DNA from: an uncultured Candidatus Saccharibacteria bacterium
GTDB taxonomy: Bacteria; Patescibacteriota; Minisyncoccia; Phycocordibacterales; UBA2100
NCBI GenBank assembly: GCA_964594735.1
Contig: CAZQMS010000002.1
Location: 50,023-114,022, forward strand
Length of the DNA stretch: 64,000 nt
Reading direction: 5' to 3'
The translations under genes and the position numbers were made by a program. Every line of letters starts with the position of its first letter. Position 1 is the first letter of the stretch. Of this stretch, positions 1-64,000 are shown piece by piece. The notes beneath the pieces are model-generated. The model saw only the letters and a list, made by a program, of their open reading frames with translations. It did not search any database and had not been told where the DNA came from.

Positions 1-1472
1 GCGTTGATAACGTAGTCGTACGAGTATCTCATAATCTTTGCGCCGTGCCGAGTCACGAGTATTTTCTTTCCGGTATCGGCGAGAGAAATTTTTATTACGT
101 CGTGACCGAGAGAGACGCGGAGCTTCGGCAGCCGCTTCATGCGGCGCTCTATGATGCGGCGCAAGGCTTCCGGGTCGTATATACCCTCGTGCGTTACATA
201 CGACGCCGCAACAGATTCTCGTGCTAGCAGTTCTTGCTGTGGCATGGCTCGGAAGAGGGGGAGCCTGTGCGCCCTACACACGGACTCGAATGCACGTGCG
301 CTTACCCGGGAGTTGTGCGCGTCGATGCAATAGTAACTCGCAAAGTCCTGGATGAGCGCATCGCCGTACATCCGCTCAAACGACGCGGTGGAAGACTGTA
401 TCTCGTCGATGGTCTCAGTACTTCGGGGGTAGTGGTATCCCATATGATGTCGGAACTGGTTGTGTGACGTTGTGCCTGCGAGTATCTCGGTCGCGCGGTC
501 GAAGACGTGTACCTCATGGGTCCGCGCAAGTTCGAGAGCTGCGGTCATACCGAACACACCCGCGCCGATCACTGCGACTTTTTTTGCCTTCTGCGGCTTG
601 CACCGCGCTGCGACAGAAACTATACGCGCCCCCACCTCCACATCGGGGTAGTGCTCCCGAGAGCCTGTCACAATGCGCAACCATGCGCGCAATTCTTCTT
701 CGAGCGGTTCGCGTGCGCTCGTACACACGTACGTTTTTGTCGCACCCCGCCGACGTACGACCACACGACGAGAAACGAAGTCTGCTTCGACTCGCTCATT
801 CCTCGATGTCAGGGTGATTGAACGGACTTTCGATCGACCTTTCCAGCCCATAGAAAACGTGGCGTCGGCATTTCGATACCTCAGGCTCGCGGTAACGTGT
901 CGCTCGTCACCTATACACCAGACTGCCTCGGGCGCGCGCTGGAACAAGACATCCATAATGTCGAATACATGCAGGTTCTCGAGAGCGGGATCCTCGCCAC
1001 GATATGTATTGCGCGGGTTGAGGTGCGTACCTTCGATATGCCAAGTCTGGCGCGGGTTGATACTCTTGATGAGACGCGCGGTAACGGGGTGATATCGATA
1101 AATGTGCCCAACGAATAGAGTATGGGGACACTTTTGGGCGAGAGTAGCGAGCGAACGGGCTTCACGTGCAGACGCTGCGAGCGGCTTTTCCACGAAGACA
1201 TGCGCGTGGCGCAGACAGCGGCGGATCAGTGCAGCGTGGGATGAGTACGGAGTCACGACATCGACCGCATCAACGTTCTTGAGCAGTGTATTGGAGAGGG
1301 AAGAGTACACGGGCACTCCAAACGTTCTTCGAAGTGTTCTCGCGTGAATGGCCGACCTGACCACTATGCCCGCGAAGCGGATCACCCCTCTTTTATCAAG
1401 GGCCTCAAGGATGCGAGCGTGATGCTGACCGAATCGGCCTGCTCCTATAAGCAGCACTCGTGGCGTCTTCAT
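1..1472 (-). CDS. Gfo/Idh/MocA-like NAD-binding oxidoreductase, N-terminal Rossmann domain plus a second dinucleotide-binding segment. Partial: the C-terminus runs off the window start.
   Basis: Hand translation of the minus strand from the ATG at 1472: MKTPRVLLIGAGRFGQHHARIL... with no in-frame stop down to position 1. A second GxGxxG (VAVIGAGVFG) follows. It is absent from the ORF track because its stop lies outside the window. Start codon is 4 bp from the downstream GT2 gene. Confidence 0.5.
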   Translation of the reverse strand, partial: MKTPRVLLIGAGRFGQHHARILEALDKRGVIRFAGIVVRSAIHARTLRRTFGVPVYSSLSNTLLKNVDAVDVVTPYSSHAALIRRCLRHAHVFVEKPLAASAREARSLATLAQKCPHTLFVGHIYRYHPVTARLIKSINPRQTWHIEGTHLNPRNTYRGEDPALENLHVFDIMDVLFQRAPEAVWCIGDERHVTASLRYRNADATFSMGWKGRSKVRSITLTSRNERVEADFVSRRVVVRRRGATKTYVCTSAREPLEEELRAWLRIVTGSREHYPDVEVGARIVSVAARCKPQKAKKVAVIGAGVFGMTAALELARTHEVHVFDRATEILAGTTSHNQFRHHMGYHYPRSTETIDEIQSSTASFERMYGDALIQDFASYYCIDAHNSRVSARAFESVCRAHRLPLFRAMPQQELLARESVAASYVTHEGIYDPEALRRIIERRMKRLPKLRVSLGHDVIKISLADTGKKILVTRHGAKIMRYSYDYVIN

Positions 1473-2395
1473 GTTTTCTTCCGTACCTCACGCACGAAAT
1501 AAGGTGACGTATTCGTGATCGCATAGTGCATGCGCAGTGACATCTCGGCCAAGAAACCAATCATAAAAAGCAGAACTCCAAGTATGGTAAAAAGCGTCCC
1601 GACAATCGGAAGTGGGGTGTCGGAAAGGTTCCGTACATCAGAAATCCGGAGCAAGATCGCCGCAGTGAATGCAGTGATGGCAAAAAGCCCCGAGACAAGC
1701 CCCGCGCCGCCGAAAAAGCGCATTGGACGGGCCATGTATCGGACGAAAAACGCAATCGCGACGAGGTCAAACCCTCCCCTAATCATTTTGAGTATCGAGA
1801 CTTTTGCAGAGCCAAACTCGCGTGCGTAATGTTCCACAGACAATTCCGCGATGCGCGCACCGCGTTGGTGCGCGACCGCCGGTAGGAATACTTGTGCCTC
1901 TCCCCAGAGCCGGAAATCTTTAATGAATGAGCTGCGGTACGCTTTGAGGCCGCAGCCGAAATCGTGTATGTGCAGACCGAGCATATTCCGCGCTATCGTA
2001 TTCGCAACTCGTGAGAAGGCGACTCGTGTCCAATGATCGCTGCGTGCCTTGCGCCACCCGATGACGGCGTCGAAACCATCCTCCAACTTTGCGAGAAATC
2101 GAGGAATGTCTCTCGGGTCATTCTGCATATCTGCGTCGAGCAGTACGATGATTTCACCGCTGGCGTGGAAAATCCCGGTGTCGATGGCGGCGGTCTGGCC
2201 GTAGTTGCGTTGCAACCGAATAAGTGTGAGTGGTTTCAGAGAATTGGCAACGTCCACCGAGACGTCAGTCGACCCGTCATCCACAAAGATAATCTCAAAG
2301 GGTCGAGGCTCATCGCGCAAGGCACGAACTATCGATGCATGAAGCCGCCTAAGGTTTTCCGCCTCGTTGTATATCGGTACGACGATGGATATCAT
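1469..2395 (-). CDS. Family 2 glycosyltransferase, polyprenyl/dolichyl-phosphate sugar synthase-like (GtrB/Ppm1-like), with C-terminal TM helices
   Basis: VVPIYNEAENL...FVDDGSTD...DADMQNDP motifs of GT2 (DXD). Two predicted TM helices at the C-terminus, as in GtrB and DPM synthases. Confidence 0.8.
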   Translation of the reverse strand: MISIVVPIYNEAENLRRLHASIVRALRDEPRPFEIIFVDDGSTDVSVDVANSLKPLTLIRLQRNYGQTAAIDTGIFHASGEIIVLLDADMQNDPRDIPRFLAKLEDGFDAVIGWRKARSDHWTRVAFSRVANTIARNMLGLHIHDFGCGLKAYRSSFIKDFRLWGEAQVFLPAVAHQRGARIAELSVEHYAREFGSAKVSILKMIRGGFDLVAIAFFVRYMARPMRFFGGAGLVSGLFAITAFTAAILLRISDVRNLSDTPLPIVGTLFTILGVLLFMIGFLAEMSLRMHYAITNTSPYFVREVRKKT

Positions 2396-3078
2396 ACGCG
2401 TTTCTTGTCATTGTACCGCCGAATGTCCTCAGGTGTACTGAAGGACACCAGGGGTCGTCCGAATACCGCACGCACTCGATGTGACGCGACGAACGAGTTC
2501 ATGATCAGCGCGAGTGGGTATTCTCCACTCGGGTGACGTTCAGGTTTATAGGAAAACAGGTCAGTATTTACCAGCATGAGACCTCCTCCGGCCAAGTCTG
2601 AAGACGGCCGCTTCGGTTTCTCGGTTATCCGAAGAATCCTATTGCCCCTTGCCGAAAGTGTCACGATACCGGATTCATGCGGACGCGGCACGCGGATACA
2701 GAGCCATGAAAGACCTGAGCGCAGGCACGCTCGGACATCACGGGCACGTATTAGCTCGTCACCGTAGATGATTAAGAATCGCTCATGGGCCTTAGTGAAG
2801 AATTTCCTGGCGGCGAGCACTGGGCGGGCCGTGCCGTCGAGCGTCTGTTGTTCGAGGTAGAAAATGCGCTTACCCCGATAGGTATCACCGAAATGTTCGC
2901 GGATTCGGTCACCGCGATATCCGATGACGACGATGACCTCGTCTACCTCTTTTGGAAGCGCGGCAAAAATATGGTCCAGCAAAGGTCGCCCCGCGACTCG
3001 AATGAGGGCCTTGGGCTGGTGTTTAGTGAGGTGGCGCATCCTCTTGCCGCGTCCGGCAGCAAGGATTATGGCTTTCAT
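2392..3078 (-). CDS. Sugar-phosphate nucleotidyltransferase (NTP-transferase family)
   Basis: N-terminal MKAIILAAGRGKRM (G-x-G-T-R-like pyrophosphorylase signature). 4-bp overlap with the downstream GT2. Confidence 0.7.
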   Translation of the reverse strand: MKAIILAAGRGKRMRHLTKHQPKALIRVAGRPLLDHIFAALPKEVDEVIVVIGYRGDRIREHFGDTYRGKRIFYLEQQTLDGTARPVLAARKFFTKAHERFLIIYGDELIRARDVRACLRSGLSWLCIRVPRPHESGIVTLSARGNRILRITEKPKRPSSDLAGGGLMLVNTDLFSYKPERHPSGEYPLALIMNSFVASHRVRAVFGRPLVSFSTPEDIRRYNDKKRV

Positions 3079-3082
3079 GGCG

Positions 3083-3532
3083 TCACTGTATAGAGCGTGT
3101 TTCTGATGTCAATTTGGTTGAGGGGGGCTCGTGAACTGGTCCAAATATGACAAATCGGTACAAGAGAAAGCTTTCTGCGGCGATGATGGCGCTTGCGATG
3201 AGTTGCGCGATGACGTACCAAAGCCCAAACCATTCGACGAGCACGTACAGAAGGAGAGTGTTGAGGCCGAGGTTACCAAGCGCTACGGCAAAATAGAGAC
3301 CGGCTTGCGAACCAACCCTATGTGTCGAACGCTCGGCAAACGTCCACCACTTCTGCATGGTGAAGCTCACGCAGAATGCGAGCACGAATGCGACAACGGA
3401 AGAAAGGATGTACCAGAGACCCGCGAACTCCGTAAGCACGTAAAGTGTACCGACGTTGACAGCCGTTGCTGTTCCGCCGGAAATGAGGAATCGGATGACG
3501 AGCAGGCTCCCGGCGGCGAGTGAAGGATTCAT
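3083..3532 (-). CDS. GtrA-family membrane protein (polysaccharide synthesis / bactoprenol-sugar flippase-like)
   Basis: ~149 aa with 4 TM helices and a GtrA-like N-terminus (FLISGGTATAVNVGTLYVL...WWTF). It sits next to the GtrB-like GT2. Confidence 0.65.
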   Translation of the reverse strand: MNPSLAAGSLLVIRFLISGGTATAVNVGTLYVLTEFAGLWYILSSVVAFVLAFCVSFTMQKWWTFAERSTHRVGSQAGLYFAVALGNLGLNTLLLYVLVEWFGLWYVIAQLIASAIIAAESFLLYRFVIFGPVHEPPSTKLTSETRSIQ

Positions 3533-3558
3533 AGTGTATTGTTGCGTATAACCCTACT

Positions 3559-5010
3559 ATGAATTTCCACGAGCGCCTATCGAAGGACGTGGTTCTCGTC
3601 GCTATAATCGTTGCGATTGCACTCGTAGTGCGAATTGTTTCCTTTTCATACCTCTACGTTGTTGCGGAATCGAACTCGGCGGCAAGCCCGTATCCTGTTG
3701 TCGCAGGCGATTCAACGCACTATGTCACGTTTGCAACTAGTCTGCTTGAGCGTGGGACGTACGAAGAGTCACCCGGTGTACCGCATCGGGGCTGGCCCGT
3801 TGGGTACCCGCTTCTCCTCGCTGCTGCGAAACTCCTGACTGGCAGCATGATACCGCTCATTCTGCTGCAGCTCGTTCTCACCTGCGTCGCGATAGCTCTT
3901 ATGTATAGAATGGCGCTTGCACTCGTGCCCCGCACGTTCGCGCTCTTGCCACCATTCGTGTATGCGCTAGACCCCATGGTCGCGTTTGTCGACTCGACGC
4001 TGCTGACAGACGGGCTTTTTAGCGCACTCATGGTCTGTATGATTTACCTACTGTTCTTCGCACGGCGACCCAGACCTCTCACACGGTATGCGCTTTCTGG
4101 GGCAATACTCGGGATGGCGATACTGCTTCGCCCCATCGCGCAGTTCCTCATACTGGTCATTCCTGTGGTAGTGGTATTCCACGCATGGTACAACCGCGCG
4201 CTGAGCGCCTCGCACGGGTGGCGGGTCGCGACATTCGTCGTACTGTGCGCGGTCTTCGTGACGCCATGGATGATGCGCAATCAGCTTGTATTCGGTTCGT
4301 TCGAGGTCTCGAATCTTGGTGGGTACAATCTGCTTACGAACCATGTGCGAGGATTTCTCGCGTGGCGTGCTTTCAGCGAGAGCGATACGCCGGTGCCCGC
4401 GATACTCGCGATGCGTCGAGCGGATAACCCGATATATACTGAAGTCACGGAGCGTATTGAATCAGATCTTTCGCTCCGTACACCGGATGGGGAAGACAGA
4501 CTTTCCTACATGGGGGGACTTGCGCTTTCGTACATATTCGCCGATCCCGTCCGGTATGCATATTTTCATTCCGTGAATACGACACCCTTCTTTCTTTCGA
4601 GCAGCATTGCGTCGTATGGACAGATTGTTCGTCAGCTCGGGAAGAACGAGGGCTTTTTTGCGCCCGTCATGGTCGCGCTCGTCGAGACGTGGCAACAGAT
4701 GCGCGACCCGGAAAGCGTGGGTGCGCTTTTCGTGGCGGTGCGCTCCGTGGCACTGGTCGTCCTTGAGATCGGGGCGTGGGCGCTCGCGACGCTTCTTGCG
4801 CTCTGGGGTCTTTACACGCGCAGGAGAGAGTTCCCCGTGCTCCTGTGTGCGCTTCTTGTGGCGTATTTCGCCGCACTCACTGGACCGATGTCGAACTCCA
4901 GATACCGCATACCTGCTGAGCCCTATCTATTGATACTGACTGCGGTCGGATTGCATGTCCTCGCGCGACGAGGGCAAGCGCCGCCACGCCATGAGGTAGA
5001 GCGCATATGA
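3559..5010 (+). CDS. Polytopic membrane glycosyltransferase, PMT/ArnT-like (GT39/GT83-type) candidate
   Basis: 483 aa with more than 10 predicted TM helices. The architecture is typical of polyprenyl-phosphate-sugar dependent GT-C enzymes. The family call is by architecture only. Confidence 0.45.
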   Translation: MNFHERLSKDVVLVAIIVAIALVVRIVSFSYLYVVAESNSAASPYPVVAGDSTHYVTFATSLLERGTYEESPGVPHRGWPVGYPLLLAAAKLLTGSMIPLILLQLVLTCVAIALMYRMALALVPRTFALLPPFVYALDPMVAFVDSTLLTDGLFSALMVCMIYLLFFARRPRPLTRYALSGAILGMAILLRPIAQFLILVIPVVVVFHAWYNRALSASHGWRVATFVVLCAVFVTPWMMRNQLVFGSFEVSNLGGYNLLTNHVRGFLAWRAFSESDTPVPAILAMRRADNPIYTEVTERIESDLSLRTPDGEDRLSYMGGLALSYIFADPVRYAYFHSVNTTPFFLSSSIASYGQIVRQLGKNEGFFAPVMVALVETWQQMRDPESVGALFVAVRSVALVVLEIGAWALATLLALWGLYTRRREFPVLLCALLVAYFAALTGPMSNSRYRIPAEPYLLILTAVGLHVLARRGQAPPRHEVERI

Positions 5011-6653
5011 CGCGCACGAGAGAGGCGATCGTCGTATTCGTCACGTTCACTATCATTGCGGCGGCGGGAATCGCACTCAGCTTGTCGGCGCCGTATGTAC
5101 AGGATAGTGATGAGCTGACGTACCTCGTCGGTACACTCCAGGCTACGAAGGGAACGTTGCCGGACGCTGACATGCTCAAGGGGTACGATACGGGGCCGTA
5201 CCTCTATCCTCATGTTCTTGCTCGATGGTATGAGCCGCTCGGACACAATACGTTCAAGTCCGCGTACCTCTTCGTCCTCATCGTGGCGATGGGGTCGTCC
5301 GTGTACGTCGCAGCACGCCTCCTCTGCCTGCCGTGGATGCTCTCGCTCGTCTATGCAATAGTCGCGCTTATGCCGCGTTACTCCGCAGGGCTCGAGACGC
5401 TCGGCGCGCTCACTTTCCGAGAAGCGCAAGGGAGAGCAATGGCGGTCCCGCTCTTCTTCATAGCGAGCGCCTTGATTGTCCGGCGAATCAGTAGCGGCAG
5501 ATCGCTATGGCCTCTATTTGCGATCGTCGGCCTATGCTCCTTCCTTCACCCGGTCACTGTCATGCTTTTCGCATGTGTCGCACTCATCGGCTCCGCCGTC
5601 GCGCTCTTTGCGCGCGGCGCTCAGTTCCTGCGAGTGGCGCGCGAGGTTTTGTTCTCGGGACTTGCGTTCCTTGCAGGAGGTGCGTACTTTTTTATCGAGG
5701 TGATACGCCGGTTGTTCTCTGGCTCATCGGGCGAAGCTGTAGATGTAGACGCGTACGTACGCGCTGTGACAGAGCGCGTCGCCTGGGAATTCCCTTCCGC
5801 AACGCTCGCGTGGTTTCCCCACATGTTCATCGTGAGCGCGCTTTTTGTTGCGGTGCTTGTGGTCTGGCGCACTGTGCCGTCTCTGCGTGCTCTCACTGAA
5901 AGATTCCCGTTGCCGTACGGACGAGATCTCTACCTCTGGGGAAGCACTGTGGCGATCTCGGCGCTCGTTCTTTGCGTGGCTCTCCCCGGGGCAAACCTTT
6001 ATGTGATGGAGCATTTTGGTGCGCCGTACATCTTCCAGCAGTGGAGTAGGATTGCGAAATTCTTTTACTTCGGATTGCTCTTTGCCTCTATGCCCGCTAC
6101 CTACGCGCTTTGGATGCGTGGACGCGAGCGTTTCAATGCCGTGGTGGTCGGCATCTCGTTCCTGATCTGTGGTGTGGCAAGCTCCTCGTTCGCATTCGAG
6201 CTAGCGCAGTTCGTCGCGGGGTATCCAAATTATGAGCGCGCGTACATTCCGCAATTGCTCTCAGGTGCGCTGAGCGATACGACTCCGTCAGAATACCGGG
6301 CTGTCTGCGATGCGCTTAAAAATGCGGGAATTACATCAGCTGCGACGGTGCTCAGTGGGGACTTCGCCCTCCGGTACTATTGCGAAGCCAACCTGTTCGT
6401 GACGAGCGAGGAGGGAGGGGCGCTCTTGCAGCGTCCGCGGACGGAGGTAGTGTCATGGCACGAGCGTCTGCTCGCGCAGCGTGAAGCCCTCAACAGTGAT
6501 GATCCGTCAACGATTGTCGATTTTGCTGACAGTATTGGTGCGGAGGCCATTGTCCTAACTTCGCGTAATGCGCGTGCCAATTTTGATTCGCTCGACCGGG
6601 TACAAGTGATTAGAACGTCGACGCACACCGTCGTGCGACTGATTGCACCGTAG
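5007..6653 (+). CDS. Polytopic integral membrane protein (GT-C-like / hypothetical)
   Basis: 548 aa with many TM helices. 4-bp overlap with the upstream gene implies an operon. Confidence 0.45.
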   Translation: MTRTREAIVVFVTFTIIAAAGIALSLSAPYVQDSDELTYLVGTLQATKGTLPDADMLKGYDTGPYLYPHVLARWYEPLGHNTFKSAYLFVLIVAMGSSVYVAARLLCLPWMLSLVYAIVALMPRYSAGLETLGALTFREAQGRAMAVPLFFIASALIVRRISSGRSLWPLFAIVGLCSFLHPVTVMLFACVALIGSAVALFARGAQFLRVAREVLFSGLAFLAGGAYFFIEVIRRLFSGSSGEAVDVDAYVRAVTERVAWEFPSATLAWFPHMFIVSALFVAVLVVWRTVPSLRALTERFPLPYGRDLYLWGSTVAISALVLCVALPGANLYVMEHFGAPYIFQQWSRIAKFFYFGLLFASMPATYALWMRGRERFNAVVVGISFLICGVASSSFAFELAQFVAGYPNYERAYIPQLLSGALSDTTPSEYRAVCDALKNAGITSAATVLSGDFALRYYCEANLFVTSEEGGALLQRPRTEVVSWHERLLAQREALNSDDPSTIVDFADSIGAEAIVLTSRNARANFDSLDRVQVIRTSTHTVVRLIAP

Positions 6654-6711
6654 TATTGCTCCTCAGTTGCGCGTTTGTTTCGAGGGATAAGGTCACATAT
6701 ACTGGCTACCA

Positions 6712-7410
6712 TTGCTCATGAAAGTCGATGTCTGCATCCCGGCGTACAACGAGGCGCGCATCATCGCCGACTCTGTGCGCCGCGTACAAAATGTCATGGC
6801 TTCGCGCGGAATCGATGCGCACATTTGTGTCGTGGATAACGGATCGACAGATGGAACGGCGAATGCCGTAGTAGCGACTGGAGCGAGCGTGCTTCGCGTA
6901 GATGAGAGAGGCAAGGGCGCCGCGGTCATCTCGTGCGCTCGAGCATCGCAGGCCGATACCTTCTGCTTCATCGATGCTGATCTCTCTGCCGATCCGGGAG
7001 ACATGTCGGAGTTGCTCGAGCTGATTCGGACTGACGCGTGCGATATCGCTATTGGTTCGCGGCTTCTCAACACGCATGTCGTGCGCAGGGGTGTGTTCCG
7101 CACGTTTACCTCGAAGGTCTTCAATACGTTGCAGCGTCTTATTGTCGGCGTTGGTGCGAGGGATGTGCAGTGCGGGCTCAAATGTATGAACGTGAAGGGG
7201 CGAGCACTTCTCGCGACGTGCGAAGAGAAAGGATGGTTCTTTGACATGGAGCTGCTTGCGCGGGCAGAAAAGTCAGGACTGCGCGTAAAAGAAGTCCCGG
7301 TACACTGGCAGGAAGACAGGTATAAGGGCAGGAAGAGCAAACTGCGCCTCCTACGGGACGGCGCGGGTGCGCTCCGTGCTATGTTCCGTATCAGAAAAAT
7401 GCTTAGATAG
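6712..7410 (+). CDS. Family 2 glycosyltransferase (DPM-synthase-like, soluble)
   Basis: VCIPAYNEARII...VVDNGSTDGT...IDADLSADP motifs. Confidence 0.8.
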   Translation: MLMKVDVCIPAYNEARIIADSVRRVQNVMASRGIDAHICVVDNGSTDGTANAVVATGASVLRVDERGKGAAVISCARASQADTFCFIDADLSADPGDMSELLELIRTDACDIAIGSRLLNTHVVRRGVFRTFTSKVFNTLQRLIVGVGARDVQCGLKCMNVKGRALLATCEEKGWFFDMELLARAEKSGLRVKEVPVHWQEDRYKGRKSKLRLLRDGAGALRAMFRIRKMLR

Positions 7411-7415
7411 CCGGT

Positions 7416-8126
7416 ATGGAACGCCAAGCCTTTGAGCTCCTGAAAAAGATGGAATCCTCGTGGTGGTACCGAGGTCGCGCCGCTGCGATGCGCGCAGCAC
7501 TCGCACGCGCGGGATTTGAGCGGGTGCGCGAAGTGCTTGATTTTGGAGCGGGCTTTGGTGGGATGTATCGAGAGCTCGCGCTCTGTGGCGAGGCTGTGTT
7601 CGCGTTTGAGCCCGATGCAGAAGCCCAGCGAGTCGCGCGTGAGCATCCTTACGCGGCGATTTTCTCTACGGATACGGAAGCACTTTCACGAGCATACGAC
7701 CTCGTTGGCCTTTTTGATGTGGTTGAGCATATCGAGCATGACGATGTTTTCCTGAAGAAGGCTTACTTGGCACTTCGCGGGGGTGGCCGCGTAGCGATTA
7801 CGGTGCCAGCTTTCCCTTTTCTTTGGAGTGTACATGATGTGAATCACCATCATTTCCGCCGGTACACCAAGGCGAGTATGACGTCAGTTCTCAGGAGTGC
7901 AGGATTCGAGGTCGAATACGCGAGCTATTGGAACATGTCGCTCTTCATCCCCGCTGCGCTGATGCGTCTCGTCGGACGTTCGGGGGAGGGAACGCTTACG
8001 ATGTCCCCTTGGCTCGATGCCGTTTTCTTCGCGGTGGTCTGGCTCGAGTCCCGCCTTTTGCGATTCGTGCCGCTTCCTTTCGGAACGGGTCTCGTGGTGA
8101 TCGCGCGCAAGGCTTCAGGAACGTAG
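7416..8126 (+). CDS. Class I SAM-dependent methyltransferase
   Basis: VLDFGAGFGGM motif I and a downstream acidic motif. Confidence 0.7.
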   Translation: MERQAFELLKKMESSWWYRGRAAAMRAALARAGFERVREVLDFGAGFGGMYRELALCGEAVFAFEPDAEAQRVAREHPYAAIFSTDTEALSRAYDLVGLFDVVEHIEHDDVFLKKAYLALRGGGRVAITVPAFPFLWSVHDVNHHHFRRYTKASMTSVLRSAGFEVEYASYWNMSLFIPAALMRLVGRSGEGTLTMSPWLDAVFFAVVWLESRLLRFVPLPFGTGLVVIARKASGT

Positions 8127-8136
8127 TGCGAGGATT

Positions 8137-10386
8137 GTGGCGGACAATCGGCAGGGTGCTACAATCCCGGCTATGACGATACTGGAAAAGACGCTTCGCT
8201 GGATTGCGCTCGCCGGCGTGTTTGCGCTCCCGTTTGTGTGTCTATTGGTGACCTCGTCGCTCTTCTTTCCCTACATTACGGGTAAGAACTTCGCCTTTCG
8301 CATCATCGTCGAGATAAGCGTCGCCGCCTGGCTCGCGCTCGCACTCGTGAACCCCGCATATAGACCCCGGCGCTCGTGGGTACTCGCGGCACTCGCTGTA
8401 TTTGTTGCCATTATCGGGCTTGCCGACATCCTCGGCGAATACCCCTTTAAGAGCATCTGGAGCAACTACGAGCGCATGGACGGGTGGGTGACAATCGCGC
8501 ACCTCCTCGCGTACACCGTGGTCGCCGCCTCGATGCTCCAGACGGAGAAGCTCTGGCGGTGGCTGTGGTGGACGACGCTCGGCGTGTCTGCGTACCTCGC
8601 CGTATACGGCCTCTTCCAAGTTACCGGCCAGATTGCACTCGGTCAGGGTGGTGCGGCGGGATTGAGCGGCCGCATTGACGCGACTTTCGGCAATCCCATC
8701 TACTTCGCGGCGTACATGCTCTTCCACATATTCCTTGCGGCGATGCTCTGGGCGCAGCAGTGGGTGGAAAAGGGCCAGCGGAAGCGCGTCGGCATCTCGC
8801 TCGCGTACGGCTCCATCATCGTGTTCGATACCATCGCGCTCCTCCTCACCGGTACGCGCGGCGCGATTCTCGGTCTCGTCGGTGGCGCACTCCTCGCGGC
8901 GCTTCTCGTGCTCGTGCAAGCAAGTCATTCGCGCAATGCTTGGCGCGCAGCGGCAGCGATGGTTGTGGGCCTCCTTGTGCTTATCGGCGGGTTCTTCATG
9001 GTAAAAGACCAGGCATGGGTGCAGCGCATCGGTTTCCTCCAGCGCCTCGCCACCATCTCGCTCGATGATGCGACGACCAAGGCGCGCTTTATCAACTGGT
9101 CTATGGCATGGCAAGGCGTACAGGAAAAGCCGATTTTGGGCTGGGGTCAGGAGAACTACGCGCTCGTCTTCGACAAGTACTACGACCCGCGCATGCACAG
9201 TCAAGAGCCGTGGTTTGACCGCGTGCACAACATTGTCTTCGACTGGTGGGTCGCAGGCGGGACGCTCGGCCTCCTCGCGTACCTCTCGATATTCGTGGCG
9301 GCGCTCTCTGCGCTCCTCTTTTCGCGTGGTTTTAGTATCGCGGAGAGGTCTATTCTCGTGGGTCTCCTGGCGGGCTATTTCGTGCACAATTTCTTCGTTT
9401 TCGACAACGTAACAAGCTACATCCTCTTCGGCACGGTGCTCGCTTTTATCGCGTATCGAGCCAGCAAGGCACGAGATGCGAAAGCACTCTGGAGTGGCGC
9501 AATCAACCGCACGTACCTCCCGTACGTTGCGACGCTGTCTGCACTCGCGCTGCTTTTCGCGGCGTGGGGTATCAATCAAAAGCCGCTCGCGGCGAATAAA
9601 CTCCTGCTCCAGGCGCTCGCGCCGCAAGGACAGCCTGCGACAAATCTCGACTTCATGCGGCAATCGATCGAACTTGGCACCTTCGGGATGCAAGAGGCGC
9701 GGGAGCAGCTAGCGCAGATGGCAGCACAGGCGAGCCAGATGAATATTCCCGACGACACGAAGCGGCAATTCTTTGAGCTCGCTGCATCCGAAATGCGCAA
9801 GCAAGAAGATATGTCGCCTCTCGATGCGCGGTTCCCGCTCTTTCTCGGCGTGCTCTACGGCGCCTACGACTTGCACGACGACGCAAAGGCAGCGTACGAG
9901 CGCGCGCTTGCAGATTCTCCAAAGAAACAGGCAATCCTTATTCAGCTCGCGGAAAATGCGGTGGCGCGCGGCGATACAGCGGCTTCGCTCGCGTACTATA
10001 AGCAGGCGCACGAGCTCGAGACAGACTTCCCGACAGCGGCAGTGCTTTACGGTTCGGCACTTATCTTGAGCGGTGAGACGGAACAGGCAGAAGCGGTGCT
10101 CGCGCCGTATATCGAGAGAGGGCAGGCTGCAGATACGCGCCTCCTTGCAGCGTATCGTTCGACGAACCAGCTCGCGCGCAGCGTACCTGTGTGGGAAGCG
10201 GCAATACGCACAAATCCACAGGATGCGCAGCTTTACTTCACGCTCGCAGCAATTCATTACCTCTCAGGCAACAGGACTGCGGCTGTCGCGGCGCTCGAAG
10301 ATGCAAAGCGTGCGATACCGGGCATCGCCGGAGAGGCCGACACCGTGATAGAGCAGATACGCACCGGTACTGCCGAGGTGCTCTAA
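8137..10386 (+). CDS. O-antigen ligase/polymerase (Wzy_C-like) membrane protein with a C-terminal TPR repeat domain
   Basis: N-terminal ~450 aa has more than 10 TM helices with a large loop. C-terminal ~250 aa is Ala/Leu-rich and TPR-like (AYERALADSPK..., LAAIHYLSGNRTAAVAALEDAKRA). Confidence 0.65.
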   Translation: MADNRQGATIPAMTILEKTLRWIALAGVFALPFVCLLVTSSLFFPYITGKNFAFRIIVEISVAAWLALALVNPAYRPRRSWVLAALAVFVAIIGLADILGEYPFKSIWSNYERMDGWVTIAHLLAYTVVAASMLQTEKLWRWLWWTTLGVSAYLAVYGLFQVTGQIALGQGGAAGLSGRIDATFGNPIYFAAYMLFHIFLAAMLWAQQWVEKGQRKRVGISLAYGSIIVFDTIALLLTGTRGAILGLVGGALLAALLVLVQASHSRNAWRAAAAMVVGLLVLIGGFFMVKDQAWVQRIGFLQRLATISLDDATTKARFINWSMAWQGVQEKPILGWGQENYALVFDKYYDPRMHSQEPWFDRVHNIVFDWWVAGGTLGLLAYLSIFVAALSALLFSRGFSIAERSILVGLLAGYFVHNFFVFDNVTSYILFGTVLAFIAYRASKARDAKALWSGAINRTYLPYVATLSALALLFAAWGINQKPLAANKLLLQALAPQGQPATNLDFMRQSIELGTFGMQEAREQLAQMAAQASQMNIPDDTKRQFFELAASEMRKQEDMSPLDARFPLFLGVLYGAYDLHDDAKAAYERALADSPKKQAILIQLAENAVARGDTAASLAYYKQAHELETDFPTAAVLYGSALILSGETEQAEAVLAPYIERGQAADTRLLAAYRSTNQLARSVPVWEAAIRTNPQDAQLYFTLAAIHYLSGNRTAAVAALEDAKRAIPGIAGEADTVIEQIRTGTAEVL

Positions 10387-10742
10387 AACAGTCTTGCGCC
10401 GCTGCACGCGACGCATATAATACTGAGGTGAGTGCCACAAAGTGTGGCTCGCAGATTGAAAGTCGCTGAAGTACCGCCCGCAAGGGCGGTATTCAGTTTC
10501 TCCCGCACAACAGTCATGCAAAAGCACCCCTTGCGGGGTGCTTTTGAAGGGCGCACTGCGGAGGACGGGTGCGAGCTCCAAAAAGTGAAAGTCTTATGTG
10601 AGTGCCGCCGCCCTCCGCGATGCGTCCTTTTCTATCTGCTGAAAGCGTAGCACCGAGAACATGTTTGGCAAGCGTTCGCGAGCGAAAAAAATTGTGCATA
10701 CATGGACGCGAGTTATCCTGTGAAAGTGTTCTCATATAATTA

Positions 10743-10789
10743 TTATCTACATCAGAAATTCATTTTCAAAAAATAAAAAGTTATCCACA
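10743..10789. promoter_or_regulatory. Two DnaA-box-like 9-mers (TTATCTACA at 10743-10751, perfect TTATCCACA at 10781-10789) inside a ~200-bp AT-rich island
   Basis: Read directly from the sequence. Surrounding 10700-10900 is ~70% AT in a ~60% GC window. Confidence 0.35.
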
Positions 10790-10887
10790 TAATTATTTCA
10801 AAAAACATTTCTTTCCGTGCATGAGTGCAATAATAAAACAAACGCTGTAGCGTTTCGCGCGCGAAGCGAAGGTCGAGTTTAATACTC

Positions 10888-10977
10888 ATGAAAAAAATTA
10901 CATCTATGGCAAAGAAAAAGAAGGCGAAAAAGACAGCCAAGAAAAAGAAGGCCACGAAGCGCAAGAAGCGCGCGTAG
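10888..10977 (+). CDS. Micro-ORF encoding a 29-aa (or 23-aa from the second ATG at 10906) highly Lys-rich peptide
   Basis: MKKITSMAKKKKAKKTAKKKKATKRKKRA*. It is preceded by an AT-rich region and immediately followed by a strong intrinsic terminator. Below the 60-aa ORF track cutoff. Confidence 0.3.
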   Translation: MKKITSMAKKKKAKKTAKKKKATKRKKRA

Positions 10978-10982
10978 TCTCG

Positions 10983-11008
10983 AAAAAGCCCCCGCAAGGG
11001 GGCTTTTT
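10983..11008 (+). terminator. Rho-independent terminator (GC hairpin AAAAAGCCCCCGCAAGGGGGCTTTTT)
   Basis: Perfect 7-bp GC stem with a GCAA loop, flanked by an A-tract and a T-tract. Confidence 0.6.
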
Positions 11009-11220
11009 CATTTTCAAACATTTTCAAACATTACCGTGGCGCAGCCACGGCTGTAATTGAAGATTGAAAATGAAAAAGCGACCGGAGCCGGGGACCCTTC
11101 GAGCGGGGAGGTGAGGTGGGGCCTGCGCGCGCTCGCGTAGCGAGCGACGCGTGGGCTTTTTTATAGGGTGCTGCATGGTATTGCACAGCTCGCGCAGTTC
11201 ATGGAAGAAGAAGTCGCAGA

Positions 11221-13776
11221 GTGGTAGGATGGGTATCCATGTCATTTTGGAGGGGACTCATAGGAGACACCAATGTCGCGGCGCTCAGGCGTGCGCAGCC
11301 TATTGTGGCGGCGGTCAATGCGCTCGAGGACACGTTCCGCGCGCTCTCCGACGACGCGCTGAGGGCCAAGTCGGCCGAGTTTAAGGAGCGCCTGAATCCG
11401 CCAGCCGGCGGAGGGGATACGCTCGATAGCCTTGCCCCAGAGGCTTTTGCGGCGGTCCGCGAAGCGTCGCGCCGTACCCTCGGGCAGCGTCATTTCGATG
11501 TGCAGCTCATCGGCGGCATGATATTGCATCAGGGCGGAATCGCTGAAATGCGCACGGGTGAAGGCAAGACGCTCGTCGCCACACTCCCCGCGTACCTCAA
11601 TGCGCTCGAGGGTAGAGGCGTGCACATTGTGACCGTCAACGACTACCTCTCCCGCCGCGATGGCGCATGGATGGGGCAGATATACTACGCACTTGGCCTC
11701 TCTGTGGGCGTGCTCAACCACGAGTCCTCATTTATATACGACCCGTCGCACGTGCCGCCCGAAATAAAGGCAGAAGAAGAGGCGCAGCAGGATAAAGAAG
11801 GCAGCTTCAAGGTCGCGGGCGATTTCCTCCGCCCGTGCACGAGGAGGGAGGCGTACGCCGCCGACATCACGTACGGTACCAACAACGAATTCGGCTTCGA
11901 CTACCTCCGCGACAACCTCGAGTACGAGGCGGGCAACCTCCGCCAGCGTATCCCACAAGAGGGTGGCTATCGCTTCGCGATTGTCGACGAAATAGACTCC
12001 ATCCTCATTGACGAAGCGCGTACCCCGCTCATTATTTCCGCACCCGTCTCGCGGGCCGAGTCGCTTTATGGGCAATTCGCGCAGATAGCGCGCGGCATGG
12101 TGCGCGAAGAGGACTACACGGTCGACGAGAAGCACAAGCAGATAGCCATGACTGATGCGGGCATCGAGAAGGCGCAGGCCGCACTGGGGCTCGACAATAT
12201 CTATACGGATGCCGGTATCAAGATGGTGCACCACCTCGAGACGGCCGTGCGGGCAAAGGCCATTTTTGAGCGCGACAAAGACTACGTCGTCCGCGATGGC
12301 GCCATCATTATTGTCGATGAGTTCACGGGCCGCCTCCAGCCAGGGCGACGCTGGTCCGATGGCCTGCACCAGGCCATCGAGGCAAAAGAGGGGGTCGCCG
12401 TGCAGCAGGAGAGTCGTACTTTCGCATCGATTACATTCCAGAATTACTTCCGGCTCTACGACAAGCTCGCCGGCATGACAGGTACTGCCGCCACCTCCTC
12501 TGAGGAGTTCTACAAAGTGTATGGTCTCAACGTGGCGAGCGTCCCGACCAACAAGCCCATCCAGCGCGAGGACCTCGACGACCTCATCTTGCAAACTGAA
12601 AACGGTAAGATGAAAGCCATCGCGAAGCGCGTGCGTGAGCTCCACGAGAAAGGGCAGCCGGTCCTCATCGGCACGGTATCGGTGGAGAAAAACGAACTCC
12701 TCTCCGCGTACTTCAAGCAGGAGGGTATTCCGCACGAAATGCTCAATGCCAAGAACCACGAGCGCGAGGGCGAGATAATCGCGCAGGCGGGAAAGAAGGG
12801 CGCGGTCACAATCGCGACCAACATGGCAGGGCGCGGCGTCGACATCAAACTCGGTGGTAATCCCGGCACTCCGGATGTGTATGAGGAGGTGAAATCGCTC
12901 GGCGGTCTTTTTGTGCTCGGTACGGAGCGGCACGAAGCGCGACGAATCGACAATCAGCTGCGCGGCCGCTCAGGGCGACAGGGTGATCCAGGCGTGACGC
13001 AGTTTTACGTCTCTCTCGAGGACAGTCTCATGCGCGTCTTTGCAAGCGACGTCATCAAGCGGGTAATGGGCTCTTTCAATATCCCGGAGGACGAACCGAT
13101 TTTCAACAAGATGATAACGCGCTCTCTTGAGAAGGCGCAGACGAGGATAGAGGAGATACACTTCGACTCGCGCAAGCATGTGCTCGCGTACGACGACGTC
13201 CTCAACATCCAGCGCCAGAGTATTTACGCACGCCGCAGGGCACTCCTTACCGGCGGCGACGATGCGGTGCTCGCAGAGCTCGAGCGGCTCGCGCTTTCTG
13301 ATGCGGCTCTTGCTCAAGCTATACAGAAAAAGAAAGAGGAGCTTGCGGATGCGTTTGTGCCGACGGTGCGTCGCATTCTCCTGCAGGGCATCGACTTCCT
13401 CTGGGTGGAGCATCTCGAAGCGATGGAGTACTTGCGCTCGAGTGTGAATTTGCGCGCGTACGGACAGCGCGACCCGCTCGTCGAGTATAAAAAGGAGGGG
13501 AGGAAACTCTTTGATCAGTTGGAGGAGACATACGCATCGCATGTGAGAACGCTCATACCAAATATCGGTATGACGCAGCAAGTGCGCACTGCGCCGGTGC
13601 AGGAGCGCGCCGTGTCGCGCGCCGTGCAATCGATAACTGCGCAGTCGGCTGTAGTGGGGAAGAAAGAGTACGGTCGCAATGACAAGGTGACTATCACCAA
13701 TGGTACTGAGACGAAAGAAATGAAATTTAAGAAAGCAGAGCAGCTTCTCGCAGACGGCTGGCGCATTGTCGCGTAG
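11221..13776 (+). CDS. secA: Preprotein translocase ATPase SecA
   Basis: DEAD-like motor signatures (MRTGEGKT Walker A, IVDEIDSILIDEARTPLIIS, TNMAGRGVDIKLGG), 851 aa. The start could instead be the internal Met at 11239. Confidence 0.95.
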   Translation: MVGWVSMSFWRGLIGDTNVAALRRAQPIVAAVNALEDTFRALSDDALRAKSAEFKERLNPPAGGGDTLDSLAPEAFAAVREASRRTLGQRHFDVQLIGGMILHQGGIAEMRTGEGKTLVATLPAYLNALEGRGVHIVTVNDYLSRRDGAWMGQIYYALGLSVGVLNHESSFIYDPSHVPPEIKAEEEAQQDKEGSFKVAGDFLRPCTRREAYAADITYGTNNEFGFDYLRDNLEYEAGNLRQRIPQEGGYRFAIVDEIDSILIDEARTPLIISAPVSRAESLYGQFAQIARGMVREEDYTVDEKHKQIAMTDAGIEKAQAALGLDNIYTDAGIKMVHHLETAVRAKAIFERDKDYVVRDGAIIIVDEFTGRLQPGRRWSDGLHQAIEAKEGVAVQQESRTFASITFQNYFRLYDKLAGMTGTAATSSEEFYKVYGLNVASVPTNKPIQREDLDDLILQTENGKMKAIAKRVRELHEKGQPVLIGTVSVEKNELLSAYFKQEGIPHEMLNAKNHEREGEIIAQAGKKGAVTIATNMAGRGVDIKLGGNPGTPDVYEEVKSLGGLFVLGTERHEARRIDNQLRGRSGRQGDPGVTQFYVSLEDSLMRVFASDVIKRVMGSFNIPEDEPIFNKMITRSLEKAQTRIEEIHFDSRKHVLAYDDVLNIQRQSIYARRRALLTGGDDAVLAELERLALSDAALAQAIQKKKEELADAFVPTVRRILLQGIDFLWVEHLEAMEYLRSSVNLRAYGQRDPLVEYKKEGRKLFDQLEETYASHVRTLIPNIGMTQQVRTAPVQERAVSRAVQSITAQSAVVGKKEYGRNDKVTITNGTETKEMKFKKAEQLLADGWRIVA

Positions 13777-14203
13777 CGCAAATAACCTCCCTTTACACGA
13801 GACGACGGGTGTTGTGTGTACTTCTGTCGCTTTTGTCGCGTTAGGCAGCAAGATATATTGAAAGTTGAGTACGGATGATTGAACGTAGGGTTGGCATAGG
13901 ACTAGCTGCGCTCACGACGCGCTACTCGAGTTCCACATTCTCGCCTCCTACATTCAGTATCTCGGCGCCCGAGATGGCTTTGTGTAGCGGCACATCTCGG
14001 CGGGCTCGGCTACGCGAGGGTTAGCAATCAGGCAAAAACGACGGGCGAAGTGCGAAGCGCGTAGGGACGCCACAGTAGACTTTCGGGTGGCGGATCTAAC
14101 GTGGGTGGCAGCGATAGGCCGCTACCGACGTGCAGGACTCAGGTGTGGCAGGGCTATGCGAGGGTATTCCATGCAGGCGCGGGAGGTCGTATGATGCCAG
14201 CGT

Positions 14204-15661
14204 ATGACTCAGTACGTGCCCACCATAGGACTCGAAATACATGCTGAGCTTCGCACTGAGACGAAGATGTTTTGCAGTTCGAAAAATGATCCTGATGAGG
14301 CAAGACCCAACGTAAACATCTGCCCCGTCTGCATGGCGCACCCAGGGACGCTACCGGTAATAAACAAGCAGGCAGTCATGCATGTATTGCGTGTGGGTAC
14401 GGCGCTGGGCGCGAAGCTTGCCGATTACACGGAGTTCGACCGCAAGAACTATTTCTATCCGGATTTGCCAAAGGGGTACCAGCTCTCGCAGTACGAGTAT
14501 CCGCTTGTCTCGGGAGGCGAGCTCGCTGGCGTAGCTATTACACGCGTGCATCTCGAGGAAGACACGGCAAGCTCGATGCATGATGAAGCGACGGGTGAGA
14601 CCACCATCGACTACAACCGTGCGGGTGTCCCGCTCATGGAACTCGTCACCGAGCCGGTGATCCATAGCGCAGAGCAGGCTGGTGAATTTGCGCGTGAGCT
14701 GCAGCTACTCCTCAGGGCGCTCGGCGCGAGTGAGGCCAATATGGAAAAGGGCGAGATGCGTGTCGAGGCCAACGTATCGGTAGGGATTGGAGAGACGCTG
14801 GGTACCAAGGTAGAGATCAAAAACCTCAACTCTTTCAACGCAATGGAGCGAGCGGTACGCTACGAGATTGAGCGACAGAAAGCGCTTCTCGAACGGGGTG
14901 AGAAGGTCCGGCAAGAGACGCTCGGTTGGGATGAGACCAAGCAGGCTACCTTTGCGCAGCGCAGCAAAGAGGGAAGCGCCGACTACCGCTACTTCCCAGA
15001 CCCTGATTTGCCCAGCCTCAAACTTACCGAAGTACGAAGTATGAGTTACGAAACGCTGCTCGCAACGTTGCCAGAGTTGCCGGCGCAGAAGCGTGCGCGG
15101 TACGTGGCTGCTGGCGTAAAGGCCGAAGACGCAGATTCATTCGTAAAGGATGAGCGATTTGGCGTATTCTTCGAAGAAGTGGTCAGCAGCTTGCCGGAGG
15201 CGCAGCATGCAATCGCGAGCAACTACATTGCCAATGACCTGGCAGGCATCGTCTCCGCCGCCGCTAAAGCTAAGGTGGACAGGCGAGACATTGAGAGTCG
15301 AGATTCGATTTCAAGCGCTGGAATACCTGTCGAGGCAAAGCATTTTGCTGAGCTCGTGACTTTAGTGGCCGAGAGGAAGGTAACCTCCCGCGCCGCAAAG
15401 GATATTCTCGCGCTTATGGTGCAAGAGGGGGGTAGCCCGAGTGCTCTAGCTGAGAAGCACGATTTGCTGCAGAAGACTGATTCAGGGCTTCTGGAGAGTG
15501 TCGTGAAGGGGGTAATCGAATCAAATCAAAGCGTGGCAGCGGATTACAGGGCCGGCAAGGGTGCTGCACTCGAGTTTCTTCTCGGGCAGTGCATGAGGCA
15601 GCTGAAGGGCGCGGGGGATCCCGTTGTACTGCGTGAGATGCTTACGAAGGCAATGTCCTGA
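14204..15661 (+). CDS. gatB: Asp-tRNA(Asn)/Glu-tRNA(Gln) amidotransferase subunit B
   Basis: N-terminus MTQYVPTIGLEIHAEL...NICPVCMAHPGTLPV and 485 aa length, typical of GatB. Confidence 0.95.
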   Translation: MTQYVPTIGLEIHAELRTETKMFCSSKNDPDEARPNVNICPVCMAHPGTLPVINKQAVMHVLRVGTALGAKLADYTEFDRKNYFYPDLPKGYQLSQYEYPLVSGGELAGVAITRVHLEEDTASSMHDEATGETTIDYNRAGVPLMELVTEPVIHSAEQAGEFARELQLLLRALGASEANMEKGEMRVEANVSVGIGETLGTKVEIKNLNSFNAMERAVRYEIERQKALLERGEKVRQETLGWDETKQATFAQRSKEGSADYRYFPDPDLPSLKLTEVRSMSYETLLATLPELPAQKRARYVAAGVKAEDADSFVKDERFGVFFEEVVSSLPEAQHAIASNYIANDLAGIVSAAAKAKVDRRDIESRDSISSAGIPVEAKHFAELVTLVAERKVTSRAAKDILALMVQEGGSPSALAEKHDLLQKTDSGLLESVVKGVIESNQSVAADYRAGKGAALEFLLGQCMRQLKGAGDPVVLREMLTKAMS

Positions 15662-15663
15662 CG

Positions 15664-15972
15664 GTGTATACTCGAGATATGGCGAAGAAGAACGCTCGTG
15701 CATCAGATAAGGTAGACACGATTGAAAAGCTCGCAATTCTTGTGCACGAGGGCTTTGAGCGTATAGACGAGCGGTTCGAGCGCATGGATAAGCGATTTGA
15801 TGAGGTAGACGCCCAGCTGCATGATATGCGGGCTGAATTGGCAGATATACGTCGCAGAATCGAAAGATTGGAAGCCCTGGGTGCGAATCATGCCGGATTT
15901 ACGAAGGAAATTGACCACCTCATCGCGCGTGTCACCGCGCTCGAGAAGCGTCTGGCAAGATCGAGTAAGTAG
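15664..15972 (+). CDS. Small coiled-coil protein (hypothetical). First gene of the giant-fibre array.
   Basis: 102 aa with heptad-rich ERFERMDKRFDEVDAQLHDMRAELADIRRRIERLEAL. Begins 3 bp after gatB. Confidence 0.45.
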   Translation: MYTRDMAKKNARASDKVDTIEKLAILVHEGFERIDERFERMDKRFDEVDAQLHDMRAELADIRRRIERLEALGANHAGFTKEIDHLIARVTALEKRLARSSK

Positions 15973-16034
15973 CGCTGTCCACACTATCTCGCCTGAGCGA
16001 GCAACCGAGATTCGGCTCAATGTATACTTATCTC

Positions 16035-17018
16035 ATGGCAGATGAGATATACCTCGGCAACACGACATATGTATCTTCAAAGCGCGCGGCAAAGGAATAC
16101 GGCTACGCGCAGGACTACGTCGGGCAGCTTGCGCGTGGTGGAGTCATCGACGCGCAGCGCGTAGGCGGGCTCTGGTACGTGAATCCCGCCTCGCTCGAGG
16201 CGTATAAGCGCAATGCTGAGGCCTATGTGCCAAAGATTGCAGAATCCTCCATACGCCCTCCTGAGGCCGCAGACACGCTTATAACCTTCGACGGCAAGGA
16301 TTACGTCTCCGCGGCCAAGGCAGCGCGCCTCACAGGCTACAACCCAGACTACGTGGGGCAGCTCGCGCGCGCCGGCAAAGTGCTCTCCAGGCAGATTGGG
16401 AACCGCTGGTATGTAGAGCGCGATGGACTTCTTGCGCACAAGGCGCAGAAAGACGCGCTGCTTGCAAACGTACAGGCAGAGTCCGTGGGCCTCGTGCGCC
16501 CCGTACAGCCTGCACCTGCGCCGCAAAAGGCAGAGGAAAGGCCTGTGTCGTTCTACACCTATTCGAGGGACGAGAAGCACCTTATGCCGGTGATGAACAA
16601 ACCACAGCCAACAGAGGACGGTCGACATGCGGCGACTGATGTGAACGTGGGGACGAATAGCGCGGTGCGAAGCACGGAGCTGGAGGTACTGCCGAATACC
16701 GTACCGATACGCATCGTCCAGACCCCCGTTCGTGCCAGTGTCGCACCGCGCGCAGAGGCAGCGGCGGTGCCGCTTCGCCGGGGTCGGACATCCGGAATGA
16801 CTAAGAGTCTAGCGCTCAAAGCGGGAGTGGCTCTCACGGTGGTGATCGTGATGTCGTACGGCTTTGCGTCGATCAAGAGCGAGTCACTCTATGCGATGTA
16901 CGACGCAGCCGACCTCAGCGCAGTCGAGACCATGACGGCGAATGCCGCGAGCGGACTAGATGCCCTCCTAGACCTCTTGGAAGCCGCTGTGAGCAACGAA
17001 GTTCACTATTCTCGCTGA
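16035..17018 (+). CDS. Membrane protein with two tandem excisionase-like HTH_17-type domains and a C-terminal TM helix
   Basis: Two internal repeats (YVSSKRAAKEYGYAQDYVGQLARGGVIDAQRVGGLWYV and YVSAAKAARLTGYNPDYVGQLARAGKVLSRQIGNRWYV) match the HTH_17 pattern. There is a TM helix at aa ~265-285. The longest ORF starts at 16020. Confidence 0.6.
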   Translation: MADEIYLGNTTYVSSKRAAKEYGYAQDYVGQLARGGVIDAQRVGGLWYVNPASLEAYKRNAEAYVPKIAESSIRPPEAADTLITFDGKDYVSAAKAARLTGYNPDYVGQLARAGKVLSRQIGNRWYVERDGLLAHKAQKDALLANVQAESVGLVRPVQPAPAPQKAEERPVSFYTYSRDEKHLMPVMNKPQPTEDGRHAATDVNVGTNSAVRSTELEVLPNTVPIRIVQTPVRASVAPRAEAAAVPLRRGRTSGMTKSLALKAGVALTVVIVMSYGFASIKSESLYAMYDAADLSAVETMTANAASGLDALLDLLEAAVSNEVHYSR

Positions 17019-17361
17019 GTATCCCACAGTCGATAGCCACAAAGCGGCGCCCGAAAGGGCGCCGCTTGTCATTTGTGCGTTGCACGCGCGAAATGTCGCT
17101 TTACATCGTTGCTCGGGAGTCCGAGTCGGCGCGGAGGTGCGGGTAGGTACGAGGCGAGAGGTTGTAGTGACGAGAATTCTTAAAAAAAGCGGAGAATTTT
17201 TTGCGCGTTGAAGCGAACTCGGAAGAAAAAAATAAAAAATGTCCGATACGAAATTCGTGTAATGTTTTCCACACAAAATCGTGTCCAATATGCGTCCAAT
17301 ACACGAAAAGACTAGTAAACTGTTAGATAAATCGTGCATCCGGCCTGATGAACAAACGCTC

Positions 17362-20300
17362 ATGAGCAACGAAATTTTCTTCGACGGATTGAAGTACATC
17401 TCGGCCGGCGATGCGTCTGAGACTACGGGACTTTCGCGTGACTATATCGCGAGACTTTGTCGCGACGGAAAGCTTCGCGGAAGGCGGGTTGGGAAGAACT
17501 GGTACGTCGATGAAGAGTCGCTCAGGCGTTTTGGTATCGAACAGGAGCATCAGAAGGCGGTGCGTAGGGTGCAGCTGTCGGAAGAGAGGGTGCGAGAGTA
17601 CCGCGGCGCGGCGGACAAGCCGCAAAGTTTAAAGTTGCAAGTAGAAAGTGAAAAGGCGACGGCCGTGACTGCGGTCACGAGCCATGAGTCACCAGTCACC
17701 CCCAAGGTGGCGCAACCAGTTGCGCCGACGGCCGTGACGAAAACATTTGCGGCGCACGCGAAGCACGTGCAGGACAAGCTTGCGGCCGCAGCGCTCGCAC
17801 AAAGTGCGAGAGTCGCACATGCGATGCCGTCTATCGCTGCAGCACCAAGTGGTGTGCATGAAGCGGTCGCACGTACGCTCAGCCATGCGCACGTGCATGT
17901 GCCGGTGTACACGCTCACACCTGCGGCGGAATTCTTGCAGAAGTTCGTTGCAATCTTTGTTGCGTTCACCATGACATTTGGCACGTACGCTTTTGTAGAC
18001 CCGGCGTACGCACGCTTTGCGGTAGAGTCTGCTCGCGGATTTCTCGCGAGCACTACAGAGTCGCTCGCACGCATTGATGACGCTGCTGATCGCGCGATGC
18101 GTGTGGCGCATAGCTCTGCGTACTTCGCTGCGGAGAATCCTGAGGTGGCGCTCGCGCAAGTCTCGAGCGCGACGCTCGCATTTATCCCGAACGCGCTGCA
18201 GAATCTCGCGCGCTCGTTCAACACGAGTGTCGACACCTTTGTCTACAACATCCTTTTCTCCGACGGTGCGACGAATTCTCTCGCGCTCACGCCGCTCGAC
18301 CCAGGATTTGTGGACGCGACAGCGCCGTATGAGCGTGCGCAGCAATTGGCAGCGCAGACATCTGTGCCACCCACCGTCGCAACGAGTACGACGACCGTCA
18401 TCACCAATGAGCGAATCGTCGAGCGCATCATTGAGACGGAGCGTATTGTCGCCGCGGCGGGCGGCATCAACGATGCGGACCTCGAATTGCGTCTTTCGGC
18501 GCTCGAGCAGCGCCTCACAGGCCTCGTCGCCGGTGTCTCTACGGCACAGACCACAAGCGTGAACAACGTCTACCAGACAGTGGCGCTCACCAACAAAATC
18601 GACCAGCTCAGTAGCGTCGACATTTCGGACTCTACGATTACGGGGGGCACCCTTTCGGGAGTGTCGCTGAGCGATATTTCATTCTCCGGTACCGCCACCA
18701 CGACCTTCGCCAATGGGATTGACCTTGCCGACGGGTGCTTCGCCGTAGATGGCGCGTGTATCACCGGCGGCGGTGGCTCTGTAGACACGAGCGTCTCGAA
18801 CAACTGGACGGCGCTCCAGATATTCTCAGGCGGTGCATCGAGTACCAACTTCTCCAACTTTGGTACCGCGTACTTCGGCGGCAGCGCGACGACGACCATC
18901 GACTCGACGGGGGCGCTCTCGCTCGCTAACCTCACCAATTCACTCTTGTGGGTAAATGGTAGCGGCACGGTCGCCGCGACGACGACGCCTACCGCCGCCT
19001 ATTTCATCGCCACGTCTACATCCCTTGCTTCTTCGTTCCCGTACGCATCATCGACCGCACTCTCCGTCTCGGGCACCGCATTCTTCCCCGGCTCCGGTAT
19101 CTGGGATTCATCCGGCAACGTCGGTGTTGGGGACACAACTCCAAGCTATGCACTCGATGTCAATGGCGTCGTGGCAACCAATAATTACTTCTTCAATACA
19201 AACACTGCGGCAACGCAAGTTCTCCTGAATAGTGGAACGACGTATTACGGTAACATTCAAAATGAAAGTGGTTCGCCGGACCGCTGGTCACTCGGGTATG
19301 GCACTACAAACACCACGGCACTCAAGACGCCGGTTCTCACTTGGACGAGTGGCGGAAATGTAGGTATTGGTACTTCGACGCCGTGGGCGAAGTTCTCGAT
19401 TGCGAACTCGACGGGCGACACCGCTGGCCAAGCGCTCTTCACCATCTCCTCCTCGACCGCATCTGCGACGACGACGCTCTTCCACGTGGCGAATAGTGGG
19501 AATGTGGGGGTGGGTACATCCAGTCCCATGGGGTTGTTTTCAGTGAGTGGTCAAATGACGAGTGACAGTTGGTGTTCGAACACACTCAGTGTCTGTGTGT
19601 ATCCTAGCAGCGGATTTTTCGCTATACGTAATCGGGCTAATAGCGCGTACGCACCAGTCTCGTTGGCTAACGTCTACTTTGGTGACGCGAATGTATATGT
19701 TGGTGGCGCAGGCATCACTGACACAGGGTCAACTCTTACGGTGGGAGGGAATTTAAGTGCCCATGCGTTTTATGACAAGGGCAACACTGCCTATTATCTA
19801 GACCCCGCGGCGGCAACATCTCTCATTGTTGCCGGCAAGGTCGGTGTGGGCACTACGTCGCCACTCGCCAAATTCGCAGTGCACGCTAACAACGGCGAGA
19901 CCAATACGCGGCTCTTTGAAATCGCATCTTCGACTGCGAGTGCGACGACAACACACTTTGTAGTGACCAACAGCGGGAATGTGGGTGTTGGGACAGCGAG
20001 TCCGTCAGGAAAATTGCACGTTGAAAACGGTAGATTTCTGGCAACAAGAAGTTCCAACAGCAAAGCGGCACACATCGCGTCGTTTGGTTCTTCGGCTAGC
20101 GCGGGGAACTCCTTGATAATTTACGGCGGAAACAATAGCGGAGACCCAATGTACATCGGCACAGACTACTGGTCTTCCGATGGTCAGTTGAGACTCGGCA
20201 CCTATACGACACCGGATACGATTGCGCTCGCAACGAACGGCAACGTCGGCATCGGGACGACGGATCCTCAGGCACTATTGCAAGTGCGTAAAAATCAGGC

Positions 20301-23300
20301 TGCAAGCACATGGGTTTCGGTTGCAAATTCGAATGCCGGTGGAACGGCAGGGTATCAGATTGGTTATACGAGCGCGGGCGAGATGGCTTCCCTCTATAGT
20401 GATATGGCGACAAATGATTTGTACTTGAAAAACGTTGCTACGGGCGGAGATTTCCGCGTCCTCGTTGAAGACACTACAGAGGCACTGACAATCTTAAACA
20501 CCGGCAACGTCGGCATAGGGACGACGACGCCCGGGTCGCTGCTCAACCTGTATGGAACAGGAAGCGGTACGGAACTTCGAATCGACAATGGTGGTGCCGA
20601 CGGCGACCCGTTCGTAAGCTTTGCACTTTCTGGTACACAAACATGGATTGCGGGAATCGACGATAGCGATAGTGACACGTTCAAGATAAATGCCACTTCC
20701 GGCAACTTCAACACAACAGGCCTCGCCATCACCACTTCCGGCAACGTCGGCATCGGGACGGCGAGTCCGCAAGGTGGTCTTTCCGTTGCGAGCGCGCTCA
20801 CGAGCACATCTCCCAGCGTTGTGGGGTGGCATCTCGGGACAACAGGCGGAACGACAAATGGACTTGAATCGTACAATACCGCAGCTACATACCTCGACTT
20901 CAGCAGTGTTTCGGAGCGCGATTATGATTTCCGACAGATCTTCACCGCCTCCACGAACGATTTACAATTTATTTCTTCTTCTACAAATCCTATCCTAACG
21001 CTCAAAGGAACCGGCAACGTCGGCATCGGGACGGTGAGTCCTGCCACTGCACTGCACATGTTGGGTAACTTCAGGATTCGACCTACTGGCGCCAGTACCG
21101 ACCTCAATATTTTGTTGAATTCTTCCGACCTTAGCATAGAAGGGACCGGTAGCTTGCGGCTGTCGTCGTCAGGTTCATCGCTCAAATACACTGTTGGCGC
21201 CTCGGGTGTTGGCGAAGTAGACCACATCTTTTACGGTGGCGGTTCGACCGCGGTCGCGCGCATTGAATCAAACACGCAGGCCGAGTATGCGAGACTGTCA
21301 CTGCAATCTGGTACCGCAAACAATTTCAGCCAACCCTATTTCACTATCACGTCGAATGGAGGCTCGACTGGCAACATCTTTACACTCAATTCGGCTGGCA
21401 ACGTCGGAGTAGGGACGACGACGCCGTGGGCGAAGTTCTCGATTGCAAACAATACGGGCGACACGGCGGGCCAGGCGCTCTTCTCCATCTCTTCCTCCAC
21501 CGCATCCGCAACGACGACTCTCTTCCACGTAGCGAACAGCGGGAATGTGGGTATTGGGACGGCGAGTCCTAGTTACGGACTGGATGTAACGGGGACAGGA
21601 AGACTTACTTCAACATTTGCGTGGGGTACAAGCGGTGCCACATACATGTACACGATTGGAGGAACGCAGAGGTACGGTTATTCCACAGCGAACGCGAATG
21701 TTCTGTATTCAGGCGGGAGTGGTGGTCTAACGATTTGGAATCAAGCTGACAGCTCGGAACTTGTTCGCATTACCGATTCTGGCAACGTCGGCATCGGGAC
21801 GACGAGTCCGTATAAGCATTTATCGATAAGCAGTAGTGCCAACTCCGACACCTCAGTAGTCATCGCTAATACGCATGCCAGTTTTAGCGCCGCAGTTTCG
21901 TCGACATACCAAACCGCGACCAAACGTTTCGATGCAGGATTGCTCGGTAACAGTAATTCTGTTGCTCCGAACTCATACTATATATACGATTCCAATAACG
22001 ATGCATTCCGCTTCATTGTGGGCGCGACGGGTAACATTGGTGTCGGTACAACAAGTCCGACCAACAAGCTCTCAATCGAGTCCAACACTGCGACGATTGG
22101 AGGACTTGCGGAAAATCTCAGGGTTGCAGGGGATCAGTACGAAGTAGGCATCGGGCTCGCGAACTACGGCTCTGGCGGCAACACATGGTCGCTCATGGCA
22201 ACGCGGGGGAACTCGTCTTTCGGAGGTGCAAAATTCCTCATCGCTGATTCCGCAGCTAACCGTTTCGCAATCGACTCCTCCGGCAACGTCGGCATCGGGA
22301 CGACGTCGCCACTTACGAAACTTTCAGTTCAGGGCACTGCGGGTGACAACGACGTCTTCAACGTCGCGTCGTCGACGGGTGCGAGCATGTTCTATGTCGA
22401 TTCGAGCGGGAAGGTCGGCGTGGGCACGATGACGCCTGATTATGCCTTCACCGTAAGCGGCACCGCTGCGACGTATGCCAGCGTGCAAAATTCCGCCGAT
22501 GAAGAAGCCGGTATTTTCTTCAGCACTGCAGCAAACGGCGGCAACGGCTGGGCACTGTTTATGGACGGGTCCAACGTAAACGATTTGGGCGCGACGCACA
22601 GGCTCGGCTTCTATTCCACAGATCTCAGTGCGACCACGATGACGCTCGACGGTGTGACGGGGAATGTGGGAATCGGGACGACGACGCCGTACAGCAAGCT
22701 CACAGCATGGGGCGGCGCGAGCGGCAACATTTTTGAAGCGGTCACGTCGGCCTCGACCACGGCGCTTCGCATCGCGGCAGATGGATTTGCGACGACGACA
22801 CTTTCCGGTCTCAGCATCAGCGGCAGCGCGACATCCACGTCCAACGTCGGCTTCAACCTCACTGCCGGCTGCTTCTCTATAAATGGTACGTGCGTCGGTG
22901 GGGGCAGTGGTTCGGGTACGGTCGGTAGCGGCACTACGGGGTGGTTCCCGTACTATGCGGGAGATGGCACGACACTCACCGCCACCTCCTCGATCTTCCT
23001 CGCAACAAGCGGCAAGATCGGCATCGGGACGACGACGCCGCGCAGGGGGCTGTCTGTTGTATCTTCTTCAGCGGCAGACACCAATGCCGAGTTTACGAGT
23101 ACGGCAAATGACGGATTTGGGGGATTCAACATATACAATAACTTCGGCACGCTCGTTACATCACTAGTCCACTCCAATGCCGGGGCAAGCGTTAATGCCA
23201 GTTCGACCTGGTTTGGTACAAGAAATGATGAGTCGCTACATCTTGTCACCAATGGCGCAACTCCGCGCCTGACTATCGACTCTTCCGGCGACGTCGGCAT

Positions 23301-24477
23301 CGGGACGACAACTCCGCGCTCGTTGCTCCATGTGGCGGGTACCGACCTCAGCTCGTTCACCGGCACAAGCAACGGCCTGCTGACTGTCGACGGTACATCG
23401 GGCAACAATTCGTATTATCAGGCGATCGATTTCAACGCGAGCGTAGTGAATGGGCGCACAACCCCCTTGGCGCGAATCGCGTCGCAGCGAACTGGGTCTG
23501 GCTCGTACCTCTACTTCGGTACGTCGAACAGTTATGCATCTGGTATTACCAACACCGCTCTTACGATTAATCCGAGTGGCAACGTCGGTATCGGTACGAC
23601 GACGCCGTATGCGAAGCTGACCGTATGGGGAAGCGGGACGGGGACGAATCCGCTGAGCGAGTGGGTCGACAGCGCGTCGACCACGATTGCGCGCATCCTC
23701 GAGAACGGCACGGCGTATTTCGCGGGCAACCTCGGCGTGGGCACCACATCGCCATTCCGCAAATTCTCGGTGACAGCGGCAGCAGCGAATCCGCAGGTGG
23801 CTATCTCGTACGACGATTCCACGGTTGCCTCGCTCCAGGTAGATTCGACGGGCGACCTCATCGTGACGGCGAGCGGACAGAATGTACTCCTCAACGACGA
23901 CAACATGCTCGTCTGCGCATCCGGATGCCCCACGTCGCCGACCGGCGCGGGCAAGCTCTACGTAGAGACGGCAGCGGGAATAGGCACCACGACTCCTGCG
24001 GCCAAGCTCACCATAGAGACGCAAGACAGCTCGACCAACTTCATCCAGGTCGCTTCGACCACCGCGCAGTCTATATTTGTCATCAATGCCAACGGCAACG
24101 TGGGCGTGGGTACGTCGACGCCGTTTGCCAAATTCACCGTGGGTGCAAATGGCGCGATTGCGACGGTAGAAAACAGCCTCTCCGATGGCGCGACGGTGGC
24201 TATCAACTGGCGCGACGGCAACCAGCAGAAGGTCGTGCTCGGCGGCAACCGCACGATTACATTCTCCAACTTCATCGCCGGACAAATCCTGCGCCTCGTC
24301 GTCTGCCAAGACGGCACGGGAAGCCGCACGCTCACGTGGCCTGCCGTCGTGCGCTGGCAGGGGGGAAGCGCGCCGACACTCACCACTACCGCCAACAGCT
24401 GCGACCTCGTCTCATTTGTCGCGACCAATGCCACGTCGAGCTTGGTGGTCTTTGGTGCTGCGGCGTTGGACTTCTAA
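17362..24477 (+). CDS. Giant fibre protein A (~2370 aa). Excisionase-like HTH N-terminal domain, single TM helix, long Thr/Gly/Ser-rich beta-helix-like repeat region with GNVGIGTTTP repeats, and a distinct C-terminal tip domain without S74.
   Basis: N-terminus MSNEIFFDGLKYISAGDASETTGLSRDYIARLCRDGKLRGRRVGKNWYV. TM helix FVAIFVAFTMTFGTYAFV. More than 15 copies of [GS]GNVG[IV]GT[TA][ST]P...K[LF]. The ORF track start at 17281 is probably an N-terminal over-extension. Confidence 0.85.
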   Translation: MSNEIFFDGLKYISAGDASETTGLSRDYIARLCRDGKLRGRRVGKNWYVDEESLRRFGIEQEHQKAVRRVQLSEERVREYRGAADKPQSLKLQVESEKATAVTAVTSHESPVTPKVAQPVAPTAVTKTFAAHAKHVQDKLAAAALAQSARVAHAMPSIAAAPSGVHEAVARTLSHAHVHVPVYTLTPAAEFLQKFVAIFVAFTMTFGTYAFVDPAYARFAVESARGFLASTTESLARIDDAADRAMRVAHSSAYFAAENPEVALAQVSSATLAFIPNALQNLARSFNTSVDTFVYNILFSDGATNSLALTPLDPGFVDATAPYERAQQLAAQTSVPPTVATSTTTVITNERIVERIIETERIVAAAGGINDADLELRLSALEQRLTGLVAGVSTAQTTSVNNVYQTVALTNKIDQLSSVDISDSTITGGTLSGVSLSDISFSGTATTTFANGIDLADGCFAVDGACITGGGGSVDTSVSNNWTALQIFSGGASSTNFSNFGTAYFGGSATTTIDSTGALSLANLTNSLLWVNGSGTVAATTTPTAAYFIATSTSLASSFPYASSTALSVSGTAFFPGSGIWDSSGNVGVGDTTPSYALDVNGVVATNNYFFNTNTAATQVLLNSGTTYYGNIQNESGSPDRWSLGYGTTNTTALKTPVLTWTSGGNVGIGTSTPWAKFSIANSTGDTAGQALFTISSSTASATTTLFHVANSGNVGVGTSSPMGLFSVSGQMTSDSWCSNTLSVCVYPSSGFFAIRNRANSAYAPVSLANVYFGDANVYVGGAGITDTGSTLTVGGNLSAHAFYDKGNTAYYLDPAAATSLIVAGKVGVGTTSPLAKFAVHANNGETNTRLFEIASSTASATTTHFVVTNSGNVGVGTASPSGKLHVENGRFLATRSSNSKAAHIASFGSSASAGNSLIIYGGNNSGDPMYIGTDYWSSDGQLRLGTYTTPDTIALATNGNVGIGTTDPQALLQVRKNQAASTWVSVANSNAGGTAGYQIGYTSAGEMASLYSDMATNDLYLKNVATGGDFRVLVEDTTEALTILNTGNVGIGTTTPGSLLNLYGTGSGTELRIDNGGADGDPFVSFALSGTQTWIAGIDDSDSDTFKINATSGNFNTTGLAITTSGNVGIGTASPQGGLSVASALTSTSPSVVGWHLGTTGGTTNGLESYNTAATYLDFSSVSERDYDFRQIFTASTNDLQFISSSTNPILTLKGTGNVGIGTVSPATALHMLGNFRIRPTGASTDLNILLNSSDLSIEGTGSLRLSSSGSSLKYTVGASGVGEVDHIFYGGGSTAVARIESNTQAEYARLSLQSGTANNFSQPYFTITSNGGSTGNIFTLNSAGNVGVGTTTPWAKFSIANNTGDTAGQALFSISSSTASATTTLFHVANSGNVGIGTASPSYGLDVTGTGRLTSTFAWGTSGATYMYTIGGTQRYGYSTANANVLYSGGSGGLTIWNQADSSELVRITDSGNVGIGTTSPYKHLSISSSANSDTSVVIANTHASFSAAVSSTYQTATKRFDAGLLGNSNSVAPNSYYIYDSNNDAFRFIVGATGNIGVGTTSPTNKLSIESNTATIGGLAENLRVAGDQYEVGIGLANYGSGGNTWSLMATRGNSSFGGAKFLIADSAANRFAIDSSGNVGIGTTSPLTKLSVQGTAGDNDVFNVASSTGASMFYVDSSGKVGVGTMTPDYAFTVSGTAATYASVQNSADEEAGIFFSTAANGGNGWALFMDGSNVNDLGATHRLGFYSTDLSATTMTLDGVTGNVGIGTTTPYSKLTAWGGASGNIFEAVTSASTTALRIAADGFATTTLSGLSISGSATSTSNVGFNLTAGCFSINGTCVGGGSGSGTVGSGTTGWFPYYAGDGTTLTATSSIFLATSGKIGIGTTTPRRGLSVVSSSAADTNAEFTSTANDGFGGFNIYNNFGTLVTSLVHSNAGASVNASSTWFGTRNDESLHLVTNGATPRLTIDSSGDVGIGTTTPRSLLHVAGTDLSSFTGTSNGLLTVDGTSGNNSYYQAIDFNASVVNGRTTPLARIASQRTGSGSYLYFGTSNSYASGITNTALTINPSGNVGIGTTTPYAKLTVWGSGTGTNPLSEWVDSASTTIARILENGTAYFAGNLGVGTTSPFRKFSVTAAAANPQVAISYDDSTVASLQVDSTGDLIVTASGQNVLLNDDNMLVCASGCPTSPTGAGKLYVETAAGIGTTTPAAKLTIETQDSSTNFIQVASTTAQSIFVINANGNVGVGTSTPFAKFTVGANGAIATVENSLSDGATVAINWRDGNQQKVVLGGNRTITFSNFIAGQILRLVVCQDGTGSRTLTWPAVVRWQGGSAPTLTTTANSCDLVSFVATNATSSLVVFGAAALDF
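19363..19525 (+). repeat. ~165-bp unit repeated at 21398-21565 (same gene) and 35365-35530 (giant gene B), ~85-90% identity
   Basis: All three encode GNVG[IV]GT[ST]TPWAKFSIAN[SN]TGDTAGQALF[TS]ISSSTASATTTLFHVANSG. Confidence 0.75.
22655..22915 (+). repeat. ~260-bp segment ~90% identical to 34555-34815 (giant gene A vs B)
   Basis: Both encode TTTPYSKLT[AV]WGG..GNIFEAVTSASTTALRIAADGFATTTLSGL.ISGSATSTSNVGFNL..GCF.INGTCVGGGSG, with largely identical DNA. Confidence 0.75.
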
Positions 24478-24483
24478 TCATCT

Positions 24484-24969
24484 ATGACAACTATTCACCA
24501 ATTCGAAGACATGATGGCCTGGAAGAAGGCGAGGGAGCTCGCACGCGAGGTCTACACGGCGTTGCGCAGCAACAAGGACCGCGGATTTACCGACCAGATT
24601 CAGAGGGCAAGCGTTTCTGTCGTCTCGAACATCGCAGAAGGATTTGAAAGCGGCACGCGCGATATGTTCCTCAATTATCTCTACATCGCAAAAGGTTCGT
24701 GTGGGGAAGTGCGCGCGCAGCTCTACATCGCACACGACATCGGATACATAAACGTTCAAACATTTACATATTTGAATGACCTTGCTTTGCAGACTTCGCG
24801 GCTGATTTCTTCTTTCATCAAAGCGCTCAAGGGTTCGCCTCATCAGGGACTGCAGAGGAAGAAGGAACAGACGAAAGAAGAGAAATCCACAGAAGAATTT
24901 CTCCAGGATGCGCGCAAAGAACTAGCGAAAGTGATGCCGCACATATACGGGGTGGATGCGAAGAAATGA
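24484..24969 (+). CDS. Four-helix-bundle protein (23S rRNA intervening-sequence protein family, PF05635/TIGR02436) with a Lys/Glu-rich C-terminal tail
   Basis: DMMAWKKARELAREVY...SVVSNIAEGFESGTRDMFLNYLYIAKGSCGEVRAQLYIAHDIGYI matches the family consensus. Starts 7 bp after giant gene A. Confidence 0.85.
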   Translation: MTTIHQFEDMMAWKKARELAREVYTALRSNKDRGFTDQIQRASVSVVSNIAEGFESGTRDMFLNYLYIAKGSCGEVRAQLYIAHDIGYINVQTFTYLNDLALQTSRLISSFIKALKGSPHQGLQRKKEQTKEEKSTEEFLQDARKELAKVMPHIYGVDAKK

Positions 24970-27900
24970 ATATGTATAAACGTTTTAACATTCAAGGTGT
25001 AATGGAAAATGCGTGGCGCTGGCGGCTCGTCATAGCTGCAGCTCTGGCTATCGGCTACTTCACCGCGCAATTCGCCCTGCTCCAGCTCCCGCAGGCGGAG
25101 GCGGCGTATACGATAGGCAACAGCGCGCGCTTCAACGACGATGATAGCGCGTATCTCACGCGCACTCCTTCTTCCGGTGGTAATCGCCAGAAGTTTACCC
25201 TCAGCGTCTGGTTCAAGCGCGGCAACTTGTCGACCGCGCAGTACATATTCCAGGCGGGTGCTGACAACAACAACCGGACCATAGTCGGGGAGTTTCGAAG
25301 CGCTGGATCAGTGGACGCAATTCGAGTCGCGCAAGTCGACGCTGGTGTAGTAACTCTTCTTGAGGATACCTGTGGCGTGTTTCGTGACCCTGCCGCTTGG
25401 CAACACCTTGTGGTGGCTGTCGATACCACTCAAGCCGCTGGGGCAGATCGGGTGCGTGTGTACGTCGACGGTATACAGCACGACCCTTGCACGAGCGAAA
25501 CAACGATTACACAAAATACAAACACGTACGTAAATCACACGGTTGCACAGTACGTAGGCACCAACTTGGGCACAGGGAGCTTTTACGACGGCTATATGGC
25601 AGATGTGCACTTCATCGACGGGCAGGCGCTCACACCGAGCGACTTCGGCGAATACGACGACAACGGCTACTGGCGGCCTAAGAGTTACACGGGCACGTAC
25701 GGTACCAATGGCTTCAAGTTCAATTTCGGCAACGGAAGCGAACTCGGCGACGACGTAAGCGGCAACGCGAACGACTGGACGGCCACCAACATGGACGCAA
25801 CCGACCAAGTCATCGACACGCCGACAAATTCGTTTGCAACCTGGAATTACCTTGTACAAAGCGGTATCTCTCAAGGCAACTTGCGAGCTGTCACGATCGG
25901 TAGTTACAGCACGACAGGTTTTCTGCACCTAACCGACATTCCGGTGGAAAGCGGATCATTCTACTGCGAGGTGACGCAGGTTAGCGAAACTGATGCGGTC
26001 ACTGCGGTCGTCGGAGTATACGCCCCTTCCGCTGCGGTATACACACAGGCCGGATCGGAGCCGTACCGTGTCGCATACCGCAGCGACGGTCAAAAGGACG
26101 TTGTTGGTACTGCATCAGCATACGGCGCTTCATGGGATCCGGGAGACATTATCGGTGTCGCACTCAATGCGAGCACAAATGCAGTCGAATTCTACAAAAA
26201 CGGATCTGCGCAAGGCAGTATCGATATTCCGTTTTCGGGCCCGTACGTGCTTCTCGTTCACGACCATACCGGGTCCCAGACGGCGACCCTCGATTTGAAC
26301 TGCGGTCAGGGTGGGCAAAGCGGTCTCACGTACGACAGCGCGAGCGGAGGATACTTTGAATACACGCCACCAAGCGGTTTCAAGGCGCTCTCCACATCCA
26401 ATCTGCCCGAGCCGGATGTGGCGGTGCCCAAGAATTATTTTGATGCGGTGACGTACACAGGCACGGGTGCGCCGCTCAACGTCCTCCAGACGGGTACAAG
26501 CACCAATGGGACGGGCTTCATACCTGACCTTGTGTGGCTCAAGGGCAGAGCCACGTCGACGAGCCATGGTCTTTTCGATTCAATCCGCGGAGTGGTGCAG
26601 CGGCTCGCGCCAGAAGTGAATACTGCGGAGACTACGGAGACAGAATCGCTCACCGGTCTCGTGCCGCTTGGGTACGTATCGCAGCTCACCAATCCCGGCG
26701 GCAACAACGAGCTGGACAACGCGCGCGGTGTCTTTGTGGTCGGCAACTACGCATACGTCACCAACGAAACGCGTGACTCTCTTGCGGTGATAGACGTATC
26801 CGACCCTGCGAATCCAACATTCGTGACTGAGGTGCGGAACCCCAATGGCAGCAACGAACTCGATGGCGCGCGAGGCATATACGTCAGCGGCAACTATGCG
26901 TACGTGGCTACCGTTACTCGTGACTCACTCGCCATCATCGACATCTCGAATCCGCTTAGCCCCAGCTTTGTGACCGAGGTCATAAGCCCCAATGGTAGCA
27001 ACGAGCTCGATGGTGCAACGGGGGTGTATGTTTCGGGAAATTACGCGTATGTCGCCGCAGCCACCCGAGACTCACTGGTCATTCTCGACATTTCCAACCC
27101 CGCAAGCCCGAGCTACGTGTCAGAAGTGCGCAGTCCAGGGGGCAACAATGAACTCGACGGTGCCTTTAGTGTGTTCGTGCAGGGCAACTACGCCTATGTG
27201 GCCAACCTCACCCGCGATTCACTCGTGGTCATCGACGTTTCCACCCCGGCGAGCCCGAGCTTCCTCGCTGAGGTGCGCGACCCAGGAGGACAAAACGAGC
27301 TCAATGGCGCAGCTGTTGTGTCTGTGCAGGGGAACTACGCATACGTATCTGCGAATACACGGGATTCGCTCGTCGTTATCGATATATCCACTCCGGCGAG
27401 TCCGAGCTACGTGACAGAACTCCGTACGGGTTCGGGCGGTCTGCTCAATGCCATACACGGACTCTACGTGTCGGGCAGCTATGCATACGCCACAGCGGAG
27501 GCGCGTGACTCACTCGCCATTATCGATATATCGACCCCGACAAGCCCGAAGTTTGTCACCGAAGTTCGCCCCGGAGGAACCGATGGCCTTCTCAACGGAG
27601 CGCGCGGAGTCTTTGCGCTTGGCGACTATGTGTACGTAACCACCGGAGCAGGTGATGCGTTCACGATTATACAGGCGACCGATTGGCCGAGCGGCTTTAC
27701 GGTCGGTACCGATACCGAGTTCAACTACTCCGGAGAGACGTACGCCTCATGGCTCTGGAAAGAAAGTGTGACGAGCGGCTTCGATATCGTGACGTATACC
27801 GGTACCGATGCGAGCAATCGCAATGTATCGCATTCGCTCGGTGTCACACCGGACTTCGCCATCGTCAAGGATCGCAACAATGCGATGAGCTGGTACGCGT

Positions 27901-29102
27901 GGCACAGCTCGTTTTCGGGAGCGACCACATTCGCGATAGTCGATACGGATGCCGCCACGTCGACCACGAGTTCACCGTGGGGGACCGGGAGTTGGACATC
28001 GTCTACATTCCGCGTCACCAACGACGCAACCAACAACACAAACGCGCTGGATATTACAGGTACGGAACTGCTTCTCCAGGGCGACGGTGCAGATGCCGCG
28101 ACGACTTTTACAGACAGCTCTCCGGTCGGTCGCACCATGACCGCCAACGGCAACGTGCAGATAGACACTGCGCAGAGCAAGTTCGGTGGTTCATCAATAC
28201 TTTTCGACGGGACAGGCGACTACCTGAGCGTGGCAGACAACGGTGATTTCGACTTTGGTACAGGGAACTTCACGATCGATGTGTGGGTCCGCTTCACCGA
28301 CAGCACCGGAAGTCACACAATCCTGAGCGGGCTTGATAGCGGCGACCTGATGTTTGCCAAAGATACCGATGGCTCCTTGCGCTGGGGTCGGTCACTCGTC
28401 GCATGGGACACGATTACCCCCGACCTGACGTGGACCAACGGCGTCTGGTATCACCTTGCGGTGACGCGTTCTGGCAATTCCGTGAGGATATTCAGGGATG
28501 GTGTGCTGATAGATACCGAGACAGAGACCCAATCGTACAACGTTACGACGACCTTTGCCGTAGGGCAGCGCGAGGGCACACACTTTTTCAACGGGCACAT
28601 GGATCAGCTCCGTATCGACAAAGGTACGGCGCGTTGGACGGCGGCGTTTACACCCTCGACTGTCGCGTATCACGACGGCAGCTACGTCGCCTACCTCTTT
28701 GCTGCAAAGGAGGGCTTTTCCGACTTTGGCATCTATACGGGCAATGGCAGTGCGGACGGGCCGTTCGTATACACCGGCTTTAAGCCGCGGTTCATCATGT
28801 TTAAGCGCACCAACAGTACAGCCAACTGGCGCATCATGGACTCGGCTCGCTCGACGTACAACCCTGCCACGCACCTCCTTTTCCCGAGCGTATCCACCGC
28901 AGAGACGACCACTGACTCGGTGGACTTCCTCGCCAATGGTTTCAAGCTCCGTAGTACAAGCACCAACATAAACGGAGGCAGCAACCAGTATATCTATGCC
29001 GCATTTGCCGACGTGCCCTTTAAATACTCGGCAAGCACGCCAGCAGTAGAGGCGGGTGTGAACAACGGATTTATTCCGTTCCTCATCGGAATGGAGATAT
29101 GA
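24966..29102 (+). CDS. Large surface protein (1378 aa): signal-anchor, ConA-like/LamG lectin-like domains, an 8-blade LVIVD-repeat beta-propeller, and a C-terminal Laminin_G_3 domain
   Basis: Eight ~42-aa repeats of the form GNYAYVA..TRDSLxVIDVSxPxSPSxVxEVRxPGGxNELDGA (LVIVD repeat, PF08309). C-terminal ...GNFTIDVWVRF...WYHLAVTRSGNSVRIFRDGVL...GHMDQLRID is a LamG-like lectin fold. ATGA overlap with the upstream gene. Confidence 0.85.
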   Translation: MNMYKRFNIQGVMENAWRWRLVIAAALAIGYFTAQFALLQLPQAEAAYTIGNSARFNDDDSAYLTRTPSSGGNRQKFTLSVWFKRGNLSTAQYIFQAGADNNNRTIVGEFRSAGSVDAIRVAQVDAGVVTLLEDTCGVFRDPAAWQHLVVAVDTTQAAGADRVRVYVDGIQHDPCTSETTITQNTNTYVNHTVAQYVGTNLGTGSFYDGYMADVHFIDGQALTPSDFGEYDDNGYWRPKSYTGTYGTNGFKFNFGNGSELGDDVSGNANDWTATNMDATDQVIDTPTNSFATWNYLVQSGISQGNLRAVTIGSYSTTGFLHLTDIPVESGSFYCEVTQVSETDAVTAVVGVYAPSAAVYTQAGSEPYRVAYRSDGQKDVVGTASAYGASWDPGDIIGVALNASTNAVEFYKNGSAQGSIDIPFSGPYVLLVHDHTGSQTATLDLNCGQGGQSGLTYDSASGGYFEYTPPSGFKALSTSNLPEPDVAVPKNYFDAVTYTGTGAPLNVLQTGTSTNGTGFIPDLVWLKGRATSTSHGLFDSIRGVVQRLAPEVNTAETTETESLTGLVPLGYVSQLTNPGGNNELDNARGVFVVGNYAYVTNETRDSLAVIDVSDPANPTFVTEVRNPNGSNELDGARGIYVSGNYAYVATVTRDSLAIIDISNPLSPSFVTEVISPNGSNELDGATGVYVSGNYAYVAAATRDSLVILDISNPASPSYVSEVRSPGGNNELDGAFSVFVQGNYAYVANLTRDSLVVIDVSTPASPSFLAEVRDPGGQNELNGAAVVSVQGNYAYVSANTRDSLVVIDISTPASPSYVTELRTGSGGLLNAIHGLYVSGSYAYATAEARDSLAIIDISTPTSPKFVTEVRPGGTDGLLNGARGVFALGDYVYVTTGAGDAFTIIQATDWPSGFTVGTDTEFNYSGETYASWLWKESVTSGFDIVTYTGTDASNRNVSHSLGVTPDFAIVKDRNNAMSWYAWHSSFSGATTFAIVDTDAATSTTSSPWGTGSWTSSTFRVTNDATNNTNALDITGTELLLQGDGADAATTFTDSSPVGRTMTANGNVQIDTAQSKFGGSSILFDGTGDYLSVADNGDFDFGTGNFTIDVWVRFTDSTGSHTILSGLDSGDLMFAKDTDGSLRWGRSLVAWDTITPDLTWTNGVWYHLAVTRSGNSVRIFRDGVLIDTETETQSYNVTTTFAVGQREGTHFFNGHMDQLRIDKGTARWTAAFTPSTVAYHDGSYVAYLFAAKEGFSDFGIYTGNGSADGPFVYTGFKPRFIMFKRTNSTANWRIMDSARSTYNPATHLLFPSVSTAETTTDSVDFLANGFKLRSTSTNINGGSNQYIYAAFADVPFKYSASTPAVEAGVNNGFIPFLIGMEI
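26640..27660 (+). repeat. Eight tandem ~126-bp repeats encoding the LVIVD beta-propeller blades
   Basis: Recurrent ...GGCAACTACGCATACGT... / ...GACTCACTCG...ATCGAC... units visible in nucleotide and protein sequence. Confidence 0.7.
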
Positions 29103-29671
29103 CACATGGAGAACGACGTATGAAAAACGAATCACATAAAACGAAAAACGAAGTACGAAGTACGAAGTGCGCGAACTCGTATAAGGAGTTCTACATGACG
29201 GGCATTGCAATCTTACTTCTTGCATCGTGCTTCATGCTTCGTCCTTACATTGTCTCGGGTGGTTCTATGGAGCCGACGCTATCCGCAGGCGATGTCGTGA
29301 TAGTTGAAAAGTTGAGTCACCGGTTCGACAAGCTCACGGCAGGCAGATTCGGCATCAGTCGAGGCGACATCTTGGTGCACCGCAATCCGCACCAGAAAGA
29401 GGTGATTGAAGTGAAGCGGGTAGTAGGCATGCCGGGTGAGCTCGTGGAGCTTGGCGAGGATGGGGTGACGGTCACGGATAGCGAGGGAAGAATCACGAAG
29501 TATGAAGCAGGAAGCACGATAGGCGGGACGAACAATGGGGCATTTCGCATCCAGCTTAGTCCCGAAGATTACTTCGTCCTCGGAGACAACCGCAGCAAGA
29601 GTAGCGATGGCAGAGATTTTGGAGCAGTACAGAAGGCAGACATTATCGGCACATTATTAATCACCTTATAA
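29099..29671 (+). CDS. lepB: Type I signal peptidase (S26 family)
   Basis: SGGSMEPTL catalytic Ser box, VHRNP, RVVGMPGE and GDNRSKSSDGR boxes, with an N-terminal TM anchor. ATGA overlap with the LVIVD gene. An alternative start lies at 29192. Confidence 0.85.
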   Translation: MTHGERRMKNESHKTKNEVRSTKCANSYKEFYMTGIAILLLASCFMLRPYIVSGGSMEPTLSAGDVVIVEKLSHRFDKLTAGRFGISRGDILVHRNPHQKEVIEVKRVVGMPGELVELGEDGVTVTDSEGRITKYEAGSTIGGTNNGAFRIQLSPEDYFVLGDNRSKSSDGRDFGAVQKADIIGTLLITL

Positions 29672-29676
29672 ATCGT

Positions 29677-30933
29677 ATGCAAAGAGAAGAAACGGGACGA
29701 AGGGGAGGAAGGGGGCTGCTGGAATTCATCCAGTATCACAACGCCGTGCCGGTGGCACTCGGCATCATCGTCCTCGGTGGTGGCGGAGTCTTTGCAGCGA
29801 CGAATCCGGAAGCCATCTACTCGGCCACAGAAGAAGTCCTCACGGTGGACAACACATACCTCGTAGGGAAAGACCTCACCGGCTACAGCCCGCGCGCGGT
29901 CATCACGGCCGTCCTCGAAGACGAAGAGAACTACAACGTCGAGTACGAATTTCACACCATCGATGTCGAGGGGTACGTGTGGCGCGACGTCGTCAAGAAA
30001 GAGACGATGCAGGTCTCAAAGGTAGATCTCGGACAGTATCGTGACCTCGGTCTCTACGTGACGCAGCAGCTCCGACAAGTGATTGAGCGCGAGGCAGCAC
30101 GCCTCACGAAAACGCAGGAGAACGCGCGCAGCGCGGTGACGCAACTCACGGTCGCCACCACGTACGGCGGACTCATCGGCAAGTTCCTCGACGAGAGCAC
30201 GGAGGTTCTGCCTGGGTACACGCCGGTGGTCGCACCCGCGCAAACCGCCGCTGTTGCAGCCGTATTTGGTCCCGCAGAGGGAGGAGAAGGAGGTACCAAT
30301 CACGAAGGAGGCAGTACGAGCGCGAGCGGGCTCAAGATCGGCCTCCAGCTCCTCGGCAACAATCCCGCACGCATCCCCGTGGGAACGCAGTACGCTGACC
30401 TCGGCGCAGTGCTCGTCGACCCGTACAACACCAACGTGGGCGTCTACCTGTCCATCAATGGTGAAGAGAAAGCTAACTGGACGGGCATCGACACCTCAAC
30501 GACGACGGCACACACAATCGAGTACCGTGCGACAGACCCGAGCGGTGCGGTGATAACCGTGCGTCGCATTGTGCTCGTGGGCGATGCCGCGAATCCTGGC
30601 GGCGAAGTGAGCGAGGCGGGGAATGTGAGGCCGGTGGTACAAACGAACAACAACCAAGACACAACGACCAACAACGAACAAACGACAGATGCCCAAGACG
30701 AGGTGAGTGGGACGCCGTCAAGTGAGACGGAAGCATCCACGTCGACACCGGCCGTAGCCGAGGAGGAGCAAGCAGAGGAAGCGACGGAGGGCGAGGCTGG
30801 AACGACGGAAAGCGAAGTGGGAAGTGCGGAGAATGTGGAAACTCCGACGGAGACGGCAACTACAACAGCAGGCACTTCATCAGATACACATAGCGATAAG
30901 GCGGAGCAAGCGACCACCACACCTGAAAATTGA
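29677..30933 (+). CDS. Membrane-anchored protein with a DUF5011 (Cry22Aa-like Ig) domain and an acidic Thr/Glu-rich C-terminal tail
   Basis: N-terminal TM VPVALGIIVLGGGGVFAA. LLGNNPARIPVGTQYADLGAVLVDP...HTIEYRATDPSGAVITVRRIVLV matches DUF5011. Low-complexity T/E/A tail. Confidence 0.75.
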   Translation: MQREETGRRGGRGLLEFIQYHNAVPVALGIIVLGGGGVFAATNPEAIYSATEEVLTVDNTYLVGKDLTGYSPRAVITAVLEDEENYNVEYEFHTIDVEGYVWRDVVKKETMQVSKVDLGQYRDLGLYVTQQLRQVIEREAARLTKTQENARSAVTQLTVATTYGGLIGKFLDESTEVLPGYTPVVAPAQTAAVAAVFGPAEGGEGGTNHEGGSTSASGLKIGLQLLGNNPARIPVGTQYADLGAVLVDPYNTNVGVYLSINGEEKANWTGIDTSTTTAHTIEYRATDPSGAVITVRRIVLVGDAANPGGEVSEAGNVRPVVQTNNNQDTTTNNEQTTDAQDEVSGTPSSETEASTSTPAVAEEEQAEEATEGEAGTTESEVGSAENVETPTETATTTAGTSSDTHSDKAEQATTTPEN

Positions 30934-33900
30934 CCATGAACGAGTCCTTTATCAGCGCAATTGCACACTTCATCCGCGACGCCGGCGAGATAATCGCTGT
31001 GCGCCTGCTGGAGTGGGTGCGCGGGGTAATGGACACAGCACTTGGCCATGCTAAAGCCGATCTGCAGCAGCATGCACAGAAGGCGGTGAGTGTGGTAAAG
31101 CATGCCGCATCGCAAGCGACTACAGGCGAGCGTATTCCTCTCGCTCTGCCGGAACCAGCGCCGATGCTGCGTCTCTCTGCCGCATCCACGAATGCGCTGG
31201 GCGGGTACATGGCGGCAGTGCTCGGCTTTGCGCTCGTCTTCAACTATGCGCCGGCGGTCTACGAAAAGAGCGCTGCATACGCAGCGTGGGCGGCGCAAGA
31301 AGCACGTTCGCAGACGGCGCTTGTGTCGATGTTTAGTTTGGGGCCAATCTCACAAAAGCCGGCGATAGATCTACAGCAGCTTTTCCGCGCTCCGACGAGT
31401 ACGCCGAGCATGAAGTTGCCCAGGCCTGCACTCGCGCCGAGCAGTACAGGAGCGTCGGTGCAGGCACCGAGCGCAACGACTCCGAGCACTCGCGAGTCGG
31501 TGCAACCGCCCGTCTTCCGCCAGGCCGCGCAGTCGATACAGAATGTGTACAACACCTATCCGGTCGTCGAGCGTATCCGGGAAGAGGTGCGTTACGTGAA
31601 TGTGGGAGCGACGGGCGATATCTCCGACCAGCTCAATGAACTCTACGAGCGCATTCAGCGGCAGATAGGATCACTCAGCACGAACACGAGCGCACAATTC
31701 ACGCAGACGTACCAGGTGGTCTCGCAGAGCCAACGAATCGATCAGCTCGGGAGCGTCGACATCTCCGACTCTGATATCACGGGCGGGACAATAACAGGGA
31801 GCACATTGAGCGACGTATCTTTCGCATCGGGATTCTCTCTCGGTGTGGCGAGTGGCGGCACGGGGACGACCACTGCACCGAGCTATGGGCAGCTGCTCCT
31901 CGGCAACAGTGCGGGCGGCTACGATCTGGTAGCAACGTCGAGTCTCGGTATCACGGGTGGCGGAGGCGCGTCGCTCACCGGCACCACGGGGCAGCTCGCA
32001 TATTTCTCAGGTACCGATACGGCCGTCGGCACCTCGACGCTGTTTATAGCGACGACCGGCGGCATAGGCATAGGCACAACCACGCCAGCTGGTGCACTGC
32101 AGATAACTCATGATCCCAACGATGATAGCGCGCTCGTGCTCGACCAGCTCAACGATTCTACCGCGCTCAACTCCAAGTCGGCTCTCTACATCACCAACAC
32201 CGATCCTACTGAGAGCAACTGGGGCATCATAGGCTTTGGTATCGACCCTCTCGGTTCGCCCGCTGCGAAGATTGGCGTGCAGTTCACCGACCGCGCACAA
32301 AATTTCGGCGACATTGTTTTCGGTACGCGAAATGCCTCCGGCATGAACGAGTGGGTGCGACTCACGAGCGAAGGCAATTTTGGCATCGGGACGAGCAATC
32401 CTGGAGCGAAGCTTGAGGTGGCAGGCGGCGCATCGACGACACGGCTTTCGGTGTTCGATGTAGCCTATTTCGGGGGCAGTGCTACATCTAGCTTCGACTC
32501 GACCGGCTCGCTCTCACTCGCCGCGCCACTCGCCACATCGAGCGGCGGCACCGGCATTAGCTCGTACAGCGTCGGCGACATCCTCTATGTCAACAGCGTC
32601 GGCACACTCGCGAGGCTCGCCGCAGGAAGCGCAGGACAAGTGCTCAAGATATCCGCAGGCGTCCCATCGTGGGGAGCAGACGCGACGGGCGGCGGTGGTG
32701 CAGGTGCATTTGCCACATCATCGGATAATCTCCTCATCTCTCCGACCGACACCGACAATGTGCTCGTCCTCGGCGCAAGCGCGACGAGTACCACCGGAAA
32801 TATTTTCGAGGTCAACGGCGCGTCACTCTTCCGCAGCATCGTGACCGCATACGGCGCAGTCACCGCGCCATACTTTTCTGCGACGAGTTCTACGGCGTCC
32901 ACCTTCACTGGGGGCCTCCTCTCGCTCGCATCTACCACCATCGGCGGCGGCTCGGCGACAACTGGCCTCACTATCTCGGGCGGCGCTACGACGACGGGGA
33001 ATGCATATTTTGGAGGAAATGTAGGTATCGGAGTAAGTCCCGCCTATACACTCGACGTGGCCGGTCGGGGCCGATTTGTCGGCGCCAATGGTGCGGTGGG
33101 CGCTATCGGCGGGGAGGATTATGTACTTTCTCTCCAGAACAACGGCAACAGCAGCTGGCTCGAGATACTCAATCAGGGCGGCGCGGGACAAGGTGTGTTC
33201 TTCGGCGTCTCGGACAACCGCACGGCCAACGCTTTCGAGCTATGGAACTACCAGGCGGGCCCGATAGATTTCTTCACGAGTACTGATGCTTCCGACGGCT
33301 CAAATAGGTTGCGCATTGCCGCCGACGGCAAAGTCGGCATTGGGACGACCTCGCCGTGGGGGAAGCTCTCTGTCGCCGCTGCCGACAACGCGTCTGCCCC
33401 GCAATTCGTGGTTGCATCATCGACATCTGCAAGTTTCGTCGTGACAAGCAGCGGCAACGTGGGGCTTGGTACGGCGAATCCTGACGCACTTTTGACGCTT
33501 GCGGGTGGCTCGATTCATATGGTCTTGGGCGCAAGAAATACATATATCGGCGATGCCGACTTGCTCCCCATCACACCTACGGGCGGTCCTGATGTTGCGG
33601 ATTTCTATATTACTGGCGGGACGAACAATGACTTTTTCATCGCATCGCAAGCGAACGGCACTGGAGAGGGACTGCGCTTCGGCAATGCTTCCGACGCGGG
33701 GGCGACCTTTACTGAATACATGACCATCCTGGGAGCTGGCACGGGAGCAGGCAGAGTCGGCATCGGGACGACGTCGCCAGGCTCGATACTCTCCGTGCAA
33801 GGCGTGGGCAACTTCGTTGCAAGCGCGACGAGCACGTTCTACAACGGACTCTCGCTCGTCGGTTCGCTCAATGTCGGCGGCTCGGCCACAAGCACCTTCG

Positions 33901-36900
33901 CGCAAGGTATCAACCTGTCAGGTGGATGCTTCTCAATAAATGGTACGTGCGTCGGAGGGAGTTCCGTTTCATCGCTCAACAATCTTTCTGATGCTGCTTC
34001 CGATAGCGACACGCTCTATCTCGGTACCAATGTCGGGGGTGACCCCAGCTTTTCTGGCGACGTGGTAGTTGGACCGGGGGCATTGAGCGCTTCTAGCGAA
34101 TCAAGCGGAAACGCTATTTTGGGATACCAGGCGGCGTCTGCAGGCAGTGCAATCCATCAGTTGTCCGTGCTCGGCTACGATGCATTTAGAAATATTAATA
34201 GCACAACGGGCGGCGTGGCGATCGGTCTGAATGCTGGGTACGGCGAGTCCGGGCTCTACAGCGCAAGCGGCTTGGTACTAGTGGGCTACCAAGCGGGGTA
34301 CAAGTTGCAGACTGGCGCCAACGAGAATACGCTCATCGGCCAAAATTCGGGGTACGAGCTTACGACAGGCTTGGGCAACGTTCTCATCGGTTCGTCCAAT
34401 TCGGTAGCATCGCGCGAGCAGGTAACCACTGGCAATCGCAATATCGCTATCGGTTATCGGGTAGCGTTGCCAAGCCAAACCGCAAACTACCAGCTCAACA
34501 TCGGCAATCTCATATATGGCACGGGGCTCGATGGTACGGACTACACCGTCTCCACTGGCAACGTCGGCATCGGGACGACGACGCCGTACAGCAAGCTCAC
34601 CGTGTGGGGCGGCAGCACCGGAAATATATTTGAGGCGGTCACGAGTGCGTCGACGACCGCGCTTCGCATCGCGGCAGATGGATTCGCGACGACGACACTG
34701 AGCGGCCTCAACATCTCCGGCAGCGCGACGTCCACGTCCAATGTAGGCTTCAATCTCTCCGGCGGATGCTTCGCAATCAATGGCACGTGTGTCGGGGGAG
34801 GCAGTGGCGGCGTCGCGCTAGGCGATGAAAATACCTGGACGGCGCTCCAGACATTCCAGCTCGGACTATTGTCGCAAGCGTCTTCGACCATCGGTGGCGG
34901 TACTGCTACAACAGGTCTCACCATTTCAGGTACCGGTACAACTACCGGCGCTCACTACGTGGGCGGCGGGCTCACCGTCAATAGCTCTACTGGCAGTTCG
35001 TTCTTGGGAACAGGGGACGTGTATCTCGGAAGTGGGACGCTCGTACAAGGTTTGGGTGGCGCACCCGACCTTTCTGTCGAGGGTTATATCAACACGAATG
35101 CCGGGATTAACACTGGTGGCGATGTGCGAATCGGTGGTAGTAGCGCGTCGATCTGGACTGCGCTCGGCGGTTCCGCTGACTTGGGAGTACAAGGTTGGAT
35201 AAATGCGAATACAGGACTTCAAACTGCGCAGGGTAGCGCTTCTACCCCTGGCCTGGTGTTTTACTCCACAAACAACACCGGCATATTCGCGACAGATGCA
35301 AATGCGAGCGCCGGCCTCGGATTTTCGACACAGGGTAGTGAAAGATTGCGGATAAGCAACACGGGCAACGTCGGCATCGGGACGACGACCCCGTGGGCGA
35401 AGTTCTCGATTGCCAACTCGACGGGCGACACCGCGGGTCAGGCGCTTTTCACCATCTCCTCCTCGACCGCGAGCGCGACCACAACGCTCTTCCATGTGGC
35501 CAACAGTGGCAAAGTCGGTGTGGGAACGCAGAGCCCGACCGCACTGTTTACAGTGGAGGGGGGAAATATCGGCATTGATGGTAATGCGTCTGCACAGCAA
35601 TTTTTTGGCGCAGGAGGCAATGTTGCTGGTACGAACACCACTGGCGGCGTTATGACTGTATTCGGCCATGCACCGAATACGTATCAGGACGTGTCGACGC
35701 CGCCGCATGATGGGTCGAACTTCGTAGGTGCTGCTGGATTCATTGCACGCGGATTCAGCGAGTCAGCTCAGTATCGCGGGAGTTTGGAGTTTTTCACAAA
35801 GACGGCAAGCGCAGCAAATGCCACGAGCAGGATGGTCATCACCCACGACGGCAACGTCGGCATCGGGGATACGAGCCCGGCGGCTCTCCTGACAGTGGGT
35901 GCGAACGACCTATTCCAAGTTGATTCATCCGGCAATGTGAGCATCCCCCAAGGCCAGTACCTGCGCTTCGCCGGTGCAACTGCAGACCAAGAGCAAATAG
36001 GATCTACTGCCACAGGACAGCTTGATCTCTTCGCGCGCGGAGCCATCAACGTGATTGCCGACACCAACAACAACGATACTGATGCAGATACCAACGCCTT
36101 TACAGTACGTACGAACGCCACGACGGTCGCCGGAGCCACGAGCCTCTTTTCGGTACGGCAAAGCGGCAACGTCGGTGTGGGGGCAACAGAGCCCAGTCAC
36201 AAACTTACCGTCGCCGGCGGATCCAACGGCGCAGCTTCGACGCTGAAAATCCAAAACACATCCGGTGCCGCCGACTCAACCGCCACCCTATTTCTCAACA
36301 CGAGCTCAAGCGCAAGCGACACCACAGTCGGTGCGCAGATCCAATCTATCCGAACGAATACAGGCGGAGGTGGTAGCAACGAGCTTGCCTTCAGCACAAG
36401 CCTCACGACGACCATGACCGAGCACATGCGCATTCTCGCTTCTGGCAATGTCGGCATCGGTACGACGTCGCCACTTACAAAGCTTTCGATCCAGGGTACT
36501 GCGGGCGCCAACGACGTGTTCAATATCGCATCGTCGACCGGTGCGAGCCTGTTATACGTCAATGCGAGCGGCAATGTTGGAGTTGGGACGGCTTCGCCGG
36601 GCGGGAAGCTCCATGTATACAGCGGTGCTGCCGGCGTATCTGCGAACAGTTCGCTCGATGACTTCGTTATTGAGGGCAGTGGCGACACCGGCATGTCAAT
36701 TCTGACGCCCAACAGCAACACTGCGTACTATGGATTCGGCGACCCAGACGATAGCTTTGTGGCGGGGGTGCGGTATCTTCACGCTTCGGACCGGTTGGAC
36801 CTAATCTCAGGCAACTCGACGGGAGTTTCAGTTCTGGGCACAGGTCACGTCGGCATTGGCAATACTGACGCGGTTTCGCTTCTGACCATCACTGCAGATT

Positions 36901-38264
36901 CTGCCGATTCGACAGATGTCGATAAGAACCAACTAACGCTTCGCTCGCGCCGCCAGTCCATATCTAGCTCGGCCACTGCCGCGCTCATCGGCGGTATCAA
37001 CTTTGACACCGACGACACGAGCCTCACGTCGCCAGGAACCACGACCGCGTCGATACGCGTCATTGCGACGAATACACACACGACATCCCAGTACGCCGCC
37101 GCAATGGAGTTCTTTACGTCGACAGGCGTTACACGGACGCGCAACTTCCGCATTGGACCGACGGGCAACATAAGTCTCAACTCATTTGCGTCTGCTACCG
37201 GCAACACCGTCTGCTACGACACGACGTCAGTGTCCGGCATGAACACGTTCGCCACCTGCTCCTCGGATGAGCGGCTCAAGCACGATATCGCGACGCTCCA
37301 GAGTGGCGGGCTTGAGAGGATACTTTCGCTACGTCCGGTGAATTTCGTGGGCAATGACGACGCCTCGGGCAAAATGCGCGCAGGCTTTATCGCGCAGGAA
37401 GTGCTCGGCATAATCCCGGAAGCGATAGGTCAAAACCCCGCCGACGGGTACTACACGCTCGACACCGGCTCGATACTCTCGCACTCGGTGAAGGCGATTC
37501 AGGAACTCAATCTGAAAGTTGAGAGCATCGCATCGACAACATTGGAACTCGCGCCGGAGTCTCTGGGCGCGCGCGTGTTCGCGTCGCTCAAGACGCGTCT
37601 CATCACGTGGTTTGCCGATGCAGCGAGTGGAATCGGCGACTTCTTCGCGAATCGCGTGCGCACCAAAGAGCTCTGCGTGGGTGACGGTAGTGGAGAGACG
37701 TGCATCACGAGAGCGCAGCTCGATGCACTGATAGCGGGCGTTGCGCAGGCTTCATCGAGCGGTGGGGGCGGGGGAGGTGGTCAGAATGAGTCGCCCACCG
37801 AAGATGCACACGATGACCCAGTCGATACAGAAGCTCCAGTGATTACGATTCACGGCAACAATCCGGCGGTGCTCCAAATCGGAGAAGCGTACAGCGACCT
37901 GGGCGCGAGCGTGAGCGACCCTTCGACAGGCTCAGGGCAGGCAAACGAGAACCTGGGAATCAAGGTGAGTGTCAATGGTGGTGAGGAGATTGGACTCGGC
38001 TTGATAGTCATCGACACCTCTCTGCCCGGTGAACACACCATCGAATACCGTGCCACCGACCAAGCGGGCAATGTCGGCACCGCGACGCGTACGGTCTTGG
38101 TAGTCGACCCGAATCCTTCGTCAGACGAATCAGCATCTGTAGAGCCCAATATTGAGCCTCTCGAAGAGGTACCCACGGACGACGATACGGATGTAGAAGA
38201 GGTGGCCAGTACGACCTCATTAGATACACAAAGCGATCAAACGGGGCAAGCGCCATCCAATTGA
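30930..38264 (+). CDS. Giant fibre protein B (2444 aa): N-terminal TM anchor, paralogous stalk and GNVGIGTTTP repeat region, Peptidase S74 intramolecular-chaperone autoprocessing domain, DUF5011 Ig-like domain, acidic tail
   Basis: CSSDERLKHDIATL...LRPVNFVGNDDASGKMRAGFIAQEVLGIIPEAI...YYTLDTGSILSHSVKAIQEL (S74/CIMCD signature). Then PVITIHGNNPAVLQIGEAYSDLGASVSDP...HTIEYRATDQAGNVGTATRTVLV (DUF5011). ATGA overlap with the upstream gene. Confidence 0.85.
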   Translation: MTMNESFISAIAHFIRDAGEIIAVRLLEWVRGVMDTALGHAKADLQQHAQKAVSVVKHAASQATTGERIPLALPEPAPMLRLSAASTNALGGYMAAVLGFALVFNYAPAVYEKSAAYAAWAAQEARSQTALVSMFSLGPISQKPAIDLQQLFRAPTSTPSMKLPRPALAPSSTGASVQAPSATTPSTRESVQPPVFRQAAQSIQNVYNTYPVVERIREEVRYVNVGATGDISDQLNELYERIQRQIGSLSTNTSAQFTQTYQVVSQSQRIDQLGSVDISDSDITGGTITGSTLSDVSFASGFSLGVASGGTGTTTAPSYGQLLLGNSAGGYDLVATSSLGITGGGGASLTGTTGQLAYFSGTDTAVGTSTLFIATTGGIGIGTTTPAGALQITHDPNDDSALVLDQLNDSTALNSKSALYITNTDPTESNWGIIGFGIDPLGSPAAKIGVQFTDRAQNFGDIVFGTRNASGMNEWVRLTSEGNFGIGTSNPGAKLEVAGGASTTRLSVFDVAYFGGSATSSFDSTGSLSLAAPLATSSGGTGISSYSVGDILYVNSVGTLARLAAGSAGQVLKISAGVPSWGADATGGGGAGAFATSSDNLLISPTDTDNVLVLGASATSTTGNIFEVNGASLFRSIVTAYGAVTAPYFSATSSTASTFTGGLLSLASTTIGGGSATTGLTISGGATTTGNAYFGGNVGIGVSPAYTLDVAGRGRFVGANGAVGAIGGEDYVLSLQNNGNSSWLEILNQGGAGQGVFFGVSDNRTANAFELWNYQAGPIDFFTSTDASDGSNRLRIAADGKVGIGTTSPWGKLSVAAADNASAPQFVVASSTSASFVVTSSGNVGLGTANPDALLTLAGGSIHMVLGARNTYIGDADLLPITPTGGPDVADFYITGGTNNDFFIASQANGTGEGLRFGNASDAGATFTEYMTILGAGTGAGRVGIGTTSPGSILSVQGVGNFVASATSTFYNGLSLVGSLNVGGSATSTFAQGINLSGGCFSINGTCVGGSSVSSLNNLSDAASDSDTLYLGTNVGGDPSFSGDVVVGPGALSASSESSGNAILGYQAASAGSAIHQLSVLGYDAFRNINSTTGGVAIGLNAGYGESGLYSASGLVLVGYQAGYKLQTGANENTLIGQNSGYELTTGLGNVLIGSSNSVASREQVTTGNRNIAIGYRVALPSQTANYQLNIGNLIYGTGLDGTDYTVSTGNVGIGTTTPYSKLTVWGGSTGNIFEAVTSASTTALRIAADGFATTTLSGLNISGSATSTSNVGFNLSGGCFAINGTCVGGGSGGVALGDENTWTALQTFQLGLLSQASSTIGGGTATTGLTISGTGTTTGAHYVGGGLTVNSSTGSSFLGTGDVYLGSGTLVQGLGGAPDLSVEGYINTNAGINTGGDVRIGGSSASIWTALGGSADLGVQGWINANTGLQTAQGSASTPGLVFYSTNNTGIFATDANASAGLGFSTQGSERLRISNTGNVGIGTTTPWAKFSIANSTGDTAGQALFTISSSTASATTTLFHVANSGKVGVGTQSPTALFTVEGGNIGIDGNASAQQFFGAGGNVAGTNTTGGVMTVFGHAPNTYQDVSTPPHDGSNFVGAAGFIARGFSESAQYRGSLEFFTKTASAANATSRMVITHDGNVGIGDTSPAALLTVGANDLFQVDSSGNVSIPQGQYLRFAGATADQEQIGSTATGQLDLFARGAINVIADTNNNDTDADTNAFTVRTNATTVAGATSLFSVRQSGNVGVGATEPSHKLTVAGGSNGAASTLKIQNTSGAADSTATLFLNTSSSASDTTVGAQIQSIRTNTGGGGSNELAFSTSLTTTMTEHMRILASGNVGIGTTSPLTKLSIQGTAGANDVFNIASSTGASLLYVNASGNVGVGTASPGGKLHVYSGAAGVSANSSLDDFVIEGSGDTGMSILTPNSNTAYYGFGDPDDSFVAGVRYLHASDRLDLISGNSTGVSVLGTGHVGIGNTDAVSLLTITADSADSTDVDKNQLTLRSRRQSISSSATAALIGGINFDTDDTSLTSPGTTTASIRVIATNTHTTSQYAAAMEFFTSTGVTRTRNFRIGPTGNISLNSFASATGNTVCYDTTSVSGMNTFATCSSDERLKHDIATLQSGGLERILSLRPVNFVGNDDASGKMRAGFIAQEVLGIIPEAIGQNPADGYYTLDTGSILSHSVKAIQELNLKVESIASTTLELAPESLGARVFASLKTRLITWFADAASGIGDFFANRVRTKELCVGDGSGETCITRAQLDALIAGVAQASSSGGGGGGGQNESPTEDAHDDPVDTEAPVITIHGNNPAVLQIGEAYSDLGASVSDPSTGSGQANENLGIKVSVNGGEEIGLGLIVIDTSLPGEHTIEYRATDQAGNVGTATRTVLVVDPNPSSDESASVEPNIEPLEEVPTDDDTDVEEVASTTSLDTQSDQTGQAPSN
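37850..38100 (+). repeat. ~250-bp near-identical segment shared with 42110-42365 (DUF5011-coding region of giant proteins B and C)
   Basis: Direct comparison shows long identical runs, e.g. agcgtgagcgacccttcgacaggctcag...gcaaacgagaacctgggaatcaaggtgagtgtcaatggtggtgaggag... and ...atagtcatcgacacctctct...gaacacaccatcgaataccgtgccaccgaccaagcgggcaatgtcggcaccgcgacgcgtacggtc. Confidence 0.8.
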
Positions 38265-38293
38265 TATGAACAGCTCGATTTTCTCACACATCT

Positions 38294-41200
38294 ATGGCTG
38301 ATCACATCCAATTCGACGGAAGAACGTATGCGCAACTTGCGGATGCTGCCTCTATTGTCGGCACTGACGAGGCACACGTGCGATTGCTCGGCACTCAGGG
38401 CAAAGTTTTCCTGCGCGCAGTGGGGAAAAAAATATACGTAGACGTGGAAGGCCTACGCAAGGCACTCGCTGCTCCGCCTGCTGCACGCCTCGTACAGCAG
38501 GAGCCACCTGCGGTTGCTGCGAATGCTGCACAGACGAAGGAGGCGCCGCCCATGGCTGCAGCACCGAGCTCATTGCATCAATCTGCGGCGCTGCCACATG
38601 CAATCACGATGCTGTCGCAGGTCGCGTCGGCAAAAGTGGCACAAGCGCAGCAGCGAGCGACCTCATCGATAATGAGGAAGACCACGTCGCAAAGCAAGGT
38701 GATGCAGACGCAACCGAGGGTGTACATATCGCCGGCCACGGAGAAACGCATCCAGCTGCCTACGAACGAGGCCAAACCCACGTCATCACGAGCGACCGCT
38801 TCCGCGCCTCACGCGATTCCCGCGAAGACGTCGGCGGAGCTTTCCGCGGCCGGTGCGCTGTCGGCTATCATCTTGCCCCCGACTCAGCACCTTTCTGCGG
38901 CAGGCCGCTCCGTCTTGACGACGGGCGCGGCACTCGCGGCGTTCGTATTTGTCGTCGGTCTCGGTGTTGCGGCATCAAGCCATGCACCGGCCGCGCTCAC
39001 CTGGGCAGACAAGATTCACAACCAGGTTGCTTCCGCTGTTCGTGCTGGCAGTGTCTCGTATTCACCGACGATGGGTACTGTCGAGAGCGCCACACCACAG
39101 AATTCTCCCAGCGAGCTGCAAGCGAGCGCAACCGCTACGACGCTCCTATCGTCTGCGACGACGTCCCAGCCCATCTACTACGTCTACAATTACCCAGTCA
39201 TCGAGCGGGTAACAGAGGAGGTGCGCTACATCAATGCGAGTACTCCAGCAGAATTCAATGCTGCGCTGGATGACCTGTACAATCGCATCCAACAGCAGAT
39301 TCAGAGCCTGAGCATCACAACCAACACGAGCTTCGCACAGCAGTACCAAGTCATCTCGCAGTCGAGCAATATCGACCAGCTCGGGAGCATTACCATCGAG
39401 GATTCGACAATTACCGGTGGCACAATTAGCGGTGCGACTATTTCGGGAGGTTCTGTGACAGCGACCGCATACTCCGGCACTCTCGGCATCGCAAACGGCG
39501 GCACTGGTACCACCACCGCTCCGTCGGCCAATCAAGTGTTTCTCGCCGCTGCCGATGGCACGTGGTCATATGTCGCGACGTCATCGCTCGGCATCTCGGG
39601 CGGCGCCGACACAAGTGTCTCCAACACCTGGACCGCGCTCCAGCTTTTCTCCGGAAACGCCTCCTCGACCAACTTCTCCACTTTCGGCACCGCGTATTTC
39701 GGCGGAAATTCCACAACTACAATCGATTCGACCGGCGCGATCACCGTCACATCCTCGAGCGCCAACACCTTCCCGTATGCATCCACGACGGCGCTCACCG
39801 TCTCGGGGACAGCGTATTTCGGCAATATCTTTAGCGGTACGGGGCACACGATTACTGGTACGTACGCATTCGGTTCCGGTGCGACGCATAGCATCTCTGG
39901 CAGCTACGCGTTCGCCGGCGGCGGCCAGCAGAATACATTGTCGGCAGAAGCCACAGCAGCGGTAGGCGGATACGGCAACACGGCGAGCCAATCGTATGCA
40001 TTCGTAGGAGGCGGTCAGGCGAATACCGCAAGCAATGTGTACGCCGCGATTATCGGCGGCGTGTCGCATGTGGCGAGCGGAGCAAAGTCATTCATCGGGG
40101 GCGGAGAACAGAACACGGTTTCCGGAGAGAATGCCGCGAGTGCCGGTGGTTATGGCAACACAGCGAGCGCGTTCGGTACATTTGCGGGAGGCGGTCAGAA
40201 TAATCAAGCACAAGATGTCTACGACGCTGTCGTGGGTGGTACCGGAAACGTGGCAAATGGCGGCAATGCGTTTATCGGCGGCGGTACCGACAACGACGCA
40301 ACGGGCGACAAGTCGGGAACCGTCGGGGGTTATGGCAACACGGCCGCGGGAGAAAGCAGCTTCGTCGGCGGTGGTCAAGCAAATCAAGCGCTCGACGTGT
40401 ATGACGTCGTCCTGGGTGGGGCCGGACATACGGTCAACGGCGGCTACTCATTCGCGCTTGGCGGGCAGGGCAACACCGTGACGGGTGACTACAGCGGCGC
40501 TTTCGGTCGCGCGCTTACCGTGAGCGGCACCGGCTCCTTCGGCTTTGGTCTAGACGGCGGTTCCCACACGATCTCCGCCAACAACACATTTGCAATCCTG
40601 GGCGGCAACGTCGGCATCGGGACGACGACGCCCAGTGCCAAGCTTGTCGTACAAAACGATTCCTCAAACAACGTGCTGCTCGTGAAGGGCAGTGGTGGGT
40701 CAACCGTCTACTTTAACAATCTATCAGGCTCTGATTTGGCGACTATCGGGTACGCCAATAATCATCTATCTTTGATTAACTCCAACCCCTCAGGTTCGTT
40801 GCTTGTATACACTGGCGGCAGTGAGCGCTTGCGTATCACCGAGACCGGCAACGTCGGCATCGGGACGACGACGCCGTGGGGCAAGCTCTCCATCACTGCG
40901 ACTGACAACGCCTCTGCCCCACAATTTGTCGTTGCGTCATCTTCCGCTACGAGTCTGGTTGTCACTGCAAGCGGCAATGTGGGTATCGGGACGACACAAC
41001 CGGAACAGTTGCTACGCGTTGGCGTAACCAGTTCGGCTTTTGATCATGATGGAACCGTGGCAATAGGGAGCGATGCGTCAGGTATAGCGCTCCACCTTGA
41101 GGAAAATACCGGGGCTGAGGGATGGAAAGTTGGAATCAATGCGGCAGGCGATATGCTCTTCGATGATTCAACTGCAGGTAACACAATGGTTATTTTTCAG

Positions 41201-42514
41201 GACGGAACAGGCAACGTCGGCATTGGGACAACGACGCCCGCCTCTAAGTTGAACATTCATTATGGCTCCGTCTCCTCCAGCGATACTACACCGCTTGAAA
41301 TTTTGCGCCTCGGATGGGACGGCTCCAGTGCAGACGAGCAAGCGGGGGTCGGTGTCAAAATCGCCTTTCATGGATCCAATGCCAACAATCTTCCATCCAC
41401 TGCGGAGGTCGCTAATATAGGGACGACGAGAGTGAGCGGCGTGGAGGGTAGTACGCTTACCTCGCTTCTTTTTTCTACGAACGACGGTACTACGCTTGCG
41501 GAAAGACTGCGAATCACCGGAGCCGGCGATCTCATCGTGGCGGCGACCAATTCATCGGGTGGCAACACGTCGCTCTGCTGGGACGGCTCCGGTTCATCCA
41601 CATGGGGCGGTTGTACCTCGCTCGCAAAGTACAAGGACAATGTGACCAACTTGTCGCTTGGACTCGACGCTGTGTTGCAGCTCCGCCCGGTAGAGTTCGA
41701 CTGGAATGAACACAGTGCGGCCATCGGACACGACCTCGGCTTTATTGCCGAAGAAGTAGAGGCTATCAGCCCGCTACTCGCGGAGCATAGCGGTCAGGGT
41801 GGTGCGCTGTCTGGCGTAAAGTACAACACGATGTCGGCCTTGCTCGTGAGGGCTGTGCAAGACATCGCAAATCTAGCGGATGCGTTCAAAGTTAAGCTCA
41901 TTGCGTGGTTCGGGAATGCCGGGAACGGGATTGCGGATTTCTTTGCAGACAACGTTCGAGCCCGTAATCAACTCTGCGTCGGCTCGACGTGCGTCAACGA
42001 GGCGCAGCTCGCCGCGCTGCTCGCCAATTCGGCGAGTGGTGCAGGTGGAAACGGTTCTCCCGCCGCGCCCGGCGCCGAAATTACCCCGGTGAATGATACG
42101 GAACCACCAACAATCACCATCCTCGGCAACAACCCGGCGACGGTGCAGGTGGGTGATGCGTATAGCGACCTCGGCGCAAGCGTGAGCGACCCTTCGACAG
42201 GCTCAGCGCAGGCAAACGAGAACCTGGGAATCAAGGTGAGTGTCAATGGTGGTGAGGAGGTTGAACTCGGTTTGATAGTCATCGACACCTCTCTACCGGG
42301 CGAACACACCATCGAATACCGTGCCACCGACCAAGCGGGCAATGTCGGCACCGCGACGCGTACGGTCATTGTCGAGGGGATTGCAAGCGACGGGGATCAG
42401 GAGGCAGAGGAGGATTCACTGCCTCAGAATGTGTCCACCGAGGAAGTCGACGACACGGGTGACGGGTCCGCGCCTGATGAAGAGCACGGTGATGCTCCGC
42501 CCTCAGAGGGCTAG
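38294..42514 (+). CDS. Giant fibre protein C (1406 aa): excisionase-like HTH N-terminal domain, TM helix, repeat-rich fibre, Peptidase S74 chaperone domain, DUF5011 Ig-like domain, acidic tail
   Basis: N-terminus MADHIQFDGRTYAQLADAASIVGTDEAHVRLLGTQGKVFLRAVGKKIYV. TM helix LTTGAALAAFVFVVGLGVAA. S74-like CTSLAKYKDNVTNLSLGLDAVLQLRPVEFDW...LGFIAEEVEAISPLL. C-terminal DUF5011 nearly identical to that of protein B. Confidence 0.85.
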   Translation: MADHIQFDGRTYAQLADAASIVGTDEAHVRLLGTQGKVFLRAVGKKIYVDVEGLRKALAAPPAARLVQQEPPAVAANAAQTKEAPPMAAAPSSLHQSAALPHAITMLSQVASAKVAQAQQRATSSIMRKTTSQSKVMQTQPRVYISPATEKRIQLPTNEAKPTSSRATASAPHAIPAKTSAELSAAGALSAIILPPTQHLSAAGRSVLTTGAALAAFVFVVGLGVAASSHAPAALTWADKIHNQVASAVRAGSVSYSPTMGTVESATPQNSPSELQASATATTLLSSATTSQPIYYVYNYPVIERVTEEVRYINASTPAEFNAALDDLYNRIQQQIQSLSITTNTSFAQQYQVISQSSNIDQLGSITIEDSTITGGTISGATISGGSVTATAYSGTLGIANGGTGTTTAPSANQVFLAAADGTWSYVATSSLGISGGADTSVSNTWTALQLFSGNASSTNFSTFGTAYFGGNSTTTIDSTGAITVTSSSANTFPYASTTALTVSGTAYFGNIFSGTGHTITGTYAFGSGATHSISGSYAFAGGGQQNTLSAEATAAVGGYGNTASQSYAFVGGGQANTASNVYAAIIGGVSHVASGAKSFIGGGEQNTVSGENAASAGGYGNTASAFGTFAGGGQNNQAQDVYDAVVGGTGNVANGGNAFIGGGTDNDATGDKSGTVGGYGNTAAGESSFVGGGQANQALDVYDVVLGGAGHTVNGGYSFALGGQGNTVTGDYSGAFGRALTVSGTGSFGFGLDGGSHTISANNTFAILGGNVGIGTTTPSAKLVVQNDSSNNVLLVKGSGGSTVYFNNLSGSDLATIGYANNHLSLINSNPSGSLLVYTGGSERLRITETGNVGIGTTTPWGKLSITATDNASAPQFVVASSSATSLVVTASGNVGIGTTQPEQLLRVGVTSSAFDHDGTVAIGSDASGIALHLEENTGAEGWKVGINAAGDMLFDDSTAGNTMVIFQDGTGNVGIGTTTPASKLNIHYGSVSSSDTTPLEILRLGWDGSSADEQAGVGVKIAFHGSNANNLPSTAEVANIGTTRVSGVEGSTLTSLLFSTNDGTTLAERLRITGAGDLIVAATNSSGGNTSLCWDGSGSSTWGGCTSLAKYKDNVTNLSLGLDAVLQLRPVEFDWNEHSAAIGHDLGFIAEEVEAISPLLAEHSGQGGALSGVKYNTMSALLVRAVQDIANLADAFKVKLIAWFGNAGNGIADFFADNVRARNQLCVGSTCVNEAQLAALLANSASGAGGNGSPAAPGAEITPVNDTEPPTITILGNNPATVQVGDAYSDLGASVSDPSTGSAQANENLGIKVSVNGGEEVELGLIVIDTSLPGEHTIEYRATDQAGNVGTATRTVIVEGIASDGDQEAEEDSLPQNVSTEEVDDTGDGSAPDEEHGDAPPSEG

Positions 42515-42568
42515 CATAACCACAGGTGGCACTCGTGGTGAGCTTCTGCCGTGGGGTATACTCGGCAC

Positions 42569-43576
42569 ATGGCAAAAATCGCTATCAACGGCTTCGGCCG
42601 CATCGGAAGAGGCTTTACTCGCGCTATTCAGGAGCGGCCAGAACTCGAACTTGTCGCGGTCAACGACCTCACCCCGGTCGAGAGTCTCGCGTACCTCTTG
42701 AAATTCGATACGGTTTACGGACGTGCAAAATTTGATGTATCGGCAGAGGGCGGAACGCTCGTTATCGGTGGGAAAAAGGTACGCGTGGCGGCAGAAAAAG
42801 AGCCAGAGAAACTTCCCTGGAAGGAGCTCGGCGTCGATATCGTTATCGAATCGACTGGCCTTTTCACCGACGCGGAAAAGGCGAAAGGGCACATCACCGC
42901 CGGTGCGAGGAAGGTGGTCATTTCGGCTCCGGGCAAGGGCGAGGGGCTCGAGACGATACTCATCGGTGCCAACGAGTCGAAATTTGGCACGTGCGACATC
43001 ACTTCCAATGCATCCTGCACAACCAACGCAGCATCGCCGCTCGTGGGCATCTTGGATGAGGCGATAGGTATCGAGCGCGCAATCCTCAATACGACGCATG
43101 CGTACACAGCGAGCCAGAGCCTCGTCGACGGCGGCAAGTCCAAAGACCTCCGCGAGAGCCGCGCCGCAGCGCTCAACATGGTGCCGACGTCGACCGGCGC
43201 AGCGAAAGCGACCGCGCTCGCGTATCCGCAGCTCGCGGGAAAGTTTGACGGTGTATCCGTGCGCGTCCCCGTCCCCGCAGGCTCACTTGTCGACGTGACA
43301 TTCGTGGCGAAGAGGGCAACGAGCACCGAAGAGGTGAATGCTGCGCTGAGGGCTGCGGCTGGGAGCGACAGGTGGCGGCGCGTATTTGCAGTCAGCGATG
43401 AGCAGCTCGTGTCGTCTGACATTCTTGGGCTGCCATATGGCTCGATTGCTGACCTTTCCATGACGCGCGTTGTCGACGGGACGCTCGTGAAGGTGCTCGC
43501 ATGGTACGACAATGAAATGGGGTACGTGCATACGCTCGTCGAGCATGTCGTAGAAGTGGCACGAACACTCGAGTAA
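42569..43576 (+). CDS. gap: Type I glyceraldehyde-3-phosphate dehydrogenase
   Basis: MAKIAINGFGRIGR...SNASCTTNA (active-site Cys). ~335 aa. Confidence 0.95.
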   Translation: MAKIAINGFGRIGRGFTRAIQERPELELVAVNDLTPVESLAYLLKFDTVYGRAKFDVSAEGGTLVIGGKKVRVAAEKEPEKLPWKELGVDIVIESTGLFTDAEKAKGHITAGARKVVISAPGKGEGLETILIGANESKFGTCDITSNASCTTNAASPLVGILDEAIGIERAILNTTHAYTASQSLVDGGKSKDLRESRAAALNMVPTSTGAAKATALAYPQLAGKFDGVSVRVPVPAGSLVDVTFVAKRATSTEEVNAALRAAAGSDRWRRVFAVSDEQLVSSDILGLPYGSIADLSMTRVVDGTLVKVLAWYDNEMGYVHTLVEHVVEVARTLE

Positions 43577-43647
43577 ACAGCTGACAGATAACAGTTTACA
43601 AAATATGCAATTCATTACTGTTGGCTGTACACTGTAATCCGTAAACT

Positions 43648-44139
43648 ATGCACGTCTATTTTGCCTCCGATCACGCAGGGTTCGAGCTGAAGAATACGCT
43701 CGCGGCGTATGTACGAGACGAGCTTGGCTACGAGGTAGAAGATTGCGGCGCACTCGCATATGACGCGGCCGACGATTACCCTGCCATCATTGCGTCAGCG
43801 GCTCGGAAGCTTTCCGCGGACGTGGCGAATGGTCTGGACAACAGAGCCATCATTTTTGGTGCCTCCGGCCAGGGTGAGGCGATTGTCGCCAATCGCTTCA
43901 AGGGGGTACGCGCTGTTGTGTATTACGGCGGCGTCACGACGCAGACCGATGCGGCAGGGAAGACTTTTAATATGATTGTGTCGACGCGCGAACACAACAG
44001 CGCCAACGCGCTCTCGCTCGGCGCGCGCTTTCTATCGGCAGAAGATGCGAAGCGCGCGGTCAAAGAGTGGCTTGAAGCCCCGTTTTCCGGGGATGAGAGG
44101 CATGCGCGGCGCATTGCGAGTATCGATCAGCAGCTGTGA
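43648..44139 (+). CDS. rpiB: Ribose-5-phosphate isomerase B (RpiB/LacAB family)
   Basis: MHVYFASDHAGFELKN...IIFGASGQGEAIVANRF. Confidence 0.85.
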   Translation: MHVYFASDHAGFELKNTLAAYVRDELGYEVEDCGALAYDAADDYPAIIASAARKLSADVANGLDNRAIIFGASGQGEAIVANRFKGVRAVVYYGGVTTQTDAAGKTFNMIVSTREHNSANALSLGARFLSAEDAKRAVKEWLEAPFSGDERHARRIASIDQQL

Positions 44140-44183
44140 GCAACGCATGTTGATTTCTTCGTCAGCGGGGTATACTTCTCTTT

Positions 44184-44405
44184 ATGAGCGACATGCGTTT
44201 CGACACCAGCAATGATGAGTTCGGACAGCGGCCCGTTTCTCAGCCAGGTGGCGATTTCGCGGATAAGCTTGTCGCATGGGGGCTCGTGGGCGACCGTCAG
44301 ACTGCCATCTATACACTCATCGGTATAGGTGCGATCGCTCTCATCGTGGCGTTTTTCTTCTTTACCAGCGGTGGCTCGGACGCACCTCCACTGCTCCCTC
44401 AGTAA
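44184..44405 (+). CDS. Small membrane protein (hypothetical, 73 aa) preceding the pilin gene
   Basis: C-terminal TM helix IYTLIGIGAIALIVAFFFF. Ends 4 bp before the pilin start. Confidence 0.35.
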   Translation: MSDMRFDTSNDEFGQRPVSQPGGDFADKLVAWGLVGDRQTAIYTLIGIGAIALIVAFFFFTSGGSDAPPLLPQ

Positions 44406-44409
44406 GGTC

Positions 44410-44895
44410 ATGCGCACCAATTCACATATGCAGCAATCTTCCGCAGGTCACGGCTTGCTTCGTCGAACTTCTCGCAATGCGGGCTTCACGCTCATCGAGC
44501 TTCTCGTCGTTATCGCAATTATTGGCCTGCTCTCGTCAGTTGTTCTCGCATCTCTCAACAGTGCGAGGCAGAAGGGTCGCGACGCACGCCGCGTCGCTGA
44601 CCTCAAACAGCTCCAGGTCGCGCTCGAACTCTACTACTCATCACAGGGAAATCCCGCATACCCAAGCGCGCTCTCGACGCTCGCACCGACATACATCGCA
44701 AGCATACCCGTCGATCCTCAAACCGGCGCGGCATACAATTTCACTGCGTACACGGTCAGCTCCACCGTCGTGTCCTACTGCATTGGCGCAGTGATGGAGG
44801 CCACGGTGCCGTCTCCTGCAGACACATGCAATGTTCCAGCTGGCGCATCGCCCTCGACCGAGCCCACGGGCAGTTACCGCGTCGGTCCGCAATAA
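44410..44895 (+). CDS. Type IV pilin / pseudopilin with class III (prepilin peptidase) signal
   Basis: ...RNAG|FTLIELLVVIAIIGLLSSVVLASL: G-F-T-L-I-E-L N-methylation motif with Glu at +5. The longest ORF starts at 44329, but Met28 (44410) or 44428 is more plausible. Confidence 0.75.
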   Translation: MRTNSHMQQSSAGHGLLRRTSRNAGFTLIELLVVIAIIGLLSSVVLASLNSARQKGRDARRVADLKQLQVALELYYSSQGNPAYPSALSTLAPTYIASIPVDPQTGAAYNFTAYTVSSTVVSYCIGAVMEATVPSPADTCNVPAGASPSTEPTGSYRVGPQ

Positions 44896-44896
44896 A

Positions 44897-45640
44897 ATGA
44901 AATATCTCTGCGACCCACACATACTCCCGACGAACACCTGTCCGCCGGACATCTCTGAGCTTGGAAGACGCACGGAACAATTCGCCGGATTTGCAGCGCA
45001 AGTGCAGCTCGATGTCTCGGACGGGATCTTTTCTCCTGTGACATCGTGGCCGTATTTTGAGGGACAGCTGGCGGAACTAGAAAGGATGGCGGGAAATGGT
45101 CAGAAGCTTCCTCATGCTGAGCAGATTGCATATGAAGTGCATCTTATGGTGCAAGAGCCTGCGCGCGTTGGCGAGCTGCTTGCGAAGGCGGGTTGTGCGC
45201 GGCTTTTGTTGCATGTGGAAGCTCTGTCGGATACATCGCAGATACCGGGTATTCTCGCCGCGTGGAAAGCCGTCGGCGCGAAAGAGGTCGGAGTCTCGCT
45301 CCTCATTGATACGCCGCTTGAGTCCATCGATTCATTCATCGCAGGCTGCGATGTTGTGCAGCTCATGTCCATCGCAAAGATTGGCGCGCAGGGGCAGCCT
45401 TTCGACGAGAGGGCGCTCACCCGCGTCGAAGAGCTGCATGCGAAGTATCCTGAGCTTATGGTCGCTGTCGACGGTGGCGTAGGGGAGTCAAATATTGAAG
45501 ACCTGGTCCGCGCTGGGGCGAATCGTCTCTGCGTCGGCTCGGCTATCTCAAAGAGCGACAATCCCTCCCAGGCCTTTGCGCGCCTCCAAGAGAGGGCGAT
45601 GCGCGGATGCACACCCCCTCTGGCGAGCCAGGTAGTATAA
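44897..45640 (+). CDS. rpe: Ribulose-phosphate 3-epimerase
   Basis: QLDVSDGIFSP (matches H-x-D-V-M-D-G), HLMV, and VAVDGGVG motifs. Start chosen at MKYLCD, since the upstream extension overlaps the pilin. Confidence 0.75.
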   Translation: MKYLCDPHILPTNTCPPDISELGRRTEQFAGFAAQVQLDVSDGIFSPVTSWPYFEGQLAELERMAGNGQKLPHAEQIAYEVHLMVQEPARVGELLAKAGCARLLLHVEALSDTSQIPGILAAWKAVGAKEVGVSLLIDTPLESIDSFIAGCDVVQLMSIAKIGAQGQPFDERALTRVEELHAKYPELMVAVDGGVGESNIEDLVRAGANRLCVGSAISKSDNPSQAFARLQERAMRGCTPPLASQVV

Positions 45641-45647
45641 TCGCGGC

Positions 45648-46484
45648 ATGGTTCTCACAGATGCCGATATACATGGTCTTGAACAGCAGGCCAACAAAAT
45701 TCGCCAGACAATCATAGAGATGCTCGCGGCGGCAGGTTCGGGTCACACGGCAGGGCCGCTCGGTATGACCGATATTTTCACCGCACTCTATTTTCACGTT
45801 CTCAAAAATGACCCAAAGAATCCCGAGTGGGAGGAGCGCGATAGACTCTTCCTTTCCAACGGGCATATCACGCCCGTGCGCTACGCCACGATGGCACACG
45901 CGGGATATTTCCCAGTCGAAGAGTGCCTGACGCTTCGCAAGTTTGGCTCGCGACTCCAGGGACATCCAGAGCGAGAAAAACTTCCGGGCGTCGAGACGAC
46001 ATCGGGACCGCTGGGGAGCGGTCTCTCGCAGGCGACGGGGTATGCGTACGCCGCGCGGATGGATAAGAAAACATTTCGAGTGTATTGCGCAATGTCCGAC
46101 GGCGAGCAGCAGGAGGGCAACACGTGGGAGGGCGCGATGTTTGCAGGGCACTACAAGCTCTCGAATCTCGTCGCCATCATGGACCGCAATAACATCCAGA
46201 TAGAGGGAAATACCGAGGATGTGATGTCGCTTGAGCCCATGCGTGCGAAGTACGAAGCATTTGGCTGGCACGTCATCGAAATCGACGGGCACAACATCGC
46301 GCAGTTCATTGGAGCGTGCGATGAATCAAAATCGATTCAGGACAAGCCAACACTCATTCTCGCGCACGTCACGCCGGGTAAGGGCATCAAGAGCATGGAG
46401 AATGACTACAAGTGGCACGGCAAACCGCCAAGCAAAGACGAGGCCACCAAGTTCTTGCAAGAACTTGGTCGAGTTGGCAGTTGA
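45648..46484 (+). CDS. Transketolase, N-terminal (thiamine-diphosphate-binding) subunit
   Basis: AAGSGHTAGPLGMTDIFTAL...GPLGSGLSQATGYAYA...SDGEQQEGNTWEGAMFAGHYKL... Confidence 0.9.
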   Translation: MVLTDADIHGLEQQANKIRQTIIEMLAAAGSGHTAGPLGMTDIFTALYFHVLKNDPKNPEWEERDRLFLSNGHITPVRYATMAHAGYFPVEECLTLRKFGSRLQGHPEREKLPGVETTSGPLGSGLSQATGYAYAARMDKKTFRVYCAMSDGEQQEGNTWEGAMFAGHYKLSNLVAIMDRNNIQIEGNTEDVMSLEPMRAKYEAFGWHVIEIDGHNIAQFIGACDESKSIQDKPTLILAHVTPGKGIKSMENDYKWHGKPPSKDEATKFLQELGRVGS

Positions 46485-46507
46485 CAGTTTACAGTTGACA
46501 GAAATGC

Positions 46508-46846
46508 ATGTCAGATTTCCGAGAACTCACCGTCTGGCAGCGTTCAATGCAACTCGCTCGCGAGGTCTACCGCATCACAATAAAGCTTCCCGATGATGAG
46601 CGCTTCGGTCTGACCAGTCAGATGCGCCGATGCGCTGTATCGGTCGCGTCAAACATCGCCGAAGGCTCAAAGAGGCGGACGAAGCAAGACTTCACGCAAT
46701 TTCTGAAAATCGCCTCCGGGTCTGCGGCCGAGCTTGAGACGCAACTGTTACTGGCGAAAGACATATATGGACTGGAATCTGATACCGTGCTCGGATTGCT
46801 GAAGGAAGTGCAGCGGATGCTGGAGGCGTTGATGAAAAGACTGTAA
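46508..46846 (+). CDS. Four-helix-bundle protein (23S rRNA IVS protein family), second paralog, inserted between the transketolase halves
   Basis: LTVWQRSMQLAREVYRIT...VSVASNIAEGSKRRTKQDFTQFLKIASGSAAELETQLLLAKDIYGL. Confidence 0.85.
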   Translation: MSDFRELTVWQRSMQLAREVYRITIKLPDDERFGLTSQMRRCAVSVASNIAEGSKRRTKQDFTQFLKIASGSAAELETQLLLAKDIYGLESDTVLGLLKEVQRMLEALMKRL

Positions 46847-46876
46847 ACTGTTCACTGTAAACCGTAAACTTGATTT

Positions 46877-47863
46877 ATGTTGAATTCTGAAATGAAATTG
46901 CGAGATGATATCTGGGAGGGTGCAGCACTTTCTCCCACGCGTCAGGGTTTTGGTGAGGGACTCGTGATCGCGGGCGAGCAGGACGAAAAAATCGTCGCCC
47001 TATCTGCCGACCTTACCGAGTCGACCAAGATGGACCTCTTCGCCAAGAAATTCCCCGGACGATTCGTGCAAGTCGGCGTCGCCGAGCAGAATCTCGTGAC
47101 GGTGGCCTCTGGCATGGCCAATTACGGCAAAATCCCTTTTTGCACCTCGTACGCTGCGTTCTCGCCGGGCCGTAACTGGGAGCAGATACGTACGACCATC
47201 GCGCTCAACAACGTGCCGGTAAAAATCGTCGGCTCACACGCGGGACTTCTCACGGGCCCCGACGGCGCGACGCACCAAATGCTCGAGGATCTCGCGCTCA
47301 TGCGCGCAATGCCGAACATGGTTGTACTCTCGCCATGCGATGCGGAGGAGGCGAAAAAGGCGACGATCGCTGCTGCACAAAATGGCACACCGGTCTACAT
47401 CCGCGTCGAGCGCGAGAAGATGCCGCAGATGACGACCGCGGAGACGCCTTTCACACTCGGCAAAGCGAATGTGATGTGGAATAGCGATGCGCCACAGGTT
47501 GCGCTCTTCGCGACGGGCTCACTTACGCACAATGCGCTGAAGGCTGCCAAGCAGCTAGAAGGCGAGGGTGTGCAGGTGAGCGTCACGAATATTCATACGA
47601 TAAAACCCATCGACGCGGAGACAATCGTGCGTGAAGCGAAAAGAGCCGGCGCGGTCGTCTCGGTGGAAGAGCATCAAATCAATGGGGGACTCGGCAGCGC
47701 GATAGCGGAAGTGCTCGCACGCGAGGCGCCGACTCCAATGGAATTCGTCGCCGTGAAAGATACGTTCGGCGAATCGGGCACCGCAGCGGAGCTTATCGAG
47801 GCATACGGACTTGGTGTCAGAGACATTGTTGCTGCGACAAAGAAAGCGCTCAGCAGAAAATAA
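46877..47863 (+). CDS. Transketolase, C-terminal (pyrimidine-binding plus C-terminal domain) subunit
   Basis: FGEGLVIAGEQDEKIVALSADLTESTKMDLF...VGVAEQNLVTVASGMA... Confidence 0.9.
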   Translation: MLNSEMKLRDDIWEGAALSPTRQGFGEGLVIAGEQDEKIVALSADLTESTKMDLFAKKFPGRFVQVGVAEQNLVTVASGMANYGKIPFCTSYAAFSPGRNWEQIRTTIALNNVPVKIVGSHAGLLTGPDGATHQMLEDLALMRAMPNMVVLSPCDAEEAKKATIAAAQNGTPVYIRVEREKMPQMTTAETPFTLGKANVMWNSDAPQVALFATGSLTHNALKAAKQLEGEGVQVSVTNIHTIKPIDAETIVREAKRAGAVVSVEEHQINGGLGSAIAEVLAREAPTPMEFVAVKDTFGESGTAAELIEAYGLGVRDIVAATKKALSRK

Positions 47864-47920
47864 AAGAAGACGGCGCCACGAGGGCGCCGTCAGTTGTTCG
47901 GCCGCGTTGGCCGTGAGGAA

Positions 47921-48514
47921 CTATGTTGTCGGGAGCGGAGCGCAATTCGGCTCTTCGTAGAAGCTGAAGGCGCCGAGGGTGGCGACCCGATTGAGCTTCT
48001 CGAAGAAGTCGAGTCCTTTGCCCTTTGTGATGCCGAGACGCTTTTTGTCCGCCGGCTTAAGCGTTGAGAGGCGCTTAGGGGAGAGCTTGAAGTACCGAAC
48101 GCACTCCCATCCACGCGGGAGAAACTGATCCCGCCACGCACCGTCGTAGACTTCTCCAGTGACTCGCTGCACCTGTGACCAGATGAGGAAGTCGCTCAGA
48201 GTTAGGTCAAGTGGCATGTTGATGCCGCTGAATGCGCCGGGCTTGTCGCGGTTGCCGCAGACTGTATTCGGCCACCTGCGGCTCGTGTCGTCGCGACGTG
48301 CGATGACGACCATTGCGATCATTCGCCATACTCCGACAATCTCACTTCGCGCCTCGCGGAACACGATGTCCGTGAGACAGTCTCCCTCATCGTTGACGAA
48401 CTTCGCGGGCGTCACCGACGGTTTCTCATTCGCTTCAGCAACGGTCGCTGGCGAAAAAGAAGCGAACAAGAGAATCACGCCGCAAGCGGCGTGCATCATA
48501 TTCTTGAAACGCAT
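47921..48514 (-). CDS. Secreted cell-wall hydrolase, SleB/Hydrolase_2 family
   Basis: Signal peptide followed by CLTDIVFREARSEIVGVWRMIAMVVIARRDD.SRRWPNTVCGNRDKPGAFSG, the SleB-like core. Confidence 0.7.
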   Translation of the reverse strand: MRFKNMMHAACGVILLFASFSPATVAEANEKPSVTPAKFVNDEGDCLTDIVFREARSEIVGVWRMIAMVVIARRDDTSRRWPNTVCGNRDKPGAFSGINMPLDLTLSDFLIWSQVQRVTGEVYDGAWRDQFLPRGWECVRYFKLSPKRLSTLKPADKKRLGITKGKGLDFFEKLNRVATLGAFSFYEEPNCAPLPTT

Positions 48515-48615
48515 TTTGAACTCCTTACGCGATACGAGTTAGGAGTAGGGCAACAACCCCTCCATATGTAATTATACCACGAGGGACAGGGGAGTCAATA
48601 TCCTTGAAAATGGCT

Positions 48616-49605
48616 CTAGAGAGCCGTTGATTTGAAGTCGGCAGGGCGTGCGGCGTAGAGTTCCTCAATGCGCTCGGGAGTAAGGAGTCCTTTTTGTGCG
48701 CCGATTTCCTGCACGACGTACGCAGAATTTATGAGCCCGCGCATGAGCGCTTCCTCGAGGCTAAGGCCCTTGAGAAGGTACGCGACCGTTGTCGACGCCG
48801 TCGCATCCCCTGCACCGGTCCGCTCCACCGGCGGCTTCGGGTCTGGGTACATGGGTATGTGCCAGGCGCTGCCGCTTTCATCCATTGCGTACGAGCCATT
48901 TCGGCCGTCGGTGATAACCATCTGCTTTACGCCAAGGGCGCGCATCCCTTCGAGCAGCTTCTTGAGGTCGGTCTCCTCAGTCTTCAAAATCAGCTGAGCC
49001 TCTTCTTTATTGCAGAAACATATTTCCGAGGCCTCATACACATCTTTGAGTTCATCAGCGCCGAGTTTTATCTGGAACGTGCCGGGCTGAAAAGCGAGCT
49101 TCGCGCCGCTTTGCTTCGCGTACGCCGCTATCTCGTGCTGGTATTTCTCCGTGCCCTCACCGAGCGAAGAGAGATACAGCCATTTCGGCGCTTCAGCGAG
49201 ATTGGGGAGTGAGTAGGTGAAGTGTTCGTGCTTGATGAGGATGGTGCGCTCGCTCTCATACCAGAGCACGTAGTGGTAATTCGTGACCTTGCCCGGCTCT
49301 TTCACGATGTGTTCGGTCGCGACGCCGTTTTTTGCAAAAGTGTCGATAATGAGCTGCCCGTGCGCATCATCGCCCACCGAGCCGCGAAAAGCGGACGCGA
49401 GGCCGAGCCGCGCACATGCGACCGATGCGTTGGACGCGTTGCCGACCGCAGGCACTTCGACGGCGAATTCGAAAGGGATTTTCTGGCCAAATTTTACGCA
49501 GAGCTCGCAGTCTTCATTGTTTATGTTGCAGTGAACCTTGGCCTCTTGGAGTCGGATAAAGCAGTCGATAACAGGGTCGCCGATGGCGAGTACATCGTAT
49601 TGCAT
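48616..49605 (-). CDS. PfkB-family carbohydrate kinase (ribokinase-like)
   Basis: VLAIGDPVIDCF at the N-terminus and the GAGDA anion-hole motif near the C-terminus. Confidence 0.8.
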   Translation of the reverse strand: MQYDVLAIGDPVIDCFIRLQEAKVHCNINNEDCELCVKFGQKIPFEFAVEVPAVGNASNASVACARLGLASAFRGSVGDDAHGQLIIDTFAKNGVATEHIVKEPGKVTNYHYVLWYESERTILIKHEHFTYSLPNLAEAPKWLYLSSLGEGTEKYQHEIAAYAKQSGAKLAFQPGTFQIKLGADELKDVYEASEICFCNKEEAQLILKTEETDLKKLLEGMRALGVKQMVITDGRNGSYAMDESGSAWHIPMYPDPKPPVERTGAGDATASTTVAYLLKGLSLEEALMRGLINSAYVVQEIGAQKGLLTPERIEELYAARPADFKSTAL

Positions 49606-49656
49606 GAGAAAATTGTAACATGTGGGCGCCTGAGGATTCTTGAGCGTGCTACACTG

Positions 49657-50634
49657 GTGGCCTTGAAACAGTCGAGCGACAGGAATCTTTCTCTAGAGTT
49701 CGTCCGCGTGACGGAGGCGGCCGCGATAGCGGCGGCGCAGTGGGTGGGGAAGGGTGAGGCGAAAAAGGCCGACGGTGCAGCGGTCGATGAGATGCGGGCG
49801 CGGTTCAACCAGCTCGATTTTCGCGGGAAAATAGTCATTGGCGAAGGCGCAAAAGACGAAGCTCCCGAACTCTACACGGGAGAAATCGTCGGGCTCGGCA
49901 AAGGGAAGCCGACACTCGATATCGCGGTCGACCCGCTTGAATGCACCGACAGTGTGGCCAACGGCCGCTACAATGCGCTCTCTGTCATCGCTTCGGGGCC
50001 AGCTGGTTCCCTACTTTCCGCACCGGATACATACATGGACAAAATCGCGGTGGGGCCTCATGCGAAAAGAGTCATCGATATTGATGCACCGGCGGGTGAG
50101 AACGTACGCAGGGTCGCAAAAGCGCTCGGCAAGAAGCCTGAGGACATCACCGTGCTCACGCTCGAGCGCGACCGCCACATCCCTATCATTGAATCCGTGC
50201 GCAAGGCTGGTGGAAAAGTGCGGCTCATCACCGACGGCGATGTCGCGGGTGCGATAGCGACTGCGATGCCCGGGAGCGGCATCGACATGCTCATCGCCAT
50301 CGGCGGCTCGACCGAGGCGGTGCTCGCGGCAGTGCCGCTCAAAATTCTCGGCGGCGAAATCCTCTGCCGTTTCAAGCCCAAAGACGACAAGCACGCAAAG
50401 CTCGTTTCTGATGCGGGACTGAGTACCAAGAAAATCTACACAGCGGACATGCTCGCAAAGGGCAAGATGCTCACCTTTGCCGCGACAGGGGTCATCGACG
50501 GGCCGCTTCTGCAGGGTGTCCGATTCGACGGGGATAGTGCAACGACGCATTCACTCGTGATTCGCGGAGAATCGGGTACCATACGATATGTGACGGCGCA
50601 GCATCCAGAGTGGAAGCGCATTAGTAAAAAATAA
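49657..50634 (+). CDS. glpX: Fructose-1,6-bisphosphatase class II (GlpX)
   Basis: LEFVRVTEAAAIAAAQWVGKGEAKKADGAAVDEMR...VIGEGAKDEAPELYTGE...DIAVDPLECT matches GlpX. The 470-aa track ORF overlaps the divergent pfkB gene, so I propose a GTG start at 49657 (or TTG 49663), aligned to the GlpX N-terminus. Confidence 0.8.
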   Translation: MALKQSSDRNLSLEFVRVTEAAAIAAAQWVGKGEAKKADGAAVDEMRARFNQLDFRGKIVIGEGAKDEAPELYTGEIVGLGKGKPTLDIAVDPLECTDSVANGRYNALSVIASGPAGSLLSAPDTYMDKIAVGPHAKRVIDIDAPAGENVRRVAKALGKKPEDITVLTLERDRHIPIIESVRKAGGKVRLITDGDVAGAIATAMPGSGIDMLIAIGGSTEAVLAAVPLKILGGEILCRFKPKDDKHAKLVSDAGLSTKKIYTADMLAKGKMLTFAATGVIDGPLLQGVRFDGDSATTHSLVIRGESGTIRYVTAQHPEWKRISKK

Positions 50635-50643
50635 TCATTTCAT

Positions 50644-51684
50644 ATGGCAGACAGGGACATGCTCAAAAAGGTAGCGCAAGAACTCCTCGCGGGAGGCCGC
50701 GGCATCCTCGCCGCCGACGAAAGCACGGCGACGATAGGGAAACGGTTTGAGACTATCAATATTGAAAATTCGGAGCCGAATCGTCGCGCCTATCGCGAGA
50801 TGCTCTTCACGACGCCCGGTCTCGGCCAGTACATCTCGGGCGTCATCATGTACGACGAGACTATCAAGCAGTCCTCCGCTGATGGCCGCACATTTGTAGC
50901 GATACAACAGTCTCAGAACATGCATCCCGGCATCAAAGTCGATCTCGGCACCGAAGCGCTGCCCGACTCCCCCGAAGAAAAATTCACGAAAGGCATCGAG
51001 GGTCTTGGCGGGAGGCTCAACGAGTATGCGGCTCTTGGCGCGAAGTTCGCAAAATGGCGTGCGGTCATCACGATTGGCGAGTCCGCCGGCGGGCGGATCC
51101 CGACCGAGGCATGCATCGCGCGCAATGCGGACGACCTTGCTGAATACGCGCGTCTCTGCCAGGAGGCCGGCATTGTGCCCATCGTCGAGCCGGAGGTGCT
51201 TATGGATGGGTCGCACACGATGGCGCGTTGCGAAGAGGTGAGCAAGGCGACACTCGCCGCAGTATTTGCCGCGATTGAGAAAAAGGGCGTGCTGCTCGAG
51301 GGTATGATTCTGAAGACCAACATGGTCGTGCCAGGAAAAAAATCGGGCGAGTCGGCGACCGCCGAACAAGTCGCAGAGGCCACGCTGCGCGTATTCAATG
51401 CAGTCCTGCCGAGCGCGCTCGCAGGTCAGGCATTTCTCTCCGGTGGGCAGAAAGATGTCGAAGCCACTGAGAACCTCAATGCGATGTACGCTGCGGGAAA
51501 TCCGAAGTGGCCACTCACCTTCTCGTACGGCCGCGCCCTGCAGGACATGCCACTCAAAACCTGGGCTGGCAAAGCAGAAAATGTGGCAGCGGCGCAGAAA
51601 GCACTGCTCCACCGCTCCAAGATGAATTTCCTCGCGGCGCAAGGGAAGTACGCTAGAGAGATGGAGGGCGAGTTGGGCGCATAA
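50644..51684 (+). CDS. fba: Fructose-bisphosphate aldolase, class I
   Basis: GILAADESTATIGKRF, the Schiff-base Lys region (LEGMILKTNMV), and 346 aa length. Confidence 0.9.
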   Translation: MADRDMLKKVAQELLAGGRGILAADESTATIGKRFETINIENSEPNRRAYREMLFTTPGLGQYISGVIMYDETIKQSSADGRTFVAIQQSQNMHPGIKVDLGTEALPDSPEEKFTKGIEGLGGRLNEYAALGAKFAKWRAVITIGESAGGRIPTEACIARNADDLAEYARLCQEAGIVPIVEPEVLMDGSHTMARCEEVSKATLAAVFAAIEKKGVLLEGMILKTNMVVPGKKSGESATAEQVAEATLRVFNAVLPSALAGQAFLSGGQKDVEATENLNAMYAAGNPKWPLTFSYGRALQDMPLKTWAGKAENVAAAQKALLHRSKMNFLAAQGKYAREMEGELGA

Positions 51685-51730
51685 AGGCGCAATATTGAAT
51701 TATTCATACTCTGGGGTATACTCCGAGACC

Positions 51731-52375
51731 ATGATAGTGAAGCTTGAAGTCAGCACGCGCGATGCCGGAGTTTCGGCGCAAGCGGTACGCGAAAAGGGCG
51801 CTGTCCCGGCTGTTTTCTATGGTCCCAAAGAATCGGCCACCCCAATCGCCATCGACGGCCGGAAGCTTCTCGCAATTTGGAAAGAGGCGGGCGAGACGAC
51901 CATCATCACGCTCACTGGCGCCGGTGAGGACAAGGATACGCTCATCAAAGACATCCAGAAGGACCCTGTTACGGGTGCACTGCTCCATGCCGACTTCTAC
52001 GTGCTCGAGAAGGGTAAGAAAATTACGCTCAACATTCCGCTCGAATTCGTTGGTCTCGCTCCTGCAGAAAAGGCTGGTCACGTCATCTCCAAGGCGCTCC
52101 ACGAAATCGAAATCGAGGTCGCACCTGCCGAGCTGCCGCAGCACCTTGAGGTAGACGTCTCTGCTCTCGCCAATGTGGGCGACCACATCACCGCCGCGCA
52201 GATAAAGCTTCCGCCGAGCGCGACGCTCCTCTCGGGCGCTGATGAAATCGTTGCATCTGTCACGGCACACGTCGAAGAAAAGGAAGTGCACGAGACGCCC
52301 GCGGCACCGGCAGAGGGTGCCCCCGAAGAGGGAGAGGCCGCTGCGGCTCCTGAAGGAGAAGCGAAGAGCGAATAG
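51731..52375 (+). CDS. rplY: Ribosomal protein bL25 (Ctc-form, with acidic C-terminal extension)
   Basis: MIVKLEVSTRD...GAVPAVFYGP...ITLNIPLEFVG. The longest ORF begins 36 bp upstream. Confidence 0.75.
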   Translation: MIVKLEVSTRDAGVSAQAVREKGAVPAVFYGPKESATPIAIDGRKLLAIWKEAGETTIITLTGAGEDKDTLIKDIQKDPVTGALLHADFYVLEKGKKITLNIPLEFVGLAPAEKAGHVISKALHEIEIEVAPAELPQHLEVDVSALANVGDHITAAQIKLPPSATLLSGADEIVASVTAHVEEKEVHETPAAPAEGAPEEGEAAAAPEGEAKSE

Positions 52376-52538
52376 TCACGAGAACCGGCGCGCGAGCGCC
52401 GGTTTTGAGTAATATGGTTCTGGTATAACCCCATGAGATACTCAAAATGGCTTTGGTGCAGTATCCAACTACTGCCATGACGCAATCCTCCTTTCAAGCT
52501 CGAATGTAATATCTCACGGGGTATAATCGTCAGAACGT

Positions 52539-53888
52539 ATGCGTATGGGGCGAATTGTATATGTCGTAGCGACGGCACTGTTTGTCTCGTCTTCCCTATT
52601 CCTCCCCTCTTTTTCCTCGGCGCAGGTCACCGATGCAGCAGAGCGGGCGCGCCTTCAGGCAGAGCTCGATCAGATAGAGCGAGACATAGCCAACAACAGG
52701 GGGACCCTTTCCGAGCTCCAGAAAGAGCGCACTACACTTGAGCGCGATATCTCCATCCTCGACAATAAGATAAGAATCGCGCAGCAGCAGATTCGCCAGA
52801 CAGACCTCACTCTCCGGCAAATACAAACCGACATTACGGACAAGCAGCAGGCGATGCGCCTTATTGATGCAAAAGTGGTGAAAGGCCAAGAGTCCCTCGC
52901 ACAGATAATCCGCCGCACGCGCGAGATAGACGACCTCTCGATTGCGACACTCGCCCTCGCGACGGGGTCGATAACAGAAATATTCGAGCAGGTAGACAAC
53001 TACGAGCAAATCCAGCGCGCACTCGGGCAGTCTTTCGATGAGATGGCGCTCTACAGGGCCGAGCTGGAAGATAGGAAAAAGACTCTTGAAGAGAAAGAAG
53101 ACGAAGCGAGGCAGGTGCGCACTGCGCAGGTCATCGCGCGGCAGGCGATAGAGGAAGACGAAAAAGAAAAGCAGAGCATCCTCACGGCGACGAAAGGCCA
53201 AGAGAAAACGTACGAGCAGATTATCGCCGAGAAACAAAAGAAAGCGGCCGAGATACGCGCGGCCCTCTTCGGCCTGCGCGATACGAGCGCGATACCTTTT
53301 GGCACTGCCTACGATTACGCCAAAGAGGCTTCGCAGGGCACTGGTGTACCGCCGGCGCTCATCCTCGCCATTCTCACACAGGAGACCAACCTCGGCGCGA
53401 ATCAGGGTTCATGCTACGTGAAGAGTCTCTCGACCGGCGATGGTGTCGGCAAGAATACCGGCCGCGCGTTCAGCAAGGTGATGGCGGCGCCGCGGGACAC
53501 GACGCCGTTCCAGACTATTACCGAGGCGCTCGGTATCGACTGGGCGACGACGCCGGTCTCCTGCCCACAATCGGTAGGATACGGCGGAGCCATGGGCCCG
53601 TCGCAGTTCATCCCTTCGACGTGGATGCTCTACAAGAACCGACTTTCAGCGCTCTCTGGCCAGAGCATGCCGGACCCGTGGCATGCACGCACTGCCATCA
53701 TGGCGACGGCGCTTCTTATGGAGGACAATGGCGCCGATGGGGGGACGCGGGAGAGTTGGCGCAGAGCGGCACTCCGCTACTTTGCGGGCGGCAACTGGAA
53801 CAAGCCGGCCAACGCCCCGTACGGAGACGGCGTCCTCAGGCACATGGATAAAATTCAAGCAGAAATAGATATTCTTGAGGGGAGATAA
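52539..53888 (+). CDS. Secreted coiled-coil protein with a C-terminal lysozyme-like / lytic transglycosylase-like domain
   Basis: Signal peptide and ~250 aa of heptad-rich coiled coil. The C-terminus has LILAILTQETNLG (candidate catalytic Glu in an SLT-like context). It resembles EnvC/NlpD-type septal regulators fused to a muramidase fold. Confidence 0.55.
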   Translation: MRMGRIVYVVATALFVSSSLFLPSFSSAQVTDAAERARLQAELDQIERDIANNRGTLSELQKERTTLERDISILDNKIRIAQQQIRQTDLTLRQIQTDITDKQQAMRLIDAKVVKGQESLAQIIRRTREIDDLSIATLALATGSITEIFEQVDNYEQIQRALGQSFDEMALYRAELEDRKKTLEEKEDEARQVRTAQVIARQAIEEDEKEKQSILTATKGQEKTYEQIIAEKQKKAAEIRAALFGLRDTSAIPFGTAYDYAKEASQGTGVPPALILAILTQETNLGANQGSCYVKSLSTGDGVGKNTGRAFSKVMAAPRDTTPFQTITEALGIDWATTPVSCPQSVGYGGAMGPSQFIPSTWMLYKNRLSALSGQSMPDPWHARTAIMATALLMEDNGADGGTRESWRRAALRYFAGGNWNKPANAPYGDGVLRHMDKIQAEIDILEGR

Positions 53889-54010
53889 GGGAGGTTCAAA
53901 CTTGCTGTTTTTCATATCCCTAGATTCTGTCCGGCCGGCAATGATTTAGGGATATCGCACATGAGTAAGAAACGACCCCGGGACGCGAAACATGTCCGGG
54001 GTCGAAGCGC

Positions 54011-54382
54011 TTAGATCTGTGGGTGCGAGTACCGGGTGAGCACAGCGCGCACCGAAAGCCTGAACTCCTCGGTGAGTGTCTTGAGCTCGCGCAGCGCACG
54101 TTGCGCCGCGATCGCGCTTCCCGCACGTTCAGCAGCAATCGCCGCGTGTGCGATAGAGGCAAGTTCGCGCGATTGTGCGATGAGGCGGTCAAATTCCCTT
54201 TCACAGGAGCGTATCCGGTCTAGCCCCTTGCAGACGATTGTCTTCGCATGTTCCGTCTCTTCGACAAGCGCGATCCCGGGCGGCAGCGCAACTGCCGGCG
54301 GCGGTGGTAGCAGTACCTGGGCGCTCGCGACGTTCGAAGTGGTTATATGCCATAAGAGGCATAGAAAGCAGATGACTCTCAT
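54011..54382 (-). CDS. Small secreted hypothetical protein (from MRVICFLCLLW..., predicted signal peptide)
   Basis: Signal-peptide-like N-terminus with a VASA|Q cleavage site. It lies in the 600-bp gap between converging genes. Coding status is uncertain. Confidence 0.3.
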   Translation of the reverse strand: MRVICFLCLLWHITTSNVASAQVLLPPPPAVALPPGIALVEETEHAKTIVCKGLDRIRSCEREFDRLIAQSRELASIAHAAIAAERAGSAIAAQRALRELKTLTEEFRLSVRAVLTRYSHPQI

Positions 54383-54504
54383 TGTGTGATTCCTCCCTGC
54401 TCGCAGTAGAACATGGCGCGATATCCGGTCAAGGATTTGTATTTTGACGGGCTTACGGTATAGTATCGCGACCCTCCTCCGCCTACAGCTTTGGACGGGC
54501 ACGC

Positions 54505-54774
54505 ATGAAAAAGGAAATCCACCCGGAAAATTACCGCGCAGTTATCTTCGAGGACGTGACCTCGGGGAAGCGTTTTCTCATTGGCTCCACCATCGAGACG
54601 GAAAAGACCGACAAGTGGGACGATGGCAAGGAATACCCTGTCTTCCAGATCGAAATCTCCAGCGCCTCACACCCCTTCTACACCGGCCAGTCCAAGACAA
54701 TCGACACTGCCGGTCGCGTCGAGAAGTTTAAGACCCGCGCAGCTGCCGCGAAGGGTAAGAAGTCCTCGAATTAA
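54505..54774 (+). CDS. rpmE: Ribosomal protein bL31
   Basis: [21 protein letters not shown]...HPFYTG. Confidence 0.9.
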
Positions 54775-54827
54775 CGACATTGATATATAGCCGCCGCCCA
54801 CCTCGGGCGGCGGCTATACTTATAGGT

Positions 54828-55817
54828 ATGGCCGAGACCAAACACATAAACCCCGACGAGTTCGCCGACGACCAGCGCGTGGCGTACCTCATTCCCGAGT
54901 GGAAGCGCCTCACGCAGGCGGAAAAAGACGCGATGGAACTCATCGAGGTAGACCCCGCGATGAAAGAGCTTGCCGAGAAAGAGCTCGAAGAGATTGCCCA
55001 GCAAAAAGACGCGCTCATGGCGCAGATGGAAAGCATCATTGGCAAGCCCGAAGAGCGCGAGTGGCCGAATGAAATCGTGCTTGAAGTGCGAGCCGGCGTC
55101 GGCGGCGACGAGGCATCGCTTTTTGCAGAGGACTTGGCGCGTATGTACCTCCGCTTTGCGGAATCAAAGGGATGGAAGACTCGCTCGCTCGATGAGTCGC
55201 GCGCAGGTGTCGGTGGCTACAAGGAAGCGCAATTCGAAATAAAGGGGCAAGACGTATACCGCACGCTCCAGTATGAGACAGGCGTGCACCGGGTGCAGCG
55301 CGTGCCGGCTACAGAAAAAGCCGGGCGCACGCATACCTCTACCGCGTCGGTCGCGATATTGCCGATATACAAGCGCACCAAAATCGAGGTGAACTGGTCT
55401 GACATCGATATCGAGACGAGTCGCTCGGGAGGCGCTGGAGGTCAAAACGTCAACAAGGTAGAGACTGCGGTTCGCCTCATCCACAAGCCCACAGGCATCG
55501 ACGTGCGTTGCCAGTCAGAGCGCAGTCAGGTGCAGAATAAGGAAAAGGCGTACCTCCTCATGGTGAGTCGTCTTCAACAGATGCAGGATGAAAAGGAGGC
55601 GCGCGAACGTGCAGCCGACCGCAAGCAGCAGGTGGGGACGGGAGATAGGTCCGAGAAGATTCGCACCTACAACTTCCCCCAAGACCGCGTCACAGACCAC
55701 CGTATCAAGGAATCGTGGTCGAACATTGAGGGCATTATGGAGGGGCGTATCGGACCTATTTTGGAGGCACTCGCGAAAGCAGAGGGCGGAGATGCGTCGG
55801 TTGCGGACGAGGAGTAA
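54828..55817 (+). CDS. prfA: Peptide chain release factor 1
   Basis: GGQ motif ([22 protein letters not shown]) and PAT tripeptide ([10 protein letters not shown]), typical of RF1. Confidence 0.9.
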
Positions 55818-55961
55818 CCCCACACCACATCCTCACCCCTATCTGGCCCGAAATATTTGAGCTTGTCGGATGTGGTGAGGGGCTCTGCCGCCCTTGCGAG
55901 CGCGGCTCCGCTCTGGTACTATCCCAGCACTCCGCCCAACGGCGGATTCAACATAATAGAC

Positions 55962-56690
55962 ATGGCATCAATAGCTGATATCAAGAATCTTTTCGAAGCC
56001 GGAGCACATTTCGGCTTCTCCCGCGCACGCCGCCACCCCACGGCTGCGCCCTACCTCTTTGGCACCAAGGATAGGACAGACATCTTCGACCTCGAGGAAA
56101 CGGGCCGCCGACTTGCGGCTGCGTGCGATTTCGTCGCTTCCGTCGCAGGGGCGGGCAAGCAGGTCCTCTTTGTCGGTGGTAAGCACGAAGCAGTCGCGAC
56201 CGTGCAGAGCCTTGCGGAGAAAATCGGCGCGCCGTACGTGGCTGGTCGCTGGATAGGAGGAAGCCTCACCAATTTCAAGAATATTCGCAAGCGCATCGAC
56301 CGCCTCCAGAAGCTCACGGCGGAGCGCGAATCAGGTGAACTCGAGAAGTACACCAAGAAAGAGCGCCTCCTCATCGATCGTGAGATTGAAGTACTTCTCG
56401 CGCGCTTTGGTGGACTCGTAACCATGAACGACCTCCCAGGTGCGCTCTTTATCGTGGACACGCGTCACGAGGACACGGCGGTCAGGGAGGCCAACCAGCT
56501 CGGCATTCCTGTCGTCGGTCTCGCATCGAGCGACTGCGATTTTTCTCTCGTGCAGTATCCAATTCCTGGCAATGATACGTCTGTCCGCAGCATCCGCCTC
56601 GTCGCAGAGGCTATCGCGGAAGCGTACCAGAGCAGTAAGCGCGCCCCTGTTTTGACTGGTGCTCCGGCCGCGAAGCCGCAGCAGCGCTAG
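55962..56690 (+). CDS. rpsB: Ribosomal protein uS2
   Basis: MASIADIKNLFEAGAHFGF...FVGGKHEA...DTRHEDTAVREANQLGIPVVGL. Confidence 0.9.
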   Translation: MASIADIKNLFEAGAHFGFSRARRHPTAAPYLFGTKDRTDIFDLEETGRRLAAACDFVASVAGAGKQVLFVGGKHEAVATVQSLAEKIGAPYVAGRWIGGSLTNFKNIRKRIDRLQKLTAERESGELEKYTKKERLLIDREIEVLLARFGGLVTMNDLPGALFIVDTRHEDTAVREANQLGIPVVGLASSDCDFSLVQYPIPGNDTSVRSIRLVAEAIAEAYQSSKRAPVLTGAPAAKPQQR

Positions 56691-56731
56691 TGTTATAATC
56701 CGTAAATCGGCCCTCAGGGCCACCTAGTACT

Positions 56732-57313
56732 ATGGCAGTATCTGACGATTTGAAAACTTTGCGCGATGAAACGGGTGTTTCTATCATGCAATGCAAGAAG
56801 GCTCTTGAGGAAGCCGGAGGCGACATCGAGAAAGCAAAAGTAATTCTGCGCAAGGCATCGGCCGCTATCGCCACGAAAAAGGCTGACAGGGAACTCGGTG
56901 CGGGTGTCGCATCTGCGTACGTGCACGCCGGAGGCGCTGTCGTGGGGGCTATCGTGCTCGCATGTGAGACAGATTTCGTGTCGAAGAACGAGGAATTTGG
57001 CAAGCTCGCGCGCGACATCGCGATGCATATCGCAGCGATGAAGCCGCAGTTCAAGACGCGCGAGGATGTAAAGGAAAGTGATATCCGTGCCGCGAAGGAA
57101 GTCTTTGCGGAGGAAGCCGCCAATGTGCCGGAGGCTAAGCGCGAGATGGTCGTCCAGGGCAAGCTCGACGCATACCTCAAGGAACGCGTGCTCTTGGAGC
57201 AGCCATTCGTAAAAAACGGAGACGTCACCATAAAAGAACTCATCGATTCGCACGTGCAGAAGTTTGGAGAGAAAATCGAGGTCGTTAGGTTTGAGCGTTT
57301 GTCCGTCAAATAA
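56732..57313 (+). CDS. tsf: Elongation factor Ts (short, 193-aa form)
   Basis: LRDETGVSIMQCKKALEEAGGDIEKA (UBA-like N-terminus) followed by the dimerization core. Confidence 0.9.
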   Translation: MAVSDDLKTLRDETGVSIMQCKKALEEAGGDIEKAKVILRKASAAIATKKADRELGAGVASAYVHAGGAVVGAIVLACETDFVSKNEEFGKLARDIAMHIAAMKPQFKTREDVKESDIRAAKEVFAEEAANVPEAKREMVVQGKLDAYLKERVLLEQPFVKNGDVTIKELIDSHVQKFGEKIEVVRFERLSVK

Positions 57314-57315
57314 TC

Positions 57316-57726
57316 ATGATGGTCGCCGCATCATTTTTCCTCGCATCTCTCACTGGTCTTGCACTTCTCTTTACGCTGAAAGCACTCGAGGTGAGGCGTG
57401 GGCGCACCTTTTTGCCGACTATACATCGGTACGCCGACGAATTCGCGCTCGCGCTCAAGGCAATGATGTTCCGGACGGGCATCATGCTCTCGCGCATTCC
57501 GCCCATGCTTGTGCTGATTACGCGATACGCGCTGCATGAGCTTGCGCTCGGCGCTGCGAAGCTCGCGCGTGTGGCCGAGGCGCAGTCGCACAGAATAGCC
57601 GACCTTGTATCCCACAAGCGTTCTTTTGAGAAGCGGGCGGACAGGCCGCAGGGCCCGCGTTCGACCTTCCTTAAACAAGTGGGGGATGTAAAGAACGGCG
57701 GGCACGACGAACGCGAAGAAGTGTAG
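57316..57726 (+). CDS. Hypothetical membrane protein
   Basis: 136 aa with two predicted TM helices. 3 bp after tsf. Confidence 0.4.
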   Translation: MMVAASFFLASLTGLALLFTLKALEVRRGRTFLPTIHRYADEFALALKAMMFRTGIMLSRIPPMLVLITRYALHELALGAAKLARVAEAQSHRIADLVSHKRSFEKRADRPQGPRSTFLKQVGDVKNGGHDEREEV

Positions 57727-57741
57727 TATTCTTTTTTCGCT

Positions 57742-57814
57742 GCCGCTTTAGCTCAGTTGGTAGAGCAACGCTTTTGTAAAGCGAAGGTCCCCGGTTCGAG
57801 TCCGGGAAGCGGCT
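57742..57814 (+). tRNA. tRNA-Thr (anticodon UGU)
   Basis: Manual cloverleaf: acceptor GCCGCTT/AAGCGGC, D-arm GCTC-AGTTGGTA-GAGC, anticodon stem with loop TTTGTAA (anticodon TGT), T-arm CCCGG-TTCGAGT-CCGGG. No encoded CCA. Confidence 0.85.
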
Positions 57815-57826
57815 CAAATTTCCACC

Positions 57827-59386
57827 ATGCCGAACAATGAACACACAGACGCGTATTGGTACCTGCACGTCGGACGCGCGAGCGATTTAGTCGGCCGTGA
57901 CCGGATACTGTACCGATTTTTTGAGATGCTACCCGGCATCCTCTCTCTTTCCACGCTCGGTCTTTTCATCCTGCTGTCGTTTGTAAAACCGGTGTGGGCA
58001 GCGTACCTCACCATCGTCTTCGCGGCGTACTGGCTCTTCAAGACCATGTACCTCTCTGTGCATTTGCGACACGATTTCAAGAGGATACGGCACCATCTCT
58101 CGATCAATTGGCGCGAGCGTCTCGACAACCTCAAATATTCGCATGTCGTGCACCTCGTCATCTTCCCCTTTTACGATGAACCGTACGAGGTAGTGGTAGA
58201 CAGCATCCAGGCGCTCCTCAAGGCATCGTGGGACCCCAAGCGCATCGCCGTCGTGCTTGCGGCTGAGGAACGGGCGGGTGAAAAGGCGAGAGAGATAGCT
58301 GAGCGCGTAGAAGCAGAATTCAAAAATACATTTCTCTCGATTATTCACACGATTCACCCCGAAGGTCTCCCCGGCGACATTCCCGGCAAGGGGTCAAATA
58401 TTTCGTACGCCGCCGAAGAGGCGAGAAAGCGCGTGCTCGATGCGCATGGCATTCAATACGGCGATGTGCTCGTCTCCGCATTCGACATCGACACGGTTGT
58501 CTATCCGCAATACTTTGCGTGCCTGACGTGGTACTACCTCACTGCGGAGAGGCCTGAGCGCGCCTCGTTCCAGCCCGTACCGCTCTACAACAACAACATC
58601 TGGGATGCGCCGGTGCTTGCGCGCGTCATGGCATACTCGAGCTCGTTTTGGCAAATGATTCAGCAGGAGCGGCCGGAGAAACTTGCGACGTTCTCATCGC
58701 ACGCAGTGCCATTTCAGGCGCTGCGTGAAGCAGGGTATTGGCAGCGCAACGTCGTCTCTGAGGATTCGCGCATATTCTGGAATCTTTTCGTGCGGTACGA
58801 CGGCGACTACCGCGTCGTGCCGATGGCGTACCCCGTATCCATGGACGCCAATGTGGCACCGACCTTTTTCGGCACGGTAAAAAATGTCTACAAGCAGCAC
58901 CGCAGGTGGACGTACGGCGCAGAAAATATCGCGTACATCCTTTTTGCATTTATAAAGAATCCCCGCATCCCGCTCGGCAAAAAGATTCGCGCCGCATTCG
59001 TGCAAATCGAGGGATTCTGGTCGCTCACGACGCATCCGCTCATTCTTTTCTTCGTAGGGTGGCTGCCGCTCTTTATCGGTGGGCGCGCGTTCAACGCGAC
59101 GGTGCTCTCCTACAACCTCCCCTTCGTCGCGCGTATCTTTCTCATGCTCGCCATGTTCGGGCTCATAGTTTCGGCGGCACTCTGCATGTACCTGCTTCCC
59201 GAGAGGCCAGCACACCACGGACGCGTAAAGCATGCGATGATGGTGCTTCAGTGGGTGCTCGTGCCCTTTACCATGGTGGCCTTCAGTTCTATTCCGGGGC
59301 TCGATTCGCAAATGCGCCTCTTGTTCGGTCGATACCTCACATTTTGGGTCACGCCTAAGGGCAGATTGTCTTCACCGAAACAGTAG
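57827..59386 (+). CDS. Processive family-2 glycosyltransferase, integral membrane (cellulose-synthase-like, Q(Q/R)xRW motif)
   Basis: N-terminal TM helices, then a GT2 core (FPFYDEPYEVV..., DIDTVVYPQYF) and KQHRRW. C-terminal TM helices. Confidence 0.8.
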   Translation: MPNNEHTDAYWYLHVGRASDLVGRDRILYRFFEMLPGILSLSTLGLFILLSFVKPVWAAYLTIVFAAYWLFKTMYLSVHLRHDFKRIRHHLSINWRERLDNLKYSHVVHLVIFPFYDEPYEVVVDSIQALLKASWDPKRIAVVLAAEERAGEKAREIAERVEAEFKNTFLSIIHTIHPEGLPGDIPGKGSNISYAAEEARKRVLDAHGIQYGDVLVSAFDIDTVVYPQYFACLTWYYLTAERPERASFQPVPLYNNNIWDAPVLARVMAYSSSFWQMIQQERPEKLATFSSHAVPFQALREAGYWQRNVVSEDSRIFWNLFVRYDGDYRVVPMAYPVSMDANVAPTFFGTVKNVYKQHRRWTYGAENIAYILFAFIKNPRIPLGKKIRAAFVQIEGFWSLTTHPLILFFVGWLPLFIGGRAFNATVLSYNLPFVARIFLMLAMFGLIVSAALCMYLLPERPAHHGRVKHAMMVLQWVLVPFTMVAFSSIPGLDSQMRLLFGRYLTFWVTPKGRLSSPKQ

Positions 59387-60213
59387 TGTCTATGCAACCG
59401 CTCTCGAAACTGGCACGTAGAATGTATTTCGCGGTTTTCTTCGCGCTCTTTCTCGTATGCATCCCCGTCGCAATATTTTTTGCGAGCGGGTATCGATTGA
59501 GCAGCGAATTTGGCTTCGTGCGCACAGGCGGTGTCTATCTGTCTGTCCCGTACAACGATGCTGAGGTCTATGTGAATGGCGAGTCGGTCGGCAGGAGTGG
59601 ACTTCTGAATAGAGGGTTTTACATCGACAGCCTCGCGCCGGATGCGTATGAGATTCGTGTAGAGCGCGAAGACTCGCTCCCATGGTATCGCACGCTCATC
59701 GTCGAGCCGGAGGTGGTGACGGATGCACGCGCTCTGCTTATTCCTGAGGCGCTCGACATATACCCGCTTACATTTGCCAACACCACATCGACCTCGACGC
59801 GCTCTATCTCGCGCGAGCAGTACGACCTGTACCTCGACACTTTTGACACAGAGCTTGCGTCGACGACTGTGGGCAGAGATGGCGAGACACTCTTTGTAGA
59901 AGGTGGAGATGTGTTTGTTCGACTTCTCGATGAGTCGACAATCCCCTCGAGCAGATTCTGCGCGAGACCCTCATTTTGTACGAGAGAGATTGCTATCGAA
60001 GAGACTCGGCAGAAGGCGACGGGGGCATTTTATATAGGCGACAATGTGGTCTACGTCACGACTGAGGGCGGTGTCTTTTTTGCCGAGCCTGATGTGCGGC
60101 CGACATCGGTCACAGCTGCTGTATACGCGCGCCGCGGCTCCGACGCCCGCCTTATTGACGGACGGCTCATCGTGAAAGACGAGGATGAACTCTACGAGGT
60201 TGAGGGTCTGTAG
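59386..60213 (+). CDS. Membrane-anchored PEGA-like domain protein (hypothetical)
   Basis: N-terminal TM. DAEVYVNGESVGRSG...YEIRVEREDSLPWYRTLIVEPE resembles a PEGA domain. ATGA overlap with the GT2 gene. Confidence 0.45.
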   Translation: MSMQPLSKLARRMYFAVFFALFLVCIPVAIFFASGYRLSSEFGFVRTGGVYLSVPYNDAEVYVNGESVGRSGLLNRGFYIDSLAPDAYEIRVEREDSLPWYRTLIVEPEVVTDARALLIPEALDIYPLTFANTTSTSTRSISREQYDLYLDTFDTELASTTVGRDGETLFVEGGDVFVRLLDESTIPSSRFCARPSFCTREIAIEETRQKATGAFYIGDNVVYVTTEGGVFFAEPDVRPTSVTAAVYARRGSDARLIDGRLIVKDEDELYEVEGL

Positions 60214-60255
60214 GCGTACGTGCTCGCCTGAAGCGCACGGGGTATACTAACGCCC

Positions 60256-60987
60256 ATGCAAGAGGGGCACCTACACCCAATTTCGCACCTCATCCGGGAG
60301 GCGAATCGGATTTTCTACAAAATGGGCTTTACCCTCGCGTCCGGGCCGCTCCTCGAGAGCGAGTGGTACAACTTCGACGCGCTCAACGTGCCCAAAGACC
60401 ACCCGGCGCGCGACATGCAGGACACTTTCTTCCTCAAGGACGAGCCGGGGTATGTCTTGCGCACGCACACGTCGCCGGTGCAAGTGCGGTACATGGAGGC
60501 GCAATTGAAAAAGGGAATACAGCCGCCGTACCGAGTGATAGTGCCGGGCAAGGTATTCCGCAATGAGGCGACCGACATGACGCACGAAGCTGAATTTTTC
60601 CAGATAGAGGGGCTCGCGGTCGGAGAGGACATCACGCTCGCACACCTCAAAGGTACGCTCGAAAAGTTTTTCAAGGAACTTTTCAAGGGCGCCAATGTCG
60701 AGGTACGATTCCGACCGAGCTTCTTTCCTTTCGTCGAGCCGGGTGTCGAGGTGGACATGCGCCTCGTCGGAAGCGATGTGCCGGAGAAGCTTCGCGACCG
60801 CTGGATAGAGATGATGGGAGCGGGCATGGTGCACCCCTCTGTGCTGCGCAACGCAGGCGTCGACTCCGTGAGGTACCGCGGCTTCGCTTTCGGCATGGGG
60901 CTCGACCGACTCGCGATGCTCCGCTGGGGTATCGACGACGTCCGCCACATGCACTCGGCAGATTTGCGGTTTATCAATCAATTCTAA
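60256..60987 (+). CDS. pheS: Phenylalanine--tRNA ligase alpha subunit (minimal catalytic-core form)
   Basis: HPARDMQDTFF motif 2 region, FRPSFFPFVEPGVEVD, and GAGMVHPSVL motif 3. Confidence 0.9.
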   Translation: MQEGHLHPISHLIREANRIFYKMGFTLASGPLLESEWYNFDALNVPKDHPARDMQDTFFLKDEPGYVLRTHTSPVQVRYMEAQLKKGIQPPYRVIVPGKVFRNEATDMTHEAEFFQIEGLAVGEDITLAHLKGTLEKFFKELFKGANVEVRFRPSFFPFVEPGVEVDMRLVGSDVPEKLRDRWIEMMGAGMVHPSVLRNAGVDSVRYRGFAFGMGLDRLAMLRWGIDDVRHMHSADLRFINQF

Positions 60988-60991
60988 ACGT

Positions 60992-61456
60992 ATGGACCCT
61001 GCAGACGTATTCAAGAATATTGTTACGAGCGTGCAGTACGCGTCGGTCGCCACGGTTTCGAAAGATGGCGTACCATGGAACTCACCTGTCTTCATAGCGT
61101 TTGACGACAAGTACAATTTTTACTGGGCATCTTGGCGCAACAACCAGCATTCAAAAAACATTGCAGAAAATCCCGTCGTTTTTCTCGTCGTGTACGATTC
61201 GAGCGTCTCTGAGGGAGATGGAAGAGGTGCGTACATCTTGGCTGAGGCGCACGAGCTTTCTGAGGCCGCAGAAATCGAAGAGGCAATGAAGTATCATTAC
61301 GGCCGGAAGAAAAAGGCCGCGCGTAAGGCAGAAGAATTTATGGGCGAATTTCCGCGCCGCATGTACAAAGCCGAGCCGAAACAGCTGTGGATCAATCATG
61401 ACGGAACAATAGATGGAAATTTTGTCGACCTTCGCACAGAAATCCCGCTACCGTAA
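60992..61456 (+). CDS. Pyridoxamine 5'-phosphate oxidase-like FMN-binding split-barrel protein
   Basis: YASVATVSKDGVPWNSPVFIAFDD...FYWASWRNNQHSKNIAENPVVFLVVYD matches the PNPOx-like fold pattern. Confidence 0.55.
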   Translation: MDPADVFKNIVTSVQYASVATVSKDGVPWNSPVFIAFDDKYNFYWASWRNNQHSKNIAENPVVFLVVYDSSVSEGDGRGAYILAEAHELSEAAEIEEAMKYHYGRKKKAARKAEEFMGEFPRRMYKAEPKQLWINHDGTIDGNFVDLRTEIPLP

Positions 61457-61458
61457 GT

Positions 61459-61824
61459 ATGAAAATCTTTTTTGCACATTACCGACATGCTGACTACGAA
61501 AAGGACCTGTACGAACCGCTCCGCGCGAGTGTCTTGAGCACTGAGCACGAGATAATTCTTCCCCATGAGCACGGCAGCGTGATTAAAACAAAGGATGTTA
61601 TCCGCAGCGCTGACGTGGTTTTTGCGGAAGTGTCGTATTCTGCAACAGGCGTCGGCATTGAGCTCGGTTGGGCGGATGCGTTTGGCAAGCCAATTGTTTG
61701 TTTATATAAAAAGGGCACGAAACCGTCCGGTTCGCTTCAGTTTCTCACAAGCGAAATACTCGAGTACGAGAACGGTGACGATTTGGTAGGCAAAGTTGCT
61801 TTGGCGATTGCACGACATCTATGA
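61459..61824 (+). CDS. Nucleoside 2-deoxyribosyltransferase-like (YtoQ-like) protein, hypothetical
   Basis: 121 aa, alpha/beta with ...ADVVFAEVSYSATGVGIELGWADAFGKPIVCLY, typical of the NDT-like family. Confidence 0.4.
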   Translation: MKIFFAHYRHADYEKDLYEPLRASVLSTEHEIILPHEHGSVIKTKDVIRSADVVFAEVSYSATGVGIELGWADAFGKPIVCLYKKGTKPSGSLQFLTSEILEYENGDDLVGKVALAIARHL

Positions 61825-63674
61825 AGGTCTCACGTGATTGGCTCCAGACATTTTTCGATGCGCCGCTGTCGGATGCGCAGAAGCTCGGTGATGCACTCAC
61901 GTTCCATGCATTTGAGATAGAGAGTATATCGAGTCCGCCGGCTGGCGGAGATATTCTCGACGTGAAGGTGACGCCAAACCGCGGACATGATTGCCTATCG
62001 CATCGCGGTATTGCCAAAGAGCTCTCGGCGATTCTCCAGATTCCGATGAAAGCCGACCCGCTTCGTCGCGCACCGACACTCGAACCGAAGACAGAGACGG
62101 TGCGTGTCGCTGTTGAAGTTCCAGCACTCTGCTCACGCTTCACTGCAGCGCACATTCGCGGCGTGAAAGTCGGCCCGTCGCCCCTCGCTATTCAAAAAGC
62201 GCTTGAGAGTATCGGTCAGCGCCCGATAAACAACGTGGTCGACATCACGAATTACGTGATGTTCCATCTCGGCCAGCCGCTTCACGCGTTTGATATGGCC
62301 AAGTTGCGCGAAAAAGACGGTGTGCGTTCTCTTGTGGTGCGCAAGGCAAAAAATGACGAGACGCTTGTCGGGCTCGACGAGAAGAAGTACGAACTTACCG
62401 ACAACATGCTCGCAATAGAGGACGCCTTTGCCGGCGCAGCAGTCAGTATTGCGGGCGTAAAAGGTGGACTTCCTACGGGTATCGACGAGGACACGAGCGA
62501 AGTTCTGCTCGAAGCGGCCAATTGGGACGGTGCAACCATCCGGAAGACGTCGCAGGCGCTGAAGCTCCGCACCGACGCTTCCGCGAGGTTTGAGCAGGTC
62601 ATATCGCCCGAGCTTGCAGCGTATGGTCTGAAGGCTGCCGTCGATATGGTGCTCGAGCTTTCCGGTGGGGAGCTCGTGGGATATGTCGATGAGTACCCGA
62701 CGCGGGCGCAAAAGCAGACGGCAAGTGTATCCGTTCTTCACATCAACAAAGTTCTCGGCACCTCATTTTCCGGCCAACATGTCGCCGAGATTCTCACACG
62801 TCTCGACCTTGCCCATACCCAGTCGGGAGATGAGTTCGAAGTTCACGTGCCCGTCGAACGGCTTGATTTGGGACTACCAGAAGATCTTATCGAAGAAGTC
62901 GCGCGCATCGCGGGCTACGAGCACGTGCCTTCTGTCGAGCTTCCGAATGCAGCGGAAGACCCCGAGGTAAATCTCGAGTACGCACGCAGCGAGCGCATCC
63001 GTGAATTCCTTGCCAAAGAAGGCTTCAGCGAAGTCTTTACATCCGTATTTACGACCAAGGGCGACCGCGTCGTGCTCAACAAAGTCGACGGCGTGAAGCC
63101 GCACTTGCGCCGGAATCTCACGGAATCGCTGCAAGAAGCGCTCGAAAGAAATGTGCGCAACAAAGATCTGCTCGGCATCAGCCAAGTGAAGCTGTTTGAA
63201 ATAGGGACGGTGTGGAAGGGTGGCAATGAAGAAATTACTGTCGAGCTTGCTGTAGAAAGGGTCAAAAAGATGAAGACTGCCGATGACTACAAAAAGATGC
63301 TCGATGCGTACCTGGCCGAGCATGGTGATATCACAACGTACCCAGACGTACCATTCACAAAAGTGGAGCGATACCAACCGTATTCAAAATACCCGTTCAT
63401 CGTCCGCGACATTGCGCTTTGGGTACCCTTCGACTCCGCTCAGGGCAAGCCCGAGGTTACAAGTGAAGATGTGCTGGCAGTTATTCGCGGTGCGGCGGGG
63501 GAGCTCCTGGTGCGCAGCTCTCTCTTTGATGAGTTTAAAAAGGACGGCCGCGTTTCGTACGCATTCCGACTCGTATTCCAATCTTTCGATAGGACCCTTA
63601 CCGATGGAGACGCAAACGAGCGCATGGAAAGTGTGAATGAGGCACTGAAGGCGAGGGGGTACGAGATTCGATAA
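61821..63674 (+). CDS. pheT: Phenylalanine--tRNA ligase beta subunit (short form lacking the N-terminal tRNA-binding domain)
   Basis: B3/4 domain (GIAKELSAIL...), B5 domain, and C-terminal FDX-ACB-like region. 617 aa. 4-bp overlap with the upstream gene. Confidence 0.9.
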   Translation: MKVSRDWLQTFFDAPLSDAQKLGDALTFHAFEIESISSPPAGGDILDVKVTPNRGHDCLSHRGIAKELSAILQIPMKADPLRRAPTLEPKTETVRVAVEVPALCSRFTAAHIRGVKVGPSPLAIQKALESIGQRPINNVVDITNYVMFHLGQPLHAFDMAKLREKDGVRSLVVRKAKNDETLVGLDEKKYELTDNMLAIEDAFAGAAVSIAGVKGGLPTGIDEDTSEVLLEAANWDGATIRKTSQALKLRTDASARFEQVISPELAAYGLKAAVDMVLELSGGELVGYVDEYPTRAQKQTASVSVLHINKVLGTSFSGQHVAEILTRLDLAHTQSGDEFEVHVPVERLDLGLPEDLIEEVARIAGYEHVPSVELPNAAEDPEVNLEYARSERIREFLAKEGFSEVFTSVFTTKGDRVVLNKVDGVKPHLRRNLTESLQEALERNVRNKDLLGISQVKLFEIGTVWKGGNEEITVELAVERVKKMKTADDYKKMLDAYLAEHGDITTYPDVPFTKVERYQPYSKYPFIVRDIALWVPFDSAQGKPEVTSEDVLAVIRGAAGELLVRSSLFDEFKKDGRVSYAFRLVFQSFDRTLTDGDANERMESVNEALKARGYEIR

Positions 63675-63678
63675 AAAA

Positions 63679-63706
63679 ATCGCCGGGATTTCGCCCGGCG
63701 ATTCAG
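63679..63706. terminator. GC-rich hairpin (ATCGCCGGG-ATTTCG-CCCGGCGAT) downstream of pheT. Possible bidirectional terminator.
   Basis: Perfect 9-bp stem immediately after the pheT stop, with an A-tract upstream. Confidence 0.45.
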
Positions 63707-64000
63707 CTCGACCGTTTGGCTTCAGCGTCGGGCAAATCCGCCCTGAGTTTGCCCTCCTGCTGGTGTGCGTATCTGCGACGCCGCCTCGAGTGCTCCTGGT
63801 GGACACTTGCGGACGAACCGTGTCGCCTTTACGAACCGCATCGTGCGCGTCAGTTTGCCCAAGTAGGCTCGCACCTGCGGCGGGTACAAATCCCAGAGAG
63901 CCCGCGTCCCTATGGGGCTTGGAGCAGGTCGCCCGTTTAGGTCTGGTTGCCATGCGGCGTGGAATCCGAGCACAGCCTGTGTTGTTGCACAGACCTGGGA

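What the first reader, a model, noticed from the sequence alone, without database searches (positions are those of the whole stretch)
37250..37540. Phage tail-fibre-type intramolecular chaperone (Peptidase S74) domains near the C-termini of giant proteins B and C
Protein B contains CSSDERLKHDIATLQSGGLERILSLRPVNFVGNDDASGKMRAGFIAQEVLGIIPEAIG...YYTLDTGSILSHSVKAIQELNLKV. Protein C (nt ~41610-41900) contains TSLAKYKDNVTNLSLGLDAVLQLRPVEFDWNEHSAAIGHDLGFIAEEVEAISPLLAEHSG...KYNTMSALLVRAVQDIANL. Both keep the Ser...Lys(+5) catalytic dyad spacing and the L..L.PV.Y.W/F, G.IAQEV and VDY..L..L.V.A.Q.L hallmarks of the C-terminal intramolecular chaperone domain. That domain occurs in phage K1F endosialidase and T5 L-shaped tail fibre, and autocleaves after trimerisation. 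Cleavage here would release the downstream DUF5011 plus acidic tail. So a phage-fibre maturation mechanism appears co-opted by chromosomal giant proteins.
Basis: partly seen in the sequence, partly recalled or inferred. Interest (0 to 1): 0.7.

Follow-up and report, generated by a model that had tools for sequence, protein, structure and literature searches.

The report
Self-cleaving phage-like surface fibres
Two giant chromosomal proteins of an ultrasmall (Patescibacteria/CPR) bacterium are membrane-anchored, phage-tail-fibre-like surface fibres. Each carries a genuine self-cleaving "intramolecular chaperone" domain, a design already known from Bdellovibrio, but here followed by a conserved, undescribed CPR-only module.

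Summary
Protein B (30930-38264, 2444 aa) and protein C (38294-42514, 1406 aa) each match Pfam Peptidase_S74 above its threshold. Both keep the Ser-x4-Lys dyad. A family profile hits solved chaperone domains of phage tail fibres and MYRF.

The window is chromosomal (SecA, GatB, GAPDH, ribosomal proteins) and belongs to a Kaiserbacteria-like Patescibacterium. The fibre locus between GatB and GAPDH recurs in related CPR genomes.

The shafts of A, B and C are homologous to Bdellovibrio MAT fibres and to phage tail-fibre families. So cellular use of the S74 domain has a proven precedent (Bd3182 self-cleaves; also MYRF). The idea itself is not new.

Three things differ here:
- The fibres appear anchored by an N-terminal membrane segment. 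A and C also carry an excisionase-like HTH domain on the cytoplasmic side.
- The S74 domain is not terminal.
- It is followed by a roughly 50-70-residue two-cysteine module ("MOD"). MOD has no Pfam, NCBIfam, PHROG or PDB match. It occurs in 854 protein clusters, only in Patescibacteria among named genomes, and in no phage record.

In relatives, MOD follows either S74 or a Peptidase_G2-like chaperone. Predicted cleavage (S2111|S2112 in B, T1108|S1109 in C) would shed 34- and 30-kDa acidic fragments. Cleavage is inferred, not shown.

The parts
30930..38264 (+). Protein B, 2444 aa. Giant fibre with an N-terminal hydrophobic segment, a conserved coiled-coil segment, a shaft with 7 exact GN[VI]G[IV]G capping-loop motifs (9 by a looser pattern), the S74 domain, MOD, an Ig-like domain and an acidic tail.
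   Evidence: ORF. Pfam. Repeat counts. Shaft homologous to Bdellovibrio Bd2133 (8ond, E 1.5e-7). Identical protein P0074 on an NCBI contig of 126,369 bp.
31200..31262 (+). B aa 91-111 (GGYMAAVLGFALVFNYAPAVY): putative membrane anchor, weakly hydrophobic.
   Evidence: It aligns with the clear hydrophobic segments of A and C. It falls below the Kyte-Doolittle 1.6 cut-off.
37263..37535 (+). B aa 2112-2202: S74 intramolecular chaperone domain. Ser2112 and Lys2117 form the dyad. Predicted scissile bond S2111|S2112.
   Evidence: PF13884 E 2.4e-10. Profile hits to 8jov, 6f45, 7dc3 and 3gud with the Ser aligned. AF2 pLDDT above 90, and the best Foldseek hit is the MyRF ICA domain 7dc3.
37536..37754 (+). 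B aa 2203-2275: MOD, a conserved post-chaperone module. An aromatic helix (..WFADAASGIGDFFANRV) is followed by a Cys2249/Cys2258 beta-hairpin (KELCVGDGSGETCIT) and a helix (RAQLDALIAGV).
   Evidence: It is the most conserved stretch of the family alignment. It has no Pfam, NCBIfam, PHROG or PDB match. It occurs in 854 clusters.
37824..38114 (+). B aa 2299-2395: Ig-like domain (PF16403, formerly DUF5011).
   Evidence: PF16403 E 6.6e-10. pLDDT above 90 with Ig-like fold hits. 88% nucleotide identity to the copy in C.
38115..38261 (+). B aa 2396-2444: acidic tail with 14 D+E and 0 K+R.
38294..42514 (+). Protein C, 1406 aa. Same plan as B, with an N-terminal excisionase-like HTH (aa 5-58), a hydrophobic segment at aa 207-229 and 4 GNVGIG motifs.
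41618..41875 (+). C aa 1109-1194: S74 domain of the S-L-x-x-x-K subtype. Ser1109 and Lys1114 form the dyad. Predicted scissile bond T1108|S1109.
   Evidence: PF13884 E 5e-9. The same subtype occurs in L025, L047, L012 and L033.
41876..42040 (+). C aa 1195-1249: MOD (..WFGNAGNGIADFFADNVRARNQLCVGSTCVNEAQLAALL), with Cys1228 and Cys1233.
   Evidence: Local HMM score 70 bits. Cysteine positions.
42095..42379 (+). C aa 1268-1362: Ig-like domain PF16403. It is followed by a 44-aa acidic tail (42380-42511).
17281..24477 (+). Protein A, 2398 aa. A paralogous fibre without S74: HTH_17-like N-terminus, hydrophobic segment at aa 222-239, 16 GNVGIG motifs and a different C-terminal tip.
   Evidence: Pfam HTH_17 only. 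Shaft hits Bd2133 at 9.2e-10 and 8ojn at 1.8e-8. phrog_9942 at 1.8e-48, and the tip hits phrog_9017 at 1.7e-7.

Best explanation
B and C, together with the S74-less paralogue A, are cell-surface trimeric fibres of a Kaiserbacteria-like Patescibacterium. They are homologous along their shafts to phage tail fibres and to the Bdellovibrio MAT adhesive fibres.

Each chain is held in the cell membrane by a hydrophobic segment near its N-terminus, and the rest is exported. At the far C-terminal end, three chains are brought into register by the S74 intramolecular chaperone domain, probably helped by the adjacent MOD helix and disulphide-hairpin module. This nucleates folding of the trimeric beta-helical shaft back towards the membrane.

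Once the trimer is correct, the Ser-Lys dyad cuts the chain just before Ser2112 in B and Ser1109 in C. That sheds an acidic C-terminal fragment made of chaperone, MOD, Ig-like domain and acidic tail (34.4 kDa in B, 30.5 kDa in C). It also exposes the mature fibre tip, which most likely serves attachment to a host cell or surface.

What is shown: homology, the conserved dyad, the domain order, the chromosomal conserved locus, and the CPR restriction of MOD. What is inferred: topology, trimerisation, cleavage, the role of MOD, and the adhesive function.
For: S74 identity:
- Pfam matches above threshold.
- PHROG tail-fibre families match.
- 351 phage records match by tblastn at 30-38% identity over the S74 part.
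- The family profile hits solved chaperone domains with the Ser aligned to the N-terminal Ser of the cleaved GA-1 domain.
- The AF2 model has pLDDT above 90 in this region, and its best fold match is the MyRF ICA domain.

Dyad: S-x4-K is kept in 41 of 41 complete relatives. Ser and Lys are at least 90% conserved in alignment A1. Both residues are indispensable in MYRF and endoNF (PMC8326128).

Shaft: B hits Bd2133 at E 1.5e-7. A hits Bd2133 at 9.2e-10 and 8ojn at 1.8e-8. The GNVGIGTTTP loops align with the MAT capping loops.

Precedent for the mechanism in a cellular fibre: Bd3182 self-cleaves at S782 and the S782A mutant does not.

Anchor: hydrophobic segments in A and C align with a weaker one in B, and a shared coiled-coil segment follows. 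Paired cysteines fit an extracellular location.

Chromosomal, vertically kept locus: housekeeping genes flank it. GAPDH-RpiB-Rpe-Tkt lies downstream of the fibre gene in 10 other CPR loci, and GatB lies upstream in 7.

MOD belongs to the removable part: among 163 MOD proteins with enough upstream sequence, 121 have S74 and 34 have a Peptidase_G2-like chaperone directly upstream.
Against: - No experiment shows trimerisation or cleavage.
- Protein C lacks the Asp and Arg of the common SDxRxK motif (it reads SLAKYK). In MYRF the R590A mutant cleaves only partially.
- In endoNF an upstream Arg of the beta-helix takes part in catalysis. That was not assessed here.
- MOD is more conserved than the chaperone domain itself, which is odd for a purely disposable pro-piece.
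- B's putative anchor is only weakly hydrophobic.
- The structure models are monomers. The MOD-only model is weak, with pLDDT 64.
- An adhesive role is by analogy only.
Confidence: 0.65

Rival explanations
1. The S74 domain acts here only as a permanent trimerisation knot and does not cleave. MOD and the Ig-like domain stay attached and form the functional distal tip of the fibre.
For: MOD and the Ig-like domain are conserved and placed distally. C has a non-canonical SLAKYK motif. The Ig-like domain resembles adhesin and S-layer Ig domains.
Against: The S-x4-K dyad is kept in 41 of 41 relatives, including the SL-type subfamily. MOD also follows a second, unrelated self-cleaving chaperone type, the G2-like domain. 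That is hard to explain if the junction were meant to be permanent. Many relatives have MOD but no Ig-like domain (100 of 181).
Confidence: 0.2
2. Cleavage occurs, but the point is the released fragment. The trimeric chaperone-MOD-Ig-acidic-tail piece would be a secreted or loosely retained product with its own role, such as a cap removed on contact or a host-directed factor.
For: MOD is strongly conserved and restricted to CPR. The Ig-like domains of B and C are kept 88% identical at DNA level while their S74 domains belong to different subtypes. Transient chaperone caps are reported for Alteromonas phage fibres (title of PMC10579305).
Against: There is no evidence of any activity. The Ig-like domain is optional in the family. 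Released chaperone domains have no known later role in phages.
Confidence: 0.12
3. The genes are remnants of a prophage or of a phage-tail-like particle, that is, real tail-fibre genes rather than cellular proteins.
For: The shafts and S74 domains hit phage tail-fibre families strongly. A Y1 transposase sits in the syntenic locus L001.
Against: No capsid, tail-tube, baseplate, terminase or integrase families appear among the Pfam matches to the 34 larger ORFs scanned (of about 53). The neighbours are SecA, GatB, signal peptidase and GAPDH. The same locus position is conserved across Kaiser-, Adler-, Vogel- and Nomurabacteria. The proteins have N-terminal membrane segments rather than tail-attachment domains. 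MOD is absent from 50,697 phage records and from IMG/VR.
Confidence: 0.03

Closest known systems
Bdellovibrio bacteriovorus MAT (mosaic adhesive trimer) fibres, S74 subgroup such as Bd3182 (PMC10769870)
   Same: They are chromosomal cellular fibres with a trimeric beta-helical shaft and VG.G/N-T..P...L capping loops. Sequence homology here is 8ond at E 1.5e-7 and 9.2e-10, and 8ojn at 1.8e-8. S74 and non-S74 paralogues exist side by side. The paralogues are mosaic. The organism lives on other bacteria.
   Different: [quoted passage not shown] The proteins here have a hydrophobic segment 90-230 aa from the N-terminus, preceded in A and C by an HTH-like domain. They continue 210-240 aa beyond the S74 domain with MOD, an Ig-like domain and an acidic tail. 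They are also two to three times longer.
Phage C-terminal intramolecular chaperone domains: K1F endosialidase (3GW6), T5 pb1 (4UW8), S16 gp37 (6f45), GA-1 gp12 (3gud)
   Same: Same Pfam family, the same Ser-x4-Lys dyad, and the same position after a trimeric fibre.
   Different: In most of the PHROG families matched, the domain ends at the C-terminal end of the profile, for example 322-429 of 449 and 1458-1558 of 1567. No phage record covers MOD. The carriers here are cellular, membrane-anchored proteins.
MYRF (myelin regulatory factor) ICA domain (7dc3)
   Same: It is a cellular protein with an internal S74/ICA domain followed by further polypeptide. It is the best fold match to the model, and the profile hits it at E 7.2e-11.
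   Different: In MYRF the membrane segment lies after the ICA domain, and cleavage frees an N-terminal DNA-binding trimer. Here the membrane segment and the HTH-like domain lie at the N-terminus, so cleavage would not free them.
Peptidase_G2 intramolecular chaperone (phi29 gp12 type), and chaperone domain D4 of tailspike Dpo31 (28nb)
   Same: In S74-less relatives of B and C, MOD is preceded by a domain that hits PF11962. Five of 11 members match, the best at E 7e-6 and 26 bits against a gathering score of 25. It also hits 28nb at E 0.018. This is another self-cleaving fibre chaperone in the same position.
   Different: It is not present in the window itself, and the assignment is weak.

Membership tests
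Peptidase S74 / C-terminal intramolecular chaperone domain (PF13884) | Significant match to the family model | tested here: met
   B scores 41 bits and C scores 36.8 bits against a gathering score of 22. Tail-fibre PHROG families match.
Peptidase S74 / C-terminal intramolecular chaperone domain (PF13884) | Catalytic Ser and Lys five residues apart | tested here: met
   B has S2112/K2117 (SDERLK) and C has S1109/K1114 (SLAKYK). The dyad is conserved in 41 of 41 relatives. The Ser aligns to the first residue of the cleaved GA-1 domain.
Peptidase S74 / C-terminal intramolecular chaperone domain (PF13884) | Fold of the chaperone domain: beta 'donut' plus C-terminal helix | tested here: met
   The AF2 monomer model has pLDDT above 90 over the domain. 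The top Foldseek PDB hits are the three chains of the MyRF ICA domain 7dc3 (E 2.6e-5, TM 0.54 normalised to the target). This rests on a prediction only.
Peptidase S74 / C-terminal intramolecular chaperone domain (PF13884) | Sits directly after a trimeric beta-helical fibre or spike | tested here: met
   The shafts are homologous to the crystallised trimeric Bd2133 and 8ojn fibres and to tail-fibre PHROGs. This holds by homology; the trimeric state was not tested.
Peptidase S74 / C-terminal intramolecular chaperone domain (PF13884) | Domain forms the extreme C-terminus, as is typical of phage proteins and MAT fibres | tested here: not met
   242 aa in B and 212 aa in C follow the domain. This feature is not strictly defining, because MYRF also has an internal domain.
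Peptidase S74 / C-terminal intramolecular chaperone domain (PF13884) | Trimer-dependent, Ser-dependent autocleavage | not testable with these tools
   It needs expression of wild type and Ser/Lys mutants.
Bdellovibrio-type MAT fibres | Shaft repeats with capping loops homologous to Bd2133/Bd3182 | tested here: met
   8ond at E 1.5e-7 for B and 9.2e-10 for A. 8ojn at 1.8e-8 for A.
Bdellovibrio-type MAT fibres | Signal peptide followed by the conserved beta-rich N-terminal domain of about 130 aa | tested here: not met
   Hydrophobic segments lie at aa 222-239 (A), 91-111 (B) and 207-229 (C). An HTH-like or other N-terminal region precedes them and a coiled-coil segment follows. No direct comparison with a MAT N-terminal domain sequence was made.
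Bdellovibrio-type MAT fibres | Family of S74 and non-S74 paralogues with mosaic exchange | tested here: met
   A lacks S74 while B and C have it. Shared DNA tracts of 150-278 nt at 79-88% identity link A, B and C.
MYRF-type membrane-bound transcription factor | Cleavage at the ICA domain releases the N-terminal DNA-binding part from a membrane segment located after the ICA domain | tested here: not met
   The only hydrophobic segment lies N-terminal to the fibre and the S74 domain. Cleavage would not free the HTH-like domain.

The most novel reading that the evidence does not exclude
MOD would define a new, Patescibacteria-specific 'post-chaperone' module coupled to self-cleaving fibre chaperones of two unrelated types, S74 and G2-like. 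On this reading, autoproteolysis is not mere maturation but a switch. The non-covalently held, or released, trimeric chaperone-MOD-Ig cap would control when the fibre tip of an episymbiont becomes adhesive, or would itself act on the host. Together with the cytoplasmic HTH-like N-terminus, the fibre could even couple surface events to the cell interior.
Probability: 0.12. Interest if true: 0.75.

Novelty: new variant of a known kind. Interest (0 to 1): 0.5.

Why it matters
How ultrasmall Patescibacteria recognise and hold on to host cells is largely unknown beyond type IV pili and unnamed adhesins. This locus is a conserved chromosomal cassette of phage-fibre-like proteins. It has a predictable, testable maturation step and precise cleavage sites.

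It also extends the Bdellovibrio MAT concept to a second, unrelated group of bacteria that live on other bacteria.

The finding flags a widespread, unannotated domain (MOD, 854 clusters) that deserves a family entry and a structure. None of the papers retrieved by the one search pairing Patescibacteria/Saccharibacteria with S74, endosialidase or tail-fiber-domain terms (15 of 266 listed) linked the two topics. The two Patescibacteria papers opened do not mention fibres. Only automatic names exist, such as 'tail fiber domain-containing protein' and 'DUF5011 domain-containing protein'.

Tried and rejected
- Single-sequence phmmer of the C-terminal fragments against PDB found nothing relevant. 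Only the family profile did.
- NCBIfam gave only sub-threshold OmpL47-barrel and excisionase hits.
- A viral-contig scan with the MOD pattern found no relatives.
- MOD alone hit no PHROG family.
- The MOD-only AF2 model was too weak (pLDDT 64) to justify a fold search, so none was run. No fold assignment for MOD is claimed.
- An exact look-up of protein B's contig failed. The cluster look-up only showed an unnamed NCBI contig of 126 kb, so the organism is placed by similarity only. GAPDH is 77-79% identical to L047 (Kaiserbacteria) and L023.
- The prophage explanation was rejected on gene content and synteny.
- A MYRF-like release of the HTH domain was rejected on topology.
- One script call returned no answer and was repeated.
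Full report
**Observation.** The window holds four ORFs longer than 1000 aa on the + strand. Three of them, A, B and C, are the fibre-type giants discussed here. The fourth (24966-29102) is noted in passing.

Protein B (30930-38264, 2444 aa) contains CSSDERLKHD at aa 2110 (nt 37257). Protein C (38294-42514, 1406 aa) contains TSLAKYKDN at aa 1108 (nt 41615).

Pfam gives Peptidase_S74 (PF13884) for B at E 2.4e-10, 41 bits, and for C at E 5e-9, 36.8 bits. The gathering score is 22. Bact_surface_Ig-like (PF16403, the former DUF5011) lies downstream in both.

**Is it a real chaperone domain?** Single sequences found nothing in PDB. A profile of 24 family members (A1) did find solved relatives:
- a tail fibre, 8jov, at E 1.5e-15;
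- phage S16 gp37, 6f45, at 2.3e-12;
- the MYRF ICA domain, 7dc3, at 7.2e-11;
- the cleaved GA-1 neck-appendage chaperone, 3gud, at 1.5e-3.

The first residue of 3gud, the Ser of SDERHK, aligns with Ser2112 of B. An AlphaFold2 model of B aa 2095-2400 has pLDDT above 90 over the domain, and its best PDB fold matches are the three chains of the MyRF ICA domain.

PHROGs assigns the same stretch to 22 families for B and 9 for C, most of them tail-fibre families. In most of them the match runs to the C-terminal end of the phage profile. tblastn finds 351 phage records at 30-38% identity, all restricted to the S74 part.

The Ser-x4-Lys dyad is present in all 41 complete S74 domains collected from relatives. 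This includes the S-L-x-x-x-K subtype to which C belongs. In MYRF and endoNF these two residues are indispensable, and MYRF is cleaved N-terminal to the Ser at P586|S587 (PMC8326128). The predicted scissile bonds are therefore S2111|S2112 in B and T1108|S1109 in C.

**Context.** The window is chromosomal. It carries SecA, GatB, GAPDH, RpiB, Rpe, split transketolase, GlpX, aldolase, a release factor, S2, L25, PheS/PheT and tRNA-Thr.

Homologues of the C-terminal part come, where named, from Patescibacteria: Kaiser-, Berkel-, Pace- and Parcubacteria. Housekeeping genes are closest to a Kaiserbacteria MAG, with GAPDH at 77-79% identity.

From 17281 to 42514 the genes are tightly packed on one strand. 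In order they are fibre A, a 23S-rRNA-IVS protein, a 1378-aa LVIVD/LamG/SPRY/DUF7483 protein, signal peptidase I, a 418-aa Ig-like protein, B and C.

The same position recurs elsewhere. GAPDH-RpiB-Rpe-Tkt lies downstream of a fibre gene in 10 other CPR loci, and GatB lies upstream in 7. These span Kaiser-, Adler-, Vogel- and Nomurabacteria. The scanned ORFs matched no phage capsid, tail-tube or terminase family. This is a conserved cellular locus, not a prophage.

**What the carriers are.** The shaft of B hits a single PDB entry, Bdellovibrio Bd2133 (8ond, E 1.5e-7). The shaft of A hits 8ond (9.2e-10) and 8ojn (1.8e-8), both from the MAT-fibre study. The repeated GNVGIGTTTPxxKL motif aligns to the MAT capping loops. 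That motif occurs 16, 7 and 4 times in A, B and C. A also hits tail-fibre PHROGs at E about 1e-48.

Caulton et al. (PMC10769870) showed that B. bacteriovorus has 21 chromosomal mosaic adhesive trimer fibres. Thirteen of them end in S74 with SDxxxK, and Bd3182 self-cleaves at S782, which S782A blocks.

As in MAT fibres, S74 members (B, C) and a non-S74 member (A) coexist, and the paralogues are mosaic. The Ig-like regions of B and C are 88% identical over 278 nt although their S74 domains are of different subtypes. A and B share tracts of 150-254 nt at 79-82% identity.

**What differs.**

*N-terminus.* There is no N-terminal signal peptide. A and C have a clear hydrophobic segment at aa 222-239 and 207-229, and B has a weaker aligned one at 91-111. 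All three are followed by a shared coiled-coil segment. A and C begin with an excisionase/HTH_17-like domain. A separate upstream gene (16020-17018) has an HTH_17 match (E 3.5e-9), apparently in two copies, plus a C-terminal hydrophobic segment. tblastn shows similar N-termini on giant ORFs in six other loci.

*C-terminus.* The S74 domain is not terminal. It is followed by a module I call MOD, at B aa 2203-2275 and C aa 1195-1249. Its consensus is W[FL]ADAxNGIGDFFANRVRTKELCVxDxxGETCITKAQLDALL. The Trp, a Gly, an Ala and two Cys are invariant. MOD is the most conserved part of the whole C-terminal region.

It is predicted as helix, Cys-stapled beta-hairpin, helix, at moderate to low confidence. 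It has no Pfam, NCBIfam, PHROG or PDB match.

A phmmer search of 1.84 billion representatives finds MOD in 854 clusters, 185 of them at E 1e-10 or better. Among the 150 best hits listed, in proteins up to 6358 aa, it lies near the C-terminus, a median of 106 residues from the end. In 185,579 species genomes the pattern search confirmed 52 loci. Every taxonomically named one is Patescibacteria, and the rest are unclassified MAGs. IMG/VR and GenBank phages contain none.

**A clue to MOD's role.** Of 181 MOD proteins, 163 have enough upstream sequence to judge. In 121 of these S74 lies directly upstream, and in 34 a different conserved domain does. That second domain reads ...DYAE.YP...GIVST.PG...ALSGRVPVKVNLEGGPIAVGD...PGVGMKA.

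It reaches the Pfam threshold for Peptidase_G2, the 'IMC autoproteolytic cleavage domain', in one member (E 7e-6, 26 bits against 25). It matches in 5 of 11 members at E up to 1. Its profile's only PDB hit is a tailspike chaperone domain, 28nb, at E 0.018.

So MOD follows two unrelated self-cleaving fibre chaperones. This argues that it belongs to the part that is cut off. I propose it acts with the chaperone as a trimer-registering clamp, by analogy to a foldon-like hairpin. That last step is inference only.

**Mechanism proposed.** The chain is anchored N-terminally and exported. The C-terminal chaperone, with MOD, trimerises and nucleates shaft folding. The Ser-Lys dyad then cleaves, releasing a 333-aa fragment (34.4 kDa, pI 4.2) from B and a 298-aa fragment (30.5 kDa, pI 4.1) from C. 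The exposed tip then mediates attachment.

Extrapolating from the 142 Å per 370 residues of Bd2133, mature fibres could be roughly 30-80 nm long. This is a rough estimate.

Rivals are a non-cleaving knot with a retained Ig-like tip, a functional released cap, and a prophage remnant. They are weighed in the rival section. The invariant dyad and the S74/G2 alternation speak against the first. Gene content and synteny speak against the last.

**Novelty and score.** The S74 call is correct but already made by automatic annotation ('tail fiber domain-containing protein' in Patescibacteria MAGs). The concept is established for Bdellovibrio and MYRF.

New here are the link of CPR giant proteins to MAT-type fibres, the N-terminal anchoring with an HTH-like domain, the conserved GatB-GAPDH locus, and the undescribed CPR-specific MOD coupled to two chaperone types. 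One search of the paper library pairing Patescibacteria terms with S74 terms listed no paper that linked the two, among the 15 shown. I rate it a new variant of a known kind, with interest 0.5.

Noticed in passing
window 37536-37754 (B) and 41876-42040 (C): A conserved two-cysteine module ('MOD', WFADAxNGIGDFFANRVRTKELCV..GETCITKAQLDALL) lies directly after the S74 domain. It has no Pfam, NCBIfam, PHROG or PDB match. It occurs in 854 protein clusters, only in Patescibacteria among named genomes, and is absent from phage collections.
   Followed up: yes
L040 (ORF 3-5879), L042, L043, L011, L007, L023, L030, L051 and others: In relatives without S74, MOD is preceded by a domain resembling the Peptidase_G2 self-cleaving chaperone (PF11962, best E 7e-6; PDB 28nb, E 0.018). 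Two further pre-MOD domain types were seen: 'LYS.AGEL.VMDAAGNAT..SPH' in L046, P0099 and P0187, and 'TIDPAYTIG..YATY' in P0111 and P0018.
   Followed up: partly
window 17374-17532 (A), 38306-38467 (C), 16020-17018: Excisionase/HTH_17-like domains sit at the presumably cytoplasmic N-termini of giant fibres A and C. A separate 332-aa gene has an HTH_17 match, apparently in two copies, plus a C-terminal hydrophobic segment. Similar N-termini start giant ORFs in L003, L015, L018, L026, L043 and L048. A DNA-binding-type domain fused to a surface fibre is unexplained.
   Followed up: partly
window 14204-43576; L001, L006, L011, L023, L030, L031, L032, L047, L050, L051: The fibre genes occupy a conserved chromosomal slot between GatB (plus the HTH protein) and GAPDH-RpiB-Rpe-transketolase across several CPR lineages. 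The fibre content of the slot varies; L001 also has a Y1 transposase there.
   Followed up: partly
window 17281-24477: Protein A (2398 aa) is a non-S74 paralogue with 16 GNVGIG loops. Its C-terminal roughly 100 aa hit a phage tail-fibre family (phrog_9017, E 1.7e-7), which suggests a different tip domain.
   Followed up: partly
window 24484-30933: Four genes lie between the fibre genes. They are a 23S-rRNA-intervening-sequence protein (24484-24969), a 1378-aa membrane-anchored protein with DUF7483, six LVIVD repeats, two LamG-like stretches and SPRY (24966-29102), signal peptidase I (29099-29671), and a 418-aa anchored protein with the same Ig-like PF16403 domain and a 113-aa acidic Thr-rich tail (29677-30933). 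Start and stop codons overlap or nearly abut, which suggests one operon.
   Followed up: no
window 37824-38101 vs 42095-42372; 22657-22910 vs 34554-34807; 19354-19545 vs 35364-35555: DNA tracts of 79-88% identity are shared among A, B and C, while neighbouring segments are far more diverged. This indicates recombination or gene conversion among the paralogous fibre genes.
   Followed up: partly
A aa 486/493, 765/772, 1864/1871; B aa 1000/1007, 1280/1287, 2095/2110; C aa 1095/1107: All cysteines of the exported parts come in close pairs. Examples are GCFAINGTCVGG followed by a Gly-rich linker, and a pair just before the scissile Ser. They are probably disulphide-stapled hairpins at domain joints.
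   Followed up: no
window 1469-10386: Upstream envelope-glycan genes: a GT2 glycosyltransferase, a nucleotidyl transferase, a PMT_2-type mannosyltransferase, and a Wzy_C O-antigen-ligase-like protein fused to TPR repeats. They might modify the surface proteins.
   Followed up: no
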